A DNA stretch of 63,499 nt, filler included, from Methanobacteriota archaeon (GTDB taxonomy: Archaea; JACRDV01), in NCBI GenBank assembly GCA_024860865.1. It is 8 parts of 8 records of this genome, joined end to end, with 100 filler letters (N's around TTAATTAATTAA, not from the genome) between each part and the next. Parts side by side here need not be neighbours in the genome. Positions count along the whole stretch, not along the records: positions 1 to 15,028 come from JACRDV010000125.1; 7 more parts are not named here. The stretch is one strand, 5' to 3'. The number at the start of each line of letters is the position of its first letter. The stretch's first letter is position 1. The translations under genes and the position numbers were made by a program. Below are positions 1 through 63,499 of the stretch, piece by piece. Under the pieces are notes generated by a model, which saw nothing but the letters and a program-made list of their open reading frames with translations, was not told the DNA's origin and did no database searches.

Positions 1-49
1 CTAAAAAAATTAAACCCATGGATATTAAAAAAATCTGGGAAAAGAAGTT

Positions 50-467
50 ATGATTGTCATAGACTCAAACATTTGGAATTATTATTTCGATGAAACAACC
101 AAAGAAAATAAATTTATAATAAAAGCTTTGGATAAGAGTGTAAAAAAAGAAGAAATAGCTATTAATACTGTTATTTTGATAAAAGTTTCCCATTATCTAG
201 TTAAAAGATTAGGACCAAAAGAGGGTAAATCTAAAATAGAAAAAATTCCTAGAATTGCCTATGAAGATAGTTGATTTAGACTATAATTTAGTTTTGCAAT
301 CTTTAGAATTGTTTTATCAGACTTCGAGTCTAGGAATTGGCGGTAGAGATTCGACAATTCTGGGTACCTTGAAAAAATTGAAGACGAAAAAATTATTTTC
401 ACATGACGACGCTTTTAAAAAGGTAAAATGGGTAAAGGTTTTTGATCCTATACCAAAATTTCATTAA
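50..467 (+). pseudogene. PIN-domain (VapC-like) toxin split by a frameshift
   Basis: IVIDSNIW N-terminus in one ORF and GIGGRDSTI...SHDDAF C-terminus in the next; removing one A from the A-run near 240-245 gives ...KIEKFLELPMKIV. Confidence 0.7.
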
Positions 468-1031
468 TCACTTACTCTTTATAGCTAAAATCAAAGATGT
501 AACAAGAATAATAAGTGTACTTACTGCGTAGCTGTTCTAATTCTAAAAAAATTCTGTTATCCAGCTTAGAAAAACAGATTTCCTACAATGGTGGCTGTGG
601 ATACAAACATAGTGTTTACAGTGTTTCCCCATCAGCTCCTGTGGGAAACTCGCTTTCCAATTCCCTTCAATGGGATTTACTTTTGATTCGTAACTAAAGT
701 TACTCAACGAATATATCCTAGAAAATGACGCAGAACTTTGAAAGGTAGTTGAAAGTGTTGTTGCAGACCATTGTAGACTGCTTGAGTTCAACTCGAGCTT
801 ACCTCGGAGTTGCAACTCTTTTACTGGAAGAGCCAAGGATATGAAACTGACATTCTAATAGAGTGCCTCAAAAATCCATCTCAATGAAAGTGAATACAAA
901 GACAGAATAAGTGAAAAGGACCGAGGCTTACGGGACGGTTATCACACGAGAGAAATTCGAACTTTCAGGAAACACAATCTACATCCACTGGGTACAGGAG
1001 TTTTGCATAACCCTAAAATATAAAAACAATC

Positions 1032-1988
1032 TTAATGATGATAAATCAATGTAGACAAGTGTTTAATCCGCTTGACCATATTTGGGTGTGTGCTAAATAT
1101 TTCCATTATTTTATCAGCTGTGCCGACACGCACAGACTTAGTGCTGAGCGCCATAAGCTCACTTTTATCAATTGTTCCGCTCATGTCTAAGTCAATCTGT
1201 CTTAACTCTTGAATCTCGGTCCTTGCCCTAGAAGGGTCGTTAACAAAGAATGCTTTCAAACCTTCAACTTGTTTTAATGAGTCCTTTGAGGCTTTTGCAC
1301 TTCCATAAACTAGTTTATAAAGAGCGGTAGCAAGGTAATGAGGTTCATTTCCTAATCTAACACTGCCTAGGTCTGCATAGTACTCTCTTATTCGAGAGCC
1401 ATATAGCACGAGAAGATTTGTGATAAAGTAAGCAACAAAAGCTAAGATCCCAATTAACGCGATGTTTCCTCTCCTTTCACCGCGAGCAAATAAAGTGCTG
1501 TAAAAGATATACCAACAAATAGTCGGAACGACGCTAAGCATGGTAATAACAACCATATCTCTGTGTTTCAGGTGAGAGATCTCGTGTCCTAAAACAGCTT
1601 TTAGCTCATCGTTGGTCAATAAATTGAGTATTTTATCAGTAACACAAACTCTAGCATCGCTAGCCCACCTGCCAAAAGCAAAAGCGTTCGGAATTGGGAT
1701 TCTAGCAACCCCGACCTTTGGTTTTGGAATCTTAGCAGAGCGCGATAAATCCTCTACTATCCTATGCAATTCAGGATACTCTTGCTCGGAGACATACTTA
1801 ACTCCCATCGACCAATCAACTAATTTTGGACCAATCATATACTGTATCAGTAGTATAACGGATGCTAGTACTCCATAAAAAAGAAATCCAGAAATGCCGA
1901 TAATTTGAGCTAGAATTGCAACGAGAGCATAAACTATTGCAAACATTAATGCAACGAGTAGGTACAGCCTTATCTGCAACCACATCAA
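1032..1988 (-). CDS. htpX: HtpX zinc metalloprotease (M48)
   Basis: PNAFAFG, GHEISH, SRIREYYAD, STHP motifs; TM segments. Confidence 0.93.
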   Translation of the reverse strand: MMWLQIRLYLLVALMFAIVYALVAILAQIIGISGFLFYGVLASVILLIQYMIGPKLVDWSMGVKYVSEQEYPELHRIVEDLSRSAKIPKPKVGVARIPIPNAFAFGRWASDARVCVTDKILNLLTNDELKAVLGHEISHLKHRDMVVITMLSVVPTICWYIFYSTLFARGERRGNIALIGILAFVAYFITNLLVLYGSRIREYYADLGSVRLGNEPHYLATALYKLVYGSAKASKDSLKQVEGLKAFFVNDPSRARTEIQELRQIDLDMSGTIDKSELMALSTKSVRVGTADKIMEIFSTHPNMVKRIKHLSTLIYHH

Positions 1989-2054
1989 ATATCACCGATA
2001 GATACTATCTATTAAAAGTTATTATAATAGTCTAGTATTTACTTATTAATTTAA

Positions 2055-2450
2055 CTATGGGCTGTCAATTTTTGGAAAATATGGCTTCACGTCAATCACT
2101 GGACTGCCATCTAATGCATCAAGCCATTGAACAATCAATTTATTTTTTTCTCGCTTAATGAGTTTAACTAAACAAAGACAGATTGGGTTCGGTCTTTTTG
2201 GACTTCGAGTTGCGAAGGTCCCCCTTTGCTTTTCAATAACAAATAAATCAGAAATAGCTCTCCCTCGGTCAATTTGATGAGCCCAGTACATAACTATTAA
2301 ATATGGATGTGCTTCAATTCCGTCCAATCCGCGTACAAATTTTTCTTCGATTTGTATCTCTGCTAGCGCAGGCGTGTTTTTTCCTTGTTTTGGGGCTTCC
2401 TCCGGGGTTTTATACGGAGAACGAACTACACCGATTGGGATAATTTCCAC
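2055..2450 (-). CDS. tsaA: TsaA/TrmO-like SAM-binding tRNA methyltransferase
   Basis: PIGVVRSPY, GTFATRSPKRPNPI, LDALDGSPVIDVKPY. Confidence 0.88.
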   Translation of the reverse strand: MEIIPIGVVRSPYKTPEEAPKQGKNTPALAEIQIEEKFVRGLDGIEAHPYLIVMYWAHQIDRGRAISDLFVIEKQRGTFATRSPKRPNPICLCLVKLIKREKNKLIVQWLDALDGSPVIDVKPYFPKIDSP

Positions 2451-2646
2451 TCGAAATACCCTTCTTAAGAATTTAGTTACCTTAGATTTTACAATATTTC
2501 AAAACAACTTTAATCTACTTTTAAGCACTAAAGTATTCACAGTATAAACTTTTTTAAATATTTCTTATAACTTAACATGTTAAAAATATATCACCAATAT
2601 TATTAGGAACTTATCTTTTTAGTAAAATTAAAGAGGAAATCTAAAA

Positions 2647-3288
2647 ATGTTTTTTCCGCTGAGAGATGAAAATCCAAAAGAAACTTTTCCATTTGTTACA
2701 ATTGGGCTGATCATAATTAATGTGGCAATTTTTATACTAACCCTTTTTTCTGGTGAATTTGAGGCCATTGTTAACGAATTTGGAATAAAGCCCGCTCTAT
2801 TCTTAAGAGAATTTAGACCGGAAGTATTCACACTTTTCACATCAATGTTTTTGCACGGTGGAATACTCCATATTGTTGGAAATATGTGGTATCTCTGGAT
2901 TTTTGGGGATAATATAGAGGATAAGTGCGGTCATGTTGGATTTTTAATCTTCTATCTCCTTTCAGGTTTAGCCGCAGCATTTGTGCATATTTGGTTTAAT
3001 CCAAGTTCAATGGTTCCAACGATTGGTGCTTCTGGGGCGATCTCTGGTGTGCTGGGGGCCTATTTTATCCGATTCCCTAGGGCAAAAGTATTAGCGCTAG
3101 TTGTCCTGGTGATTTACATAACAACTATTAAAGTGCCAGCCTTCTTCTTACTCGGGTTTTGGTTTATTTACCAATTTTTGTTTGCGCAATTAAGTGTAAT
3201 AGCAGGAGCAACAAGTATTGCATACTGGGCGCATGTAGGTGGCTTTGTTGCTGGCATACTGCTATTTTTTGTTTTCAGGAGGGGGTGA
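2647..3288 (+). CDS. Rhomboid intramembrane serine protease
   Basis: SMFLHGG.LH..GNM, GASGAISG, AYWAHVGGF. Confidence 0.93.
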   Translation: MFFPLRDENPKETFPFVTIGLIIINVAIFILTLFSGEFEAIVNEFGIKPALFLREFRPEVFTLFTSMFLHGGILHIVGNMWYLWIFGDNIEDKCGHVGFLIFYLLSGLAAAFVHIWFNPSSMVPTIGASGAISGVLGAYFIRFPRAKVLALVVLVIYITTIKVPAFFLLGFWFIYQFLFAQLSVIAGATSIAYWAHVGGFVAGILLFFVFRRG

Positions 3289-3608
3289 GCGTGGCTAATA
3301 TGTCTTTAATTAAATCCCAAAATTTAATTGCTACTTTACAAGCTTATTTTTTCTGAAAAGTCCACATATTTGTCTTTTATATTTCTGGATTCATATTAGG
3401 CAGTAGATTTCATTTGCCATTATATTTTTATATTTCATTTGAAACTATTCATTTAAAAAGCTGTTTCCTGCCGTCAAAACAAAAGCTCTAGATTTAAAGG
3501 CAGTCCTAGATACACAACTAAAATTTTAAAAAAAATTACGGGTTGAAAATTATTAATTGGTAACTATTTTGAAAGTATAAAAGGGAAATCTTTAAAAAAG
3601 ATTAATTA

Positions 3609-4163
3609 TTAAAAAACGGACTCCAAAAAATCAACTTGCCCAGGTGAAAACTCTCCAGGTCTAGTTTTGCCTAAAAGGATGCGCAAGATAATATTCATTA
3701 CTTCTTTAGCAGTTCTTTTCGTTGTATCAATTTCGAAAACTTTCTCTCGTCCGTAATTTTCTACGGCTTCAGAGAGACAAATATCTAAGGCTTCTGCTTC
3801 TATGTTTTCTTTGATTTTTTCTGTTTGGAAACCTTTTTTTATCAACCTTTTTTTGAGTTCTTTAGGATGCGCCCTTAACACTATATTATGAGTAACAATA
3901 TCATTTGGAGCAAAATGAGCAAGGTGTCCATCGATAATTAAATCTTTGTCAATTTTTTTAGCTATTTCTTCAAGTCTTACCTTAAGACTGTCGGTATCCA
4001 CAATTTTGGTCCGGTGTTTTTTGTCCCAGGAAATAAAGAGCTTTTCTTTTTCAACAAGCTCGCTTATATTTACTCTTTCAAAAGAAATTTTTTTAGATAA
4101 TAGTCTTGCAACAGTTGATTTACCAGTACCGGGCGTTCCAGTAATCACAATTACTTTTTTGAT
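3609..4163 (-). CDS. Archaeal AK6/Fap7-type adenylate kinase; start probably upstream of the GTG at 4148
   Basis: ITGTPGTGKST P-loop, DGHLAH, ENIEAE; frame open to an ATC overlapping the argD stop. Confidence 0.88.
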   Translation of the reverse strand: MKKVIVITGTPGTGKSTVARLLSKKISFERVNISELVEKEKLFISWDKKHRTKIVDTDSLKVRLEEIAKKIDKDLIIDGHLAHFAPNDIVTHNIVLRAHPKELKKRLIKKGFQTEKIKENIEAEALDICLSEAVENYGREKVFEIDTTKRTAKEVMNIILRILLGKTRPGEFSPGQVDFLESVF

Positions 4164-5344
4164 TAATGAGCCTCCTGCTCTTTGAAAACTTTATCAAGGA
4201 TTGAAATTGCTTTATCAATATGCTCCTTTTGAACAATAAATGGCGGCACAAACCTGAGAGTTGTATCTGCTGTACAATTAATTAGCAAGCCATTCTCGCG
4301 TGCTAAATCAACAATTTTGTCTCCTTTATAAGCTAGCTCCATTCCAAGAAGTAATCCCAAACCTCTGACTTCTTTTATTGAATTATAACCAAGGACAAGC
4401 TCTTTTAACCTCTCTTTAAAATAGGCTCCGATTTTAGCAACATGATCGATTAATTTTTCTCTTATGATTGTTTCAATAACTGCCTTAGCCACTGCACAAG
4501 CTAGAGGATTGCCGCCAAAGGTGGAGGCATGAGCGCCTGGTTGAAATGAATCGATAATTTCAGTCTTCCCTATAAAAGCTCCAATAGGAAATCCTCCACC
4601 AAATCCCTTTGCAAGTGCTACGATATCTGGTTCAATGCCAAAGTGTTGGAAGGCAAACATTTTTCCAGTACGCCCAATTCCAGTTTGAACTTCATCAAGT
4701 ATCAGCAATACATTATGTTTGTCACAAATTTCGCGCAACTCAACTAAATAACTGCCTGGTGGAACAATTATCCCATGCTCACCTTGTATCGGTTCAACTA
4801 TCACAGCAGCGGTATCGTTGGTTATTGCATTTTCAACTGCTTTTGAATTGCCAAATTGGACGTGCTTAAAGCCAGGAACCAATGGCTCAAAATCTTTTTT
4901 GTATTTTTCTTCTCCTGTTGCAGATAAAGCCCCGAGTGTTCTTCCGTGAAAGGCACCCTCTGTTGCAATAATTTCTTTTTTCTTAGTTGCTTTGCGAGCC
5001 AATTTAATTGCCCCTTCAACAGCTTCGGTTCCAGAATTGCAGATGAAAACCTTGCCTTTGAAAGAATTTTTTATCAAAAGCTCAGCGAGCTCAATTTGAG
5101 GCAAAGTATAGTAAAGATTCGAAGTATGTATTAACTTAGCAGATTGAGCTTTAATGGCTTCAATAACAGCTGGATGCCCGTATCCTAAACAATTAACTGC
5201 TATCCCAGCTACAAAGTCAAGGTACTCTTTTCCCTCAATATCCTTTACAGAAATTCCCCTGCCTCCCACCAAAACAATCGGTTGCCTAGCATAGGTTTGA
5301 GCAATGAAAATTTTTTCTCTCTTAAATATTTCATTAACATACAT
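4163..5344 (-). CDS. argD: Acetylornithine aminotransferase (class III PLP)
   Basis: YLDFVAGIAVNCLG, NSGTEAVEGA, FHGRT, DEVQTG, AKGFGGG. Confidence 0.93.
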   Translation of the reverse strand: MYVNEIFKREKIFIAQTYARQPIVLVGGRGISVKDIEGKEYLDFVAGIAVNCLGYGHPAVIEAIKAQSAKLIHTSNLYYTLPQIELAELLIKNSFKGKVFICNSGTEAVEGAIKLARKATKKKEIIATEGAFHGRTLGALSATGEEKYKKDFEPLVPGFKHVQFGNSKAVENAITNDTAAVIVEPIQGEHGIIVPPGSYLVELREICDKHNVLLILDEVQTGIGRTGKMFAFQHFGIEPDIVALAKGFGGGFPIGAFIGKTEIIDSFQPGAHASTFGGNPLACAVAKAVIETIIREKLIDHVAKIGAYFKERLKELVLGYNSIKEVRGLGLLLGMELAYKGDKIVDLARENGLLINCTADTTLRFVPPFIVQKEHIDKAISILDKVFKEQEAH

Positions 5345-5537
5345 AGTCTTAGAACTCGTTAGAGTAGAATTTAACTTTTTCTAGAAAATCGAGAACCAAA
5401 TTAGCCTATGGAGCAGAATTGTTTCTGGTGATGAACATCTACGGAAGCTGAAGAAATTTTAGATAAATTAAAATCGTAAGCGTTGCGGAGATGTTGGAGA
5501 TTTTGGAAGGTTAGTTCTTAATGTTTATATTTTAAAG

Positions 5538-7177
5538 CTAGCTTGCCGCTGCTCTAACAAATCCATAGAACAATGGCGCTGGTTTTCCAGGTCGTGACTT
5601 GAATTCTGGGTGAAATTGGCTCCCCATCAAAAACTTGTGTCCCGGCAATTCAATAATTTCCATTAGTCGGTCATCTGGACTGGTGCCTGAGAATATAACG
5701 TTATGTTTTTCGAACTCCTTAATATACTCCGGGTTAATTTCAAAACGGTGGCGGTGCCTCTCATAAACTAGCTCTTGTTTGTACAGTTCATAAGCTAAGG
5801 TTCCCCTTTTGATTTTCGCTGGATAAGCCCCTAATCTCATTGTTCCTCCAAGTTCCCTGATTTGTTTCTGTTCTGGAAGTATGTCAATAACTGGGTGAGG
5901 TGTTTTTGGATCGAGCTCAGTTGAATTGGCTCCATTTAACCCCAACATATTTCTAGCAATTTCTACAGCTGCGAGTTGCATGCCAAAACAAATTCCTAAG
6001 TACGGAACATTATGTTCACGAGAATATTTAGCTGCTAAAATTTTTCCCTCTGTACCTCTAACGCCAAAACCAGGCCCTATTAAAATGCCCTGAGCTGTTT
6101 TTAGCAACTCAATATTTTTCGGGTCGATTTCAAGTTGTTCAGCTTCAACCCATTTTATTCTAACTCTGCAACCAACCTCAGCTCCGGCATGTTTGAGTGC
6201 TTCAAGAATACTTATATAAGAGTCAGCTAAGGCTGTATATTTTCCAACAAATGCAATTTCAATTTCTTTCCTTGCTTTATCCATTTTATTTACAAAATTT
6301 TCTAAATCCGAAAGATCTCTTTTCTGTGAGGTAAGAGTTAATTTTTCTAGGATCGCATCTCCAACTCTTTCCTTTTCGAGAATTAGCGGGACTTTATAGA
6401 TATTATCGGTATCGGGCGCAGAGACAACAGCTCTCTCCTCAACATTACAAAAGAGGCTAATTTTTGCCTTAGCGCCTCTAGTCAATTTTTCCTTTGCCCG
6501 GCAGATAACTACATCGGGCTGAATACCGATTGCTCTAAGCTCTTTTACACTGTGTTGAGTGGGTTTTGTTTTCTGTTCACCGACTACATCTAATACAGGC
6601 ACTAAAGTTACGTGAACAAAAGCAACATTTTTGGGCCCGTCTTCAAGCCGCATTTGGCGCACAGCTTCAAGAAATGGCATGCTTTCAATGTCACCGACAG
6701 TGCCCCCAATCTCTACTAAAACTACATCCACATTTGATTTCTCAGCAACCTCTCTAATCTGGTGCTTAATCTCATCAGTTAAGTGCGGAACAATTTGAAC
6801 AGTTTGCCCTAGATAGTTACCGCGTCGTTCCTTTTCGATTACTACCTTGTAAACTTTTCCTGTTGTTATATTGTGGGCTCTAGTTAGATTAACATCAAGA
6901 AAGCGTTCATAATGCCCTACATCTAGGTCAATCTCTCCGCCATCATCTGTTACAAAAACCTCTCCATGTTGAAAGGGATTCATAGTACCTGCATCAACGT
7001 TTAAGTTTACCCTTAGCTTTTCGCTAATATGGGTCTATTTTGATGACGGTTACCATGAGGCCTCTCGATTGGAGAATTTTTCCGATGGATGCGGTAGTGA
7101 TTCCTATAGGCCCAACTAATTGGTTTGCCTAGACCACTCATCACACCACCGGTAACAAAAATGTATTTAACCGCCTT
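5538..7177 (-). CDS. pyrG: CTP synthase, predicted spliced: exons ~7177-7125, 7105-7029, 7006-5538 (start codon uncertain)
   Basis: Joined exons read [23 protein letters not shown]...[21 protein letters not shown]; glutaminase motifs GICFG and HPE intact. Confidence 0.95.
7007..7028 (-). other. Putative 22-nt BHB mRNA intron 2 in pyrG
   Basis: ACCC-AUA-UUAGC-GAAAA-GCUAA-GGGU-AAA; canonical cuts restore D-P-Y-L-N. Confidence 0.88.
7106..7124 (-). other. Putative 19-nt BHB mRNA intron 1 in pyrG
   Basis: AGGC-AAA-CCAA-UUAG-UUGG-GCCU-AUA; canonical cuts restore G-K-G. Confidence 0.88.
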
Positions 7178-7285
7178 GATTCCCTCCTAACGCCGCAATG
7201 TTTAGCAATTACTTTTCTTAAATACTTTTACTTTTAATAATACTTTGGCTTTTAGCTAGCTTCTTCTTTTGCGCTTTTTTGCTAC

Positions 7286-7405
7286 TTATGAAAATCCTGA
7301 TTCGCTGTGTATACAGTTAGCGCATATCTCCTCTCTTGGAACAGGCTCAAATTCTTTACAGCTATCCCTTAATCCAACTATCTTATCAAATTTCTTGCAC
7401 TTCAT
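7286..7405 (-). CDS. Possible 39-aa Cys-rich small protein
   Basis: MKCKKFDK...SCKEFEP...ICANCIHS after a G-rich SD-like sequence. Confidence 0.4.
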   Translation of the reverse strand: MKCKKFDKIVGLRDSCKEFEPVPREEICANCIHSESGFS

Positions 7406-7850
7406 CAAATCCCCCCTTTATAAGTAATTTTACTTCAACTAAAGGATTAAATAATTTCTAAAGTTTTTGCGTTTTATGCTAAGTATTTTTGCTCTTAGAT
7501 TTGAAGCAAATGCTGTTTTTAATATGCTCCCCAAAAAAATAAAAACTAAAACGAAAACAGCTTTCCCTTTAAATAGTGAAGTTTTAGGAAATGATTGTTA
7601 TGCTTTGCAATGTGCTCTTTAAGTTGTTGAAGCAATTTCAATATTAAATTTAGGTCTAAATTATTTAAGTTACTCCAACTTCATTGTTTTCAATGGATAC
7701 CAAAAGTTTTAAACATTTTAAATCCTCAGTTTGGAGCTTTATTTTGGTTTATTGAAGTTTCGAGAAATACTCGTCATTATTGCTCAAAAGTTTTAATAAT
7801 GTGATGGCGAAAAATACACTCCTTGCTCTATATTTGTTCCTAAAAAAGGT

Positions 7851-8876
7851 GTGAGAATGAGTTGCACGGTTGTTGTTGACGGGTTTTATGGCGATACTGG
7901 CAAGGGAAAAATTGTAAGTTTTCTTAGCATCGTAGACAAACCAGCTATAGTAACAAGGACTGGAGGACCGAATGCTGGGCATTCGATAGAATATGGCGGT
8001 AAAAGGTATAAGCTGAGGATAATTCCTTCTGCCTTCATTTATGAAAAAGCTCAATTGTTATTAGCGCCTGGAGCTCTTGTAAATCTTAAGATATTTTTTG
8101 AAGAAATGGAGATAACAAATACTAAAGGAAGAGTCTGGTTAGATAAGCAAACTGGAATCATAGAGTCAAAACATATTGAAGAAGAAAAGACCTCAAGTCA
8201 CTTGATGGGTAAAATAGGCAGCACTGGAAGCGGATGTGGAGCAGCTCAGGCAGATAGGGTCTACAGAAAACTTAAACTAGCCAAAGACTTTCCCGAACTT
8301 AAAGAGCATATCACTGATGTTCCGCTTAAGATGGCTGAAGCTTTGGATAAAGGAGATGTTGTGATAGTAGAGGGGACTCAGGGAACATATCTGTCTTTTT
8401 ACCATGGCAGCTACCCTTGGTGCACTTCAAAAGATGTCACAGCCTCAGGAGTTTGTTCAGAAGCAGGAATAGGTCCAACTGAGGTTGACGATGTAATATT
8501 AGTATTGAAATCATTTGTTACTCGCGTTGGTGAAGGACCACTAGAGGGGGAGCTATCCCCAGAGGAAGCGCTCAAACGCGGCTGGGCTGAAATAGCTACG
8601 GTGACTGGAAGAGCACGTCGAGCAGCACCATTTAATTATGAACTAGCCAAGCGTGCTGTAATTCTCAATGGAGCTACACAAATAGCATTGACAAAAATAG
8701 ATATTCTATATCCTGAGTGTTTTGGAGCTACTAAATATGAGCAGCTCAGCAGTGGAGCTAAGAAATTTATAGAAAGTATAGAAAACAAACTCAAAATTCC
8801 TGTTACCATAATTGGCACTGGACCAAATACTCTGCATTCAATAGACTTAAGAAAAGAAAAAATATATCAGTCATAA
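7851..8876 (+). CDS. purA: Adenylosuccinate synthetase (short archaeal type)
   Basis: GDTGKGK, GGPNAGH, EGTQG, TVTGRARR. Confidence 0.95.
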   Translation: MRMSCTVVVDGFYGDTGKGKIVSFLSIVDKPAIVTRTGGPNAGHSIEYGGKRYKLRIIPSAFIYEKAQLLLAPGALVNLKIFFEEMEITNTKGRVWLDKQTGIIESKHIEEEKTSSHLMGKIGSTGSGCGAAQADRVYRKLKLAKDFPELKEHITDVPLKMAEALDKGDVVIVEGTQGTYLSFYHGSYPWCTSKDVTASGVCSEAGIGPTEVDDVILVLKSFVTRVGEGPLEGELSPEEALKRGWAEIATVTGRARRAAPFNYELAKRAVILNGATQIALTKIDILYPECFGATKYEQLSSGAKKFIESIENKLKIPVTIIGTGPNTLHSIDLRKEKIYQS

Positions 8877-9041
8877 AATTATTGAATCTTTTTAGTAAAA
8901 AAGAGAAGATTTACTTTCTCCAGCGTGCTTTGCACCAATATATGTACTGTTTGAGGGACATAGGAGTAAGTTAAGGACTAAGTTCTTCTTCCTACTCTAG
9001 AGGAAAACCTTTAGTTTTTCCATCGTTGTTCATTGATCTAA

Positions 9042-9248
9042 GTGCGAAAATATTACTCAGTGTATTTCCTTTTAAAATTATGGAATGATGATGTGTTAAA
9101 AGTGATAAAAGAGGGTAACCGGATTATGGAAGGTAAAGTCAAGAATAGGTTTGTGGCAAAAACCAAAAAAAGCACAATAGTGGTAATCTGCGCTAAATAC
9201 CCTGATCGAATACAGGTCATAACAATAAATAAAGGAGGTGAAAATTGA
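9042..9248 (+). CDS. DUF4258-like toxin, N-terminus probably lost
   Basis: C-terminal VVIC..YPD.IQVITI and coupling to a downstream Zn-finger gene. Confidence 0.4.
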   Translation: MRKYYSVYFLLKLWNDDVLKVIKEGNRIMEGKVKNRFVAKTKKSTIVVICAKYPDRIQVITINKGGEN

Positions 9249-9571
9249 TGAAGTGCTATAATTGCAATGTTGGGCTTGAAAAGGCAAAAACAAATTTTGA
9301 GTATCAGGGAGTCATAATTCCTGACATGCCCTGCCTCAAATGTCCAAAATGTGGAGAGAAGCTTTTCAGTCCTGAAGAAGTCCGCTATGTCAGAGAACGC
9401 TTGGCCGGGTTGCTTCCACGGATAAAGTATACTCGTAAGATTAGTAAAGCAGGTAATAGGCCAGTTCTATATTTGCCAGAAAATCTAATTAAATTTATGA
9501 ACTTGAAAGTGAGGGAAGAGGTCACAGTATATCCCGAAGGTAAGAAGCGAATAGTCATAGAAATGACCTAA
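9245..9571 (+). CDS. YgiT/MqsA-type Zn finger fused to an AbrB-like domain (antitoxin)
   Basis: CxxC...CxKCGE; RKISKAGN..LYLP. Confidence 0.75.
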   Translation: MMKCYNCNVGLEKAKTNFEYQGVIIPDMPCLKCPKCGEKLFSPEEVRYVRERLAGLLPRIKYTRKISKAGNRPVLYLPENLIKFMNLKVREEVTVYPEGKKRIVIEMT

Positions 9572-9840
9572 AAACCTTATTTTTTGAGATTAATTAAGCT
9601 GCTATTCCATAACCTATTCCTGTATGGGATAACCACTCCACTCGATAATTGTACACCAATGTTGAAAAGCAGGAAATATACTAATCTTATAATCCGATGT
9701 AAGCTTGTTATCTGCCGCCTAATATCAAATTGTTTGGTGCATATACTAAACTAGGTCGCTCCCACTATAAATGGGGTGATCTACTCAACTTACCTAAACT
9801 TTATATTACAATAAAAAAAATTTTTGCCACATCAAAAAAA

Positions 9841-12132
9841 TCATTCTACTGTTACAGATTTCGCGAGGTGCCGGGGTTTATCAGGATCTAATCCTCGCGC
9901 TGTGGAAACATAATATGCTACTAACTGAAGTGGAGCAACATAAGGAATTGGCGATGAAATTTCATCAACTTCAGGCATTTTAATTACATCATCAACTAAT
10001 TTAGCAATTTTTTCATCTTTTTCACTTGCTAATGCAATTACTTTTGCTCCTCGAGCTTTCACTTCTTCAATATTTCCAATCATTTTATCATAATTATCTC
10101 CAGGAGGAATTACAACAATTACTGGCACTCCTTTCTCAATTAAAGCCAAGGGACCATGTTTAAGCTCGCCACCTGGATAGCATTCAGAATGGATGTAAGA
10201 AATTTCTTTAAATTTCAATGCCCCTTCAGAAGCAGTTGCAAAGCTAATTCCACGCCCCAAAAAGTAAACATCTTGCACATCTTTTAGTTCTTCAGCTAAC
10301 TCCATAATTTTAGTTTCTTGAGAATCGATTACTTTGTGAACAATATCAGGCATTCTTTCCAATTGTTTGAGCAATTCTTTGATCTTATACTTAGGCAAAG
10401 TTTTTCTGATTTTTGCAAGGTAAACTGCTATCAAAAATAGGTCAATTAATTGAACAGCAAATGTTTTAGTAGCAGCTACTCCAATCTCAGGTCCTGCATG
10501 GGTGTAGCAAACGCAATCGCTTTCTCTGGTTATTGAGCTTCCAACTACATTTGTTATTGCTAAAATCTTCGCTCCTTTTTCTTTTGCTGCTCGAATTGCT
10601 GCTAGCGTATCTGCAGTTTCACCAGATTGGCTAATTGCCAAAACTAAAGAATTTTCATCAAGAGTTGGAACTGCAGCTTCTTTAAACTCTGAAGAAATTA
10701 TAACATCTACAGATAATTTTGCTAATTTTGCAAAAGCATACTTGGCTGCTAGAGCAGCATGGTAAGAGGTCCCGCAAGCAATAACATAAATTTTTTTATC
10801 CGTATTCAAAAATTCGATAAAATCTTTCAATTCATCTTCTCGAACTCTTAGAGTTTCTCTGATCGCAAATGGTTGCTCATGTATCTCCTTCAGCATAAAG
10901 TGAGCATACCCAGCTTTTTCTGCCATTTCTGGGGCCCATCTAACAGTTTCAATCTTTTTCTTTACAACTTCTCCCGTTAGAAAATTTTTTATAACAACAC
11001 CAGTGGATGTGAGTATCCCAAGTTCTCCATCATTTAGGATAATAACTTTGTTTGTTTCTTTAAGGAATGCAGGTATATCGGATGCCGCAAAAGTCTCGTT
11101 ATTACCGATACCGATTACTAATGGGCTTTCTTTTCTAACAACTATGAGTTTATCCGGTTCTTTTGCATTTATTATCGCCATTGCATATGATCCTTTGAGT
11201 TGATGGCAGGCTTTTACTACTGATGTTTCAAAATCAAATCCTTCTCTATTGAATTTCTCGATTAAATGGGGTATTACCTCAGTGTCTGTCTCTGATCTAA
11301 ATACATGTCCTTCTTTAATTAATTCCTCTTTGAGCTCTATGTAATTTTGAATTATACCATTGTGAGCCACTACGATTTGATTTTCACAATCAGTATGAGG
11401 ATGTGCGTTGATTTTAGTTGGTGCACCGTGTGTTGCCCACCTCGAATTATGAGAAATAATACCGTTGGCTATAAAGTTCTCATAATTTGGAACCTCTAAA
11501 TCATATACGTACTCTGTATTGTTTTCTATTTTTGTGTTGGATAATAGTCTTTGATAAACTATAGGATCACGAACGTACCGTTCTGAAACATCACTCAATT
11601 TCGATTTCTCTTTAACAAAAGTGAATTGGCTGAATATAAGCCTGTCTTCTTTCCGTATGTCTTTTACTTCCTTTTCTATTATCTTCCCGTTTCCATCTAT
11701 AACAAATAATCTATGTCTCTCTGTGCAAATGATTTCAGCAGAAGAAGTTTTTATTTTATGTAAATTTTTTGGGGCTTTATGTTTGAAGCAAATAGCTTTA
11801 GCTTTTACAAATTTTGATTTTTTGAGATCGTATGATAAAACGAAACATTCTTCATTAAGACTCGAAATTTTTGCTGTACTACCATCTGCTAGTTGAACAA
11901 GTGTATCTGGATGTAAACAATGTCCAATGCCTGCGTTACCAGGAAGGTCATCTAGATTTAGCCTTTGGTGAACTTCTTCAATTTTTCCCATGTCCTTCTT
12001 AATGTATATCTGTTTATTATCTATAGTTGTAATACCCACTGAATCATATCCACGATATGCTAATCTGCGCAACGCTTCGTGTATAACATAGGCACACTTC
12101 CTTGTAGATATACACCCGAATATACCGCACAT
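9841..12132 (-). CDS. glmS: Glutamine-fructose-6-phosphate transaminase with intein; start at MCGIFG
   Basis: CGIFG, RGYDS, GH/SRWATHG, SQSGETADT, HLAKSVTVE. Confidence 0.96.
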   Translation of the reverse strand: MCGIFGCISTRKCAYVIHEALRRLAYRGYDSVGITTIDNKQIYIKKDMGKIEEVHQRLNLDDLPGNAGIGHCLHPDTLVQLADGSTAKISSLNEECFVLSYDLKKSKFVKAKAICFKHKAPKNLHKIKTSSAEIICTERHRLFVIDGNGKIIEKEVKDIRKEDRLIFSQFTFVKEKSKLSDVSERYVRDPIVYQRLLSNTKIENNTEYVYDLEVPNYENFIANGIISHNSRWATHGAPTKINAHPHTDCENQIVVAHNGIIQNYIELKEELIKEGHVFRSETDTEVIPHLIEKFNREGFDFETSVVKACHQLKGSYAMAIINAKEPDKLIVVRKESPLVIGIGNNETFAASDIPAFLKETNKVIILNDGELGILTSTGVVIKNFLTGEVVKKKIETVRWAPEMAEKAGYAHFMLKEIHEQPFAIRETLRVREDELKDFIEFLNTDKKIYVIACGTSYHAALAAKYAFAKLAKLSVDVIISSEFKEAAVPTLDENSLVLAISQSGETADTLAAIRAAKEKGAKILAITNVVGSSITRESDCVCYTHAGPEIGVAATKTFAVQLIDLFLIAVYLAKIRKTLPKYKIKELLKQLERMPDIVHKVIDSQETKIMELAEELKDVQDVYFLGRGISFATASEGALKFKEISYIHSECYPGGELKHGPLALIEKGVPVIVVIPPGDNYDKMIGNIEEVKARGAKVIALASEKDEKIAKLVDDVIKMPEVDEISSPIPYVAPLQLVAYYVSTARGLDPDKPRHLAKSVTVE
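11446..11919 (-). mobile_element. Mini-intein (158 aa, no homing endonuclease) in glmS
   Basis: Starts CLHPDTLV, ends VYDLEV..ENFIANGIISHN followed by Ser; splits the GH-S-RWATHG motif. Confidence 0.93.
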
Positions 12133-12728
12133 AAAAAACACGTTTAACAAGTTTTTATTTTTTAAGAGCATTTCGCTTTTCATAGTTAATTTTGGCTTGC
12201 TTAGTACATCTTTCTACTTCTTTTTTAATGTTAAATTTTAAACATTTTCCCAATTTTGCCCTCAAAAATTGCCCATCTGAGTGCCAGAAATTAAATAATT
12301 CCACTTAAATTTTCGATTTTAAACTGAGAAATTTATCATCCCCGATGATTATGCAGTAAAATGATAGATGCTGAATTGTTATCTATCTATAATAAGGAAA
12401 ATTCAAGAAGTACTTGACCATGCAAAACGCTCCGGGCTGAGCGCGGATAACTCTCATTTTCTTTAAACTCAAGCTTCTTTCAGCTCGCGTTCCAATATTT
12501 GGCTAACTCCTAGTTTGCCACATCTGCCACTCGATTTATAAGCCTTTCTTTGCCACATTTGCCACATTCTGGATTCTTCGGTGCTTGAAATTGCAAAATC
12601 TAGTTTCCACGATTTCCGCTTCAAATGTGGACGATGGGATTCGAACCCTCGTGCTCAAGGATTAAGGCTGGAAAAGGACGAAGAAAATCCTAGAGGGAAA
12701 TAGGGCCTCCTAAGTTTGAATTGAGCTG

Positions 12729-12823
12729 TGGTGCGGCCGCCGGGATTTGAACCCGGGTTTGTTGCGTACTGTACGATTTTGTTTGGCAGGCAACAGTCCT
12801 AGACCAGACTAGACTACGGCCGC
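12729..12823 (-). tRNA. tRNA-Gly(GCC) with 17-nt intron at 37/38 (12767-12783); CCA encoded
   Basis: GCGGCCG acceptor stem, GTTGC/GCAAC anticodon stem, GGTTCAAATCC T arm. Confidence 0.92.
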
Positions 12824-12838
12824 TAATTAAGGATTTGA

Positions 12839-12965
12839 TGGCGCGGGCGTGATTTTCACCTTAGTAAATTATCTCTACTAAAGATTTGAACACGCGACAT
12901 CAGGATCTTCAGTCCCGCGCTCTCCATAGCCAGGCAAACATGCCTTCAGGCTGAGCTACCGCGCC
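12839..12965 (-). tRNA. tRNA-Phe(GAA) with D-loop intron (12926-12946) and T-loop intron (12853-12884)
   Basis: Both inserts form full BHB motifs; removing them gives a standard cloverleaf. Confidence 0.92.
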
Positions 12966-13014
12966 ACCAATGAAAAATTAGCGCACCTATCTAAAAAATT
13001 TTCCGCTAAAATAG

Positions 13015-13126
13015 TGGGCCCGCAGGGAATCGAACCCTGGATCTCTGCCTTTCTTAAGGCTTAAGAAACAAGATCTTTTTCCTTAAATCTTGTAAGGGCA
13101 GCGTCTTACCATTGGACTACGGGCCC
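13015..13126 (-). tRNA. tRNA-Val(TAC) with 40-nt intron at 37/38 (13051-13090)
   Basis: GGGCCCG acceptor stem, CTGCC/GGCAG anticodon stem, CTTA/TAAG central helix. Confidence 0.92.
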
Positions 13127-13540
13127 TTATTTTTAATATCCTCTCTTGTTTTATCAGCTTTTTTATAAAAAGTTTTTAAGTTTTTTTCAATTTTTTCGAA
13201 CTACAAATAGTTGACAAATTATAGCTTTTTAAAGCAAGCTCTCCGTTTTTATGGGCTCCTCATCTATGTTTTTTCAATTCACATCGAAAGCAACGTAGTT
13301 TTTAGGCTCAATAACCTCGGTGGTTTTTGAGAAAACTAGCGAGACTGTGCGAGTAGTCAAAGTTATAGAGCCTAGCTTAAAGTAAAGTAATGTACTATTC
13401 TATTCTAATCCGAGTTCCAATTTTTCTCAAATTGTTTTTGGCTTATTTGCGCACTTCTAACGACAAAAAACAATATTTCATTACAACTCTGTATCTCATG
13501 TAACTTGTTTCATTAGCTTAGTTTTTAACCTGTTTGCAGT

Positions 13541-13795
13541 TCACCAAACAATTGCTTTGTCGTATTCAAAAATTAACTTAACAATTTCACTGTAATCTAC
13601 TAGCTCGTAATCCACTGAAATATTTCTTGCCTCAACATCTTTTAAACACGCATATGTATTAAAACTTTTATCTAGCTTGATATAGACTCCATCCTGAATG
13701 AGCAATACTGCAACATCATTTGATTTGCTCTGAAACTTTGCTAACTCTATAGCTGTTTTTTCGTCAACGTTCCTTATAATGTGAAGAATCTTCAT
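13541..13795 (-). CDS. DsrH/TusB-like sulfur relay protein
   Basis: LLIQDGVY, DVEARNI, C-terminal W. Confidence 0.8.
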   Translation of the reverse strand: MKILHIIRNVDEKTAIELAKFQSKSNDVAVLLIQDGVYIKLDKSFNTYACLKDVEARNISVDYELVDYSEIVKLIFEYDKAIVW

Positions 13796-13803
13796 CTTAT
13801 CAC

Positions 13804-14184
13804 CTAGGCAAATGGAATAACCACATCACATTCGGTTATTATTTTAAATATTTCTTCACGAGTCATGATTTCTGCTTCTTTAATGAATTTTTTAATACCA
13901 CGAGCTTCAGCTGATTCCTTGTCTACAATAAGCCGGCCGTTCATGGCCATAAATGTCTCAATATTCCCTTTTAGATGCCTAGCATCTTTAGTTAGGATTA
14001 CATCAGGTTTTATGGCTTCTGGATTTAACTCTGTGGCAGACCAGACTCCATCGTCCAAAAATATGATAATAACTTTGTCGTCATAAAACGTTAATCCAAG
14101 ACCACTTCTTATAGCTTCTAGGCTCTTCACATTGTTTAAAGGGGTGCTTCTAATGATAACTGCAATATTTTTCATAATCTCCAC
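13804..14184 (-). CDS. DsrF/TusC-like protein
   Basis: IFLDDGVW, ESAEARGI; middle gene of the trio. Confidence 0.75.
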   Translation of the reverse strand: MEIMKNIAVIIRSTPLNNVKSLEAIRSGLGLTFYDDKVIIIFLDDGVWSATELNPEAIKPDVILTKDARHLKGNIETFMAMNGRLIVDKESAEARGIKKFIKEAEIMTREEIFKIITECDVVIPFA

Positions 14185-14507
14185 CCGAATCCCAAAATGC
14201 GGTCTGCTTCTGTAACTATTTGTGCCCAGTCAGTTTGACTGCCAAATACAAATCCTTCCACTTCTTTTACTGCTCTCTGCTCTGCATTATGTGCACATAC
14301 AATGATTTTAGCTCCGGCTTTAATCAATTCTTTAAATTGCTCAGTTGGCACACAATACGTACCATCATCCATTATAAAAATAGAAACTTCATACTTTTGT
14401 TCTAGAGCATGTTTAGTCAATTGTATTACAGTATAAAAATCTTCGGTAAAAGGCGAATTTGTCAACAATATTCCAAGTTTCATGTTTTCTACCTCCTCAT
14501 ATGACAA
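14172..14507 (-). CDS. DsrE/TusD-like sulfurtransferase (likely start 14483)
   Basis: IFIMDDG, conserved Cys in VCAHNAEQR, ADRIL. Confidence 0.8.
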   Translation of the reverse strand: MSYEEVENMKLGILLTNSPFTEDFYTVIQLTKHALEQKYEVSIFIMDDGTYCVPTEQFKELIKAGAKIIVCAHNAEQRAVKEVEGFVFGSQTDWAQIVTEADRILGFGWRL

Positions 14508-14589
14508 AAAAGCACTGGAAAGTTTGAATTTATTTCAAAATAAAATACATATAAATACTAACCCAATCTATTCGCAAATGAAAGTTTAG

Positions 14590-14707
14590 TGGACCCGTCG
14601 GGATTTGAACCCGAGGCCTTTTGTGGAGCTCAATGCCCATTCACATGCCAAGCGAACGCTATTGGCCGGAACTTTTATATTCCGTCTTCCAGCTGAGCTA
14701 CGGGCCC
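14590..14707 (-). tRNA. tRNA-Ala(GGC) with D-arm intron (14661-14685) and intron at ~43/44 (14620-14639)
   Basis: GGGCCCG/CGGGTCC acceptor stem; both inserts are BHB-like hairpins whose removal restores the cloverleaf. Confidence 0.88.
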
Positions 14708-14844
14708 ACATTGTTTAGATTAATTATATTTTTTCTTTATCTATATGAAAATTTTTGAAGTTTGGTTTTTTGTAATTATAATTATAAAATACTACTAATC
14801 TCATTGATGGGCAATATCTCTTGAATTGGCCAAAAAACAAAACT

Positions 14845-15028
14845 CTATCGGATGCGCTCTCGGCTAAGATCTTTTGTTTGCCAACTATACTCTCGTATCC
14901 TTTTTGATCTACCAAAACCACAGGCGGAACAGTATTTTTTAGTCATATTATATGACCGCCTACCGCAACGTCGACAACGAATATGAACTTTCTTTTGATA
15001 CTTTCCGAAAGACGGTGTTCCTTTGGTC
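14845..15028 (-). CDS. rpl37e: Ribosomal protein L37e (start codon cut by contig end; absent from ORF track)
   Basis: [38 protein letters not shown]. Confidence 0.95.
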
Positions 15029-15128
15029 NNNNNNNNNNNNNNNNNNNNNNNNNNNNNNNNNNNNNNNNNNNNTTAATTAATTAANNNNNNNNNNNNNNNN
15101 NNNNNNNNNNNNNNNNNNNNNNNNNNNN
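15029..15128. other. Artificial contig spacer
   Basis: N-run/TTAATTAATTAA/N-run. Confidence 0.98.
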
Positions 15129-15228
15129 CGAATTTTTCTTTTTCAATCGATTCAAGTAACTCGCGTAGCTCAGTCTTCCTGTCGTAGAAATCTCTCTTTT
15201 TCTTTTTCGGCTCAGGATCAAATAACAT
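15129..15228 (-). CDS. Archaeal ATPase, N-terminal fragment
   Basis: MLFDPEPK...DFYDRKTELREL. Confidence 0.7.
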
Positions 15229-15229
15229 T

Positions 15230-15265
15230 TAGTTCTACCCCTTGAACTAGTTCTACCCCTTGAAC
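15230..15265. repeat. 18-bp tandem repeat x2 (TAGTTCTACCCCTTGAAC)
   Basis: Two perfect copies just upstream of the ATPase start. Confidence 0.85.
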
Positions 15266-15284
15266 TATTTATAGCTGTTCAGTA

Positions 15285-15308
15285 TGGGTTCAAATCCCAC
15301 CTCCCGCA
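15285..15308 (+). mobile_element. tRNA(Leu-like) 3'-end fragment, att-like scar
   Basis: TGGGTTCAAATCCCACCTCCCGCA with no 5' half. Confidence 0.6.
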
Positions 15309-15687
15309 TTATACTGTTTTACCGGGACTAAAAAAGAGTATTTCAAAAATCTTTTTGAAAAACCCGCCCATTTTTGCCTGTAAACCTGGGGACTACAATC
15401 TGCTTTGAACTTTATAGGTGCGCACGAATAAAGCCATTTTTTAGGTTTGATGCCTAAAAACTAATTTTTCTCCATTTATGTTTTGTGTCTAATTTTTTCG
15501 GCTAAGTTCTAAATATGCCTAATCGTATTATTTTTAGTTAAAATAGAAAAATCTATACCGTTATTCAAACGATGGATGACGCCGTTTGGTTTTGCTCTTT
15601 CACGACGAGCACTAAAAAGGTGAGAAAAGGCTAGAGATTGAAATGCGAAGATAGAAAATATAGCGTATTTAAAATTAAGGTGATAAA

Positions 15688-16542
15688 ATGGATGTTAAGA
15701 TCGTAAATATCTACAACAACGAGGCCTTGCCTACAAAAGGTCTTAAAAGTGGACATGGAGAATCCTTTCACATCACCATAGGTAATCAAGAAATTCTCTT
15801 TGATGCTGGATGGAGAGGCAGAAAATTAATGCATAACATCAACAGATTAGGAATTAATCCTGATGAGATCAATAAACTGGTCTTTTCACATGGTCATGGA
15901 GATCATACAGGTGGGCTGCCAGCGTTTCTAAAAGCAAGAACTGTTCCAACACCAATTCCAATTATTGCGCACCCAACTGTTCTAGAACCCAAGTCACTGA
16001 AGATATTGATATTTCATATTCCAATGGGATTTCCAAAGCTTAGTAGAAAACTCACGGAAAAAGTAGAATTCCAGTTAACAAAAAATCCAGTGGAAGTTCT
16101 CCCAAAACTTTCTACAACTGGCGAAATTGCGATTACGGAACGACCAGAAAAACCAGGAATAGAAAAGCGCGTATTTCATAAAGTTGATGGACAACGGAAA
16201 TGGGATCCGATCATCGATGATTTATCATTGATTCTTCAAACAAAGGATGGACTGGTCATCATTACTGGTTGTTGTCATGCAGGATTATTAAATACATGTG
16301 CAAAAGCTACTAAGCTCTTTAACGATAAGATCAAAGCCATACTTGGGGGTACTCACATGATGCATTACTCAAGAGAAGACGTGGAACACATAGGAAATGT
16401 CCTAGAGAATCTTTATGGGACTCCGGAACTATATTTAAATCATTGTACCGGGAAGAAAACAATTGAGCAATTAAGGAAAAGATTTGGATCAGAAATAGTT
16501 CACAATTGCCACGTAGGAACAGAATTAGTATACCAAGGCTAA
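15688..16542 (+). CDS. MBL-fold metallo-hydrolase
   Basis: SHGHGDHTGG, TGCCHAG, GGTH, HCTG. Confidence 0.9.
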   Translation: MDVKIVNIYNNEALPTKGLKSGHGESFHITIGNQEILFDAGWRGRKLMHNINRLGINPDEINKLVFSHGHGDHTGGLPAFLKARTVPTPIPIIAHPTVLEPKSLKILIFHIPMGFPKLSRKLTEKVEFQLTKNPVEVLPKLSTTGEIAITERPEKPGIEKRVFHKVDGQRKWDPIIDDLSLILQTKDGLVIITGCCHAGLLNTCAKATKLFNDKIKAILGGTHMMHYSREDVEHIGNVLENLYGTPELYLNHCTGKKTIEQLRKRFGSEIVHNCHVGTELVYQG

Positions 16543-16795
16543 AAATCGTGCGCGCAAGAGGCTAAATGCGTCATCTTGGAAGAAATCAGAAAAACCCTGT
16601 TTCTCAATACTCTTAATTTTGCGAAAAACGTTGTGCGCGCGCATAATATGTTCGGGATAAAAAGATGAATTGGCGAAATATTTCCGAAATCTCGAAAGAT
16701 GTCTACTGGGTAGGCGTCAGAGACTAGAACCGAAGACTTTTTGACGCTTTAATCGAAAGAATAGGGCAAATTCCATTATTTGGGTTCAACTTTCA

Positions 16796-17854
16796 TTGTT
16801 GAGTAACTTGAAAAGAGATATTAAAGAACTCATTGAAGTTCTAAAGAAATGTAAAGCGAAACCCAACATTGTGGTTATGCCGGATTTCTTCCTAGACCAT
16901 TTTGTTTCTTTTAAAGAGGACTTTTCACCTTTTTTAGAAAAAATTTTGAAGATTGCAAGGCAAGGTGGCGGGAATATCCCTTTCATTAGTCAAACTATTT
17001 TCAGAGGCGGAAATGCGACTAACACAGCATCAGCTCTTGCTTCTTTAGGTGCAAACCCGCATTTGATCACAAGGACTAGCCCAACCGGTCTTATTCTGCT
17101 CAAACACTTTCTTGGAACCAAAGGCACGGATTTATCTCATGTTAAAGTCAATGGCATGATGGCTTTAACTACAGCAATTGAACTGAAATACAAAGGAAAA
17201 TTGGTAAACCTAATGGTAAATGATCCGGGTTCTGTTAAAGATTTTGGTTTCAGAAGTTTGACCAAAGCCGACCTAGATGTAATAAAAAAATCTGATTTTG
17301 TGTGCGTTTTCAACTGGAATCAAAATTTTAAGGGATCAGAGCTTATCAAACGGGTTTTCAGTTTTACCAAAGAAAAAGGAAAAGGAAGAACCTTCCTTGA
17401 TACCGGAGACCCTTCTTCAAAAAAGAATGAAATTTCAGATCTAATGGAAGGAGTTTTGGTGAGGGGCTTAGCTGATATTTTTAGCATCAATGAAAATGAA
17501 GCGATTTGGTACGCTTCTTATTTTGACAGGAGCTTTCAAAAAAAGAAAGCCCTTGAATGTGCAGACCTTCTTCACAAGAAATTGGAATCAAGGATAGATC
17601 TTCACACAATTAGATACTCTGCTACTTTTATTAACGGTGAGAAATACATTGTTCCAACTTTTAAGGTTCAAGTTTTGAGAACAACTGGCGCTGGCGATGC
17701 TTGGAATGCTGCAGATATCTACGGAGAAGCTTTGGGGTTAAATCCCACTCAAAGGTTGTTATTTGCCAATGCTGCTACAGCGTACTATATTTCAAATACT
17801 AAGGCTAAGCATGCCGCAATCAAAAATGTGATTCAAATGCTAAAATCGAATTAG
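16796..17854 (+). CDS. PfkB-family carbohydrate kinase
   Basis: GGNATN, NENEA, TTGAGDAWNA. Confidence 0.85.
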   Translation: MLSNLKRDIKELIEVLKKCKAKPNIVVMPDFFLDHFVSFKEDFSPFLEKILKIARQGGGNIPFISQTIFRGGNATNTASALASLGANPHLITRTSPTGLILLKHFLGTKGTDLSHVKVNGMMALTTAIELKYKGKLVNLMVNDPGSVKDFGFRSLTKADLDVIKKSDFVCVFNWNQNFKGSELIKRVFSFTKEKGKGRTFLDTGDPSSKKNEISDLMEGVLVRGLADIFSINENEAIWYASYFDRSFQKKKALECADLLHKKLESRIDLHTIRYSATFINGEKYIVPTFKVQVLRTTGAGDAWNAADIYGEALGLNPTQRLLFANAATAYYISNTKAKHAAIKNVIQMLKSN

Positions 17855-17905
17855 AAATGAAATTCTGGAGATACTTTAAAGGTAACTTTGTCCAATAGAA
17901 TCATA

Positions 17906-18157
17906 CTACTTAGCCGGCATCGCAATCAAAGTTTCAGCTCCATAACCAGTATTAGTAGCAACGTTCATGACAAAATCTAAAGCAGTTTTGTTGTCAGGAG
18001 CATCAAATATAATAACAGCATCGTATCTGCCAAAAGTTAAGTATACTCCTTGAAGCGAAATCTCTTTTGGCGCTTTAAGTTGCTTTAGGTATTTTACAGC
18101 CTGAGGTCCCTTACCTTTTGGTTTTAGCAAAGTTATATACAAAAAATCCCCTCGCAA
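17906..18157 (-). CDS. GYD-domain protein
   Basis: YLTFGRYDAVIIFDAPD, ETLIA. Confidence 0.8.
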   Translation of the reverse strand: MRGDFLYITLLKPKGKGPQAVKYLKQLKAPKEISLQGVYLTFGRYDAVIIFDAPDNKTALDFVMNVATNTGYGAETLIAMPAK

Positions 18158-18311
18158 GAAATTATTACATTCTCGGATAAATACTTAAAGGAACTATTTT
18201 ATCATTCATAACTGAGCAAATTAGAATATCTAAAAAAACTTTATAACAGGAGATTGCTAACTAAAACAGGTTCAAGTCTAGTTTGAATTTAAAAAGATCA
18301 ATGGTGATAAA

Positions 18312-18730
18312 ATGCGGATTTTATTGATTCACTCGGATTATATCCAATTTGAAGCGAAACAAAAAACTCCGGTTGCAGAAGAAGTCCCAGAGGAAATGAA
18401 AAAAGGGAGAATTGAAGAAGTTTTAGTTGTTTTTACGGCAGTTGAAGAAATCGATGAGCAGAATCCGAGTTTAGTGAGCGAGCGCGCAGTTAATGAAATC
18501 ACTGATGTCGCGAGAAAAGTTAATGCACAAAATATTTTTATTTATCCATATGCTCATTTGAGTTCCTCTCTTAGTTCACCAAGCATTGCTGTTGAAGTTC
18601 TCAAACAAATGGAAAATTTGTTAAAAGAAAAAGATTTTAATGTTGCTAGAGCGCCCTTTGGTTATTATAAGACTTTTGAAATAAAGTGTAAAGGCCATCC
18701 TCTCTCTGAATTATCCAGAACAATTTTGCC
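18312..18730 (+). CDS. thrS: Threonyl-tRNA synthetase, archaeal N-terminal editing domain (truncated by contig end)
   Basis: [37 protein letters not shown]. Confidence 0.92.
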
Positions 18731-18830
18731 NNNNNNNNNNNNNNNNNNNNNNNNNNNNNNNNNNNNNNNNNNNNTTAATTAATTAANNNNNNNNNNNNNN
18801 NNNNNNNNNNNNNNNNNNNNNNNNNNNNNN
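18731..18830. other. Artificial contig spacer
   Basis: N-run/TTAATTAATTAA/N-run. Confidence 0.98.
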
Positions 18831-18959
18831 ATGAGCACACCCACGGTTATTATCGTAGACATAGAAGGAAATGAAATTACTTCTTGGCATGGCCAAATAC
18901 CAGATGAACAAAAAATCAGTACGTATTTAGCTAATAGCCATTATTCTTGTTTTTTCTAA
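18831..18959 (+). CDS. C-terminal fragment of a thioredoxin-like protein
   Basis: MSTPTVII.D.EG.E...W.G..P, upstream of an RNR activase. Confidence 0.5.
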   Translation: MSTPTVIIVDIEGNEITSWHGQIPDEQKISTYLANSHYSCFF

Positions 18960-19140
18960 CTTGAAAGCACTTATGGGTAGAATATCTAATTATCCAATGA
19001 GAAAAATAACTTAAACAAAAGTAGGTCGTACTCGTAGAAGACCAAATGTTAGGATTTTTCTTAGGTGGATGAAGGAGCTAAATACATACAAAAATCATTA
19101 AATTACTTAATAAAAACTAATTTTTTAGGGAAGTATTTTA

Positions 19141-19848
19141 ATGGATATAAGAGGTTTTATTGAAACAAGCTTTGTGGATTGGGATGGCAAAATAGTATCA
19201 ACTGTTTTTACAGCCGGATGTAATTTTCGCTGTATTTTTTGTTATAATTATGAATTGGCTATTAACCCAGAAAAGTTTAAACAAGTGCCAATGGATCATA
19301 TAATGGATTTTTTAAAGGAGCACTCTGATTTTATAGATGGACTTTGTATTACTGGTGGAGAGCCATCTCTGCAAAATGATTTGCCCGATTTTTGTAAAAA
19401 AATTAAATCGCTTGGCTTTAGCATTAAACTCGATACCAATGGAACTCATCCAGAAATGCTTCAAAAACTAATAGAGGAAAGACTTGTGGACTACGTAGCA
19501 ATGGATATTAAAGCGCCATTAAATGAAGAAAAATATGCGCTTCTAAGTGGAACATACGTTAATTCACTTTTAAATAAAATTAAAGAGAGCGTCCAATTAT
19601 TGCTCCACTCTCATTTAGAATATGAGTTCAGAACGACAGTTATACCAACAATGCATTCAGAAGAGGATATCGAAAAAATAGCAAAAGAAATTAAAGGCGC
19701 AAGACTTTATGCTCTACAAAAGTTTCAACCAATTAATGTTCTAAACTCAGAATTAAAAAGGCAAAAATCCCAAAAAGATGAAGAGATGGAGCAACTGGTA
19801 CAAATTGCAAAAAAACATTTGCTAAAAGTCAAATGGAGGGGAAAATGA
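19141..19848 (+). CDS. Anaerobic ribonucleotide reductase activating radical SAM protein
   Basis: GCNFRCIFCYN, ITGGEP, KLDTNG, AMDIKAP, EFRTT. Confidence 0.88.
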   Translation: MDIRGFIETSFVDWDGKIVSTVFTAGCNFRCIFCYNYELAINPEKFKQVPMDHIMDFLKEHSDFIDGLCITGGEPSLQNDLPDFCKKIKSLGFSIKLDTNGTHPEMLQKLIEERLVDYVAMDIKAPLNEEKYALLSGTYVNSLLNKIKESVQLLLHSHLEYEFRTTVIPTMHSEEDIEKIAKEIKGARLYALQKFQPINVLNSELKRQKSQKDEEMEQLVQIAKKHLLKVKWRGK

Positions 19849-19896
19849 GCTATCAAAGATACATATTTAAACGAAGATTACTATCTTTCCTCAGTA

Positions 19897-21018
19897 TTAA
19901 ACATTTAAAGAAACCAGTATAGTTTTGTTTATTTCTCTTTCAATCCATTCTTTCCCTTTTATTTTTCCAACCCTATATATCTCAATCAGTTTTTCAGCAT
20001 AATTTTTCGCTTTATTATAGCCGACCTCTCTTGCTTCTTCTATTACACTCCAGTCATCTTTTTCTCTGAACTCCCAATAAGCTGTGGCAATTTCCGGAAA
20101 GATTTTTTTCCGAGATCCAGTGAGAAGAGAAACGTAAAATCCAAGAGAACCCTTATTCCTATTGTCAATTATGTGTCTCAGTGTTCCCTTCTGATTTGTG
20201 TCAGCCAGGAGATCTTTTGTCCCTCTTACAAGCCCTTCAATTTTAGTATGCGGAAATAAACCAATTAGCTCGCGCCATTCTTCGTCAGGAAAAACTTTGT
20301 CACTTGCCTCTCCTATTTCATGGCTAAGATAAGATTTCAGTTCTTCTTCACAAATTCTATCCATTTTATCCGCTATACTTTCTGGTTTTGCACCAATTTT
20401 TTCCTCATTCAACCCGTAATCTTCAAAAGCGAACTTTAAAGCCTTTTTTTCTTTTGTGGTTTTCACTTCTTTGACTTTTTCCCATAGGAGATATCTAACT
20501 GGTTCTTTTCTGCCAAATATATCATTTCCCTGTAACAGAGCTGGAGTAGTAAATAAATCCCTTGCAGACTCTTTATCTAAAACATGAATATTGTATCCAT
20601 TTTCCATTCGGGATTCTTCGAGTTCAGCGAGGAAAAAAGAGGGTTTCATCGAGGCTGCATAGCCTGCTCCATAAAGAAATCCTTCAGGCTTGAGTGTTTT
20701 ATTTATTCCTTTTAAATCGAAGGGCTGATATTCGTTCCCTTCTATCTCTATGTTCTGAAATTCCTTTTCTGACAGTTTTTTCCAGTTTATCTCTTTTTCC
20801 TCAACCCAATCCATCAAATCAGAATGATCGATTTCTTCCCAAGGTTTTATTTTCCTCTCCCATTTGTATAGGTCTCTGAGCCTCAATAACAATCCACATA
20901 TAGAATATATACCCCAGTATTTAGCATCTGAAATGTCACAATTCTTCTTAACCTGGTTTGCAATATGTTCAACATCAATCATTCTTTCACCAGTTACAAT
21001 AATAAATTCTTTTTTCAT
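19897..21018 (-). CDS. Sfum_1244-like conserved protein
   Basis: NCDISDA...YSICGLLLRLRDLYKWE, HEIGE. Confidence 0.7.
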   Translation of the reverse strand: MKKEFIIVTGERMIDVEHIANQVKKNCDISDAKYWGIYSICGLLLRLRDLYKWERKIKPWEEIDHSDLMDWVEEKEINWKKLSEKEFQNIEIEGNEYQPFDLKGINKTLKPEGFLYGAGYAASMKPSFFLAELEESRMENGYNIHVLDKESARDLFTTPALLQGNDIFGRKEPVRYLLWEKVKEVKTTKEKKALKFAFEDYGLNEEKIGAKPESIADKMDRICEEELKSYLSHEIGEASDKVFPDEEWRELIGLFPHTKIEGLVRGTKDLLADTNQKGTLRHIIDNRNKGSLGFYVSLLTGSRKKIFPEIATAYWEFREKDDWSVIEEAREVGYNKAKNYAEKLIEIYRVGKIKGKEWIEREINKTILVSLNV

Positions 21019-21029
21019 TTATAAAAAAA

Positions 21030-22193
21030 TTGGGAAATAATATGGGTATTTTTTCTAGAAATTTGCTCTTGATATTTGGCACAGCATTTCTGTTTTTCTT
21101 TAGTTTTCACATGTTATTGCCAATCCTTGCACTATTTGCAAAAAACATAGGCGCCAGTGATGCAGAAATTGGCTTAATCATAGGTATATTTGCTTTTATG
21201 GCAGTGATAGCAAGGCTTCCAGTTGGCATTTATGTTGATAGGCATGGCAAAAAGAGAATGATAATACTTGGTTGCTTGATCTTCTTCATATCACCTATTC
21301 TCTACTCAATTTGTTCTACTCCTTCTCAATTATTTTTCATTAGAATGTTTCATGGAATAGGTATTGCGGCTTTCACTATATCTGCGATGGCCATGGTGGC
21401 CGACCTTGCTCCAAGAGGACGATTAGGTGAGATAATGGGTTTTTATGGTGTATCAGTGATGTTTGCTACCGCTGTAGCACCTAGTTTAGGAGGTTTATTG
21501 ACAGACTTACTTGATTTTTCTCGAACATTTTTAATTGCCTCATTGCTAGCATTTAGCTCAGTAATTCTCTCAACGCTGATAAAAGAACAAATAGTTCAAA
21601 GTGGTAGTTATAGCTATAAAACTAGCTTTAAAGATGCGATAACAAATAAAAATGTCATAACATCAAGTCTTGCTATATTCACGCTGACAATAACCTACGC
21701 TTCAATTGTCTCTTTTTTCCCAGTATATGCTCGGCTTTTTAATATCACCCCTACTGAAGTTGGGTTGTTCTTCACAGCATATGCAGTTGCAACGATATTC
21801 ACTAGACCTACAATGGGAAGATTATCTGACAGATTTGGCAGAGCGCCGGTGATTTTGCCAACTATGTGCCTTGCAGCAATAGCAATTTTTCTAGTTTCTA
21901 AATTTAGCACTCTCAATGGGTTTTTCATTTCAGCTGTGTTATATGGCGTTGGTTTTGGCTCAGCTTTCTCTGCTCTTTCTGCCTTTGTAGTCGATACTAT
22001 CGATCCAAAAAATAGAGGATCCGCCATGGGAATATTCACATCTTGCTTTGATCTTGGTATAGCAACTGGGTCAATTGGACTTGGAGTTGTAGGTCAATAC
22101 TATGGCTATCAAGTACTATACGAAACCGCTTCTCTCATCTTAGTAATTGGTGTTGTATCATTTATAATATTTAGATATATTTGGAAGGATTAA
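21030..22193 (+). CDS. MFS transporter
   Basis: Multiple TM helices; DRHGKK and GRLSDRFGR motifs. Confidence 0.92.
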   Translation: MGNNMGIFSRNLLLIFGTAFLFFFSFHMLLPILALFAKNIGASDAEIGLIIGIFAFMAVIARLPVGIYVDRHGKKRMIILGCLIFFISPILYSICSTPSQLFFIRMFHGIGIAAFTISAMAMVADLAPRGRLGEIMGFYGVSVMFATAVAPSLGGLLTDLLDFSRTFLIASLLAFSSVILSTLIKEQIVQSGSYSYKTSFKDAITNKNVITSSLAIFTLTITYASIVSFFPVYARLFNITPTEVGLFFTAYAVATIFTRPTMGRLSDRFGRAPVILPTMCLAAIAIFLVSKFSTLNGFFISAVLYGVGFGSAFSALSAFVVDTIDPKNRGSAMGIFTSCFDLGIATGSIGLGVVGQYYGYQVLYETASLILVIGVVSFIIFRYIWKD

Positions 22194-22234
22194 ATTGATA
22201 GAAAAATTTCTCTCTAACTTTAAAAGTTAAAATC

Positions 22235-22663
22235 ATGGAGTAGATCAAAATTAAGGGCACATATAACTTAGTTATTAAATTAGATAAAAGCCAAAAATTA
22301 ACAATCGGAAAACTTGGGACCTTCTTTTTCCCTAAGGGCTATTATGTTTATACTGGATCTGCTCTGAATAATCTAGATGCTAGAATAGCACACCATAAAA
22401 ACGCAAACAAAAAACTGCGCTGGCATATCGACTACTTGTTAAGAAAGGCAAGGATTTTGAATGTGCTAACAATTAAAACTGAGCGAAAAGTAGAATGTCA
22501 ACTCCATGGGGTGATAGAAAACTTGCCAAACGCCAAGATATTAATACCAAAGTTTGGTTCATCAGATTGCAAATGTAAAAGCCATCTAGTTTATTTTAAG
22601 AAACTCCATATCACAGAAACCCAGAAAAAAATAAATATTTTAGGATTTGCTAAAAACAAATAA
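22235..22663 (+). CDS. DUF123/GIY-YIG-like nuclease; TAG at codon 3 or non-AUG start
   Basis: KGTY.LVI, GYYVYTGSA, LRWHIDYLL, FGSSDCKCKSHL in one frame. Confidence 0.75.
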
Positions 22664-22764
22664 ATTTTCGTAACAAACCTTATATTCATTAAGCTACATT
22701 CAAAAAGATACTTTTAGAAAAAATTCAATGGTTTAAGGATTTTAATGAATTTGGAGATGGGATA

Positions 22765-23220
22765 TTGGCTAGACTGCATACAAGAAGGAAAGGTGAACAC
22801 GGCTCAAAGCATCCTGTCCGAGCTGCTCCCCCAAGTTGGGTGCAACAAGATTCAAGCGAACTTAAAGAACTAGTAGTGAGACTAGCAAAAGAAGGGTATT
22901 CTACTGCGACGATCGGTACAATCCTCCGAGATCAATATGGAGTTCCAAGTGTAAAGTTGGTTACAGGGGAAAAACTACTGGAAATTTTGAAAGAACACAA
23001 TATAGCTCCCACACTTCCTGAAGATCTAATGAATGTGATAAAACAAGCCCTCAGAACTCGAAGACATATAGAAGTTCATAAGAAAGATATTAGCAACAAA
23101 CGTAATCTAACTTTAGCAGAATCAAAAATTCACAGACTAGTAAAATACTACAAAAAGAAAGGTATTTTACCAGCTGACTGGACTTACGAACCTAAAAAAG
23201 CAGCTTTGCTTATAAAGTGA
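22765..23220 (+). CDS. rps15: 30S ribosomal protein S15 (uS15)
   Basis: MARLHTRRKG..GS, IGTILRDQYG, ESKIHRLVKYYK. Confidence 0.96.
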   Translation: MARLHTRRKGEHGSKHPVRAAPPSWVQQDSSELKELVVRLAKEGYSTATIGTILRDQYGVPSVKLVTGEKLLEILKEHNIAPTLPEDLMNVIKQALRTRRHIEVHKKDISNKRNLTLAESKIHRLVKYYKKKGILPADWTYEPKKAALLIK

Positions 23221-23256
23221 TTTTGAAACGAAAAATAATAGAATGAGGCAAACCAA

Positions 23257-23514
23257 CTAAGATGTCGGATTGCCTTCTGTTTCTTCTTTAACTTGCGGTG
23301 CTGGCTTCGGTTTTGCACCAACAGACAATAGAACACTGAATTTGTCAAAATGTTCTAGAAAAGATTCGTATTGAGGCGGTGCTGGTCTGTAATCTTGCCA
23401 TTTCTCTAAGTATTGTTTAATTCTTTCAAGGACTTGCCTTCTTTCGACCTCTAAGGCAACTAACCTTGCTAAGAGCAATTCAAGGTTGTCTTTATCGCTG
23501 TAAAGCATATACAA
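23257..23514 (-). CDS. Hypothetical protein
   Basis: 85-aa ORF with SD-like GAGG. Confidence 0.45.
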   Translation of the reverse strand: MYMLYSDKDNLELLLARLVALEVERRQVLERIKQYLEKWQDYRPAPPQYESFLEHFDKFSVLLSVGAKPKPAPQVKEETEGNPTS

Positions 23515-23973
23515 TAACCTCTGGTTATTTTTTACGGAGCATCGGCTATTTTTTTGATTCCACCATATTCTAGAACAACTGGATGGTGTGAGAACATTGC
23601 TACATGGCGTTGAATATCCACATATTCATCAGTGGCATCACATATGTAGACTCCAGTATGGACTGGTATTTGTTCAAGCAGTTCCTGCTTCTGTTTTTGC
23701 ACTATTTTCACCCCTGTTTTTTTGGCGATTTCGTGTTGCTCATCTCATTTGTTTGTCCCAGCACACATTTGCCATTTATCATGATTTATCATGATAAATA
23801 TGTATGATTTATATAAAAACTTTGCGCTTCCTTTTTATTTTATTTACTGTATTTATATTTTTAATAATATTTTATTACTGAAGGTAATTTCCAGCTAATG
23901 AAAGTTACTGTTCTTGTTCGCAGCAATTTAATAAATGCTATCAAATCCCAATTTTCAATGTTTGTTTGTTTTA

Positions 23974-24573
23974 CTAAATGCCTGTTGATGGAATATAATA
24001 CCTTGAGAAAGGCCTCATGACAAATGCAAAGTAAAGCGATCCAAGAATGACAAAAATTATTACAATTATTACTGGCAGCAGAAGCGCGAGTAAAGCTCTC
24101 CCCAAAGTAAGTTCATGAACAACTTTTACTGCAAATACTTCACAAATAAAAACCCATATTCCTCCAATGAAAGCGCCAATGATTGGAATTATCCCGAGTG
24201 CAGCTGGTGCATAGGCGAATCCCATCGCCCTCAAAAAACCTGTGAAATTAGCCTTGCCTCCTAGAAGCAGTGCAAAAAGATGAACTATTCCAGAAGAAAT
24301 GAACCATCCGATTATTGCAAGAATTGGCACCACTGTTGCTAAGGCTGCGCCTGCTAGTCCCCCTCCCATCATGCCAAATGGCCCAAACATAGCCCCAGCA
24401 AACGTAAGCAAAAAGAAATACCCTATTCCTTGGCAAATCCCAGACAATAATACAACAAGAAAACTCTGCCCTAAAGCATTTGGATCATCGCGTATTTCAG
24501 CATAAACTGGTTGCTCCAACATTACTGCCCGCTTAATTCTTCCAAAAAGAGGGGGTCTAACTTGAGATTCCAT
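23974..24573 (-). CDS. Yip1-domain membrane protein
   Basis: TM helices; LLGGKANF...RAMGFAYAP. Confidence 0.8.
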   Translation of the reverse strand: MESQVRPPLFGRIKRAVMLEQPVYAEIRDDPNALGQSFLVVLLSGICQGIGYFFLLTFAGAMFGPFGMMGGGLAGAALATVVPILAIIGWFISSGIVHLFALLLGGKANFTGFLRAMGFAYAPAALGIIPIIGAFIGGIWVFICEVFAVKVVHELTLGRALLALLLPVIIVIIFVILGSLYFAFVMRPFSRYYIPSTGI

Positions 24574-24801
24574 CCAATCCCTATCAATAAGAATGCATTC
24601 AAATTATTAAATATGCCGAATCGGTTAATTTTCCAAGTTTTAACGCTAGATAATCAGAATGTTGCTATATCAAGGAATAGAAATAAGGGAGAAGTTGCTA
24701 TCTCTTTTGATGCAATAAATTAAGATGTTCTAACTCTTAGAAAAGGCACTTAAGATAGTAAATTTCATATCTTCCAAAAGTTTTTGTAAAAGTCTTTCTA
24801 A

Positions 24802-26250
24802 ATGAAATTTGTTGGTGGTACCCCTTTGGCTACTATTCAAACATGCGCACAAGCCGTTGCAAAAGTAATAAAGGATTTTATTATAAAAGGGTCTCCAATA
24901 AGAATAATTAGCCACTATGATGCTGACGGCCTTACATCAGCAGGTATTCTTGGAAAAGCACTGATGCGCGCTGGCGCTCGTTTTCATTTCTCAATAGTAG
25001 AACAATTAGAAAAAGAGCATATTGAAAGTTTTGCTCATGGGAAATATGAGCTATTTGTTTTTACCGACCTAGGTAGCGGTCAATTAGATATAATCCAAGA
25101 AAAAATATTGCCGAAAGCGAATGTCGTTGTAATTGATCACCACCGACCTTTAGATATTAACCACGAACGATTAGCTCACATTAATCCACATTTTTTTGGT
25201 TTTGATGGATCCAAAGAGGCAAGCGGTTCTAGCATGAGTTATCTTTGTGCTACTGCACTCGATTCAGCAAATAAAGATTTGGCAGATCTTGCAATTGTTG
25301 GAGCAGTTGGTGACCGCCAAGATTCAAGCGGAGCATTGCTTGGTTTAAATGCTCAAGTATTGAAGGAAGGAGAGGAAGCCAATGCGGTAAAAGCTGAGAA
25401 GGATTTAAGATTATTTGGTCGCCATACTCATCCTCTTCACCTGGCCTTAAGCTACACTATAGAACCCTATATCCCAGAAATTACTGGAAATGAATCAAAA
25501 TGTGTACAATTTTTAACCGATCTAAAAATTTTATCTGCAGATAAATGGAATCGCCGACTAATCGATTTAAATCAAGAGGAAAAACAACGATTGATCACTA
25601 GCCTAATTCTAAAAATGATCGAAGGCGGTTCTCCATCTGAACTTGCTGAAGGGATTATAGGTGAAGTTTATACTCTATTAAAAGAAGAAGAAAATTCAGA
25701 GTTGCGTGATGCAAAAAGTTTCGCAACATTGTTAAATGCTTGCGGAAGAAATCATAGCCCGAGTGTTGGATTGGCAATATGTTTAGGCGATAGAACTGAT
25801 GTAGTAGTTGAAGCTAAAAAGACTTTAAAAAATCACAGAATGAGACTCTCGAAGAGTCTAAATTGGGTATACCAAAATTCAGAGGCCATCCATAAGCTTC
25901 AATATGTCCAATATTTCCATGGTGAAAATCACATTGAAGAAAACCTAGTGGGCACAGTAACCTCAATGGCTATGAGCTCAAAAATATTAAATTCATATAA
26001 GCCTGTCGTAGCCTTTGCTTTTAGAGAGGATAAAAAAGTTAAGGTCTCAGCTAGGGCAACTAGAAAATTAGTTGAGAAAGGACTAAACTTAGCTGAGGCA
26101 CTTCATAGTGCAGCTCATGCTGTGGGCGGAATAGGAGGCGGACACGATGTGGCTGCTGGTGCAACTATCCCAATTGGCTCAGAAAATCAGTTCATTAAAC
26201 TTGTAGAAGAAAGCATTAAAAATCAGATGAGCGGCCATGGTTCTAGCTAA
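24802..26250 (+). CDS. RecJ-like DHH nuclease (GAN/Cdc45-like)
   Basis: SHYDADG, DLGSG, IDHH, GGGHDVAAGA; rps15-recJ-pcc1-rps3ae context. Confidence 0.92.
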   Translation: MKFVGGTPLATIQTCAQAVAKVIKDFIIKGSPIRIISHYDADGLTSAGILGKALMRAGARFHFSIVEQLEKEHIESFAHGKYELFVFTDLGSGQLDIIQEKILPKANVVVIDHHRPLDINHERLAHINPHFFGFDGSKEASGSSMSYLCATALDSANKDLADLAIVGAVGDRQDSSGALLGLNAQVLKEGEEANAVKAEKDLRLFGRHTHPLHLALSYTIEPYIPEITGNESKCVQFLTDLKILSADKWNRRLIDLNQEEKQRLITSLILKMIEGGSPSELAEGIIGEVYTLLKEEENSELRDAKSFATLLNACGRNHSPSVGLAICLGDRTDVVVEAKKTLKNHRMRLSKSLNWVYQNSEAIHKLQYVQYFHGENHIEENLVGTVTSMAMSSKILNSYKPVVAFAFREDKKVKVSARATRKLVEKGLNLAEALHSAAHAVGGIGGGHDVAAGATIPIGSENQFIKLVEESIKNQMSGHGSS

Positions 26251-26506
26251 GGCATATATTCAGTGTAACTATAAACCTGGAGCTAAAGTCAATGCAATCG
26301 CAGCTGCTTTAGAAGTAGATAATAAAGCTGCTCCGCCGACTATTAAAGTAAAAAGTTATTCTGAAAAAAATATACTTTATAATGAGATCGAAACTATTGA
26401 TAAATTAGAGACATTTTTATCAACTATTGATGATTTATTGTTCTCGATATTAATTGCTGAAAGTTCACTCTCGTTGGAGGATGAAGGTGGAGGAACAAAG
26501 GTTTAA
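26237..26506 (+). CDS. pcc1: KEOPS subunit Pcc1
   Basis: ALEVDN, STIDDLL; conserved position after recJ. Confidence 0.8.
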   Translation: MVLAKAYIQCNYKPGAKVNAIAAALEVDNKAAPPTIKVKSYSEKNILYNEIETIDKLETFLSTIDDLLFSILIAESSLSLEDEGGGTKV

Positions 26507-28067
26507 TTTAAAAGCTAGCTTTACATTCAGCGATAATGTTGAAAAAGCAAGCCAAATTCTAAAAGAATTTTTTGTACGAGCAAATAAAGAGATCCTTCTT
26601 AAAGGCGTCCCTAAAGGTAAGGAAGAAGAAGCTGCAAAAATTAAAGCCTGGGAGCTAAAAGGAAACCAACTTGAAGTTAACATAGAATCTGGAAGATATG
26701 TTAGAGCACATGTGGCTGTATTAAGGATTGGGAAAATATTAGCTGAAACTCTTGGTAAAAATTATAAAGTGGGGCTTCGCAGCATCAATGTAAAAGATTT
26801 TTTTATAAACTTATCAACAACTCAAGCACTTCCAAAAGAAATTGTCGAAAGAGTTAAATCTCTTCCTAAAATCCAAGATGTTAAAGCTGAAGCGAACATT
26901 CTCAACCTCTTGCTTAAGCCCTTAACAGAAAGTGAGCTTAAGAGGAATATCCCCGATAGAATTATCAGTTTGGCTGAAAAAATTATAGAAGATGGCCTGA
27001 AGAAGCCGACCATTATTCCTAAAATGCCGATTTTAAAGAAAAGCCCTCCCAAGCCAATAAAATTCTCAGAAGATCCTTTGAAAGTAGCTCTTCAACTTGG
27101 TTGGATAAAAGAGTTCCCGGGCAGAGGACAGTACATTTACACAGCCCCATATGCAAAATTGTTCGAAATAATTAAAGAAACATTGCTCAAAGAAATCGCT
27201 CGTAAATTGGGTTTTCAACCTTTTTTACTGCCAAAATTAATTCCGCTTGAAGTAATGAAGAGAATGCCCGGCTATCTAGATGAGATACCAGAGGGCATGT
27301 ACTACGTATGCCCACCACCCAGAGATCCAGGGGCTTTCACTCGTTTTAAGGATCAATTTAAGATTACAAAAGATATTCCTAAAAAAGAATTGAAAAAGGT
27401 AATTAAAGATCCGGAATATGTTTTAGCACCAGCTCAGTGCGAACCATTCTGGCAGTTTTATAGCCATGAAATTGTTCGAGTTGAAGAACTTCCATTTAAA
27501 CTCTATGACTCTTCAGGTTGGACATACAGATGGGAAGGCGGTGGAGTTGAAGGGCTTGTACGCCTTCAAGAGTTTATGCGCATCGAATTAACATATCTCG
27601 GCACACCTGAGCAGGTTGTTGATATCAGAGACAGTATAATGAACGAATGCGTGCGTGTAGCCGACAAAATACTTGGCCTAGAATGGAAAATAACTGCTGC
27701 AACACCATTTTACATGAAAGGCGGCGAAATCGCCGTTGATATAACTGACAGCAAGAACGTGGCTGCTTATGATATTGAAATATTTTTACCATATCGCGGG
27801 CCTAGGGAAAGCGCCGAGTGGCTAGAAATTGCTGGCTGCTTTGTACACAAAACTAAGTTCGTTGATAGCTTCAAAATTCGCGAGATTAAAGGGAGAGATA
27901 TATGGACAGGATGCACTGGGCTTGGCATTTCAAGGTGGGTTGCAGCATTTCTCGCAGAGCATGGATTTAATTCTAAAGACTGGCCAAAAGAAATACGCGA
28001 ACAAGCTGAGCCTTTACCAGAAGTTCCTAAAACCTTAGAGTGGCCGGCGGTTAAGAAAAAAGAGTAA
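26481..28067 (+). CDS. serS: Seryl-tRNA synthetase, methanogen type
   Basis: ESGRYVRAH N-domain, APAQCEPF, YRWEGGG, EFMRIE, WTGCTGLG; GGAGG before ATG 26481. Confidence 0.92.
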   Translation: MKVEEQRFNLKASFTFSDNVEKASQILKEFFVRANKEILLKGVPKGKEEEAAKIKAWELKGNQLEVNIESGRYVRAHVAVLRIGKILAETLGKNYKVGLRSINVKDFFINLSTTQALPKEIVERVKSLPKIQDVKAEANILNLLLKPLTESELKRNIPDRIISLAEKIIEDGLKKPTIIPKMPILKKSPPKPIKFSEDPLKVALQLGWIKEFPGRGQYIYTAPYAKLFEIIKETLLKEIARKLGFQPFLLPKLIPLEVMKRMPGYLDEIPEGMYYVCPPPRDPGAFTRFKDQFKITKDIPKKELKKVIKDPEYVLAPAQCEPFWQFYSHEIVRVEELPFKLYDSSGWTYRWEGGGVEGLVRLQEFMRIELTYLGTPEQVVDIRDSIMNECVRVADKILGLEWKITAATPFYMKGGEIAVDITDSKNVAAYDIEIFLPYRGPRESAEWLEIAGCFVHKTKFVDSFKIREIKGRDIWTGCTGLGISRWVAAFLAEHGFNSKDWPKEIREQAEPLPEVPKTLEWPAVKKKE

Positions 28068-28182
28068 TTAATTAAACCTATTTTGATTTTTAAATGGCTT
28101 TTTAGCTCAGCTTTAGAAAAAATACTCGATTCTATTTCGAATATTTTATTATCCCCATTATGAGACAAATAATAGAGTCCGT

Positions 28183-28713
28183 ATGGAAGAGATAATTTAT
28201 GAGGATAACATCTCACCAGAAGTCTATCGCGTGCTTTTCATTCCTATTGCGATTTTCTACGCATCTATCATGCTTTTACTTACTGTAGTTAACTATTACT
28301 TCTCAAAAATTTTACCAAATTTTATGTTGGTAATTCTTTGGTTTTTCTCGCTGAGTTTTTTAGCAGCTTATGAGTTTTTACTCCGAACCACAAAGTATTT
28401 GATAACACAAACTGGGATAGTAATTAAATATCCCCTCGTTGAACCAAAGATAATTCCTTTTTTAAATATCAAAAACATCAAGGTTGAGAAGATTGAAGAG
28501 GCATACAAGCCATGGCACGTCAAAATTTTTAAACTGTTCATCGGTACTAAACATTTTTTAACTAAAACAGCCGTGGTTGTAGATATAACTGACATTAAGT
28601 GGAGTAGTTTAGCTTTAAATCCGAATTCAATTCTTTTGACACCATCTAACCCGTATAAATTCGCTGAAATTGCACAAAGTTATGTATTGAAAAAGCAATT
28701 AGTACAATTGTAA
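28183..28713 (+). CDS. Membrane protein with bacterial PH-like domain
   Basis: Two TM helices, LLTPSNP. Confidence 0.55.
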   Translation: MEEIIYEDNISPEVYRVLFIPIAIFYASIMLLLTVVNYYFSKILPNFMLVILWFFSLSFLAAYEFLLRTTKYLITQTGIVIKYPLVEPKIIPFLNIKNIKVEKIEEAYKPWHVKIFKLFIGTKHFLTKTAVVVDITDIKWSSLALNPNSILLTPSNPYKFAEIAQSYVLKKQLVQL

Positions 28714-28794
28714 CAAAATTATCAAAAAAGCTTTTAAAGTACCCCCTACCAAAGTAAGAGCCCTATAGTAATATCTTTCTAGAAGCGTGGTTTA

Positions 28795-29379
28795 ATGCCT
28801 AAACCCATTAAAGCAAAAGATGTGTGGCGCACAAAATCATGGTACACTATATTGGCGCCTAAAATGTTTGGTCAAGCAGAGATAGGTGAGACCCCAGCTG
28901 ATGATCCAAATAAATTGATTGGAAGAACAATTGAAAGCACTCTAAAAGATTTAACGGGCGATTTTACTAAACAAAATATCAAATTGATGTTTCAAGTTAA
29001 TAACATTGAAGGTGCGACTGCTCATACGAAGTTTATCGGCCACAAATTGGCTCGAGACTACATTAGAAGTCAAGTTAGAAGGGGTTCAAGCAGAGTTGAT
29101 GCTATAGTTGATGTAACGACTAAAGATGGATACAAGCTTAGAATTAAAGGCGTAGCTTTTTCAGCGCATCGCGCGAATACTTCTCAAGAAGATTCTATTA
29201 GAGTGACGATGATTAATGTAATTGAAAAAGCATCCAGCGAAAAAAATTACGAACAACTTATACAAGAAATTGTCCTCGGAAAACTATCCGAAGATATCCG
29301 CAGACAAGTCAAACTTATTTTCCCGCTCCGTCGGATTGAAATACGCAAAACTGAACTTTTAGCTGAGCCTCTAACATAA
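28795..29379 (+). CDS. rps3ae: 30S ribosomal protein S3Ae (eS1)
   Basis: KSWYTILAPKMF, GETPADDP, IFPLRRIEIRK. Confidence 0.96.
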   Translation: MPKPIKAKDVWRTKSWYTILAPKMFGQAEIGETPADDPNKLIGRTIESTLKDLTGDFTKQNIKLMFQVNNIEGATAHTKFIGHKLARDYIRSQVRRGSSRVDAIVDVTTKDGYKLRIKGVAFSAHRANTSQEDSIRVTMINVIEKASSEKNYEQLIQEIVLGKLSEDIRRQVKLIFPLRRIEIRKTELLAEPLT

Positions 29380-29389
29380 TCTTGGAGCG

Positions 29390-30190
29390 TTGAATTTGCT
29401 CAAGCGGCTTTTCGGCTGCTATAAACCAATTATTGGCGTAGTCCACTTACTTCCCCTACCAGGTGCCCCTAAATTTAAAAATAATTTTGATGAAGTTATA
29501 ACACGAGCTAAACAAGATGCTATTGCCCTTGAGAATGGCGGGGTTAATGGGATAATAGTGGAAAACTACGGCGATATACCCTTCAAGCCAGAAGTTGGAT
29601 TAGAAACTGTTGCAGCGATGACATATGTAGCCGGAGAAGTTACAAAAGTGATAAAATTGCCGTTTGGCATTAATGTGCTTAGGAATGATGCAAAGGCAGC
29701 ATTAGCCATAGCAACAGCTGTTGGAGCGAAATTCATTCGGATTAATGTTCATACAGATGCAATGGTGACAGATCAGGGCTTAATTGAGGGAAAAGCCCAT
29801 GAAACTCTGCGCTATCGAAGAACATTGAATGAAAACATCAATATTTTTGCTGATATATTTGTTAAACACGCTGCACCAGCCTATCTGCGACCAATAGAAA
29901 CTGTAGCTTACGATACAGCTTATCGTGGCTTAGCTGATGCATTAATAGTCACTGGAAGCAGTACTGGTAAACCACCTCTTCTTGAAGATGTAGTTAAAGT
30001 TAAAAAAGCAGTTCCAGACAAACCAGTTATAGCCGGAAGCGGTATTTCAGAAAAAAATGTCAAAAAAATTTTAGAAAATGCTGATGGCGCTATAGTTGGC
30101 ACTTCATTTAAATTCAATGCTATAACTAAGAATCCCGTAGATGAAAAAAGAGTGAAAAAGCTCGTTAAGATGGTTAAACAATTAAGGTAA
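29390..30190 (+). CDS. BtpA/SgcQ family protein
   Basis: GVVHLLPLPGAP, ENYGDIPF, GINVLRND, VTGSSTG. Confidence 0.92.
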   Translation: MNLLKRLFGCYKPIIGVVHLLPLPGAPKFKNNFDEVITRAKQDAIALENGGVNGIIVENYGDIPFKPEVGLETVAAMTYVAGEVTKVIKLPFGINVLRNDAKAALAIATAVGAKFIRINVHTDAMVTDQGLIEGKAHETLRYRRTLNENINIFADIFVKHAAPAYLRPIETVAYDTAYRGLADALIVTGSSTGKPPLLEDVVKVKKAVPDKPVIAGSGISEKNVKKILENADGAIVGTSFKFNAITKNPVDEKRVKKLVKMVKQLR

Positions 30191-30196
30191 AATAAA

Positions 30197-30916
30197 ATGA
30201 TTAGTATCGCAACATATGTAGTAGCTGCGATTTGTATCATATTGAGTGTTGTTGCTTACAAAGTAAGAGCTTTTAATGCAAGTGGAACAGTCGCTGCGAT
30301 GATTACTGGACTAATAATAATTTTTTTTGATTATAAATTGTTCATGATTCTGCTTTTGTTTGTTTTCTTAGGAGTTGGTTCAACAAAATTTAGGTATAGT
30401 TATAAGGAATCGCTTGGTGTAGCTGAAAAAAATAAAGGAGCGCGGGATGCTAATAACGTGTTTGCTAATGGTATCATTTCAGTTCTAGTTGTAATTTTTG
30501 GGTTTGCTAAATTCCCGGGTGAATTTGTAATTGCTGGCTATATCGGCGCTATTTCAGCAGCTACAGCTGACACGCTTGCGAGTGAGGTGGGGGTTCTAGC
30601 TAAAGAATGGCCTAGACTAATTACCAAACCTTCTAAGAAAGTTCCTCCTGGGACAAATGGCGCAGTTACAATGCTTGGAACAAGTGCTGCTCTGATTGGA
30701 ACAATACTAATTGGAGTTCTTGCCGGAATTATAAACAACGATATACCGCTTTTAAAAATCCTGATCATTTCAATTATTGCTGGAATGTTCGGATGTATAA
30801 TAGATAGTGTGATTGGAGCTATCTGGGAAGACAAGGGCCATCTAACTAAAAACCAAGTAAATATAATTGCAACACTTACTGGAGCTTTAATTGCTATCGC
30901 TATACTTCTCGTGTGA
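30197..30916 (+). CDS. DUF92/TMEM19 membrane protein
   Basis: R...NVFANG, ATADTLASEVG, VPPGTNGAVT, DSVIGA. Confidence 0.9.
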   Translation: MISIATYVVAAICIILSVVAYKVRAFNASGTVAAMITGLIIIFFDYKLFMILLLFVFLGVGSTKFRYSYKESLGVAEKNKGARDANNVFANGIISVLVVIFGFAKFPGEFVIAGYIGAISAATADTLASEVGVLAKEWPRLITKPSKKVPPGTNGAVTMLGTSAALIGTILIGVLAGIINNDIPLLKILIISIIAGMFGCIIDSVIGAIWEDKGHLTKNQVNIIATLTGALIAIAILLV

Positions 30917-30920
30917 TGAA

Positions 30921-31063
30921 ATGAAGTTAATACTTATAATCGGAGATGGTATGTCCGACCGACCTGCCAAGGAGCTTGGCGGAAAAACACCCCTTCAAGT
31001 AGCTAATATACCAAATATGAATGAAGTTGCTCGCAAAGGGATTTGTGGTTTAATTGATCCAAT
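30921..31063 (+). CDS. apgM: Cofactor-independent phosphoglycerate mutase (N-terminal fragment)
   Basis: IIGDGMSDRP..ELGGKTPLQVA. Confidence 0.85.
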
Positions 31064-31163
31064 NNNNNNNNNNNNNNNNNNNNNNNNNNNNNNNNNNNNN
31101 NNNNNNNTTAATTAATTAANNNNNNNNNNNNNNNNNNNNNNNNNNNNNNNNNNNNNNNNNNNN
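31064..31163. other. Artificial contig spacer
   Basis: N-run/TTAATTAATTAA/N-run. Confidence 0.98.
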
Positions 31164-32092
31164 ATCAAAAGGTTGCGTTGGATTTTGCCGCGCAATCCAT
31201 CCCAAATGTGCTCGTATTCTACCTCATGATGAGCCAGTATATTTTCTATTGCTTTTTCTACATTTGACCAATCTTTGACATTTCTCGTTATATACCAAAG
31301 CTCATGGCATAGTTGTTGGGTAAAGTATGGATGCCCTCGAGTAAATTCAAGTATCTTATCTATCACTGTCTTCACAATATTACCCTTGCTTTCTCTAAAT
31401 TTTTGGGTAATAAATTCTTTGAAATCGTCATAGGGGATATTACCGAGTTCCATTGGTCGCGCAAATTTAAAGAGCGGTCGACTTTCCTCAGAGAAAATTT
31501 GATACAAAAGGTGACGCTTGCTGCCGGCGAAAATATATGCAACGTGCTTATGGCGTTCAAATCTTGACTTCATTAGTTTTTCGATCTTCACTCCGTCTAG
31601 GAGTGCTATCTCTTGGAATTCATCGAATGCTACAACTATTCTCTTGCCTTTTTTTTCTGCTACTCTTTCAGGAAAATCTAAAACCTCCTCAAGGCTTTGA
31701 ATTGAAATCTCTCTTGCTATCTGAAGCTTGATCTCGCCCTCAGGTGTGAACACAATACTCGGCCCTAGTTCTTTTAGAAATTCCAACAAACTTTTTATCT
31801 TTTCAAGCTTTGTATAAGTAGCTGCAACAACTTGCTCTACGGTTTTCCTTGCAAATGTTTCTTTGGAATCTACCCCATAGAGTTTCACGCAAACAGTGAC
31901 AGCTTTTCCCTTTAATCGCCTAAAAAGTTCCATTAACAGAGAAGTTTTTCCGAGTCGCCTTGGGGAATATAAAACTATACTTTTCCCTGATAAGACTTCT
32001 CTTTCTAGCTCTAGTAGCTCTGTTTTTCGATTAGTAAAATCTTCCCCGGTGACTTCAACTCCGTATTTGAATGGATTCTCCAAAATAATCAC
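31164..32092 (-). CDS. Archaeal AAA+ ATPase (3'-truncated)
   Basis: NPFKYG, SPRRLGKTS, FDEFQ, AGS, GHPYFTQ. Confidence 0.9.
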
Positions 32093-32533
32093 CTTACTTA
32101 TACCTTTATGTTAATTAACGTTTAAAAAAAATTAATTATACTTTTTTGTTAATTAACTTTAAGGTATACATAAATTTATTGAACCTTAAGGGTTAAAACT
32201 TCTCGCTCTCTTCATAAGCCATTTACCTGATAGGAAAGACCCAATCATGGCTTTCACATATCTTAACAGCTTACCAGAGTCTAGTAAAACGAAAAAAAGG
32301 TTTAACTAAAGACATAAAAGCCAAAAAATAAAGGGAAAGCGAGTTCCAATAATTGTGACGTTAAGATAGTGACTTCTGAGGAGGAAATCATGAATTTGCT
32401 AAGCTTGGATGCGATTGCCAACCTATTGGAAATGACAAGTGGTTGATGAAAAAGAATTTATAATATAAGGTTCGTTAAAAAATAAATAGGGAGAGGTGCA
32501 AGAACCCGTAAGATGTGACGGGAGGGCAGAAAA

Positions 32534-32788
32534 ATGGTTGAAGAAAAATTAGAAGATATTAAATTGCTTTTTGAGATAAATGAGAAGAATGAGGAGTGGC
32601 TTAACACCCATTACAAAGAATTTGAACAGAAACATGGAAGCAAGTTCCTCGCCATCAAAGACCAACGTGTCTTAGCTGTAGAGGATAAAATCGAAAAGCT
32701 ATTGGATTTTCTTGAAAAGAAAGGCGTTGACATTAATCAAGTTTTCATTACTTCCATTCCACCAAAGGGCGTAGCCTCAATTTTGTAG
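32534..32788 (+). CDS. DUF5678-like small protein
   Basis: WL..HY......GSKFLAIKD; paired with an aspartyl protease. Confidence 0.65.
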   Translation: MVEEKLEDIKLLFEINEKNEEWLNTHYKEFEQKHGSKFLAIKDQRVLAVEDKIEKLLDFLEKKGVDINQVFITSIPPKGVASIL

Positions 32789-32812
32789 TGGGGAGTTGTA
32801 CTGAAAATCCCC

Positions 32813-33262
32813 TTGAAGATACGTATGCGCTTCAATCAACCTATGCCATTTGCCTTTATTAGCATAAGAACTCTGAGATATCGTATTCGTCCAATGCCAC
32901 TTTGGGTTTTAGTAGATACCGGTAGTCCTTGGACATCGATAACTCCATATGATGCAATGATGCTAAAAATTCAAGAGCCATTAAAAAGAGCAACAGACTA
33001 TCCTGAAATTTTATTTGCAGGTCAAAAATTTTGGAGATTACTATTGACTGATGTAAGTTTGCGGTTGAAGGATGAAACGGAAAATGTGGTAGCTTTCGAT
33101 TTACCCTCTATCACTATTCTGAAGCCCACGAAAAAAATTTCTTCAGAAGAGTTTAAAGGGATACCTAGTGTTTTGGGGATCGATTTTATGAGTATGAAAG
33201 AGCTTTATTTGCACTTCAACCCAAATAAGGGTGAGGCATTTCTTGGCAAAATTGACCTTTAA
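32813..33262 (+). CDS. Retropepsin-like aspartyl protease
   Basis: LVDTGS, SVLGIDF. Confidence 0.8.
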   Translation: MKIRMRFNQPMPFAFISIRTLRYRIRPMPLWVLVDTGSPWTSITPYDAMMLKIQEPLKRATDYPEILFAGQKFWRLLLTDVSLRLKDETENVVAFDLPSITILKPTKKISSEEFKGIPSVLGIDFMSMKELYLHFNPNKGEAFLGKIDL

Positions 33263-33471
33263 GGTCCATTAAATAAATATTTATCGCTTTTTGAAAATTT
33301 TAAATATTGTTTTAAAAAATAACAAAAAATTTAAATAAAAGTAAAATTATCTCAGTTTAAGAAAAATTCTTTTTATGAATAACATCGGTTAAAGGTGAAA
33401 GGAAAAGAAGAAGAAAAATTATTGGAAGGGCTAACGGCAAATTTTTAAACACAAATATTTAATGATGAACT

Positions 33472-33964
33472 ATGATAAGAGCTGTTCTTTTGATTATAGG
33501 GGATGTGCAAGCAGCAGGCTATAGAGCATTTATAATGAAAGCTGCTCAAAAGTTTAGTTTAGAAGGTAATGCTGAAAACTTGCCGGACGGCAGAGTAAGG
33601 GCGATTTGCGAAGCAGAGAAAGAGCTCATTGATAAATTTATAGATTCAATAAAAATTAAGGATGAAATGGTAAATGTAGAATCGATTGAAATAAAATATG
33701 AAGCTCCCACTGGTGAGTTTAAGGGAAAAGGATTTACCGTAAAAGTTCCCGACTTCGGGTATGAGCTTTTCCAAGGTTTTGCAACTGCAGACAAATATTT
33801 CAAGACAATGTTCAAAAAACAAGATCAAACAATCGAAGAGATAAAGGTCTTTAGAAAAGAATCTTTAGAAAAACAAGATCAAACAATTGGAGAGATAAAG
33901 GCTCTGAGGCTTGATTTAAAATCTTACATAGAAGAGAAGTTTGCAAAAATTGAGCATGAAATAG
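33472..33964 (+). CDS. Acylphosphatase with coiled-coil extension (3'-truncated)
   Basis: GDVQAAGYR, ENLPDGRV, repeated KQDQTI. Confidence 0.8.
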
Positions 33965-34064
33965 NNNNNNNNNNNNNNNNNNNNNNNNNNNNNNNNNNNN
34001 NNNNNNNNTTAATTAATTAANNNNNNNNNNNNNNNNNNNNNNNNNNNNNNNNNNNNNNNNNNNN
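33965..34064. other. Artificial contig spacer
   Basis: N-run/TTAATTAATTAA/N-run. Confidence 0.98.
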
Positions 34065-34419
34065 CGAGTAGAATTTCCATTCATTAAAGAAAAGGCTAAT
34101 GTAGTAGATTATATTCTGAGACCATTTGCAAAAATTGTTTTGAATAGAGACATTCCAGAATGGTTCTATGTTGATTCAGGCGCTGATATAACTCTAATTC
34201 CAAGAAGAGGAAATAAAAGAGATTAGAGGAATAGGAGATAGCAAAGTTCCTTATGTGGTTCGAAAGGTTATTATGAAGATTGGAGAAAAGGAGTTTGAAG
34301 CAAGAGTCGCTTGGAGTTTGATATAATATTTTCCTCTTGTCCTTGGTGGACTAGATATATTCGATAAGTTCGATATCCTCTTTAAAGAAAGGGAAGAAAA
34401 AGTCGTTTTTATGGATTAA
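34065..34419 (+). pseudogene. Degraded retropepsin-like aspartyl protease
   Basis: VDSGADITLIP, then frameshift to IRGIG...ARVAWS, in-frame TAA, LG.LDIFDKF. Confidence 0.7.
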
Positions 34420-34552
34420 TATTCAAGTCAACAGCTCGAATGCATTTTTTTGAAAACAAGGGATTTATTCTGAATTCAATTTTGATTCTAAATGTAATAC
34501 TGCGCTTCCTTGAGCTTGATTAAAAAACTTTTAAAGTTTTTAAGGAGATAAA

Positions 34553-34954
34553 ATGACTAAAATTATCGAAATTTCAACTAAAAGTGAATTTGAATTGGTT
34601 AACATAACAGACCAAATTGAAAAGATTGTAAGAGAAGCTAAAGTTTCAGATGGGGTAGCTGTTGTATTTACAAAACATACCACTGGTGCTGTAATTATCA
34701 ACGAAAATGAAGCAGGATTGCTCGAAGATATCGAAAATTTGCTTAAAAAATTGGTTCCAAAAGGAGTAGGCTACAAACATGATAGAATTGATGTAAATGC
34801 TCATTCCCATTTAAAAGGGATTTTACTCGGATCCAGCCAAAATATACCTATTGCTCATGGCGAACTGCAGCTAGGGACTTGGCAGCGAGTATTTTTTGTG
34901 GAACTTGATGGTCCAAGGCAGAGAAATGTTCTGATTACAGTTATAGGCAAGTGA
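34553..34954 (+). CDS. YjbQ (UPF0047) family protein
   Basis: HTTGA..INENE, NAHSHL, LGTWQ, ELDGPR. Confidence 0.93.
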   Translation: MTKIIEISTKSEFELVNITDQIEKIVREAKVSDGVAVVFTKHTTGAVIINENEAGLLEDIENLLKKLVPKGVGYKHDRIDVNAHSHLKGILLGSSQNIPIAHGELQLGTWQRVFFVELDGPRQRNVLITVIGK

Positions 34955-34995
34955 CCTCCTTCCAACGCTAAATAAAGGATTGGGCATCCACCACT

Positions 34996-35214
34996 TTATG
35001 CAACTTTTTTCTTTTTTAACTGCTCTATCAACTTTTCTTTCTTTTTGGGATTGTGAATCCAAACCTTGACTTCTCTCCAAACATCTGGGCAGTCTGCTTT
35101 CTCTTTGCCCATAATTTCACGGATTTTTTTATCCAGCACTTTCCTATTTTCTTTTGTATTTTTTATTCCTACACTTTTAAGAATGTCCGAAAGGTGCCTG
35201 GTATAGCAGGACAT
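34996..35214 (-). CDS. Conserved small hypothetical protein
   Basis: MSCY.RHL...CPDVW.EVK; GAGG SD. Confidence 0.7.
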   Translation of the reverse strand: MSCYTRHLSDILKSVGIKNTKENRKVLDKKIREIMGKEKADCPDVWREVKVWIHNPKKKEKLIEQLKKKKVA

Positions 35215-35261
35215 AAGAAATTCCTCCTCTTGAATTCTCTAAAAATTATATTTTTTAAACC

Positions 35262-35864
35262 TCAGATTTCCCTAAATTTTTTTATTTGTTCATAAATTTC
35301 TTGCGTGTAGAATGTAAATGCAGAACCAACGCATATTAAAACCATTGAAATGTAAAATACCATCAAATGAATTGTAGCAGTTCTTAGGGCAACAAAATTT
35401 AGTATGAAAACTATTATACCTAAGTGAATCATAGAAGAACCTATTTGGGTAAGATAACCTCTTTTTTCGTATTTTAATTCAAATTTAAGCAGAGTAAGGA
35501 TTAAAACTGCAGTTTGGATTGGCAACATGATAACCAATAGGACTAGAAGTCCTTCTACATATGTAAATAAGATTGAAATTATTCCAAAGATTCCAATTAA
35601 TACCAGAGCAGTTATATTAAGGATATTTCTCGGAAAAACTCGTTTGGGAATGCATAAGCTTAGAAGAATTAAAAGTGCTACTACAATAGGTGTTGCAATT
35701 TTATTCATAGTTGAAACATAATTAGAATACTCTTTTGAATATTCCCAGTTAGGAATGTTCTTTGCGCTCTCGTATGCGTAGATTATTCCAAAAAGGCATG
35801 CGAAACCGAGAATTGCTAACACAATTACTGTGCCTATTACAATTATAAAATCATAGTTTCTCAT
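35262..35864 (-). CDS. Multi-pass membrane protein downstream of the ccsA-like gene
   Basis: Hydrophobic ORF starting MRNYDF just after the upstream stop; LCIPKR, IHLG. Confidence 0.7.
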   Translation of the reverse strand: MRNYDFIIVIGTVIVLAILGFACLFGIIYAYESAKNIPNWEYSKEYSNYVSTMNKIATPIVVALLILLSLCIPKRVFPRNILNITALVLIGIFGIISILFTYVEGLLVLLVIMLPIQTAVLILTLLKFELKYEKRGYLTQIGSSMIHLGIIVFILNFVALRTATIHLMVFYISMVLICVGSAFTFYTQEIYEQIKKFREI

Positions 35865-35869
35865 GTAAA

Positions 35870-36868
35870 TTACCTGTATGCATGTGCTCCCACACCAAGA
35901 TAAGTTACAAGGTAAGTGAAAATTAAAGTTATAAAACAAATAATTCCTAGGTATGCAGTTAAATTCCAAATTTTCTTTTCTCTGACATATATTCGCAAGT
36001 GCAAAAAAGAGGTGTACAGGATCCACATCAAGATTGATGCATTAATTTTTGGTGCCCACCACCAAGGCTCATTTTGCCAAGCTACAACTGCCCAAGGATA
36101 TCCTATAAGTATTCCAAATGTTAACGGCAAATAGCCAATTTTTGTGATAGAGTATGCTAGATTTTCATAAGTATCATCTTTTTTCAGCAACATGAATATG
36201 CATGCAAGAAATGTAACAGTAAATGCAGCATAAGAAAAGAATAGAAGAGGCGGATGTATCCACATATAGCTTGTATTGTAATAATAGACCATTCTACCAT
36301 ACATTGATTCGAACAATTGTGCTAACACATACCAGTGAGCTAATTGGCCAGTTTTGAGTGCTGCTAAAGCAGAATTCCAAAGCGAAATTTCTTCATGGAA
36401 TTGGCTTAAAGGAGATTTAAATGGATTTGAGAAGAAAAAACAAACAAATACGTATACTCCAAAGATTAGATTTAAAGAAACATTAAACTCTCTCATTTCT
36501 CTTTTGGATTTCCAAATCAATATCATAATAATTGCAAAGCAAAACATCCAAAAGTAAAGTTTTTCTTCGTTTATCCAAAGCGGGATCCAATATTTTCCAA
36601 CTATTTCATTTGAAAAAGGATCCTGAAGATCAATAGTTTGATGAATTTTAATGTGAAAATAAATTAAGAGAATGAAACCAATTGTAAGGAGAAAAACACA
36701 CGCCAAACTGATAAGAAAAGACATTTTTTCATACCTTTCTTCTTTCTTGTAAAGGTAGAGCACTGACAGCACACAAGAGATCAGAGCCAGTAGAAATACC
36801 GTTGTAAATAGTGGTTCTCCGAGGAACTGAACAGTATTTCTAGCAGACAAATAAGCAGAAAAGTCCAT
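35870..36868 (-). CDS. Cytochrome c biogenesis CcsA/CcmF-like protein
   Basis: IHPPLLF, G..WA..AW...WWWAPK, FLH heme-handling motifs. Confidence 0.8.
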   Translation of the reverse strand: MDFSAYLSARNTVQFLGEPLFTTVFLLALISCVLSVLYLYKKEERYEKMSFLISLACVFLLTIGFILLIYFHIKIHQTIDLQDPFSNEIVGKYWIPLWINEEKLYFWMFCFAIIMILIWKSKREMREFNVSLNLIFGVYVFVCFFFSNPFKSPLSQFHEEISLWNSALAALKTGQLAHWYVLAQLFESMYGRMVYYYNTSYMWIHPPLLFFSYAAFTVTFLACIFMLLKKDDTYENLAYSITKIGYLPLTFGILIGYPWAVVAWQNEPWWWAPKINASILMWILYTSFLHLRIYVREKKIWNLTAYLGIICFITLIFTYLVTYLGVGAHAYR

Positions 36869-36951
36869 ATGTTCTAATTAAGCTTGTATTTAATAATTTA
36901 ATTGTTAAAAAATTATCTCTTAAACTGCATTAGTATTAAGGAAGTGAGTTT

Positions 36952-37434
36952 ATGGAAATAAAAACTGTGAAAATTGATGCGCCTAAAGATTGCAATACCA
37001 TAATTGGTATGGCGCATTTCATAAAATCAGTGGAGGACTTATACGAAGCATTAGTAAATTCTGTTCCAAACATTAAATTCGGTATTGCCTTTTGTGAATC
37101 CAGCGGACCATGTCTTGTCAGACATGTTGGAAATGACAACGAACTTGAAAAAGCTGCAGCTGTAAATGCTTTCGAAATCGCAGCAGGTCACAGTTTTATA
37201 ATTTTCATTAGAAATGCCTATCCTATCAATATTTTGAATGCAATAAAAATGGTTCCAGAAGTTTGTTCAATCTATTGCGCAACTAGTAATCCAGTTCAGG
37301 TAATTGTTGCTGAAGCTGAACTGGGCAACAGCATATTAGGAGTTATTGATGGTTTAAAATCCAAAGGGATAGAAAAAGACGCAGACATTAAAGAAAGGAA
37401 GGAATTTCTTAGAAAAATTGGTTACAAACTCTAG
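36952..37434 (+). CDS. Adenosine-specific kinase-like protein (DUF355)
   Basis: HFIKSVEDLYE, FGIAFCESSG, RKIGYKL. Confidence 0.88.
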   Translation: MEIKTVKIDAPKDCNTIIGMAHFIKSVEDLYEALVNSVPNIKFGIAFCESSGPCLVRHVGNDNELEKAAAVNAFEIAAGHSFIIFIRNAYPINILNAIKMVPEVCSIYCATSNPVQVIVAEAELGNSILGVIDGLKSKGIEKDADIKERKEFLRKIGYKL

Positions 37435-37599
37435 TAAATCAAACTCAAAACAAAAATAGCTTAAAATTAATTTGTCAACGTTGTAACAAAATTCAACTAC
37501 TTACATTTTTAAAAGCTAGAGAAGTTTTAAACCAAATGATACAACAAACAAATTTGCTATTAAAATAACAAACCAATAAATGGAAATGAGGAACAACAG

Positions 37600-38790
37600 T
37601 TGAAAACAATTCGCGATCCAATACACGGTGACATAAGAGTTACAGAACTTGAACTTGAATTAGTAGATACCCGTTCACTTCAAAAACTTAGAAGAGTCAA
37701 ACAGTTGGGAACAACCCACCTTGCATATCCAGGGGCTAACCACACAAGATTTGAACACTCCATTGGAGCTGCACACTTAGCTTTTCTCATCGCGCAAAAT
37801 TTGAAGTTAAATGAACAAGAAACAAATGAAGTGTGTGTAGCTGCTTTATTGCATGACATAGGTCATGGGCCACTTTCTCATTCAACTGAAGAAGTGCTTG
37901 AGAAGTATACTGGCTATAAACATGAAGACTATACTCAAAAATTAATTAAAGAATCTGAATTGTCGGACATTCTAAGGGAGTATGGTATTGATCCAAATAC
38001 AATCATCAAACTAATTATGGGAGAGGACAAAACTTATCGTGGAAGAATAATTACAAGTGAAATTGATGTTGATAGAATGGATTATCTTGTGAGAGATGCT
38101 CACTATACTGGAGTCGCATATGGAGTTATTGATTTAGAAAGATTAATTCATACACTTGAGATTAAAAATAATTCATTAGTTGTTACAGAGAGGGGTCTTC
38201 ATGCAGCCGAAGCTCTGCTAGTTGCCAGATTTTTAATGGGTCCAACAGTTTACAACCATCACGTAAAGCGAATCGCGGATTCAATGTTGTTGAGAGCAAT
38301 AGACCGAGCGATTGAAGAAAAATTAATCGACCCAAAAGAATTGCACACAATGGATGACATCGAATTTTTCAGTGCCCTAAGAGATTCAACTGGTTATGTT
38401 AATGATATAGTAAATCGTATCGACAATCGCCGATTATTTAAAAAAGCTCTTATAAAAGGCTACAATGAGTTGTCTGAGCGCACTCAACAAAAATTGCTTG
38501 AGTTGAAGGAAAATTGGAGAACATTACAAAAAATTGAAAATGAATTGGCTGAGAGTGTTAAATTGAATCCAGGCTATGTTTTAATTGATATTCCACGGAA
38601 ACCATATTTTGAAGAAGCTAGCGCTTTGATAGCTATCGATGATAGAGTTGTCTCACTAAATGAAGTTTCGCCATTGGTTAGTGTTTTAATTAATGCTCAA
38701 CAACTTCAATGGACTATTGGGATTTATTCGCCAAAGGAGAAAGTTGATCATGTTAAAATCATCGCTGAAAAATTTTTGTCATCAGTTTAA
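37600..38790 (+). CDS. HD-domain phosphohydrolase (SAMHD1/dGTPase-like)
   Basis: HTRFEHS, LLHDIGHGP.SH, DVDRMDYL.RD. Confidence 0.92.
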   Translation: MKTIRDPIHGDIRVTELELELVDTRSLQKLRRVKQLGTTHLAYPGANHTRFEHSIGAAHLAFLIAQNLKLNEQETNEVCVAALLHDIGHGPLSHSTEEVLEKYTGYKHEDYTQKLIKESELSDILREYGIDPNTIIKLIMGEDKTYRGRIITSEIDVDRMDYLVRDAHYTGVAYGVIDLERLIHTLEIKNNSLVVTERGLHAAEALLVARFLMGPTVYNHHVKRIADSMLLRAIDRAIEEKLIDPKELHTMDDIEFFSALRDSTGYVNDIVNRIDNRRLFKKALIKGYNELSERTQQKLLELKENWRTLQKIENELAESVKLNPGYVLIDIPRKPYFEEASALIAIDDRVVSLNEVSPLVSVLINAQQLQWTIGIYSPKEKVDHVKIIAEKFLSSV

Positions 38791-38794
38791 TCCT

Positions 38795-39313
38795 TTAATC
38801 TTTTGTATTTGATTCAAGACTCATTATGCTAGATTTTTCTATTTGATTTTTTAGTTTCTTGCGATAGTAAACTCTATGGCCCCTTCGTTCTTTTTCAACT
38901 TCATTTGCTTCAGCCAGTTCATTGAGCAATGATGAAACATAACTTCTCTCTTTGCCAATTTTATTTGCAATTTCTTCTGCAGATGCTTCAGAAAAAACTG
39001 TTTCTAACTGTTGAATAATTTCATAATGTGCACTGGTTAATTGAATTTCTTTTCTCATTGATTGATTCAAAATATTTGTCGCTTCTTTAAGTTGTGTTTC
39101 AACATCAGCTAAAACTTTAATCGCTTCAACTTTTTGTTCAATGTTATCTAATTTTTTAGAGGAATCAAGTAGTGCTGCAAGTTTTTGATTGATATCGATC
39201 AATTGGTTGCAAACATTTTGCAAAGTGGAATTTTGAGTTTGAAGTTGTTCAATTATTTCCACGTGATCTTCCTTTCCAATCCAACGAGCAAACCAACCCA
39301 TAAGTGTCACCAA
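38795..39313 (-). CDS. Coiled-coil plus winged-helix DNA-binding protein
   Basis: SAEEIANKIGKERSYVSSLLNEL...RRGHRVYY. Confidence 0.75.
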   Translation of the reverse strand: MVTLMGWFARWIGKEDHVEIIEQLQTQNSTLQNVCNQLIDINQKLAALLDSSKKLDNIEQKVEAIKVLADVETQLKEATNILNQSMRKEIQLTSAHYEIIQQLETVFSEASAEEIANKIGKERSYVSSLLNELAEANEVEKERRGHRVYYRKKLKNQIEKSSIMSLESNTKD

Positions 39314-39500
39314 CAGTTCATAAACTGTTTTTCAACTGTTAATGAGTGGCCAACAGTTGTCCAACTGTTGGATGCATACTTAATTTCAAGCCCTAATATT
39401 TAAGCTTAAGTCAGACAAACGACGGACAAGGTTCCATTTCTGTTGAAAACAGTTTATATGTTCCAGTGGAAGAAAAGGGGTTGTCTGCTAATTGTCTGAC
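39312..39500. promoter_or_regulatory. Divergent intergenic region with AAC(A/T)GTT repeats and an ORB-like box
   Basis: Heptamers at 39312, 39323, 39334, 39352, 39363, 39448; GTTCCAGTGGAAGAAAAGGGG at 39460-39480. Confidence 0.6.
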
Positions 39501-39553
39501 GTTAAAGCTTTATGCTTTGATGAAGTAATGCTTAGGTAAAGATACCACTCCCC

Positions 39554-39955
39554 GTGTCCGAAGGATATAAAATGCTTCCTGAAACATTGCCAATTGATAA
39601 AGAAGACCAAATTATGAGAAACATTACTAATTTAACAAAAACTCAGCTTCGCATACTTGAAAGTCATTTCGTTTTTACCATGGAAAATGGCCCACCGAGA
39701 ACGGATAAAGACTGGGCTAAAATTGCAGAGCGTGCAGGAATTTCAAGTAAAAACCTGAAGTTTAAAGCGAATGCTGCACGAAATCGCTTTACTCGAGCAA
39801 AAAAGAACCTCGAAATGTGTTTTAATACAATTGTTTTAGCAAGTGCATTTAACATCTGTAACCCCCAGATGGATCTACAATCTGCTGTAGATCGATTGCT
39901 AAAAGAAATACCTTCATTTGAAAATAAATTGCTGGGGTTTATGGATAAAAAGTGA
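39554..39955 (+). CDS. Hypothetical protein, possible HTH
   Basis: WAKIAERAGIS...RNRFTRAKK. Confidence 0.6.
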   Translation: MSEGYKMLPETLPIDKEDQIMRNITNLTKTQLRILESHFVFTMENGPPRTDKDWAKIAERAGISSKNLKFKANAARNRFTRAKKNLEMCFNTIVLASAFNICNPQMDLQSAVDRLLKEIPSFENKLLGFMDKK

Positions 39956-40092
39956 ATATAATCTTTTTCGTTTTCTATGATAAGTTAAAAAAATAAATGA
40001 AATTTTTTAATTTATTTTCTGAACATATTCATTTATTTCTTGTTTCAGCTTAACTATATAAATTGGGTTCAATATTATCTTGGCTGAGGAAA

Positions 40093-40680
40093 ATGTCATT
40101 AATTGTTGCAATTACAGGAGCAAGTGGAGTTATTTATGGCATTCGATTACTTGAAGTCTTAAACCAAAAGAGAATTGAAACTCATTTGATAGTTTCTAAT
40201 ATAGCTTCAAAATTAATCGAATATGAAACTGGAAAAACTATTTCTAAAATTAAAAAATTAGCAAGTAAAATTTACGATGTAAATGATCTGGCTGCTCTGC
40301 CTTCGACCGGCTCATTTAAAGTTGATGGAATGGTAATTATTCCCTGTAGTTTTAAAACATTATCTGCAATTGCACATGGTTATGCCGATAATTTAATTAC
40401 AAGAGCAGCAGATGTTATGCTTAAACAAAGCAGGCCTCTAATTTTAGTTCCAAGAGAAACACCATTAAATTTAATCCATTTAGAAAATCTTGTCCAAGCA
40501 AAAAAAGCCGGTGCAATTATTTTGCCAGCTATGCCAGCATTTTATTTCAGACCTAAGTCAATTGATGCTATGGTCGATTTTATAGTTGGAAAAGTGCTTG
40601 AAATATTAAATATTCCACATGATCTTTATCAACCGTGGAGAGGAAAAATTGAGCATAAGGACATTTCTCCGGGAGCTTGA
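40093..40680 (+). CDS. ubiX: Flavin prenyltransferase
   Basis: AITGASG, PCSFKTL, NLITRAADV, PRETP, PAMPAFY. Confidence 0.94.
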   Translation: MSLIVAITGASGVIYGIRLLEVLNQKRIETHLIVSNIASKLIEYETGKTISKIKKLASKIYDVNDLAALPSTGSFKVDGMVIIPCSFKTLSAIAHGYADNLITRAADVMLKQSRPLILVPRETPLNLIHLENLVQAKKAGAIILPAMPAFYFRPKSIDAMVDFIVGKVLEILNIPHDLYQPWRGKIEHKDISPGA

Positions 40681-41992
40681 AGCTCAGAATCAATTAATTA
40701 AAATTAAAAAGCAGGTTTCAACTGAATTTGAAATTTCTGCAGTTATGAAAAAGTTAGATGGCGGGTCGGCCGTATTTTTTGAGAATGTAGAAGGCTATTC
40801 TATCCCGATTGTAGGTGGAATATGCGGAACTCGTGATCGGATTGCCTTTAGCCTTAAAACAAAATCATCTGAGCTTTTGCACAAGTTGCTGGATGCTGTC
40901 GAGCACAGAAACCCAGTTAGAATAGTTGAAAAAGCCCCAGCTCAAGAGATTATCGAGAAAGAAATTGATTTGTTGAAACAATTACCAATTTTGACATATT
41001 GTGAGAAGGATGGTGGACCGTACATTACTGCTGGAATAGTGGTTGCTAAAGACCCTTTAACTGGAATTAGAAACGTTTCAATTCATAGGCTTATGGTAAT
41101 AGGAAGAAATAAACTTGCGATTAGAATTGTGGAAGGAAGGCATTTAGATCAATATTACAAAATTGCTGAAGGTTTAAATAAACCACTTGAAGTTGGAATT
41201 GCTATTGGATTGCATCCAGTTCTTTTGATGGCATCATCGTCTTCGGTTCCATTATACGTTGATGAATTTGAAGTTGCAAGTGCATTAGCTGGAGAATCAA
41301 TTGAGTTAGTTAAGTGCAAAACTGTTGATGTTGAAGTTCCTGCCCAAGCTGAAATTATTATTGAAGGAAAAATTTTGCCACATATTAGAGCAAAAGAAGG
41401 ACCATTTGTTGATATTCTTGGTGCATACGATATTGTCAGAGAACAACCAGTAGTTGAAGTTACTTGCCTCACTCATCGAAATAACCCAATTTATCAATCA
41501 ATTCTGCCAGGTGGTTACGAGCATATGCTATTGATGGGGCTACCACAAGAGCCTAGAATATTCAAAGTAGTACAAAATACAGTTCCTTCAATTCAAAATG
41601 TCTATCTCACGCCTGGTGGCTGCCATTGGCTCCATGGTGTAATTTCGATCAAAAAACGTACCGAGGGAGATGCTAAGAATGCAATAATCGCAGCACTAGC
41701 AGCGCACCCGAGTTTAAAGCATGTGATAATTGTCGATGATGATATCGACATTTTTAATTCACAGCAAGTTGAATATGCTATTGCTACTCGAGTACAAGCT
41801 GATCGGGATGTTGTGATAGTTACTAATGTGAGAGGATCAAGTTTAGATCCATCTGCAAATCAAGAGCAGGGTGCTTTGACGTCTAAAGTTGGAATTGATG
41901 CAACTAAAAGTTTGATGAAACAAAGAGAACTATTTGAATTAGCAAAAATTCCTAATGAAAATCAAATTGACCTTAAAAAATATTTGGAGTGA
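40649..41992 (+). CDS. UbiD-family decarboxylase (probable anhydromevalonate phosphate decarboxylase)
   Basis: DGGPYIT, NVSIHR, EGPF, VDDDID, SSLDPS; lies between ubiX and acnX. Confidence 0.9.
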   Translation: MSIRTFLRELEAQNQLIKIKKQVSTEFEISAVMKKLDGGSAVFFENVEGYSIPIVGGICGTRDRIAFSLKTKSSELLHKLLDAVEHRNPVRIVEKAPAQEIIEKEIDLLKQLPILTYCEKDGGPYITAGIVVAKDPLTGIRNVSIHRLMVIGRNKLAIRIVEGRHLDQYYKIAEGLNKPLEVGIAIGLHPVLLMASSSSVPLYVDEFEVASALAGESIELVKCKTVDVEVPAQAEIIIEGKILPHIRAKEGPFVDILGAYDIVREQPVVEVTCLTHRNNPIYQSILPGGYEHMLLMGLPQEPRIFKVVQNTVPSIQNVYLTPGGCHWLHGVISIKKRTEGDAKNAIIAALAAHPSLKHVIIVDDDIDIFNSQQVEYAIATRVQADRDVVIVTNVRGSSLDPSANQEQGALTSKVGIDATKSLMKQRELFELAKIPNENQIDLKKYLE

Positions 41993-42993
41993 AACAATTA
42001 TTGTATCTATCAAAAGAAGAAGAAAAAATTCTATCAGGTGAAGCAGGCGAAGTTTTTCAAAAAGCTATGGAAATTTTAGTTGCACTCGGAGAAATTTATC
42101 AAGCTGATAAATTAATTCCGATCAAAAGTACTCAAATTAGTGGTGTCAGTTATAAAACTATTAGTGATGCTGGCCTTGAATTTTTAGAAGAATTTGCTCA
42201 AAAAAATGCTCAAGCAAAAGTTTATTCAACTCTTAATCCAGCTGGTATGGATTTAGCTCGTTGGACTGAATTAAAAATTCCAAAAAGTTTTGCAGAAAAA
42301 CAACTTCGAATTATTAGAGCTTATGAAAAAATTGGAATAAAACCAACTTGCACATGCACACCATATCTAGTTGAAAATATTCCCGAGCTTAATGATCACA
42401 TAGCTTGGGCAGAGTCTTCAGCCGTAGTATTTGCAAATTCAGTGCTTGGAGCAAGAACAAACAGAGAAGGGGGACCAAGTGCGCTTGCTGCTGCGATGAT
42501 TGGCAAAACTCCTAATTATGGATACCATTTGGCCGAAAACAGACAAGGAACAATATTAGTGGAAATGAAGGAAACAATTGACCCTGAGCAATCAATTGTA
42601 GGTGCAATTGGATATTTTGTTGGAGAAATGTGTATGGATCGAGTCCCTGTATTTACCGGTATGAAATACTTGACCTGGGACCATCATAAAGCATTAGGCG
42701 CTGCACTTGCAGCCGGGGGAGCTATTGCGCTTTACCATGTACTCGGTGAAACACCGGAAGCTAAATTAGAGAAAAAAATCTTTAAAGAGAAACAAATCGA
42801 GCGAATTACAGTTAGTAAAGCTGAAATAGATAAAACATACGAAAAATTAACTTCTTCTAGACCAAAGAATATTGATCTAGTAGCAATCGGTTGTCCTCAC
42901 TGCTCGGCAAAAGAACTAAGTGCTGTTGCAAACGAACTGAGGGGAAAGCGCGTGAAAACTCAACTTTGGGTTTGCACTTCAAGAGCCATAAAA
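41989..42993 (+). CDS. Aconitase X large subunit (probable phosphomevalonate dehydratase), 3'-truncated
   Basis: SGVSYK, TCTCTPY, AWAESSAV, IGCPHCS. Confidence 0.9.
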
Positions 42994-43093
42994 NNNNNNN
43001 NNNNNNNNNNNNNNNNNNNNNNNNNNNNNNNNNNNNNTTAATTAATTAANNNNNNNNNNNNNNNNNNNNNNNNNNNNNNNNNNNNNNNNNNNN
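42994..43093. other. Artificial contig spacer
   Basis: N-run/TTAATTAATTAA/N-run. Confidence 0.98.
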
Positions 43094-43569
43094 CATTGGC
43101 AGTTCAAATAATGAAAAAAAATAAAGCGACTCAAATAGGATTACAGCGAAAATTATGCGCCAAAGGGGCATATTTTACGAGTAAAACCAATATTTTTTTT
43201 ATAACTTTTTAGGTTTTTATATAAAACCCAGGAGGAATAGGTAATGATATTTAAGGCAAGAAAAAATTAAAGGCCAGAAACCTTAGACGAGTTCTTCAAT
43301 TATGCCGCTGGTCTGACCAACAGAGTTTTTACATTGGTTTTTGAACTAATCGTATTTCGCGATTTCATCGGCGCGATAAAAAAGGTTGTTGAAACCTGCT
43401 GAGATTCCCATTTTACTTGAGGTGAAAATTTAAGGAAAAAAAAAGGTGAATTCTGAGGCAAAAAATATATATTTTATCTTATATTTATATTTTATTTTAT
43501 ATAATGAAATTTATAATAATATCGTATTCCGATATCAATAACCGATATTATATTTAGAGGACCGATATA

Positions 43570-43863
43570 ATGATTAGAGACTTCTTTATTGGATTTATAA
43601 AAATTCATATCCTTTACCATGCTAGTGAGAATGCTATTTGTGGAATTGAAATGATAAAAGAACTTAAAAGGCATGGCTATCCTATAGGTCCTGGGACAAT
43701 TTATCCTACTCTGCATTCCTTAGAAATAAGAGGCTACTTGAAAAGCAAAGAAGTTGTGATTAATGGCAAAAGGAGAAAATACTATGAAATAACTGGAAAA
43801 GGATTCAAGATGTTGGAAAAATCCAAAGAGAAGATAGGAGAACTTGTGGAGGAGGTATTATAA
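43570..43863 (+). CDS. PadR family transcriptional regulator
   Basis: HILYHA, GPGTIYPTLHSLE, RKYYEIT.KG. Confidence 0.9.
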   Translation: MIRDFFIGFIKIHILYHASENAICGIEMIKELKRHGYPIGPGTIYPTLHSLEIRGYLKSKEVVINGKRRKYYEITGKGFKMLEKSKEKIGELVEEVL

Positions 43864-43907
43864 CGATAAAGCTTAGACCCCTTTGAAGTCGTTAAACTTT
43901 CTTGTTA

Positions 43908-44594
43908 TTAATCATAGCTTCTTTCTTCTCTTACAATTCTTCCATCTTGAAGGTAAATTATCCTCTCCGTTAGTTCACTGACTCTTGGGTCGTGAGTAAC
44001 TATTACTACAGTTACATTTTCTTCTTCGTTAAGTTTTTTCATTAATAAAATTATTTCTCTACCAGTTTTGGAGTCTAATTCTCCAGTTGGCTCATCCGCT
44101 AAAATAATTTGTGGCTGGTTTACCAATGATCTAGCTATTGCCACTCTTTGTCTTTCACCTCCTGAAAGTTGTGTTGGCTTGTGATTCATCCTCTCTTTTA
44201 AGCCGACCATGCTAAGCAATGCTTTGGCCCTTTCTTCCACCCATTTTAAGTCTGCACCTCTGGGAAATAATGGCACCATAACATTCTCCAACGCAGTTAA
44301 AGTTGGAATGAGATTAAATATCTGGAAAATAAATCCAACTGTATCTCTTCTCAGATCAGAAAGCTCGGTGTCGCTCAACTTAGTGACATCTGCGCTATTG
44401 ATGAAAATTTTTCCAAATGTAGGCCTATCAATTCCACCAAGCAAATGCAACAAGGTGCTCTTGCCAGATCCGCTCGGTCCCATCACTGATATAAATTCCC
44501 CTTTCTCTATCTTCAAGTTAATCTTATCAAGAGCCTGCACTTGCACCGCATCAAGATAATATATTTTCGTCAAATCCTTTGCTTCTATCATCAT
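43908..44594 (-). CDS. ABC transporter ATPase (LolD/MacB-like)
   Basis: GPSGSGKST, LSGGERQRVA, ADEPTG, VTHD. Confidence 0.94.
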   Translation of the reverse strand: MMIEAKDLTKIYYLDAVQVQALDKINLKIEKGEFISVMGPSGSGKSTLLHLLGGIDRPTFGKIFINSADVTKLSDTELSDLRRDTVGFIFQIFNLIPTLTALENVMVPLFPRGADLKWVEERAKALLSMVGLKERMNHKPTQLSGGERQRVAIARSLVNQPQIILADEPTGELDSKTGREIILLMKKLNEEENVTVVIVTHDPRVSELTERIIYLQDGRIVREERSYD

Positions 44595-45763
44595 TCTTCA
44601 CTAAATGCTTGGATAGGACTCATTCTTGCTGCTCTCATTGCTGGATACAATCCGCCAGTCAAGCCAAGGACTAACGCAAATGCTACAGCTTCCAACAAGA
44701 GGTCTAAAGTAATCAATGGTCGCATAAAACTTGGAAAAACTGCTGGCAGTAGATAGAAGGTAAATAAAGCCCCTATCCCTAACCCAGCAGTTGCGCCAAA
44801 GGCACTAATTATTAATGACTCTAACAAAATTAGTTTTAAAACATCAGAACTATACCACCCAACGGCCTTTAACACACCGATCTCTCTTGTGCGTTCAATT
44901 ACTGACATCAGCATAGTATTCGCAACGCCAATACCTCCAATGATCGCTGCTATTCCAGCAATAACCCATGTCATCAATTCCATCTGGCCTGTGAACGTGG
45001 AGATCTGTTCTGTCATTTGTCTAGTATATCTCGGCTCAACACCACTAACCAAGACTTTAATTTTTCTGGCTAAAGTATCGACTAATTCAGGACTCGCTGG
45101 TTTAGCTAGGATGACAGATATAGAGTCCGACTTAAATCCTTTAATTTTTTGAGCTTCTTTTAGCGGTATCACAATAAAATTATCTTGTAAAGGTGATCCA
45201 GTTTCATAAATTCCAATTATAGTGAAAGTATATTCTTTTTCATCTGCTGTTATTGTAATATCATCTCCAACTTTTTTATTAGTTGCATCCGCAAGGGCCT
45301 TTCCTATTACTGAAATGCCAGTCTTGCCTTTTTCAAACAATCTCCCCTCGATAATTTTTGTAGGAAAACCTTCGATCATCTGCTCTCTTACTGGATCAAT
45401 CCCAACTAAAGTGATTCTATTACTAGCTCGAGGAGGCCCCATGCCCATTCTGACCCTTTCGATCTGGACCCCTTTTATGTCCACGTTTGCATAAACTTCC
45501 GGAGCCGCAGCAGTTATCCCTGGAATTGCCTCCACTTTGCCAATGATATCCATGTCAATTTCGCTGGAGGATTGAGAAGCGTCTCGCTGAACAATTTCTA
45601 TATTTATACCTAACGTTCTAGTGAATTCGCTTGTTCTAGCTTTAACCCCCTCAGAAATTGAGACTAAAGAAACTATCATGGCTATGCCGATAGCTATCCC
45701 AAGAAGAGCTAAAAGAGTTCTTGATTTTCTACGCAATAAGTTTTTAAAGGCAAGCTGATACAT
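44591..45763 (-). CDS. ABC permease (MacB/FtsX)
   Basis: SVIERTREIGVLKAVG, YPAMRAA. Confidence 0.93.
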   Translation of the reverse strand: MYQLAFKNLLRRKSRTLLALLGIAIGIAMIVSLVSISEGVKARTSEFTRTLGINIEIVQRDASQSSSEIDMDIIGKVEAIPGITAAAPEVYANVDIKGVQIERVRMGMGPPRASNRITLVGIDPVREQMIEGFPTKIIEGRLFEKGKTGISVIGKALADATNKKVGDDITITADEKEYTFTIIGIYETGSPLQDNFIVIPLKEAQKIKGFKSDSISVILAKPASPELVDTLARKIKVLVSGVEPRYTRQMTEQISTFTGQMELMTWVIAGIAAIIGGIGVANTMLMSVIERTREIGVLKAVGWYSSDVLKLILLESLIISAFGATAGLGIGALFTFYLLPAVFPSFMRPLITLDLLLEAVAFALVLGLTGGLYPAMRAARMSPIQAFSEE

Positions 45764-45766
45764 GTC

Positions 45767-47062
45767 TTACCTCTCTTTCTTGATTATCTTCTTCCTTCTT
45801 ATGAAGAACCAATAGAATCCAACAACTAAAATTACTGCAACAGCACCATAAGCCATATTAATAGGCGTTAAATAGCCTCTTGAAACCTGCCTCCCTGCTG
45901 TCCTCTCTGCTGCTTGCGAAACCACAATTTTGTTTTTCTCGATGAAAGAATGCAAACCTAAATCGTCTGCATAGCTAATGTTAAAAACTACAGGGATCTC
46001 TTTTTTATCCGTTTGCAAGAGAGATAATTCTAACAATGCAACGTCTTTATCGCCTGCTTTGATCGTTCCTAAATAACTCGTGGTCTTTCCACGCAGCTGC
46101 TCGTTTAGTAAAACGACCACTCTAACAGATTTTGCATCGGCGTTGCCATTATTTTCAACTGTTGTAGAGAGTAGAAAACTTGTGCCAGGGATAACTTGAC
46201 CAGGATCTGTTTCTACTTTTTGTACAGATAAAGAAGCTTTAGAGATAACTGAGATACCCAAATAAGTTTCTTGAGCGTTACGAGCGCTTGTATTGAATCC
46301 ACTATATGTTATTGTAACTGGTAAACTATAGACTCCTTTCTCAGCGGCTGGATCAACAGCTAATTTAAAATCAACAACTCTAACCTCATTTGGTCTAAGA
46401 CTACCTAGATAAAATTCAGTTCCAGCCCCGATGAGAGCAAAAGGCGGCCTTGCGCCAGTTCCACCAGTAGGGGTAATACCAACACTTCCAGCAGGGGTTA
46501 TGTCCAGAGTAAAAGCTACATTATTGGCAATGCCAGTTCCTTCATTGCTTAAAGAGAGCAGTACTTGAACTTCTTTTCCAGGCTCTGCTGATTTAGGCGT
46601 AATGTTCGTTTTTGAAATAACTATTCTTGGATACCCAATGACCTGGATATCAAAGGTTGTCTTATCCCATACCTCGCCGCCATCGCTGTAAAGGAGATCT
46701 AGAACATATTTTTCCTCGTAAGCACTTGGGTCTATCTTTAGTGTATATGTTGTGAAAGCTCTTTGACCTCCTGAAGGTAAATTGCTGCCAGAAAGTGCAC
46801 CAATCTTTCTAATTCCATCATCACCAGGGGCTAAAGAAAATGGATATTTTGGAGAAAGTTTGGTTATAAGATTTTGAATATCTTTAGTCCCTTGATTTTG
46901 GGCCTGAATCCAAATTTCGACGTTTTTGCCCGGTTCAGCTGGAAATGGAGTATATTGGAGCACAGTAACTCTTAAAGATGGAGACACCTGCGCTGAAACC
47001 GAAAAATTCGAAAGAAGGATGAGTAATGCTACAAATAAAACTAATAATACATTTCTATTCAA
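45767..47062 (-). CDS. COG1361 S-layer-domain protein
   Basis: Signal peptide, repeated PG...N.G Ig-like modules, C-terminal TM and basic tail. Confidence 0.8.
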   Translation of the reverse strand: MNRNVLLVLFVALLILLSNFSVSAQVSPSLRVTVLQYTPFPAEPGKNVEIWIQAQNQGTKDIQNLITKLSPKYPFSLAPGDDGIRKIGALSGSNLPSGGQRAFTTYTLKIDPSAYEEKYVLDLLYSDGGEVWDKTTFDIQVIGYPRIVISKTNITPKSAEPGKEVQVLLSLSNEGTGIANNVAFTLDITPAGSVGITPTGGTGARPPFALIGAGTEFYLGSLRPNEVRVVDFKLAVDPAAEKGVYSLPVTITYSGFNTSARNAQETYLGISVISKASLSVQKVETDPGQVIPGTSFLLSTTVENNGNADAKSVRVVVLLNEQLRGKTTSYLGTIKAGDKDVALLELSLLQTDKKEIPVVFNISYADDLGLHSFIEKNKIVVSQAAERTAGRQVSRGYLTPINMAYGAVAVILVVGFYWFFIRRKKIIKKER

Positions 47063-47112
47063 TCTAAGACCCCCAAATTTGTTTTGAGCAATTGATAAAC
47101 TTTAAAAACTAC

Positions 47113-47589
47113 TCAACTCCATTCTGATTTATTCCAATAAGCCCAACGTTTGTGAATCCAAAGTTTGCCATATTTAGACAATCGATGTTGCCCCACCATC
47201 CATCCTCTATACTCAGTTTTAGAAATTAACACGACTTCCCATGCATCAATATCAGTCATCGCACGGATGGTTTTATTTTCAGTTGTGAAGTATACGAATA
47301 ACACTCTTTTATCGCCTGAAGTGACACGGAGCTTCCATCCATGTGGGTCTATGTAAACTTTGTATTCTCCCATTTCAGCCAAGTCATCTTTCAATGCACT
47401 CTTCGCAACATCTATCGCCTTCTGTTTCTGCGCATCAGTTAAAGACACTTGGCTCATCACAAAGTGAATCGATCTACCGCTTATAAGAACTACTAACACT
47501 AAAACAATACATATCGCTAGCAATCTCCATCGGCCTAATTTCCTAGTTTTCTCTCTTATCTTCGACCATATGTTACTCATATAAACCAC
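47113..47589 (-). CDS. Hypothetical membrane-anchored protein
   Basis: Single N-terminal TM. Confidence 0.55.
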   Translation of the reverse strand: MVYMSNIWSKIREKTRKLGRWRLLAICIVLVLVVLISGRSIHFVMSQVSLTDAQKQKAIDVAKSALKDDLAEMGEYKVYIDPHGWKLRVTSGDKRVLFVYFTTENKTIRAMTDIDAWEVVLISKTEYRGWMVGQHRLSKYGKLWIHKRWAYWNKSEWS

Positions 47590-47751
47590 ACTTTTTCTTA
47601 ATGAAACGGCATATAGAATTATCCTGAAACTGGTTACATAACAATGAAACTAGTACCTGTAGAGGTCAATTACACAATTATAATTGCACGCTAAAAAAAG
47701 TTGAGTTAACGTTATAACTTCAACAAACAACAATTGAAAAATAGTACTGCT

Positions 47752-48270
47752 CTATAAATAATTTTTTGATAATACTACTTTATTTGTCAGTCCATACCTT
47801 TTTTTGATTATTAGACCTTTCTCTTCAAGTTTATCTAGAAGCCGAGTAACCTGTACCTTAGAGAAACCTGTCTCCAGTACCAAATCCTTTTGTAATACTT
47901 CGCCACCGGACTCAACTATTTTTTGAAAAATTTTTTTCTCATCACCATCAAGCAAAGAGAGTACAAATTCTTTGGCTATTTTTTCTTGTTTTGTGTCTTC
48001 TGCCCTTGAAAAAGTATCCTGATGGTTTACCTCAGTTGTTGCCTTTAAAAGTAAGTAAACCATCGTCATGCCTCCAACCCAAGCACAGATGACTAGAAGC
48101 AGTACAGTATTAAACGTGAAGTAACTCGGTTCTTCAATCGGGATCGCGCGACCGCTTTCTAATACTATTTGAGTTGAACTTGGGGTTAATAGTTTATCCA
48201 CTAGCACGAATGTTGCTATAATTAGAATTGCAGCCGCTAAAATCATATTGCGCTCTTTCACTTTTCTCAT
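47752..48270 (-). CDS. Membrane-bound winged-helix regulator
   Basis: Two TM helices, QKDLV.ETGFSK..VTRLL..LE.KG. Confidence 0.8.
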   Translation of the reverse strand: MRKVKERNMILAAAILIIATFVLVDKLLTPSSTQIVLESGRAIPIEEPSYFTFNTVLLLVICAWVGGMTMVYLLLKATTEVNHQDTFSRAEDTKQEKIAKEFVLSLLDGDEKKIFQKIVESGGEVLQKDLVLETGFSKVQVTRLLDKLEEKGLIIKKRYGLTNKVVLSKNYL

Positions 48271-48639
48271 CCAACTAATAGTTTATAGTAGCTAATGTTA
48301 AATAAAAAATTATAATTATAAAAATTTTATTTAAATTTAAACTACTATTCCGCATTAGGAAAGTCTCGTACCTTGTGTTTACCAAGAGACTGGACAAGAT
48401 CTTCTCTAGACTTTATTTTTCTGTACCAATTTTAACCATTATATCGCACCAATTGTTATAATTTGGTTATCAATAATAACTTGTCTGTTTCCTACTCTTA
48501 ATCCTGCTTTTTCAGTAGATCCTCCGGGAGGGGATATTATTAAAACATGCTACGGTAGCTCTAAAGCGCTACTAAGATCTTGAGTTAAATCTTAACAAAA
48601 AACAAGCTTACGTTTAAAAAACACTATTAATTGCCTGCT

Positions 48640-48663
48640 TGGGGCCGTCGAGATTTGAACTCG
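48640..48663 (-). mobile_element. tRNA(Pro-like) 3'-end fragment, att-like scar
   Basis: CGAGTTCAAATCTCGACGGCCCCA with no 5' half. Confidence 0.6.
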
Positions 48664-48675
48664 TCATAAATCGCA

Positions 48676-49125
48676 TTACAAATGAGTTATTTCAACGAAA
48701 GACTTTGGCGTTACACACCTGAACTTCCCTTTCAGCGAGCGCAGGAATTCTCGATTGTTAGAAATTATGTATTTTACCCCGACCGCGATAGCCAATGCAG
48801 CGTGCGCAATATCCTCTTTCGGGACTTCTCCAGAAAGCTGTGAGACGTATAAAGCAAGCTCACCTTCGAAGATGACTTCGGCTTTAGCAACGACCTGCGA
48901 CCTCAGCTTGGATGCGAAATCTTTACCCATTAACCTCCGTGCAACCGCGACTACCTCAAAGAGAAGCACATCGGAAAATGCCACCTTTAGCCTGCCCTCA
49001 AGGAAAGCAGATCAGATCCTTGCCTCCGGGCTGTCGACGTTATGAGCCAGATTAATTGCCCCTTCGATGATGACATTTGTGTCGAGGAGAACTATTTGCG
49101 GCTCTTCAATACCTCTTTCAGCCAT
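48676..49125 (-). pseudogene. PIN-domain toxin with in-frame TGA at 49012-49014
   Basis: IVLLDTNVII...EARI*SAF...PKEDIAHA...ISNN in one frame. Confidence 0.75.
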
Positions 49126-49355
49126 GGTTCAACCTTTTGTTTGTAGACCTCATGCCTCGTTTCCCTGCAAATTTTAAGAATTTCCTCCCTCGGTGGCAGC
49201 TCGAGCTTTCTTAACACGAGAACGCCCTTTCCAAGATCCACTATTTGTAGCTGAACTCCTGGCTCTATTCCACCCTTCTTTCTGATATCCTCTGGGATTA
49301 ACACACGGCCCTTGTCATCCACTTTAACAACTTCTGACGCCATACCCGACACCAA
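49092..49355 (-). CDS. AbrB/MazE antitoxin
   Basis: VKVDDKGRVLIPEDIRK. Confidence 0.88.
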   Translation of the reverse strand: MVSGMASEVVKVDDKGRVLIPEDIRKKGGIEPGVQLQIVDLGKGVLVLRKLELPPREEILKICRETRHEVYKQKVEPWLKEVLKSRK

Positions 49356-49385
49356 TTAAATAGTGGGACTTTCCCACTTATAAAT

Positions 49386-49790
49386 TTATGCAGAATTAAA
49401 TGGTGGGCCGTAGCTTGGGAATCCGGACAAACTTCCGCCAACAACTGCATTTTTCTTTAGAGGCTTGAACTTAAAATCAGGTTTTATGATTGAAATAATG
49501 GAAAAAATGAGTAAGAAAAATCCCAAAAACAATTTCAGAATATTTTGCGGTGTGTAGTTAACCAATATAGCGCCAACTATTGTTAGAATGACGCTCGGTA
49601 CTCCAAAGAGCAAAATTAGTTTTTTATTTATTCCGTGTCTGAAAAATGTTATTCTTCCAAGATTGCCAAATATATGAAAAAGAGCCACAAGAATTAAAGC
49701 AGTCTTAAAATCAACAAAAAATAAAGCGAGAGGCAAGAAAACAGTCGAAGATCCAAATCCCGCGATTGTTCCTATAACTTCTGTTGCGAG
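49386..49790 (-). pseudogene. TauE/SafE sulfite exporter fragment
   Basis: EVIGTIAGFGSSTVFLP...GGSLSGF; lacks a start codon and the C-terminal half. Confidence 0.7.
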
Positions 49791-49800
49791 GTATATTCTT

Positions 49801-49925
49801 TTTACAACTGTAAATAAATTCCCTCAAAGTTCAAATACTGATTAAACGCGCGGTGGGAGCACTTTTTTACAGTTGTAAATAAAATCCCCTAAAAGTTAAT
49901 GTTAGTTGAATGTGCGGTGTGAGTA
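49801..49925. repeat. Two imperfect 65-bp tandem repeats with a TTTACA-NN-TGTAAA palindromic head
   Basis: Copies start at 49801 and 49866; related sequence at 50537-50619. Confidence 0.75.
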
Positions 49926-49980
49926 TGCTTTTTCTGCTATTCAGTAAAGGTTTAAATATAAGTAAGAATATCTTACTAGT

Positions 49981-50268
49981 ATGAAAAAAGAAATAGAAGT
50001 ACCTGTATTGACAAAAGCCAGCTCAAAAGGTCAAATAGTAATACCGACTGAAGTGAGAAAGAAGCTTGGAATAAAAGAAGGCAGCGTGTTTGCTGTTAGC
50101 GCAAAGAAGAATTTACTTGTGTTGAAAAAATTAGATGCAAAAATGAAACCAGAAGATTTGAGAACACTAAAACTAATTGAAGAGGCCTGGAAAGACATTG
50201 AGAAAGGCAGATATAGAGTAGCCACTCCTGAAAAGTTTTTTAAAGAGTTGGCTAAATGGAAAAAATAA
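49981..50268 (+). CDS. AbrB/MazE antitoxin
   Basis: SSKGQIVIP.EVRKKLGI.EG. Confidence 0.88.
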   Translation: MKKEIEVPVLTKASSKGQIVIPTEVRKKLGIKEGSVFAVSAKKNLLVLKKLDAKMKPEDLRTLKLIEEAWKDIEKGRYRVATPEKFFKELAKWKK

Positions 50269-50516
50269 AGGAAATAATTTGGACTCAAAAGTTCGAGGAA
50301 GATTTCAAGAAAATTAAAGATAGATCAATGCAGGATAAGATAGAGAAACAGATAAGGAAAATAATTGAGAATCCTCGATTTGGAAAACCATTGAGATACA
50401 GTTTGTATGGCGAGAAATCAGTCTATGTAAAGCCTTATAGACTTATTTTTAAAGTAGAAGGAGACAAACTAACTCTTCTTCGATTCGAACATAGGAATGA
50501 AGTATATAGGAGATAA
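50256..50516 (+). CDS. RelE/ParE toxin
   Basis: ENPRFGKPL, PYRLIF, HRNEVY. Confidence 0.88.
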   Translation: MEKIKEIIWTQKFEEDFKKIKDRSMQDKIEKQIRKIIENPRFGKPLRYSLYGEKSVYVKPYRLIFKVEGDKLTLLRFEHRNEVYRR

Positions 50517-50937
50517 GTGCGTTGTCAGAAATTGTGTTTACAATTGTAAATGATCTTGTTCACAGCTTTAAATAAAATCTCCTAAAGTTTAATACTGTTG
50601 TGTTGCACAGTGGAAGCATAAATTTAAATTTATTTTAAATTTGCCCCTTATCTGTAAGTCTATACAATCTTCCAACTTTTTCTTCTGGTGTTACACACTC
50701 AATTAATCCCATTTTCTCGAAGTTCCGACAAAGAACGACTCACAGTGTGATATTTATATTTGGTTCTTGGGCTAATTGACTTGGTAATTTAGGTCTTTCT
50801 AGGGCCTATGAACACATTTTATTAATAGGCTCTTTTTTTAAAATGCCTAACAATAAAGATTTGTCCCTCCAAGGTGTTTTTTATTTGCTTAGCAAATAGT
50901 GGAACAAATATTTATATAATGGAATTTCTTATTATAA

Positions 50938-51198
50938 TTGGTGAAAAAAATGGAAAGTGGATTAGAAATAAAAAAAGTGGATTCCCAGGGGCGCTTTGTT
51001 TTGCCTGCAGACTGGCGAGAATCAGAGCTTAAAGAAAGTCAAGAAGTTTATATTATAAAAAGAAAAGAATATTTGAAAATAATTCCAAAGCGTAAAGTTG
51101 ACCTATCTAAGCTCTTTGATAAAGTCGATCTAGGAATCGAATCAATTAAAGATTGGAAAGTCTTTGAAAAAAAATTCTTTGCAAGGGATATTAAATGA
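50938..51198 (+). CDS. AbrB-like antitoxin
   Basis: KKVDSQGRFVLP.DWR. Confidence 0.85.
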   Translation: MVKKMESGLEIKKVDSQGRFVLPADWRESELKESQEVYIIKRKEYLKIIPKRKVDLSKLFDKVDLGIESIKDWKVFEKKFFARDIK

Positions 51199-51629
51199 AA
51201 TTCTTGGATGCTAATATTTTCATTTATGCTTATTATAAACCAAAAAAGCGATTAAACAAAGAAGAGCAAGCAATGAAAAATTTTGCAAAAGAGATCATTG
51301 ACAGTATTAATCAAGGAAAAGCAGAAATAATAACTTCAGTAGTTCATATTTCGGAAATGGTCAATATTCTCAAACATGGTACATCTATTAAAGAATTGGA
51401 TGAAGTAATTTCGAGCCTTTTTATGCTTGATAACGTGAAGATATTTGGGGTTAGCAAAGAAGAATATTTTATGGCAACGGAGTTAGGTTCTGAGCTAAAA
51501 TTAGATCCTAATGATGCATTGGCAGTTCAAATAATGAAAAAAAATAAAGCGACTCAAATATATTCTTTTGATAGCGATTTTAATAAGGTTGAAGAAATAA
51601 CAAGGTTACCGAAAATTGAAAAAAGTTAA
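51195..51629 (+). CDS. PIN-domain VapC toxin
   Basis: FLDANIFIYA, SE, NDALA, YSFDSDF. Confidence 0.9.
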   Translation: MKFLDANIFIYAYYKPKKRLNKEEQAMKNFAKEIIDSINQGKAEIITSVVHISEMVNILKHGTSIKELDEVISSLFMLDNVKIFGVSKEEYFMATELGSELKLDPNDALAVQIMKKNKATQIYSFDSDFNKVEEITRLPKIEKS

Positions 51630-52115
51630 ACAATTTTGTAGACCTATACTTATCTCGTCAACAACAGTTCTTCTTTCCAATGGCTTGGAACCAATATTTA
51701 TAATTCACCAAGAAATGATGACTGAATCTTTTAACGCTCGTGCCTAATAGTCGTTTAATAAAGGTTTCTTGCTTTGTGACGGCTATGGGCTCAGCCCTGC
51801 CTTGCAGCACATAGCCGCGGGCCTGACGGCAAAGCGCAAATATGTGAAAAAACTTGAAAATACTTGAGAATTCGAAATTCATCCCAGCTCTAAAGAAAGA
51901 GTTGAGTCATTTGTCGGAACATGATGATGAAAAAATAGAAGAAAAGGAAAGAAGAAGTTGGAAAAGGGGGCATTCTACTGGCGCGTTTGAATATCGCATG
52001 GGATTACGAGCTAATGTTTTTAGAATAGTTCAATTATAATTAATAAAGTTAGTTTGCTCGTATAATTATGATTTTCCAACTATCTCTTTAGCAAGCATAA
52101 AAATGTTCTTGATAA

Positions 52116-53252
52116 TTGATTGATATGACACAACTTAAAGAAATGCAAAATCCAACTCTTGCGATAATAAAAAATAAGAAAGATTCGCCTGATTATGTCC
52201 GCTTGAGTCTAGCTGCAGCAATGACTTTAGGATATGCTCCAGGGAAATTCTATAGAGATGCTAAACTTTACTGCATAAATTTATTAATGCTTTATGGAGA
52301 TGGGTGTAAAGCTCGTTGCAGTTATTGTGGTTTATCAAGGGCACGACCAGGTGAATATGAAACTAAAAGCTTCATTAGAGTTGATTGGCCGTCTTTTGCT
52401 CTAAGTGATGTAATTGATCGAATAACAAAAATTGAAGATGAAGTTGAAAGAATTTGCGTTTCAATGATTACCCATCCGAACGCACCAAAAGATTTGATCG
52501 CTGTAATTAAAAAAATAAGAGAAAAAACAAATATCCCAATTTCAGCGTTAGTAACTCCTACGCTAATAAAAGAGGAAGAGATGAGGCAAATAAAGGAAGC
52601 TGGTGTGGACATACTAGGAATTGCGGTCGACTGTGCAACAGAAGGGCTTTTTGATATTCATAGAGGAAAACACATCCAAGGACCACATAAGTGGAAGCGC
52701 TATTGGGATGCAATTGATGAAGCGGTTAAAATTTTTGGAGGAGGAAAAGTTAGCACTCATTTGATTGTTGGTTTAGGTGAAACTGAGAAAGAAATCATTG
52801 CTGCCATCCAAAGATCTCATGATTTAGGTGCAATGACTCATTTATTCTCATTTTTTGCTGAGGAGGATTCTCCACTTGCAAAACACTCTCAGCCACCACT
52901 TGGCCAATATAGAAGAGTACAGATTGCAAGATATTTAATCGATAATGAAATGGCAAGATTTGAGAACATGAAATTCAATTCAAAAGGTCAACTCATTAGC
53001 TTTGGAGTTTCAGAAGATGCATTGAATAAGGTAATAACTGAAGGAGAAGCTTTTATGACATCTGGCTGCCCAGCTAAAGATGGGACGCTTGCTTGTAACA
53101 GGCCCTTTGCAAATGAAACACCGGGACAGGCGGCAAGTGGAGAATGGCGCAATTACCCGTTTAAGCCAACGAGTGAAGATATTGAAATTGTAAAAAAGCA
53201 GGTCTGGGATTACAGCGAAACTTATGTGGCCAAGAGCATATTTTCCGAGTAA
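52116..53252 (+). CDS. Radical SAM protein, archaeal lipoyl synthase LipS2-like
   Basis: CKARCSYC; C-terminal TSGCP...CNRP. Confidence 0.7.
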   Translation: MIDMTQLKEMQNPTLAIIKNKKDSPDYVRLSLAAAMTLGYAPGKFYRDAKLYCINLLMLYGDGCKARCSYCGLSRARPGEYETKSFIRVDWPSFALSDVIDRITKIEDEVERICVSMITHPNAPKDLIAVIKKIREKTNIPISALVTPTLIKEEEMRQIKEAGVDILGIAVDCATEGLFDIHRGKHIQGPHKWKRYWDAIDEAVKIFGGGKVSTHLIVGLGETEKEIIAAIQRSHDLGAMTHLFSFFAEEDSPLAKHSQPPLGQYRRVQIARYLIDNEMARFENMKFNSKGQLISFGVSEDALNKVITEGEAFMTSGCPAKDGTLACNRPFANETPGQAASGEWRNYPFKPTSEDIEIVKKQVWDYSETYVAKSIFSE

Positions 53253-53532
53253 AAACGAGCCGTTGTGTACTTCACCATCATCTTGTTGATACAGGCCTGG
53301 CGGCAAAGCGCAAAGAAAATTAAGAGCTTGAAAATATTAAAAATTTTTGAAATTAATTTGGATTCGAACAATGAACAAGTGGAGGGAAAGGCCACCGAAA
53401 GGTATTGCGACTTATTCATCAGCTAAAGCAGATGGTATTTTTTAAGAAAATAATTATGTCATTGTATCCAATGTTTTATTGTCATGTTTACAAACGATAT
53501 GATTTTTAAGTCCGATTGTATAAAAAGCCTCC

Positions 53533-53632
53533 NNNNNNNNNNNNNNNNNNNNNNNNNNNNNNNNNNNNNNNNNNNNTTAATTAATTAANNNNNNNNNNNN
53601 NNNNNNNNNNNNNNNNNNNNNNNNNNNNNNNN
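53533..53632. other. Artificial contig spacer
   Basis: N-run/TTAATTAATTAA/N-run. Confidence 0.98.
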
Positions 53633-53633
53633 A

Positions 53634-53792
53634 GAATATACAAAAAAGAATCCTCTTGCATGCTTTTCTTGCATGGGTTTAAAGCTAGGAATTTTGAAGG
53701 TAGTTTTTGGAATTGATATTAAGAAACTAAATGTTCCAAAAAGGTTGGCTCTTGGAGATGATTGTTGCCTGATAGAAGTTCCAAAGAAATAA
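53634..53792 (+). CDS. C-terminal fragment, V4R-like protein
   Basis: ACFSC...RLALGDDCCLIEV. Confidence 0.45.
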   Translation, partial: EYTKKNPLACFSCMGLKLGILKVVFGIDIKKLNVPKRLALGDDCCLIEVPKK

Positions 53793-53992
53793 GAAAAAAT
53801 AAAATTCGTTGCTTCTTTTTTCTCATCAAATTTAATGCGAACTATTTCTAATTCTGCAATTATTAGAAAGATTTCAGCTAATTTTTTCGGCAATATTCAA
53901 TTAGTTGTTTTTATAAAATGCTCAAATTGCGTTCGGCTTTAACAGTTTAACTTTAAATACTTCGCATCTAGAAGAATAATTGGTGTTAGGAA

Positions 53993-54940
53993 ATGGAACG
54001 CCTTCCTGATATTCATGAATTTATCCCAGAAGTTGAACTCCATCTAACTAGAGTTGGGGTATCAGGGGTTAAAAAAGTTATTAAAGTTAATGTCCCTAAT
54101 TTTGGGGTTATTACTTGGATTCCAACTATTGATGCTTATATTGACCTCCCAGCTAACAAAAAAGGAGTCCACATGTCAAGAAGCAACGAGGCGATAACCC
54201 ACATTATCGAGGAAAGCATTGAAAAACCAGCTCAGAGGCTAGAAACACTATGCGCTAGGATTGCAAAACAACTTCTTGAAAAGCACGATTATGCAACTAG
54301 ATCAGAAGTTAAAATGGACTGTGACTATGGAGTTTACAGACAAACGCCAGTAAGTAAGAAAAGAACGCTCGAAATGTGCAAAGTTATGGCAAGAGCGGTG
54401 GCTCATAGAAGAAATGGTGAAATGAAAATTCGAAAAATGATTGGAGCGGAAGTTACAGGAATAACAACTTGCCCATGCGCACAAGAAGTAATGAAGCAAT
54501 TTTCAAAGAAAAGATTGAAAAATAAAGCACATGATTTAGGGCTTACAATAGATCAAATTGAAAAAATAATAAATTTAATTCCAACTCCAACACATACGCA
54601 GAGGAACACTGGATTAATCATGATTGAAATTCCAGAAGAATATGATGTAAATGCTGAAGATTTGATCAAGATAATTGAGGAGTCAATGAGTGCAACAACA
54701 TTTGAAGTTTTAAAGAGAATTGATGAAGCAGAATTAATAAAACGAGCGCATCTCAGCCCCATGTTTACTGAAGATTGCGTTAGAAATATGCTAAAGAAAA
54801 TTATAGCAAAGTTTTCTTATTTGCCAGATAATGTTGTTATAATAGTTAGAAACATCAGTGAAGAAAGCGTTCATAAACACAATGCAATTGCAGAACGAAT
54901 TACAACTCTTGGTAAGCTCCGCAAAGAAATTGGCAGCTGA
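53993..54940 (+). CDS. mptA: GTP cyclohydrolase MptA (FolE2 family)
   Basis: KGVHMSR, TTCPCAQ, HTQR, PMFTEDCVR, ESVHKHNA. Confidence 0.9.
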   Translation: MERLPDIHEFIPEVELHLTRVGVSGVKKVIKVNVPNFGVITWIPTIDAYIDLPANKKGVHMSRSNEAITHIIEESIEKPAQRLETLCARIAKQLLEKHDYATRSEVKMDCDYGVYRQTPVSKKRTLEMCKVMARAVAHRRNGEMKIRKMIGAEVTGITTCPCAQEVMKQFSKKRLKNKAHDLGLTIDQIEKIINLIPTPTHTQRNTGLIMIEIPEEYDVNAEDLIKIIEESMSATTFEVLKRIDEAELIKRAHLSPMFTEDCVRNMLKKIIAKFSYLPDNVVIIVRNISEESVHKHNAIAERITTLGKLRKEIGS

Positions 54941-55479
54941 TATGGTGCAGACAAAGTACATACGAGAAGGCGCAGGGCACTATTTTTATAAAATTAAAAA
55001 TTTAACTCCTTTTCTGCACCTTGGGTTATTTTTTTAAGCTGATAGAGCTGACCATTTATGCTCGCAATTTGTCTTTTTAATTTTAATCTCAAAATTTAAC
55101 TTTGAAAAAACCCAAAAATTTACAAAAAGTTTTAAAAATTTTATAAATAATTAGAGACTATTTCATGTTGAGTATGCTGAAATGTAAAAAACCTAAAGAT
55201 GCTAGGACTCTAGTTTCAAAAAAGCTTTTACAATCCTTCGAACTAAGTCACTGCTATTAGGCTCACCAAAAATCAGAATGAAAGTGGAACCTGTAGTAGC
55301 TCTGCAATAAAACCTGCGATTGAGCTAGATGAGAAAAAAGAGAGAAAGCAATTAACATACAGCCCAAAGTGGTGAAATAATTTATTAAACAAGTTCCAAA
55401 ATACTAAAAAAGATAATCAATGGGAATCAGGAATAAAAGAAAAAATAGCTCAACTTTATGCAAAGCTGGTGAGATATAG

Positions 55480-56139
55480 ATGAAAGTGACCTGCGCTAAA
55501 TTAGAAGTCATAGTTAGAAACTGTCGTCGCGAAGATTTACCAAGAGTATATGAAATAAATTTAAAAGCTTTCTCTCAGCCACATCAAATGGTAGAATTTT
55601 CTTGGTTCTATGAGATGGAGCCCAGCGGAACTTATATTGCAGTCGATAAAAATAGAAACAAAATAATAGGATTTGTATTTGGAGTTTACAGACCAGTTTT
55701 TTTCTACTTGGAAAAGGCAGATATTAAAGATGGATGGATTCCATTAATTGCGGTCGATCCAGAGTATCAGAAAAGAGGAATTGGAACTTTATTAATGCAA
55801 ACAATTGAAGAATACTTGCGAAGCAAGGGAGCTAAAGAAGTAAAAGTTGAAGTTAGAGAGAACAATACTGGCGCATTAGAATACTATAATAAAATTGGCT
55901 TTGAAATTCATAAAAAGATTCCAAATTATTATTTTGATGGCGAGAATGGTATAGTAATGAAAAAAAACTTGCAAAAAAAGATTGATATCCAAATGAAATT
56001 AAAGCCTAGATACACTAGCTGTATAAAATGTGGCAGTTTTAATATTAGATATAAAGTTCCATTTCTTTTGGATCTAAACTGCGAATGTGAGGATTGTGGG
56101 TGCGTTTGGCCAGTAGTGTTTGAGGAAAAAATTAAATAA
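55480..56139 (+). CDS. RimI-like GNAT acetyltransferase with C-terminal Zn ribbon
   Basis: AVDPEYQKRGIG, EVRENN, YY.DGE; CIKC...CEDC. Confidence 0.85.
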   Translation: MKVTCAKLEVIVRNCRREDLPRVYEINLKAFSQPHQMVEFSWFYEMEPSGTYIAVDKNRNKIIGFVFGVYRPVFFYLEKADIKDGWIPLIAVDPEYQKRGIGTLLMQTIEEYLRSKGAKEVKVEVRENNTGALEYYNKIGFEIHKKIPNYYFDGENGIVMKKNLQKKIDIQMKLKPRYTSCIKCGSFNIRYKVPFLLDLNCECEDCGCVWPVVFEEKIK

Positions 56140-56289
56140 TATCAAGAAAAATTTGTTGTTACTGGAGAGCAGATCTTTGATGCTGAAAAAGCTGAGAATG
56201 AATCTCTCTCAGTCCCTGCTTAAGGGGTCAGTTTTGACCCCTGCCAGGCTTTTCTAAGTTGTGATATCTATAACATTGTACCTTTTAAT

Positions 56290-56389
56290 NNNNNNNNNNN
56301 NNNNNNNNNNNNNNNNNNNNNNNNNNNNNNNNNTTAATTAATTAANNNNNNNNNNNNNNNNNNNNNNNNNNNNNNNNNNNNNNNNNNNN
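56290..56389. other. Artificial contig spacer
   Basis: N-run/TTAATTAATTAA/N-run. Confidence 0.98.
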
Positions 56390-56656
56390 CATACAGCGTA
56401 AATTTCTGGGTTTGCTTATAACAGTTTTCTCTTTCATTTTAATCCTTTAAAAATTTCTAATGATAATTGAGAAAGCTTGTAAATAATTTGTTATCATATG
56501 TTATTAGAAATACATATGCAAAAAATGCAGACTCTCTTGACCATTTAAAGAAACTTGTGTCAATAATTTAGAATTTCAAACCAAAAAAAACTTATTTTAT
56601 TAATTTATTTAACCAAATTTTTTTAAACAAGCAAAACTAATGAAAAAAAGAAAAAA

Positions 56657-57664
56657 ATGCAGACCATATTTGAACCTGGCAAAATAAAAAAAGACATTGT
56701 TGACTTTGCTATTTCAAATTTCAAGAAAGAGATAGAAAGGGCAGTGGAAAAAGCCGATTTTGAACCTCCAGATGAGATCGATGCGATCAATTTTCTCGGT
56801 TGGTTTATTCTCGAAAAACCAATAAAGAATGGAAAAACTCCTTTAGAGTTATACGTTGAAAGACATAAAGAATTGCCGGAGGAAATTAGAAGAGAACTAT
56901 TGCGATGGAAAGATGTACATAAGAGCATGTTTGAGGTAAAAGAGAAGAGGGACAATGGAGTACTGCTTTACGATTTGGTAAAAGGGCGAGAGTATTTTGT
57001 AAAACCTACAAAAGAAGGTGTCATTCGTTATTTTTCAGCCGGATCTATAATATACACTAGAATAGTTCCCTGGAAAGATCATTATCTCTTTTCTGGTATG
57101 CAAAATTCATTTGCGAAAAAAGATGCCAAAGTTCTAAGAGCGATGGCTGATATTTATAGAGAAAATCCTTCTTTTTTTGAGTTTAGCGATAGTTTAGATA
57201 TAGTTGATGAACTGCTTGAGAAAGAGAGATACGAAGAAGCATTAGAAATCTTAAATGGAATCTTAAAGGGAGATAAAGATAATGAAGAGGCTCTCCTCCT
57301 AAAGGGGGAAGCTTATTTCCATCAAAATGAAATTAAAAAAGCTATAGAATATTTTGATAAGTGTCTGGAGATAAATCCGCGAAATGATGGTGCATATTGC
57401 TACAAAGCATCTGCTGCTTTTTTGCAACTAAGATTCCAAGAAGCTTTAAATCACTGCAATAAAGCACTAGAATTGAATCTGCACAACTATGACGCCGTAA
57501 TAATGAAAGCATTTATGCTTTACCAATTGGGTATTAAAGAGTATAAAAAATGGATTGAAAGGGCTTATTCTTTAAACCATAAAAGAACAGAGAATTTTAT
57601 GAAAAACTATTGGATTAGCGAAAAACTGAATGAAGATAATTGGGTTACCTGTAAAAAGGATTAG
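56657..57664 (+). CDS. TPR-repeat protein
   Basis: C-terminal TPRs (KAIEYFDKCLEINP; EALNHCNKALELN). Confidence 0.8.
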   Translation: MQTIFEPGKIKKDIVDFAISNFKKEIERAVEKADFEPPDEIDAINFLGWFILEKPIKNGKTPLELYVERHKELPEEIRRELLRWKDVHKSMFEVKEKRDNGVLLYDLVKGREYFVKPTKEGVIRYFSAGSIIYTRIVPWKDHYLFSGMQNSFAKKDAKVLRAMADIYRENPSFFEFSDSLDIVDELLEKERYEEALEILNGILKGDKDNEEALLLKGEAYFHQNEIKKAIEYFDKCLEINPRNDGAYCYKASAAFLQLRFQEALNHCNKALELNLHNYDAVIMKAFMLYQLGIKEYKKWIERAYSLNHKRTENFMKNYWISEKLNEDNWVTCKKD

Positions 57665-57716
57665 GAAGTACATATGTTTCTCTAATTTTTGGAGTTATAT
57701 AAAATAAATGACTTTG

Positions 57717-58247
57717 TTAAAGTTTTTTTAGATATTCTAATATAGCCAAATAATCTTCAGGCGAAAGTCTCCATCCAGCTTGGCGCATTGCATTTATTTT
57801 TTGAATAAGCTCATTCCTTTTTATTTTCCCAGTTTGGTACATTTTTCCTAGAATATATCCAGTTCCATGAAGTTGAATGTTCATAAGTTTAGCAACAGAT
57901 TTCGCTACATAATCGTCGATTATTGCTACACCATTTAGCTCCTTGGCTAGAACCAGAGCTTCAGCTTCAGCTCTATGAAGAGGATTTTTTTGAGTTTCAG
58001 CGGCTATTTTAATCAACTTGAACACATAATTTTTTTTCTTAGGCTCCCGTAATTGAATTACCTTATCATTGATCAGTTCATCTAATACCATCACTTCTGT
58101 CCTTCCAAATTCCTTACCTCTCAGAATTTCATAATGAACATTCGGTGTAGTAAATTTTGGCGCTGGAAGTTCCTCTAGCAATTCAGACAGAGAAACTTTT
58201 ACAATATATATCAGCGGAGTGGCATTGAAAACAAGTGGCTTGGCCAA
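57717..58247 (-). CDS. DUF3368 PIN-like protein
   Basis: VFNATPLI, AEAL.LA, IIDD, GT. Confidence 0.85.
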   Translation of the reverse strand: MAKPLVFNATPLIYIVKVSLSELLEELPAPKFTTPNVHYEILRGKEFGRTEVMVLDELINDKVIQLREPKKKNYVFKLIKIAAETQKNPLHRAEAEALVLAKELNGVAIIDDYVAKSVAKLMNIQLHGTGYILGKMYQTGKIKRNELIQKINAMRQAGWRLSPEDYLAILEYLKKL

Positions 58248-58254
58248 TAATTAA

Positions 58255-58569
58255 TTACTCCTTAAGAGCCGCCTCAAAATCTTCTATAAAATCTTCAGCT
58301 GTGTATTGAACAGGGATTTTTCGTTTTATTGCCACGTCCATAATTTCCCATAGGGAAATGCCGGCAATTTCTGCTGCCTTCCAAAGTGTTACTTTTCCTT
58401 GTTGATATAGCCCTAGCGCTTTCCTGAGTTTCCATTGCCTTATATATCTGTCAGTTGCACGAATTATAACAGTAGATTTGTCTACTTTTTCTTCATCTGC
58501 TATTCGTTCAACTTCTTTTATGAGTCTTGGATGGAACCTAGCAGCTATAACCTGTAATTTTTTTTTCAT
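58255..58569 (-). CDS. UPF0175 antitoxin
   Basis: GKVTLWKAAEIAGISLWE. Confidence 0.85.
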   Translation of the reverse strand: MKKKLQVIAARFHPRLIKEVERIADEEKVDKSTVIIRATDRYIRQWKLRKALGLYQQGKVTLWKAAEIAGISLWEIMDVAIKRKIPVQYTAEDFIEDFEAALKE

Positions 58570-58739
58570 GTTTACATTATTTAACTAAGTTTACTATTTA
58601 AATATACCGTAACTAGTAAAGCCGTGGTAAAGAGAATTTGCAGATATCAACCCTTTAGATGGTTTGCATACAGTACGGACATCTGCTGTAACTCCAAGCT
58701 TTCCATGCTTTACGGCAAACTTTCAACTAAAATATATAA

Positions 58740-59285
58740 CTAGATTTCATCTATCATTGCAATTATTTTAGAATACTGCTCAGCCGAGCATCTCCAGCCC
58801 AAACTCACTATATCGTTCACAATTGTTTTTGCCTCTTTCTTCGCTATTATTTTATGTATAACAAGCAGAGCTAAGATGAAAGGAGTGCCTTTGCATTTAA
58901 TTCCATAAATTCTTGCAGTTTCTCTAGCTATTCTGTCATCTACTATTGCAATTCCATCTTTCTCCTTGGCCATAGCTAAAACTTGGGCATCACTCTCATG
59001 TAATTCTGGAATTTTTAGAAGCATTTGAAAGAATTTTTTATCAACAATTTCTTCAACTTTTATTGTTTCTTCTCGAATGTTCTTTTCAATTATGAAAGCA
59101 TCTTTAGCAGCAATTTCTTTTCCTTTATCCACAACTTCTTCTTTCACTTTAAAAGTAGTCAACTTTTCATATGGCAAATTGCCAATAAGAGGAAGTAAAC
59201 CAACTTTGGCCAAATAGATCAAAGGAGTTGAGTTAAAAATGAGAATCATAAGCCCACTGCTATCTCTTCGCAAGCTTCTTTGCAA
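58740..59285 (-). CDS. DUF3368 PIN-like protein
   Basis: IFNSTPLI, IVDD..AR, GT. Confidence 0.85.
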   Translation of the reverse strand: MQRSLRRDSSGLMILIFNSTPLIYLAKVGLLPLIGNLPYEKLTTFKVKEEVVDKGKEIAAKDAFIIEKNIREETIKVEEIVDKKFFQMLLKIPELHESDAQVLAMAKEKDGIAIVDDRIARETARIYGIKCKGTPFILALLVIHKIIAKKEAKTIVNDIVSLGWRCSAEQYSKIIAMIDEI

Positions 59286-59580
59286 GTTTAAACTCTTCTT
59301 CTATCTCTTGTGGAGTAAGGTGTACCCATTCAATTCTCTTTTGTTTTACTAAATCCAGCATTTCCCACGATGAAATTCCGGCAAGTTCAGCTGCTTTTGC
59401 AAATGTAACCTTGCTATCCTTAAGCAATTGCAACGCTCTCTCTTTTCTCCATTCTGAGATTCCTTTTTCTAACATTTTTCTTACTGCAGTTGACTTGTCT
59501 ATTTTTTCAATTTTCATGTATTCGATTAGCTGTCTTTTTATCTCCTTTGGAATTCTCGTGGCTAGAGGTTCATATGCCAT
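59260..59580 (-). CDS. UPF0175 antitoxin (likely start MAYEPL)
   Basis: DKSTAVRK, KVTFAKAAELAGIS.WE. Confidence 0.85.
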   Translation of the reverse strand: MAYEPLATRIPKEIKRQLIEYMKIEKIDKSTAVRKMLEKGISEWRKERALQLLKDSKVTFAKAAELAGISSWEMLDLVKQKRIEWVHLTPQEIEEEFKLAKKLAKR

Positions 59581-59878
59581 TTTAATCACGTTTACATTTG
59601 TTAATATTCGTATACCCAAAATAAAAGCTTTTCTATTGGAATCGCTAGATTTTGAAATCAGTGTTTTTAAGAGAGAAAGCAAATACAATGTGTCCTAACC
59701 AAAAGTTACTTACATCTAGCTTAATTTAATTTAAAAAGGATGAAAAGCGCAAAAGGCTAGGTGTGGAGAGTAGGATTTACACCCGCCTACTGGAATGATA
59801 CCCTTGCAACCCCCTCTTTTTCTATTGGTTATCAAATGTGCGCTGGTAATTAGGTCAATGATTTTATATTTAATGCTA

Positions 59879-61165
59879 TTACCGTTTCCTGACGCTCTCA
59901 GCATGCGCCTTAAGCCCTTCCATCTCAGCTAACTTAATTACATACTTTTTCAACTTATCCAAACCAGCTTTGTCTAAAATCTGAACAGTAGGCTGTTTTA
60001 TAAAATCATATACCGATAAACCAGAGTAAGCCCTTGCAAAACCTGAGGTCGGCAAAACATGGTTTGTCCCGCTTGCATAATCTCCAACTGGAACCGGAGC
60101 ATATTCTCCAACAAAAATTGAACCTGCATTTTTAATTTTCGAAACTAAAGCCTCAGCATTTTTTGTCTGAATTTCTAGATGCTCTGGAGCATAATCATTT
60201 GTGAAATCAACAGCTTCTCCCATGTTTTTGGCTATTAGAATCCAGCCATTCTTAGATAGAGATTCCTCAATAATTTCCGCGCGTTCAAGTGTTTTGGTTT
60301 GTTTTTCAACTTCAGCTTTGACTTGATTAGCTAATTTTTCTGAGGTTGTAACTAAAACAGCAGCAGCATTTGGATCGTGTTCAGCTTGCGCTAACATATC
60401 AATGGCTACCCAATCCGGTTTTGCCGTGTCGTCTGCCAAAATTAGAACTTCGCTAGGGCCAGCTGGAAAATCAGTTGCAACATATCCTGCTACTAAAATC
60501 TTAGCAGTTGTTACATAGATATTACCAGGCCCAACTATTTTATCGACTTTTGTTATAGTCTCTGTGCCAAATGCCATAGCCGCTATAGCTTGAGCTCCAC
60601 CGACCCGATAAATTTCATCTGCACCAACTATATCGCAGGCAACTAAAATGAGCGGATTGATTGTGCCATCTGTTTGCGGAGGAGTGCAAACAACAATTCT
60701 CTCGACACCAGCAACCTTTGCTGGGAGCACCGTCATTAAAACGCTTGAGGGGTAGGGTGCTCTACCTCCCGGAACGTAGCAGCCGACTTTTTCAATTGGC
60801 CTTACCAGTTGATGGAGCTCGATACCCTCTGCGATTTTGACTTTTAGTTCAGTTGGAAGCTGCGCAGCATGGAATTTTTTGATGTTTTTAACCGCTTCTT
60901 TAATCGCCTCAAGTAACTCTGGAGAAACTTTTTCATATGCCTTATCGATCTCGGTTTGTGTAATTTTCAGAAACTCTTTAGTAATTCTTATTTTTTCGAA
61001 CCTTTTTGCATATTTATCCGATATAGCTTTATCACCAAACTTTCGAACATCATCAATGATCTTCTGAATTCCGACCTTTATATCCTCGAGCTCAAGTTTT
61101 GATCTCTCAAGAATCTTTTTTCTTTCAGCTTGAGACAACTCTTCGATTTTTTTGATTGGAATCAT
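59879..61165 (-). CDS. hisD: Histidinol dehydrogenase
   Basis: [40 protein letters not shown]. Confidence 0.96.
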
Positions 61166-61920
61166 TTTTTGCTCAACTCAGTTAACCTTTTGTTGATGTG
61201 TTTTAAAACCTCAGCTAAGTTCTTTTTATTATTAAACTTTTTTAGGATTTTTTCAAGTTCAGCTCTTGGTTTCTCTTTTAATTGTTTAACTGTTTCAATT
61301 AAGTTTGGAGCTGCTCGCACAATATTATCAACTATTGTAATACTTGCAGCTTGAGAAGTCCTTGAGAGCGGATTTAGGTCAAATGCAATTACAGTTTTAT
61401 TCAGCTTTCTCAGCGCTTGGCATCTATCGCCGTCTTCAAGCGGCACCAGAACAGTATCTGCAATTAAAATTCCCCTAGGGTCCACTCTTCTTCTTTCACT
61501 CATCAACTCCGGAATAGTTGCTCTTTCCTTGCCAACTCCTAAAATCTCTTTTGCACCTGCCTTTCTCAGCTCTATAGCTATCTTTCTTTCCCTTGCTTTC
61601 GTTCGATAAAAAAGATTCACTTCAATTTTCGCTGGAATTATCTTTGCTAATTCAACTATTTCCCTTGCAACTAAGGCAGCTGTATTTCCGTTAACAGAAA
61701 TTACAGGATGTTTTGCTAAAAGTAGTGCAGCTGCTGCAGCTCTTATTGCTTTTTTTGCCGGATTTGTTGTCTTCTCTTCAAGCAAATAATCGAAACACTC
61801 ACCTCTGCCTTGAGCTATCAATCCTTCTAGCGCCACATAACCTCTCTCAAACCCCTTAACTAATTTTTCACGAATCTTGAGGGACTTTGCTCTCGGATGA
61901 TTTGCTGGAATTTTGGCCAT
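61162..61920 (-). CDS. 4-phosphopantoate-beta-alanine ligase (phosphopantothenate synthetase)
   Basis: [33 protein letters not shown]. Confidence 0.93.
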
Positions 61921-62039
61921 TTTTACCGCTGAAAATTATTTTATTACAAACCATAAACATATAGTTAAATTTATTTGGTAACATTAATTAATACCTAGCC
62001 CTATTCAAATTAATTTTAAACATTTTTAAAGGAATTTAG

Positions 62040-62672
62040 ATGCAAATGAAAGTTATAATTGAAGGAGAAGTACAAAGAGTTGGTTATCGAAATTTTGTTG
62101 CTAAAAAAGCTATAATACTTGGAATAAAAGGACGAGTAAAAAATTTAAAAGATGGTAGAGTAGAAATCATTTGTGATGGTAAGGAAGCCACACTCAAAAA
62201 ATTTTTAAAAGAAATTAATGTGAAAGAGCCCCCCTTAATAGTTGAAAAAATTACTTCTGCTCCACAAGTGCCTAAGAAGAAGTTTAAGACGTTTGAAATA
62301 ATCGCTGGGCAACTTAAAGATGAATTAATTGAAGGTTTTGGTGCAGCATCAGAATATTTAAGAACTACTCGTAATGAGTTAAAATCTACACATGGTGAGT
62401 TAAAATCATTTAGAAATGAATCAAATCAGAATTTAAAATTTCTAGGCTCAGAGATGTCCGGCCTTAAAAGTGAAATAAAGTCATTTAGGACAGAAACAAA
62501 AGAGAATTTTAATGCTTTAAATTCAAAATATGACAAAATTTCAAGTATAATGGAAACTTTCATTAATGAAATGCGTGCCTATGTTAAAGGAACACAAGTG
62601 CTTAATGAGAAGCTTACCGAAGTTATCGCGCTTTTATCAAAAAGCTACAGCAGGAAGAAAAGACGCTCCTAA
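62040..62672 (+). CDS. Acylphosphatase with coiled-coil extension
   Basis: GEVQRVGYR, KNLKDGRV; heptad-rich tail. Confidence 0.82.
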   Translation: MQMKVIIEGEVQRVGYRNFVAKKAIILGIKGRVKNLKDGRVEIICDGKEATLKKFLKEINVKEPPLIVEKITSAPQVPKKKFKTFEIIAGQLKDELIEGFGAASEYLRTTRNELKSTHGELKSFRNESNQNLKFLGSEMSGLKSEIKSFRTETKENFNALNSKYDKISSIMETFINEMRAYVKGTQVLNEKLTEVIALLSKSYSRKKRRS

Positions 62673-62697
62673 TTTTTGTTAAACTTATAATTAGAGA

Positions 62698-63499
62698 TTA
62701 TTGCTTTAAAATTCGCGCTCCAAAATAATCAATTTTTGCAACAATTGGTTCGCCATACTTGCCCAAAGTTTTTACAACGCTTTCAACTTTATCTCCTTTA
62801 ACCCCTGCAAATATCGCGTTGCCCAGCATAATCATACTAGCTCCAATAGCACCAGCTTGCTCTGCTTCCTGAACAGCCCTTATAATTACTGGAGTTGCTA
62901 AGCCAGATTTAATCGAAAATTCTTTTGAAAGTTGGAAAAATTTCTCAACTGTTGGCTCTTTTATTATACCTCGAACAAGCGGTCTGCCTGCGCTGTTAAT
63001 TTTCATTTTCATGCTAGGATTTGTTAGAATAGCTTTAGTTTCCAGCTCACTGCCAATTTTCGCACAAACAATCGTCAAATCATCTACTAAAATTCGATCA
63101 ACTACTCCAGCGCCCGGTGGACCAGGTTCTCTTCTTATTTCAAGCCCGCCAAAAACTTGAGCGATCACATCTCCTAATCCAGTTTTGTTCTTAACCTCAG
63201 CTGCATGGGCTATCCTTCCAAGGTCATTTAAAGTGAGCTTTAGATCGATTGCTTTACTCAATGCAATAGCGGTTCCAAGTGCACCTGCTCCGCTTGCTCC
63301 AAATCCAAACTTCATTGGAACCTCGAGCAAATGAGCAACCGATATAGAATATTGCTGGCCTGCCATTTCAAGCATTGTTTTGACAACTGTTTCAGTAACT
63401 GGAGCTGGAACCTGCTTTTCATCAATTGTTATGTTGATTGAAGTTGAGCTTGATTTTTCAGCATTAACTTCGGTTAAAACTCCTTTTGTGATTACAACA
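62698..63499 (-). CDS. Pantoate kinase (GHMP family), 5'-truncated by window edge
   Basis: GFGASGAGAL, AEV...TGLGDV, MIMLGN. Confidence 0.9.
   Translation of the reverse strand, partial: VVITKGVLTEVNAEKSSSTSINITIDEKQVPAPVTETVVKTMLEMAGQQYSISVAHLLEVPMKFGFGASGAGALGTAIALSKAIDLKLTLNDLGRIAHAAEVKNKTGLGDVIAQVFGGLEIRREPGPPGAGVVDRILVDDLTIVCAKIGSELETKAILTNPSMKMKINSAGRPLVRGIIKEPTVEKFFQLSKEFSIKSGLATPVIIRAVQEAEQAGAIGASMIMLGNAIFAGVKGDKVESVVKTLGKYGEPIVAKIDYFGARILKQ

What the first reader, a model, noticed from the sequence alone, without database searches (positions are those of the whole stretch)
7106..7124. pyrG intron 1: 19-nt strict BHB in the GLGKG P-loop
Minus strand reads UCU-AGGC-AA^A-CCAA-UUAG-UUGG-GCCU-AU^A-GGA. 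The central helix AGGC/GCCU and inner helix CCAA/UUGG are perfect, both bulges are 3 nt, and the outer helix UCU/GGA gives 3 pairs including one G-U. The cut falls inside the invariant Lys codon, which ligation rebuilds as AAA. A random indel or sequencing error is unlikely to supply exon-complementary bases at this spacing.
Basis: seen in the sequence. Interest (0 to 1): 0.85.

Follow-up and report, generated by a model that had tools for sequence, protein, structure and literature searches.

The report
Two tiny archaeal introns in pyrG
The CTP synthase gene of an uncultured groundwater archaeon is interrupted by two very short inserts shaped like the introns that archaea cut out of tRNAs, which would make it a rare case of a spliced archaeal protein gene.

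Summary
On the minus strand, 7124-7106 is a 19-nt insert in the Lys codon of the GLGKG P-loop of pyrG. Its minimum-energy fold is a canonical hBHBh' motif: a 4-bp central helix, two 3-nt bulges on opposite strands, and a 4-bp inner hairpin.

A second insert of 22 nt at 7028-7007 folds the same way. Cutting after the second base of each bulge gives a 530-aa, stop-free CTP synthase that is 66% identical to Hadarchaeales enzymes. A homology-only scan of all possible deletions picks the same boundaries.

The motif alone is not rare in this window. The coincidence with the frame-restoring register is rare, at about 1e-3 for insert 1 and 1e-4 for insert 2.

Contigs from three independent studies carry both inserts without indels. 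A strain about 2% diverged shows 26 of 30 exonic changes at third codon positions, and both of its intronic changes lie in the loop of intron 2. The gene is therefore functional, not an artefact or a pseudogene.

tRNA genes on the same contig carry mini-introns of the same architecture.

No RNA data, endA gene or close relatives were available, so splicing itself is inferred. I read this as a new member of the cbf5-type archaeal pre-mRNA BHB introns, with confidence about 0.85.

The parts
7125..7171 (-). pyrG exon 1. It encodes [15 protein letters not shown] plus the first two bases (AA) of the P-loop Lys codon. Codon 7171-7169 is GTT, at the place where homologues have their ATG.
   Evidence: The frame is open only back to the TAG at 7189-7187 and holds no ATG, GTG or TTG.
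7106..7124 (-). Intron 1, 19 nt. It comprises 1 bulge base, the 4-bp hairpin CCAA/UUGG with loop UUAG, the central-helix strand GCCU, and 2 bulge bases.
   Evidence: fold; homology-defined boundaries; register test; single copy in the window.
7096..7138 (-). The whole hBHBh' motif 1. It has an outer helix of 2+6 pairs between exon 1 and exon 2, the central helix AGGC/GCCU, and the bulges AAA and AUA.
   Evidence: Minimum-energy structure.
7029..7105 (-). pyrG exon 2, a 77-nt micro-exon. It carries the third base of Lys, then [25 protein letters not shown], then the first base of Tyr.
   Evidence: The one strain difference in it (7057) is a silent third-position change in the spliced frame. In the unspliced ORF it would be a first-position change.
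7007..7028 (-). Intron 2, 22 nt. It has a 5-bp hairpin UUAGC/GCUAA with loop GAAAA, the central-helix strand GGGU, and the bulges AUA and AAA.
   Evidence: z -3.41 and -3.02; boundaries and register test; single copy. Both strain differences, 7020 and 7021, fall in the 5-nt loop.
5538..7006 (-). pyrG exon 3. It carries the last two bases of Tyr, then LNVDAGT, then the 481-aa ORF that gene callers report, then the stop.
12838..12966 (-). Context: tRNA-Phe(GAA) on the same contig. It has two non-canonical mini-introns of the same architecture: 21 nt in the D-loop (12926-12946) and 32 nt in the T-loop (12853-12884).
13015..13126 (-). Context: tRNA-Val(UAC) with a 41-nt intron at 37/38. Its central helix CUUA/UAAG and bulges CAA and AAA have the same geometry as the pyrG motifs.

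Best explanation
pyrG (CTP synthase) of this archaeon is a three-exon gene.

The primary transcript folds locally into two hBHBh' motifs, one around codon 16 and one around codon 42. The tRNA splicing endonuclease EndA recognises each motif by shape and cuts after the second base of each 3-nt bulge. An RtcB-type ligase then joins the exons.

This removes 19 nt and 22 nt, rebuilds the Lys codon of the P-loop and the Tyr codon of DPYLN, and yields an mRNA for a normal 530-aa enzyme. Unspliced RNA can only give a short peptide with no CTP synthase motif after the P-loop.

Shown: the motif geometry, the exact frame restoration, the presence of both inserts in independent assemblies, purifying selection on the spliced frame, and active use of the same intron architecture in tRNA genes on the same contig.

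Inferred: cleavage, ligation and the enzymes involved.
For: 1. Unconstrained minimum-energy folds give strict BHBs for both inserts.

2. A homology-only scan of every deletion (start 7140-7096, length 7-39) scores best for 7124-7106 and its slide-equivalent 7123-7105 only. For insert 2 the best are 7028-7007 and three slide-equivalents.

3. The spliced CDS is 1593 nt with no internal stop. It matches P0002 at 354 of 533 aligned columns, and at 51 of the first 60.

4. Register test with fixed exons: 141 and 9 of 200000 shuffled inserts pass. Allowing for 2 and 4 equivalent registers, the joint chance is about 2.5e-7 (my arithmetic).

5. Contigs of runs from 3 studies cover both inserts with 0 gaps: X1 record 7, X2 record 9 and X4 record 29. 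X3 record 23 covers insert 2. No contig joins across either insert.

6. In strain X2, 32 of its contig's 34 differences are listed. Of the 30 exonic ones, 26 are at third positions, 3 at first and 1 at second, and only 3 residues change. The 2 intronic ones are both in the loop of intron 2.

7. All 12 differences of X4 record 29 are accounted for outside 7095-7160, so intron 1 and its helices are identical there.

8. The same contig holds tRNA genes with BHB mini-introns of 21, 32 and 41 nt, so the organism must run this splicing pathway.

9. The only near relative in 5.8 billion protein clusters (P0001, 99% identity) is also called as a 481-aa N-terminally truncated ORF.
Against: - No RNA evidence exists. 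No RNA run holds the locus, so no spliced junction has been seen.
- No endA or rtcB gene is among the 50 ORFs of the window scanned in Pfam, and no genome is held.
- There is no covariation. Intron 1 is invariant in the one diverged strain.
- The fold of intron 1 is not unusually stable (z -1.55 and -0.91).
- Equally strict BHB motifs occur by chance. One is a 19-nt motif on the coding strand inside the intact RecJ-like ORF (26098-26116). The motif is therefore not sufficient proof of cutting.
- Exon 1 has no canonical start codon.
Confidence: 0.85

Rival explanations
1. A decaying pseudogene. Two unrelated small insertions broke pyrG, and their hairpin shape is incidental.
For: Gene callers see only a truncated 481-aa ORF. 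There is no canonical start codon in exon 1. Compact BHB-like motifs arise by chance at about 3 to 36 per window, depending on stringency.
Against: - Two strains about 2% apart keep both inserts. Their exonic changes are 26 of 30 at third positions, with 3 residue changes in 530. That is strong purifying selection, and it extends to the micro-exon and to the part of exon 3 upstream of the called ATG.
- Both inserts pass the exact-register test independently.
- There are no further stops or frameshifts in 1593 nt.
Confidence: 0.04
2. Recoding at translation. The ribosome bypasses or frameshifts over the 19-nt and 22-nt stretches, as in phage T4 gene 60, with the hairpins acting as stimulators.
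For: Each insert holds a stable small hairpin just after the last exon codon. Yokobori et al. (PMC2738675) note that other researchers confused cbf5 intron cases with translational frameshifting (passages).
Against: - There are no matching take-off and landing codons. AAA is followed by AUA before GGA at insert 1, and UAU has no matching landing codon before the resumed frame at insert 2 (read).
- A simple +1 shift would leave 6 extra residues inside the Walker-type GLGKG loop.
- Bypassing would not need the exon-intron central helix or 3-nt bulges in exact register, twice.
Confidence: 0.03
3. A sequencing or assembly artefact, or a chimeric join in the binned contig.
For: The window is a concatenation of 8 contigs of a draft bin joined by linkers.
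Against: pyrG lies well inside the first piece (1-15028). Contigs from runs of three studies cover both inserts with 0 gaps. An independently called protein from a 2789-nt contig shows the same truncation.
Confidence: 0.01
4. The BHBs are real EndA sites, but the outcome is regulatory rather than constitutive. Cleavage would mostly destroy or gate the mRNA, so that pyrG output depends on EndA and ligase capacity.
For: Both motifs sit in the first 130 nt of the CDS, where splicing must compete with ribosomes that follow the polymerase. This is an inference from the positions. Eukaryotic TSEN cleaves some mRNAs for decay (PMC10485636, passages).
Against: Nothing in the data speaks to efficiency. 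The enzyme is under purifying selection, so a productive spliced form must be made.
Confidence: 0.07

Closest known systems
cbf5 pre-mRNA intron of Desulfurococcales and Sulfolobales (Watanabe 2002, recalled and seen in reference lists only; Yokobori 2009, PMC2738675, passages read)
   Same: A short intervening sequence inside a protein-coding ORF, bounded by a bulge-helix-bulge. It is removed by the tRNA splicing endonuclease and followed by ligation. Gene callers mis-annotate the gene.
   Different: - A different gene: a metabolic enzyme rather than an RNA-modification enzyme.
- Two introns in one gene with a 77-nt micro-exon between them, instead of one.
- A strict hBHBh' motif rather than the frequently relaxed motif described for cbf5.
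- The host's nearest named relatives are Hadarchaeales and Hydrothermarchaeales, not Crenarchaeota with the heterotetrameric enzyme.
- Splicing has not been shown experimentally here.
HVO_1309 mRNA of Haloferax volcanii (PMC7714728, passages; PMC10485636, passages)
   Same: A BHB in a euryarchaeal mRNA that the splicing endonuclease cuts. [quoted passage not shown]
   Different: I did not establish from the passages where the BHB lies relative to the ORF. Here the introns interrupt conserved codons, so splicing is obligatory for any enzyme to be made.
Archaeal tRNA mini-introns at non-canonical positions (size range 11-175 nt quoted in PMC2738675)
   Same: Identical architecture and size class. 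The tRNA-Phe on the same contig has 21-nt and 32-nt introns, each with a 4-bp central helix, 3-nt bulges and a single inner hairpin.
   Different: The host RNA is a messenger. The exon strands of the helices are also constrained by codons.
Translational bypassing in phage T4 gene 60 (recalled from general knowledge)
   Same: A short non-coding gap with a hairpin inside an ORF that yields one continuous protein.
   Different: It needs matched take-off and landing codons, which are absent here. It needs no exon-intron helix or symmetric bulges.

Membership tests
Archaeal BHB (hBHBh') intron | Two 3-nt bulges on opposite strands, separated by a 4-bp helix | tested here: met
   AGGC/GCCU lies between the bulges AAA and AUA. 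For intron 2, ACCC/GGGU lies between AUA and AAA.
Archaeal BHB (hBHBh') intron | Flanking outer (exon-exon) and inner (intron) helices of at least 2 bp | tested here: met
The inner helix is 4 pairs. For intron 2 the outer helix is 2 pairs and the inner 5.
Archaeal BHB (hBHBh') intron | Cuts at the symmetric bulge positions, after the second bulge base, give a functional joined RNA | tested here: met
   The predicted cuts coincide with the homology-optimal deletions and restore a stop-free 530-aa CTP synthase. The cut position inside the bulge is taken from established knowledge. It agrees with the 37/38 intron of tRNA-Val on the same contig.
Archaeal BHB (hBHBh') intron | Cleavage by the splicing endonuclease EndA and ligation (RtcB-type) in vivo or in vitro | not testable with these tools
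   No RNA run holds the locus, so no spliced junction could be looked for. No genome is held. Neither enzyme is among the 50 ORFs scanned.
Archaeal BHB (hBHBh') intron | The host runs BHB splicing | tested here: met
   This is indirect evidence. At least four tRNA genes on the same contig need intron removal.
Archaeal BHB (hBHBh') intron | Pairing is maintained by compensatory changes in relatives | tested here: inconclusive
   The only relative is a strain about 2% diverged. Intron 1 is invariant, and intron 2 changes only in its loop.
cbf5-type pre-mRNA intron (orthologous intron) | Located in the cbf5 gene of Desulfurococcales or Sulfolobales | tested here: not met
   The gene is pyrG by Pfam domains and 66% identity to CTP synthases. 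It is the same mechanism class, not the same intron.
Programmed translational bypass | Matched take-off and landing codons flanking the gap | tested here: not met
   Read: AAA against AUA at insert 1, and no match for UAU at insert 2.

The most novel reading that the evidence does not exclude
In this poorly sampled archaeal lineage, tRNA-type mini-introns have spread from tRNA genes into housekeeping protein genes, more than one per gene. Protein output of essential enzymes such as CTP synthase would then depend on the tRNA splicing machinery. That would be a prokaryotic, spliceosome-free case of a multi-exon protein gene with a micro-exon. It would also imply that many 'truncated' ORFs in archaeal bins are unrecognised spliced genes.
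Probability: 0.2. Interest if true: 0.85.

Novelty: new member of a known kind. Interest (0 to 1): 0.62.

Why it matters
The papers I read name only two archaeal messengers as spliced by the tRNA endonuclease: cbf5 and HVO_1309. One review says more probably remain to be found.

A housekeeping metabolic gene with two obligatory BHB introns, outside the Crenarchaeota, would widen both the gene range and the lineage range of this mechanism. It would be the first multi-intron case I could find. Searches found no paper linking CTP synthase with BHB introns.

It also shows a practical annotation gap. The public protein collection holds this gene only as an N-terminally truncated ORF that lacks its P-loop.

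The two motifs are small (46 and 56 nt), so they make a direct in vitro test easy.

Tried and rejected
- **Whole-genome context.** No genome is held for the window.
- **RNA evidence.** No RNA holder is listed for 5538-7400, so expression and splicing could not be examined.
- **Relatives for covariation.** Among the 120 listed hits of 8000 scored, only P0001 (99%) exceeds 66% identity. The metagenome scan was therefore not spent.
- **Presence or absence in the nearest named phyla**, with P0002 as query. In one phylum 34 of 66 genomes matched, 32 of them full length. In the other 35 of 38 matched, 29 full length. No stop lay inside any full-length match.
- **One apparent N-terminal loss** (G090) is a contig end.
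- **A third intron supplying a start codon.** The scan of 7450-7150 gave one candidate of 216 nt, with 2 G-U pairs in the central helix and 2-bp flanks. I rejected it as weak.
- **Other frame-restoring BHB introns in the window.** The loose scan gave 137 candidates, nearly all inside intact ORFs. Apart from intron 2 (7007-7028), none that I checked by eye against the ORF table was convincing.
- **Extra copies of either intron in the window.** None with up to 3 mismatches.
- **EndA or RtcB in the window.** Not found among 50 ORFs.
- **Technical failures.** One search used a wrong kind of handle and was corrected.
- **Supplements.** Supplementary tables of the cbf5 paper (intron sizes) and of the Haloferax paper were not opened, since supplements are closed. 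They could refine the size and position comparisons.

Full report
**What is in the sequence**

pyrG (CTP synthase) lies on the minus strand. Gene-finding logic sees only a 481-aa ORF (6983-5538) that starts at MNPFQHGE, and a 43-aa ORF upstream in another frame (7144-7013).

Read by eye against homologues, the missing N-terminus is present but split. [15 protein letters not shown] ends at 7125. [26 protein letters not shown] runs from 7104 to 7029. LNVDAGTM follows from 7004.

Between these pieces lie 19 nt (7124-7106) and 22 nt (7028-7007). The sum, 41, equals 2 mod 3, which fits the frame offset between the two ORFs.

**The observation**

The unconstrained minimum-energy fold of 7095-7140(-) is a bulge-helix-bulge with these parts (the same):

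- a 4-bp central helix AGGC/GCCU between exon 1 and the 3' end of the insert
- 3-nt bulges AAA and AUA on opposite strands
- an inner hairpin CCAA/UUGG with loop UUAG

Each bulge lies 3' of its central-helix strand. That is the arrangement of the canonical tRNA intron. In the tRNA-Val on the same contig, loop positions 32-35 (CUUA) pair with UAAG at the 3' end of the 41-nt intron. The bulges there are CAA and AAA, and the cut after the second bulge base gives the 37/38 junction.

The second insert folds the same way, with ACCC/GGGU, bulges AUA and AAA, and hairpin UUAGC/GCUAA with loop GAAAA.

**Is it more than chance?**

Not by stability.
- Intron 1 has z -1.55, and 12 of 200 shuffles fold as well. 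On a longer stretch it has z -0.91, with 38 of 200.
- Intron 2 is better, at z -3.41 and -3.02.

Not by motif count either.
- A loose compact-BHB definition finds 52 motifs in the window, against 36 +/- 5 in 20 shuffles.
- An all-Watson-Crick definition finds 6, against 3.1 +/- 1.9 in 40 shuffles.
- Of those six, three are the two pyrG inserts and a tRNA-Phe intron. The other three look like chance, including one on the coding strand of an intact RecJ-like ORF.

What is improbable is the register.
- A scan that knows nothing of RNA structure tried every deletion starting at 7140-7096 with length 7-39. It scored each translation against a Hadarchaeales CTP synthase.
- The best score belongs only to 7124-7106 and its slide-equivalent 7123-7105.
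- For the second insert the best are 7028-7007 and three slide-equivalents.
- With the exons fixed and the insert shuffled, a BHB that excises exactly the insert arises in 141 of 200000 trials for intron 1, and in 13 of 200000 at the observed stringency.
- For intron 2 the figures are 9 and 0 of 200000.
- Allowing for the equivalent registers, the joint chance is about 2.5e-7 (my arithmetic).

**The product**

Joining the exons by coordinates gives 1593 nt, or 530 residues, with no internal stop. It is identical to P0002 at 354 of 533 aligned columns and at 51 of the first 60. The junction string [14 protein letters not shown] occurs verbatim in P0002, P0003 and P0015.

**Not an artefact, not a pseudogene**

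The locus is held by DNA contigs of four runs from three studies.
- X1 record 7 (6650-7400), X2 record 9 (5539-7160) and X4 record 29 (6659-7160) span both inserts with 0 gaps.
- X3 record 23 spans insert 2.
- No contig joins across either insert.

X2 is a strain about 2% diverged, and 32 of its contig's 34 differences are listed.
- Of the 30 exonic ones, 26 are at third codon positions, 3 at first and 1 at second. Only three residues change.
- The two intronic ones, 7020 and 7021, both lie in the 5-nt loop of intron 2.
- The one difference inside the micro-exon (7057) is silent in the spliced frame. It would be a first-position change in the unspliced ORF.
- All 12 differences of the X4 contig lie outside 7095-7160, so intron 1 and its helices are identical there.

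This is strong purifying selection on the spliced reading frame. It gives no covariation evidence for intron 1.

**Host and context**

The window is eight contigs of a draft bin, joined by an N44 / six-frame-stop / N44 linker. pyrG lies well inside the first piece (1-15028). That piece also holds at least four intron-bearing tRNA genes:

- tRNA-Val, with a 41-nt intron
- tRNA-Gly, with an intron of about 17-19 nt
- a tRNA at 14587-14707 with long extra sequence
- a tRNA-Phe that ARAGORN and Rfam missed, with a 21-nt D-loop intron and a 32-nt T-loop intron of the same compact architecture

The organism therefore runs BHB splicing, including at non-canonical positions.

It is archaeal. The window encodes ribosomal proteins S3Ae and S15/S13, a free-standing archaeal ThrRS editing domain, and a methanogen-type SerRS.

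Its nearest named relatives are distant. pyrG is 66% identical to Hadarchaeales and the RecJ-like protein 51% to Hydrothermarchaeales. The runs are groundwater or unspecified metagenomes.

In those two phyla, 32 and 29 genomes have a full-length pyrG with no stop inside the match. The inserts are therefore specific to this lineage.

**Mechanism**

The best reading is the cbf5-type pathway. EndA recognises each motif by shape and cuts in both bulges, and an RtcB-type ligase joins the exons. Only the geometry, the frame restoration, the selection and the host's use of such introns are shown. Cutting and joining are inferred.

Rivals:
- Pseudogene: contradicted by selection.
- Assembly error: contradicted by three studies.
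- Translational bypass: there are no matched take-off and landing codons, and it would not need an exon-intron helix in exact register twice.
- A regulatory rather than constitutive role of cutting remains open.

**What remains odd**

Exon 1 has no ATG, GTG or TTG between the in-frame TAG (7189-7187) and KYIF. GTT sits where homologues have their ATG. ATC at 7180 lies only 2 nt after a GGAGG. A scan for a third intron that would supply a start gave one weak 216-nt candidate, which I do not accept. X2 has two alternative 61-nt pieces over 7131-7191, and their letters were not shown.

**Comparison with what is known**

- Passages of PMC2738675 state that no archaeal pre-mRNA splicing had been confirmed for genes other than cbf5, and that cbf5 introns often have a relaxed motif tied to the heterotetrameric crenarchaeal enzyme.
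- PMC7714728 names one mRNA (cbf5) and adds HVO_1309.
- A circular-RNA survey of Sulfolobus found no supported new mRNA introns.
- Six full-text searches found no paper linking CTP synthase with BHB introns.

I therefore file this as a new member of a known kind. The mechanism class is the same. The gene and the lineage are new, there are two introns in one gene with a 77-nt micro-exon, and the motif is strict.

Noticed in passing
window 7169-7189 (-): pyrG exon 1 has no canonical start codon. In frame after the TAG at 7189-7187 come GAG GGA ATC AAG GCG GTT AAA TAC. GTT sits where homologues have their ATG. ATC lies 2 nt after a GGAGG.
   Followed up: partly
window 15029-15128, 18731-18830, 31064-31163, 33965-34064, 42994-43093, 53533-53632, 56290-56389: There are seven identical linkers, each N44 then TTAATTAATTAA then N44. 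The window is therefore eight contigs of a draft bin strung together. Genes next to these places are cut, and gene order across them means nothing.
   Followed up: yes
window 12838-12966 (-): tRNA-Phe(GAA) was missed by ARAGORN and by Rfam at gathering score. It carries two non-canonical BHB mini-introns, 21 nt in the D-loop and 32 nt in the T-loop.
   Followed up: partly
window 14587-14707 (-): A tRNA-like gene of about 120 nt has good acceptor and T arms and about 45 or more extra bases. Rfam scores it as tRNA at 39 bits. Its introns were not resolved.
   Followed up: no
window 9841-12183 (-): glmS (glutamine-fructose-6-phosphate aminotransferase, 780 aa) holds a mini-intein. Pfam Intein_splicing matches residues 97-246, inside the amidotransferase domain.
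   Followed up: no
window 26098-26116 (+): An all-Watson-Crick 19-nt compact BHB motif lies on the coding strand inside the intact RecJ-like ORF. Removing it would break the frame. It is either chance or a site that must be protected from the endonuclease.
   Followed up: no
window 26454-28067 (+): The seryl-tRNA synthetase is of the rare methanogen type, with a tRNA_bind_4 N-domain plus a class II core. This may help place the lineage.
   Followed up: no
window 7286-7408 (-): A small 40-aa Cys-rich ORF lies just upstream of pyrG. A weak 216-nt BHB-like pairing would join its start codons to pyrG exon 1, which I judged to be chance.
   Followed up: partly

What the first reader, a model, noticed from the sequence alone, without database searches (positions are those of the whole stretch)
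7007..7028. pyrG intron 2: 22-nt BHB carrying an in-frame UAG in KIDPYLN
Minus strand reads AG-ACCC-AU^A-UUAGC-GAAAA-GCUAA-GGGU-AA^A-CU. The central helix ACCC/GGGU and the 5-bp inner stem are perfect; the outer helix is only 2 bp. Splicing turns the genomic TAT into TAC (still Tyr), a usable junction signature. Retention gives an immediate stop. Its sequence is unrelated to intron 1, which suggests an independent gain 77 nt away.
Basis: seen in the sequence. Interest (0 to 1): 0.85.

Follow-up and report, generated by a model that had tools for sequence, protein, structure and literature searches.

The report
Tiny tRNA-type intron inside pyrG
A 22-base insert that breaks the CTP synthase gene of an uncultivated groundwater archaeon has the shape cut by the tRNA-splicing enzyme, and look-alike inserts sit at the same codon in other archaea, so it is very probably a real messenger-RNA intron of a kind known so far from one other gene.

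Summary
Observation confirmed. On the minus strand, 7007-7028 is a 22-nt insert in the Tyr codon of the KIDPY/LNVDAG motif of pyrG. It folds as helix-bulge-helix-bulge-helix: ACCC/GGGU centre, two 3-nt bulges, perfect 5-bp inner stem. Cutting after the second bulge base restores a frame that aligns without gaps to 157 of 157 homologues. The same rule turns a neighbouring undetected gene into a canonical tRNA-Phe.

The motif alone is not rare: 21 in the window against 18.6 in shuffles. The case rests on other evidence. Contigs from two further studies keep the insert, with changes only in its loop, and 23 of 26 exon differences are synonymous in the spliced frame. Ten of 401 sampled genomes of another phylum (named Candidatus Nezhaarchaeales) carry a 19-27 nt insert at the identical site, and all 5 inner-stem pairs covary. 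Intron 1 (7106-7124) has nine counterparts at its own site.

The pyrG tree rejects common descent of the carriers. No RNA run was available, so splicing itself is inferred. My searches found no paper describing it.

The parts
7007..7028 (-). Intron 2 of pyrG (22 nt): last base of bulge 1, 5-bp inner stem with 5-nt loop, 3' strand GGGU of the central helix, first two bases of bulge 2.
   Evidence: structure. (removal restores KIDPY/LNVDAG). (kept in contigs of 3 studies, changes only at loop positions 7020 and 7021). (covariation with 10 same-site inserts).
7004..7036 (-). Whole hBHBh' motif of intron 2, including its exon parts: outer AG/CU, exon strand ACCC of the central helix, bulges AUA and AAA.
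6992..7045 (-). Extended exon-exon helix around the motif (7045-7040 pairs with 6997-6992). Further pairs reach 7058 and 6978 in the 86-nt fold.
   Evidence: z -4.67, 0 of 200 shuffles. (natural variants give the same predicted fold); the flank complementarity is not exceptional (20 of 157 homologues are equal or stronger).
7106..7124 (-). Intron 1 of pyrG (19 nt), inside the Lys codon of the GLGK/G P-loop. Centre AGGC/GCCU, bulges AAA and AUA, 4-bp inner stem.
   Evidence: Nine same-site inserts in another phylum. Covariation.
7125..7180 (-). Exon 1. The start codon is uncertain: ATC at 7180-7178 is the only table-11 start in frame after the TAG at 7189-7187.
7029..7105 (-). Exon 2 (77 nt), encoding from the G of GLGKG to the first base of the Tyr codon of KIDPY.
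5538..7006 (-). Exon 3, including the stop codon. It covers the rest of CTP synthase. Gene callers report only the 481-aa part from Met 6983.

Best explanation
[quoted passage not shown] It is the second of two mini-introns in the first 130 nt of the coding region.

Shown here: the transcript region can fold so that exon bases ACCC pair with intron bases GGGU. Each splice site then lies in a 3-nt bulge, flanked by a 5-bp intron hairpin and by exon-exon pairing.

Inferred from what is established for this RNA shape: the tRNA-splicing endonuclease (EndA) cuts after the second base of each bulge, leaving a 2',3'-cyclic phosphate and a 5'-OH. An RtcB-type ligase then joins the exons.

Shown by translation and homology: the joined message reads Tyr(TAC)-Leu-Asn and encodes a full-length CTP synthase of about 530 residues. 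A message that keeps intron 2 stops at UAG right after KIDPY. One that keeps both introns stops inside intron 2.

The intron belongs to a family of same-site pyrG introns also found in Candidatus Nezhaarchaeales.
For: 1. Exact structure at the exact place.
2. Removal by the canonical cut rule gives a product that aligns without a gap over residues 1-66 to 157 of 157 homologous loci that have an N-terminus. Of 160 fetched, L035 and L111 end at contig ends and L117 has NN.
3. The same rule applied to two compact BHBs at 12926-12946 and 12853-12884 turns a stretch in which ARAGORN finds nothing into a canonical tRNA-Phe(GAA). The organism therefore uses such mini-introns at unusual positions.
4. 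Contigs X1 record 6, X3 record 23 and X4 record 29, from three studies, bridge the intron without gaps. No contig skips it. Its only two differences are loop positions 7020 and 7021.
5. 23 of 26 exon differences in those runs are synonymous in the spliced frame (21 of 23 if three from weak X2 contigs are dropped), including 7057 in exon 2.
6. 10 of 401 sampled genomes of another phylum carry a 19-27 nt insert at the same phase of the same Tyr codon, with the same ACCC-AUA...GGG(U/C)-A(A/G)A frame and different hairpins. In alignment A1 the inner helix is paired in 100% of cells, 5 of 5 pairs change on both sides, and the covariation score is 0.238 against 0.068 in shuffles (0 of 500 reach it). 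Slid controls collapse.
7. P0001 (478 of 481 identical, from another assembly) is called from the same internal Met.
Against: No RNA evidence: no RNA run holds the stretch.

The outer helix has only 2 contiguous pairs. One published definition asks for more than two (Soma 2014, figure legend passage).

The motif as such is no more frequent in the window than in shuffles. A frame-rescue scan found no excess of other candidates: 15 of 530 and 20 of 564 against 20.4 and 19.2 for random placement.

Exon-flank complementarity is not exceptional.

EndA and RtcB could not be looked for, because no genome is held.

The gene has no ATG, GTG or TTG start, so something about its expression remains unexplained.

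The four natural substitutions in the 86-nt fold all keep the structure, but by my estimate that would happen by chance about one time in four.
Confidence: 0.9

Rival explanations
1. The gene is a decaying pseudogene that picked up two small hairpin insertions. The BHB shape is a coincidence.
For: Unspliced, the gene is broken in two places and lacks a standard start codon. The BHB motif is common by chance.
Against: 23 synonymous against 3 non-synonymous differences in the spliced frame across strains that keep the inserts. The 530 codons contain no other defect. The insert is kept without indels in 3 studies. Same-site inserts with compensatory changes occur in another phylum. Two chance BHBs at exactly the required boundaries have, by my estimate, a joint probability below 1e-6.
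Confidence: 0.03
2. The insert is skipped during translation (ribosomal bypass as in phage T4 gene 60) or handled by frameshifting, not removed from the RNA.
For: A stop codon follows the last sense codon directly and a hairpin comes next, as I recall for gene 60.
Against: There is no matching landing codon. The triplet before the resumed frame is AAC for take-off UAU at intron 2, and AUA for take-off AAA at intron 1 (read). Insert lengths at the same site vary from 19 to 27 nt with covarying stems, and cut sites are fixed relative to the bulges. That fits an RNA-shape ruler, not a hop. Identical elements are removed from a tRNA in the same window.
Confidence: 0.03
3. The BHB is cut by EndA mainly as a control point: cleavage or slow splicing limits CTP synthase output. 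It would be a regulatory switch rather than a neutral intron.
For: Both introns lie in the first 130 nt, where an unspliced message yields only a short peptide. In another phylum, inserts sit at three pyrG sites and also in the P-loop of purA, another nucleotide-synthesis gene. In Haloferax, removal of a 5'-UTR BHB intron seemed important for expression of HVO_1309 (Schwarz 2020, passages read).
Against: No expression data exist. The pattern may reflect only where the exon sequence offers half a BHB (ACCC-AUA, GGGG-AAA).
Confidence: 0.1
4. Assembly or scaffolding artefact.
For: The window is a scaffold with 14 runs of N.
Against: None of those runs is near pyrG (the nearest is at 15029). Independent Logan contigs from three studies carry the same insert.
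Confidence: 0.01

Closest known systems
BHB intron of cbf5 pre-mRNA in Crenarchaeota (Watanabe 2002; Yokobori 2009, PMC2738675, abstract and passages read)
   Same: A protein-coding gene interrupted by a short intron whose boundaries form a bulge-helix-bulge motif and which is removed by the tRNA-splicing machinery. Lineage-specific presence and absence. Gene callers mis-predict the gene.
   Different: The host gene is pyrG, not cbf5. There are two introns in one gene here (and two, at sites 2 and 3, in Nezhaarchaeales). The inserts are very small (19 and 22 nt). The window's pyrG sits with Hadarchaeales (support 84), outside the large clade that holds the crenarchaeal and other TACK sequences. 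The same codon is occupied in distant lineages. Splicing of cbf5 was shown experimentally; splicing here was not.
Non-canonical tRNA mini-introns with strict hBHBh' motifs (Marck and Grosjean 2003, as cited in PMC3978253; 2026 preprint on Asgard tRNA introns, passages read)
   Same: Same architecture and size. The tRNA-Phe gene 5.8 kb away has 21-nt and 32-nt introns of the same compact hairpin form.
   Different: The exon context is a reading frame, not a tRNA body. The exon half of the motif is therefore fixed by codons (GAC-CCA-UAY) and the cut must preserve the frame.
BHB intron in the 5' UTR of HVO_1309 mRNA, Haloferax volcanii (Schwarz 2020, PMC7714728, passages read)
   Same: An mRNA substrate of the splicing endonuclease outside Crenarchaeota.
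   Different: That intron lies in the untranslated leader. This one interrupts the coding sequence and shifts the frame.
Ire1-dependent HAC1/XBP1 unconventional splicing in eukaryotes (recalled; RtcB's role is mentioned in the abstract of PMC8718801)
   Same: A very small frame-shifting intron (26 nt in XBP1, recalled) removed from a cytoplasmic mRNA by an endonuclease plus RtcB-type ligase rather than by a spliceosome.
   Different: As I recall, those splice sites lie in the loops of twin stem-loops recognised by Ire1, not in the 3-nt bulges of a BHB.

Membership tests
Archaeal BHB (hBHBh') intron | [quoted passage not shown] | tested here: met
   ACCC/GGGU with bulges AUA and AAA. This is the minimum-energy fold and was found by the strict scan.
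Archaeal BHB (hBHBh') intron | [quoted passage not shown] | tested here: inconclusive
   h' has 5 perfect pairs. h has only 2 contiguous pairs, then an internal loop and a 6-bp exon-exon helix. In the Nezhaarchaeales counterparts h is 1-2 pairs (helix 1 paired in 63.6% of cells).
Archaeal BHB (hBHBh') intron | Cutting within the bulges gives a functional joined product | tested here: met
   Cutting after the second bulge base restores KIDPY/LNVDAG. 0 of 157 homologues need a gap. The same rule yields tRNA-Phe.
Archaeal BHB (hBHBh') intron | Structure kept through compensatory change among relatives | tested here: met
   inner helix paired in 100% of cells, 5 of 5 pairs changed on both sides, 0 of 500 shuffles reach the score. 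Most both-side changes come from the window row against ten related rows, so the number of independent events is small.
Archaeal BHB (hBHBh') intron | Excision and exon ligation seen in RNA | not testable with these tools
   No RNA run holds the stretch.
Archaeal BHB (hBHBh') intron | The genome encodes EndA and an RtcB-type ligase | not testable with these tools
   No whole genome is held. Neither family appeared among the 50 window ORFs scanned against Pfam. Intron-bearing tRNA genes in the window imply that the machinery exists.
cbf5-type pre-mRNA intron | Host gene is cbf5, in Desulfurococcales or Sulfolobales | tested here: not met
   The host gene is CTP synthase (PF06418 and PF00117 on its homologues). 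The pyrG tree places the window with Hadarchaeales.
Translational bypass (T4 gene 60 type) | Matching take-off and landing codons (feature recalled) | tested here: not met
   UAU against AAC at intron 2, and AAA against AUA at intron 1 (read).

The most novel reading that the evidence does not exclude
BHB mini-introns are a recurrent, site-specific feature of nucleotide-synthesis genes across distant archaeal phyla. They occur at three pyrG sites (the P-loop Lys codon, the Tyr of KIDPY, the Tyr of TMNPY) and at the purA P-loop Lys codon.

The same exon half-sites (ACCC-AUA and GGGG-AAA or AGGC-AAA) are occupied in lineages whose pyrG genes are not each other's relatives. This would point to an active way of spreading or re-creating introns at proto-splice sites (for example reversal of the cut-and-join reaction), or to a selected link between tRNA-splicing capacity and nucleotide supply. 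Archaeal mRNA introns would then be far more common than the single accepted case suggests.
Probability: 0.3. Interest if true: 0.9.

Novelty: new member of a known kind. Interest (0 to 1): 0.8.

Why it matters
For more than twenty years cbf5 has been the only archaeal protein-coding gene with an accepted BHB intron. Schwarz 2020 states 'only one example', and Yokobori 2009 states there is no confirmation for other genes.

This finding adds a core metabolic gene with two such introns. Following it up showed the same two codons, and a third, occupied in other archaea, and a similar insert in purA.

Practical consequences:
- Gene callers truncate these genes. NCBI entries for Nezhaarchaeales CTP synthase are 492-502 aa against about 535-550 aa, and P0001 is 481 aa. 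Metabolic reconstructions from archaeal MAGs may therefore misjudge pyrimidine and purine synthesis.
- It gives concrete, easily testable substrates for asking how BHB introns arise at particular sites, and whether mRNA splicing by the tRNA machinery has a regulatory use.

Tried and rejected
- No whole genome is held for the window, so EndA, RtcB and other split genes could not be sought genome-wide.
Close relatives may have been missed.
- No RNA holder was listed for the stretch. The look-up of sequencing runs was busy five times before it answered.
- The frame-rescue scan for further mRNA introns in the window showed no excess over random placement. Pfam coverage of 50 window ORFs showed no other split gene. 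An apparently truncated AcnX ends at an N run. The overlapping cytochrome c assembly ORFs are two genes. A TauE fragment lies among toxin-antitoxin genes.
- A relaxed search for a third BHB that would create a start codon found nothing credible: inner and outer helices of 0-1 pairs.
- Both intron sequences are unique in the window at up to 3 mismatches, so they are not a repeated element there.
- Exon-flank complementarity compared with 157 intron-less homologues: 18 and 20 homologues are equal or stronger. It is not distinctive.
- P0077 (488 aa, starting at the same Met) looked like another carrier, but its cluster holds a 534-aa member. Dropped.
- L171 (one in-frame TAG) is simply the natural stop codon.
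- pyrG is uninterrupted in all listed matches of the phyla of G004 (35 of 38 genomes with a match; G026 ends at a contig end) and of G001 (34 of 66 with a match).
- Taxonomic placement failed. The best eS1 relative is 57-58% identical and unnamed. The best of five tested genomes is a Hydrothermarchaeota MAG at 52%.
- Literature: 0 papers with 'CTP synthase' plus 'bulge-helix-bulge'. 0 with 'adenylosuccinate synthetase' plus 'bulge-helix-bulge'. 0 with 'Nezhaarchae' plus 'intron'. Broader searches listed only cbf5 and HVO_1309 as mRNA cases.
- The library lacks most subscription journals. A 2006 book chapter by Brugger et al., which Yokobori 2009 cites for predicted introns in other genes, could not be read. 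Supplements are closed.

Full report
**What is there.** The minus strand between 7180 and 5538 encodes CTP synthase (pyrG) in three pieces.

- Exon 1 (to 7125) ends in the Lys codon of the GLGK/G P-loop.
- A 19-nt insert follows (7106-7124).
- Exon 2 (7029-7105, 77 nt) runs to the first base of the Tyr codon of KIDPY.
- The 22-nt insert under review follows (7007-7028).
- Exon 3 runs to the stop at 5538-5540.

Read straight through, the frame after KIDPY meets TAG at once. With both inserts kept, the frame ends inside the second insert.

The translation then aligned to 157 of 157 homologous loci without any gap in residues 1-66. Of 160 loci fetched, three lacked an N-terminus: two end at contig ends and one has NN. 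KIDPYLN is almost invariant in that set.

- RNAfold returns it as the minimum-energy structure: 37 nt, -10.0 kcal/mol, z -3.26, 1 of 200 shuffles as good.
- In an 86-nt context the whole helix-bulge-helix-bulge-helix forms. It is extended outward by a 6-bp and then an 8-bp exon-exon helix: -25.8 kcal/mol, z -4.67, 0 of 200 shuffles.
- Intron 1 folds the same way, with a weaker z of -2.27.
- In a 146-nt fold both cores form together.

**Is it more than chance?** Not by motif count.

- A strict scan for compact motifs finds 21 in the window against a mean of 18.6 in 30 shuffles.
- A looser scan finds about 1,800.
- A test for motifs whose removal joins long open frames shows no excess.

The argument therefore rests on position and on independent evidence. 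At about 1.5e-4 chance motifs per position, one falling exactly where homology requires a 22-nt deletion is unlikely. A second falling at the required 19-nt deletion makes it more so.

Of the 21 motifs, the four with G+C-rich central helices are the two in pyrG and two in an unannotated tRNA gene at 12835-12970. ARAGORN finds nothing in that 136-nt stretch. After both inserts are removed by the same 'cut after the second bulge base' rule, it finds a canonical tRNA-Phe(GAA). That is a positive control for both the rule and the organism. Three further tRNA genes in the window are 92-118 nt long and so also carry introns.

**Natural variation.** Four DNA runs hold parts of the stretch, and none is RNA. 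Laid on 5500-7300:

- Contigs from three studies bridge intron 2 without gaps: X1 record 6, X3 record 23 and X4 record 29. X1 and X4 also bridge intron 1.
- X1 may be the source sample, although it differs from the window at 7020.
- No contig joins across either insert.
- The only differences inside intron 2 are at 7020 and 7021, positions 3 and 2 of the 5-nt loop on the RNA strand. There are none in intron 1.
- Of 26 differences in exons, 23 are synonymous in the spliced frame. If three from short, divergent X2 contigs are dropped, the count is 21 of 23. The exon-2 difference at 7057 is among the synonymous ones.
- The variant sequence gives the same predicted fold.
- A protein from another assembly, P0001, is 478 of 481 identical and is called from the same internal Met.

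The interrupted gene is thus under purifying selection. It is not a pseudogene.

**Relatives elsewhere.** The organism has no close relative in the collections reached. pyrG is at most 66% identical to Hadarchaeales sequences, and ribosomal protein eS1 at most 58% to unnamed sequences.

I surveyed pyrG with a full-length Hadarchaeales protein.

- It is uninterrupted in the phylum of a Hydrothermarchaeota MAG (35 of 38 genomes with a match).
- It is uninterrupted in the phylum of a Hadarchaeota MAG (34 of 66 with a match).

All nine carry a 21-28 nt compact BHB inside the Lys codon of the P-loop, the site and phase of the window's intron 1.

A pattern built for the intron 2 site found 19 places in 18 genomes, against 12 control hits. 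Ten of them, in ten genomes, are pyrG with a 19-27 nt insert at exactly the window's intron 2 site. They share the same exon strand and bulge (ACCC, AUA), the same GGG(U/C) and A(A/G)A, and have different hairpins. I did not examine the other nine places.

These ten genes also carry a third insert of 30-33 nt in the Tyr codon of TMNPY, again after ACCC-AUA. Removing both opens the frame in 7 of 10 by my automatic parse. NCBI names their products CTP synthase of Candidatus Nezhaarchaeales, at 492-502 aa, which is truncated.

**Covariation.**

- Window intron 2 aligned with the ten counterparts (A1): the five inner-stem pairs are paired in 100% of cells. All five show changes on both sides. The covariation score is 0.238 against 0.068 in shuffles, with 0 of 500 reaching it. 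Sliding the partner by one column drops pairing from 92% to 44-52%.
- The central helix hardly varies, as expected when one strand is codons.
- Intron 1 and its nine counterparts behave the same way: 100% paired in the central and inner helices, five pairs compensatory, 0 of 500.
- Caveat: much of the signal is the window row against a set of related rows, so the number of independent changes is small.

**History.** I built a 49-row pyrG tree (quick IQ-TREE, SH-aLRT supports).

- The window sits with Hadarchaeales (support 84), outside a clade of 31 rows (98) that holds both intron-bearing groups.
- The site-1 carriers form one clade (95) and the site-2/3 carriers another (100).
- Trees forcing the window together with either group are rejected: delta lnL 125, p-AU 1.5e-57, and delta lnL 118, p-AU 1.5e-7. 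The groups were named after I had seen the tree.
- Site-1 and site-2 inserts never occur together in the 19 loci from that phylum, but both occur in the window.

It also suggests that the same codons were occupied more than once. An ancient origin with many losses, or transfer of the 5' end of the gene, is not excluded.

**Mechanism.**

- Shown: the fold, the exact restoration of frame and homology, selection on the spliced frame, and covariation.
- Inferred from the known behaviour of this RNA shape: cleavage by the tRNA-splicing endonuclease at the two bulges and joining by an RtcB-type ligase.
- Not shown: any RNA product, and the presence of the enzymes (no genome is held).
- Bypass translation is unlikely, because neither insert has a landing codon that matches its take-off codon.

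**Compared with what is known.** The kind is known: the cbf5 pre-mRNA intron of Crenarchaeota, and a 5'-UTR BHB intron in Haloferax. The 2020 paper says cbf5 was the only coding-region case. My eight literature searches found no paper linking CTP synthase, adenylosuccinate synthetase or Nezhaarchaeales with such introns. The library is incomplete, one cited book chapter could not be read, and supplements are closed. I therefore file it as a new member of a known kind, with unusual features: two introns in one gene, very small size, and recurrence at the same codons in distant lineages.

**Open points.**

- The gene has no ATG, GTG or TTG between an in-frame TAG (7189-7187) and the conserved KYIF. 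ATC at 7180 is the only table-11 start.
- The survey covered three phyla only, and 249 rows were not listed.

Noticed in passing
L181-L200 (20 loci from 20 of 401 sampled genomes of the phylum of G002): Adenylosuccinate synthetase (purA) carries an 18-30 nt compact BHB insert inside the Lys codon of its P-loop (GDEGK/GK), in the same GGGG-AAA exon context as the pyrG site-1 inserts. Removal gives open frames of 333-441 aa. The window's own purA (7851-8876, +), next to pyrG, has no insert.
   Followed up: partly
L209-L218, about 27 nt downstream of the site-2 insert: A third pyrG insert (30-33 nt) lies in the Tyr codon of TMNPY in Nezhaarchaeales, again after the heptamer ACCC-AUA. 7 of 10 loci were resolved automatically.
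   Followed up: partly
window 12835-12970 (-): A tRNA-Phe(GAA) gene missed by ARAGORN and by Rfam's gathering threshold. It has a 21-nt D-loop intron (12926-12946) and a 32-nt T-loop intron (12853-12884). A 2026 preprint describes a 21-nt D-arm insertion in a tRNA-Phe(GAA) of an Asgard genome. I did not test whether the two are related.
   Followed up: partly
window 7169-7198 (-): pyrG has no ATG, GTG or TTG start. The frame reads TTG(7198)..TAG(7189-7187)..ATC(7180)..GTT-AAA-TAC. A GGAGG lies at 7187-7183, only 2 nt before the ATC.
   Followed up: partly
window 15029-15128, 18731-18830, 31064-31163, 33965-34064, 42994-43093, 53533-53632, 56290-56389: Seven places each hold two runs of 44 N separated by 12 bases. 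One truncates the AcnX gene. These may be masked or withheld stretches rather than ordinary scaffold gaps.
   Followed up: no
window 9841-12183 (-): GlmS (glutamine-fructose-6-phosphate aminotransferase) carries an intein near its N-terminus (Pfam Intein_splicing, residues 97-246).
   Followed up: no
window 18312-18782 (+) and 26454-28067 (+): A free-standing archaeal ThrRS editing domain, and a seryl-tRNA synthetase whose N-terminus matches PF18490 tRNA_bind_4.
   Followed up: no
phylum of G001: 32 of 66 genomes, many of 0.6-1.2 Mb, gave no pyrG match with the Hadarchaeales query. I did not examine whether this reflects incompleteness, loss, or a gene too broken to be found.
   Followed up: no
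window 48300-51200: Low coding density. The region holds a TauE fragment (116 aa, matching profile positions 24-137 of 237) among AbrB-like and PIN toxin-antitoxin genes.
   Followed up: no
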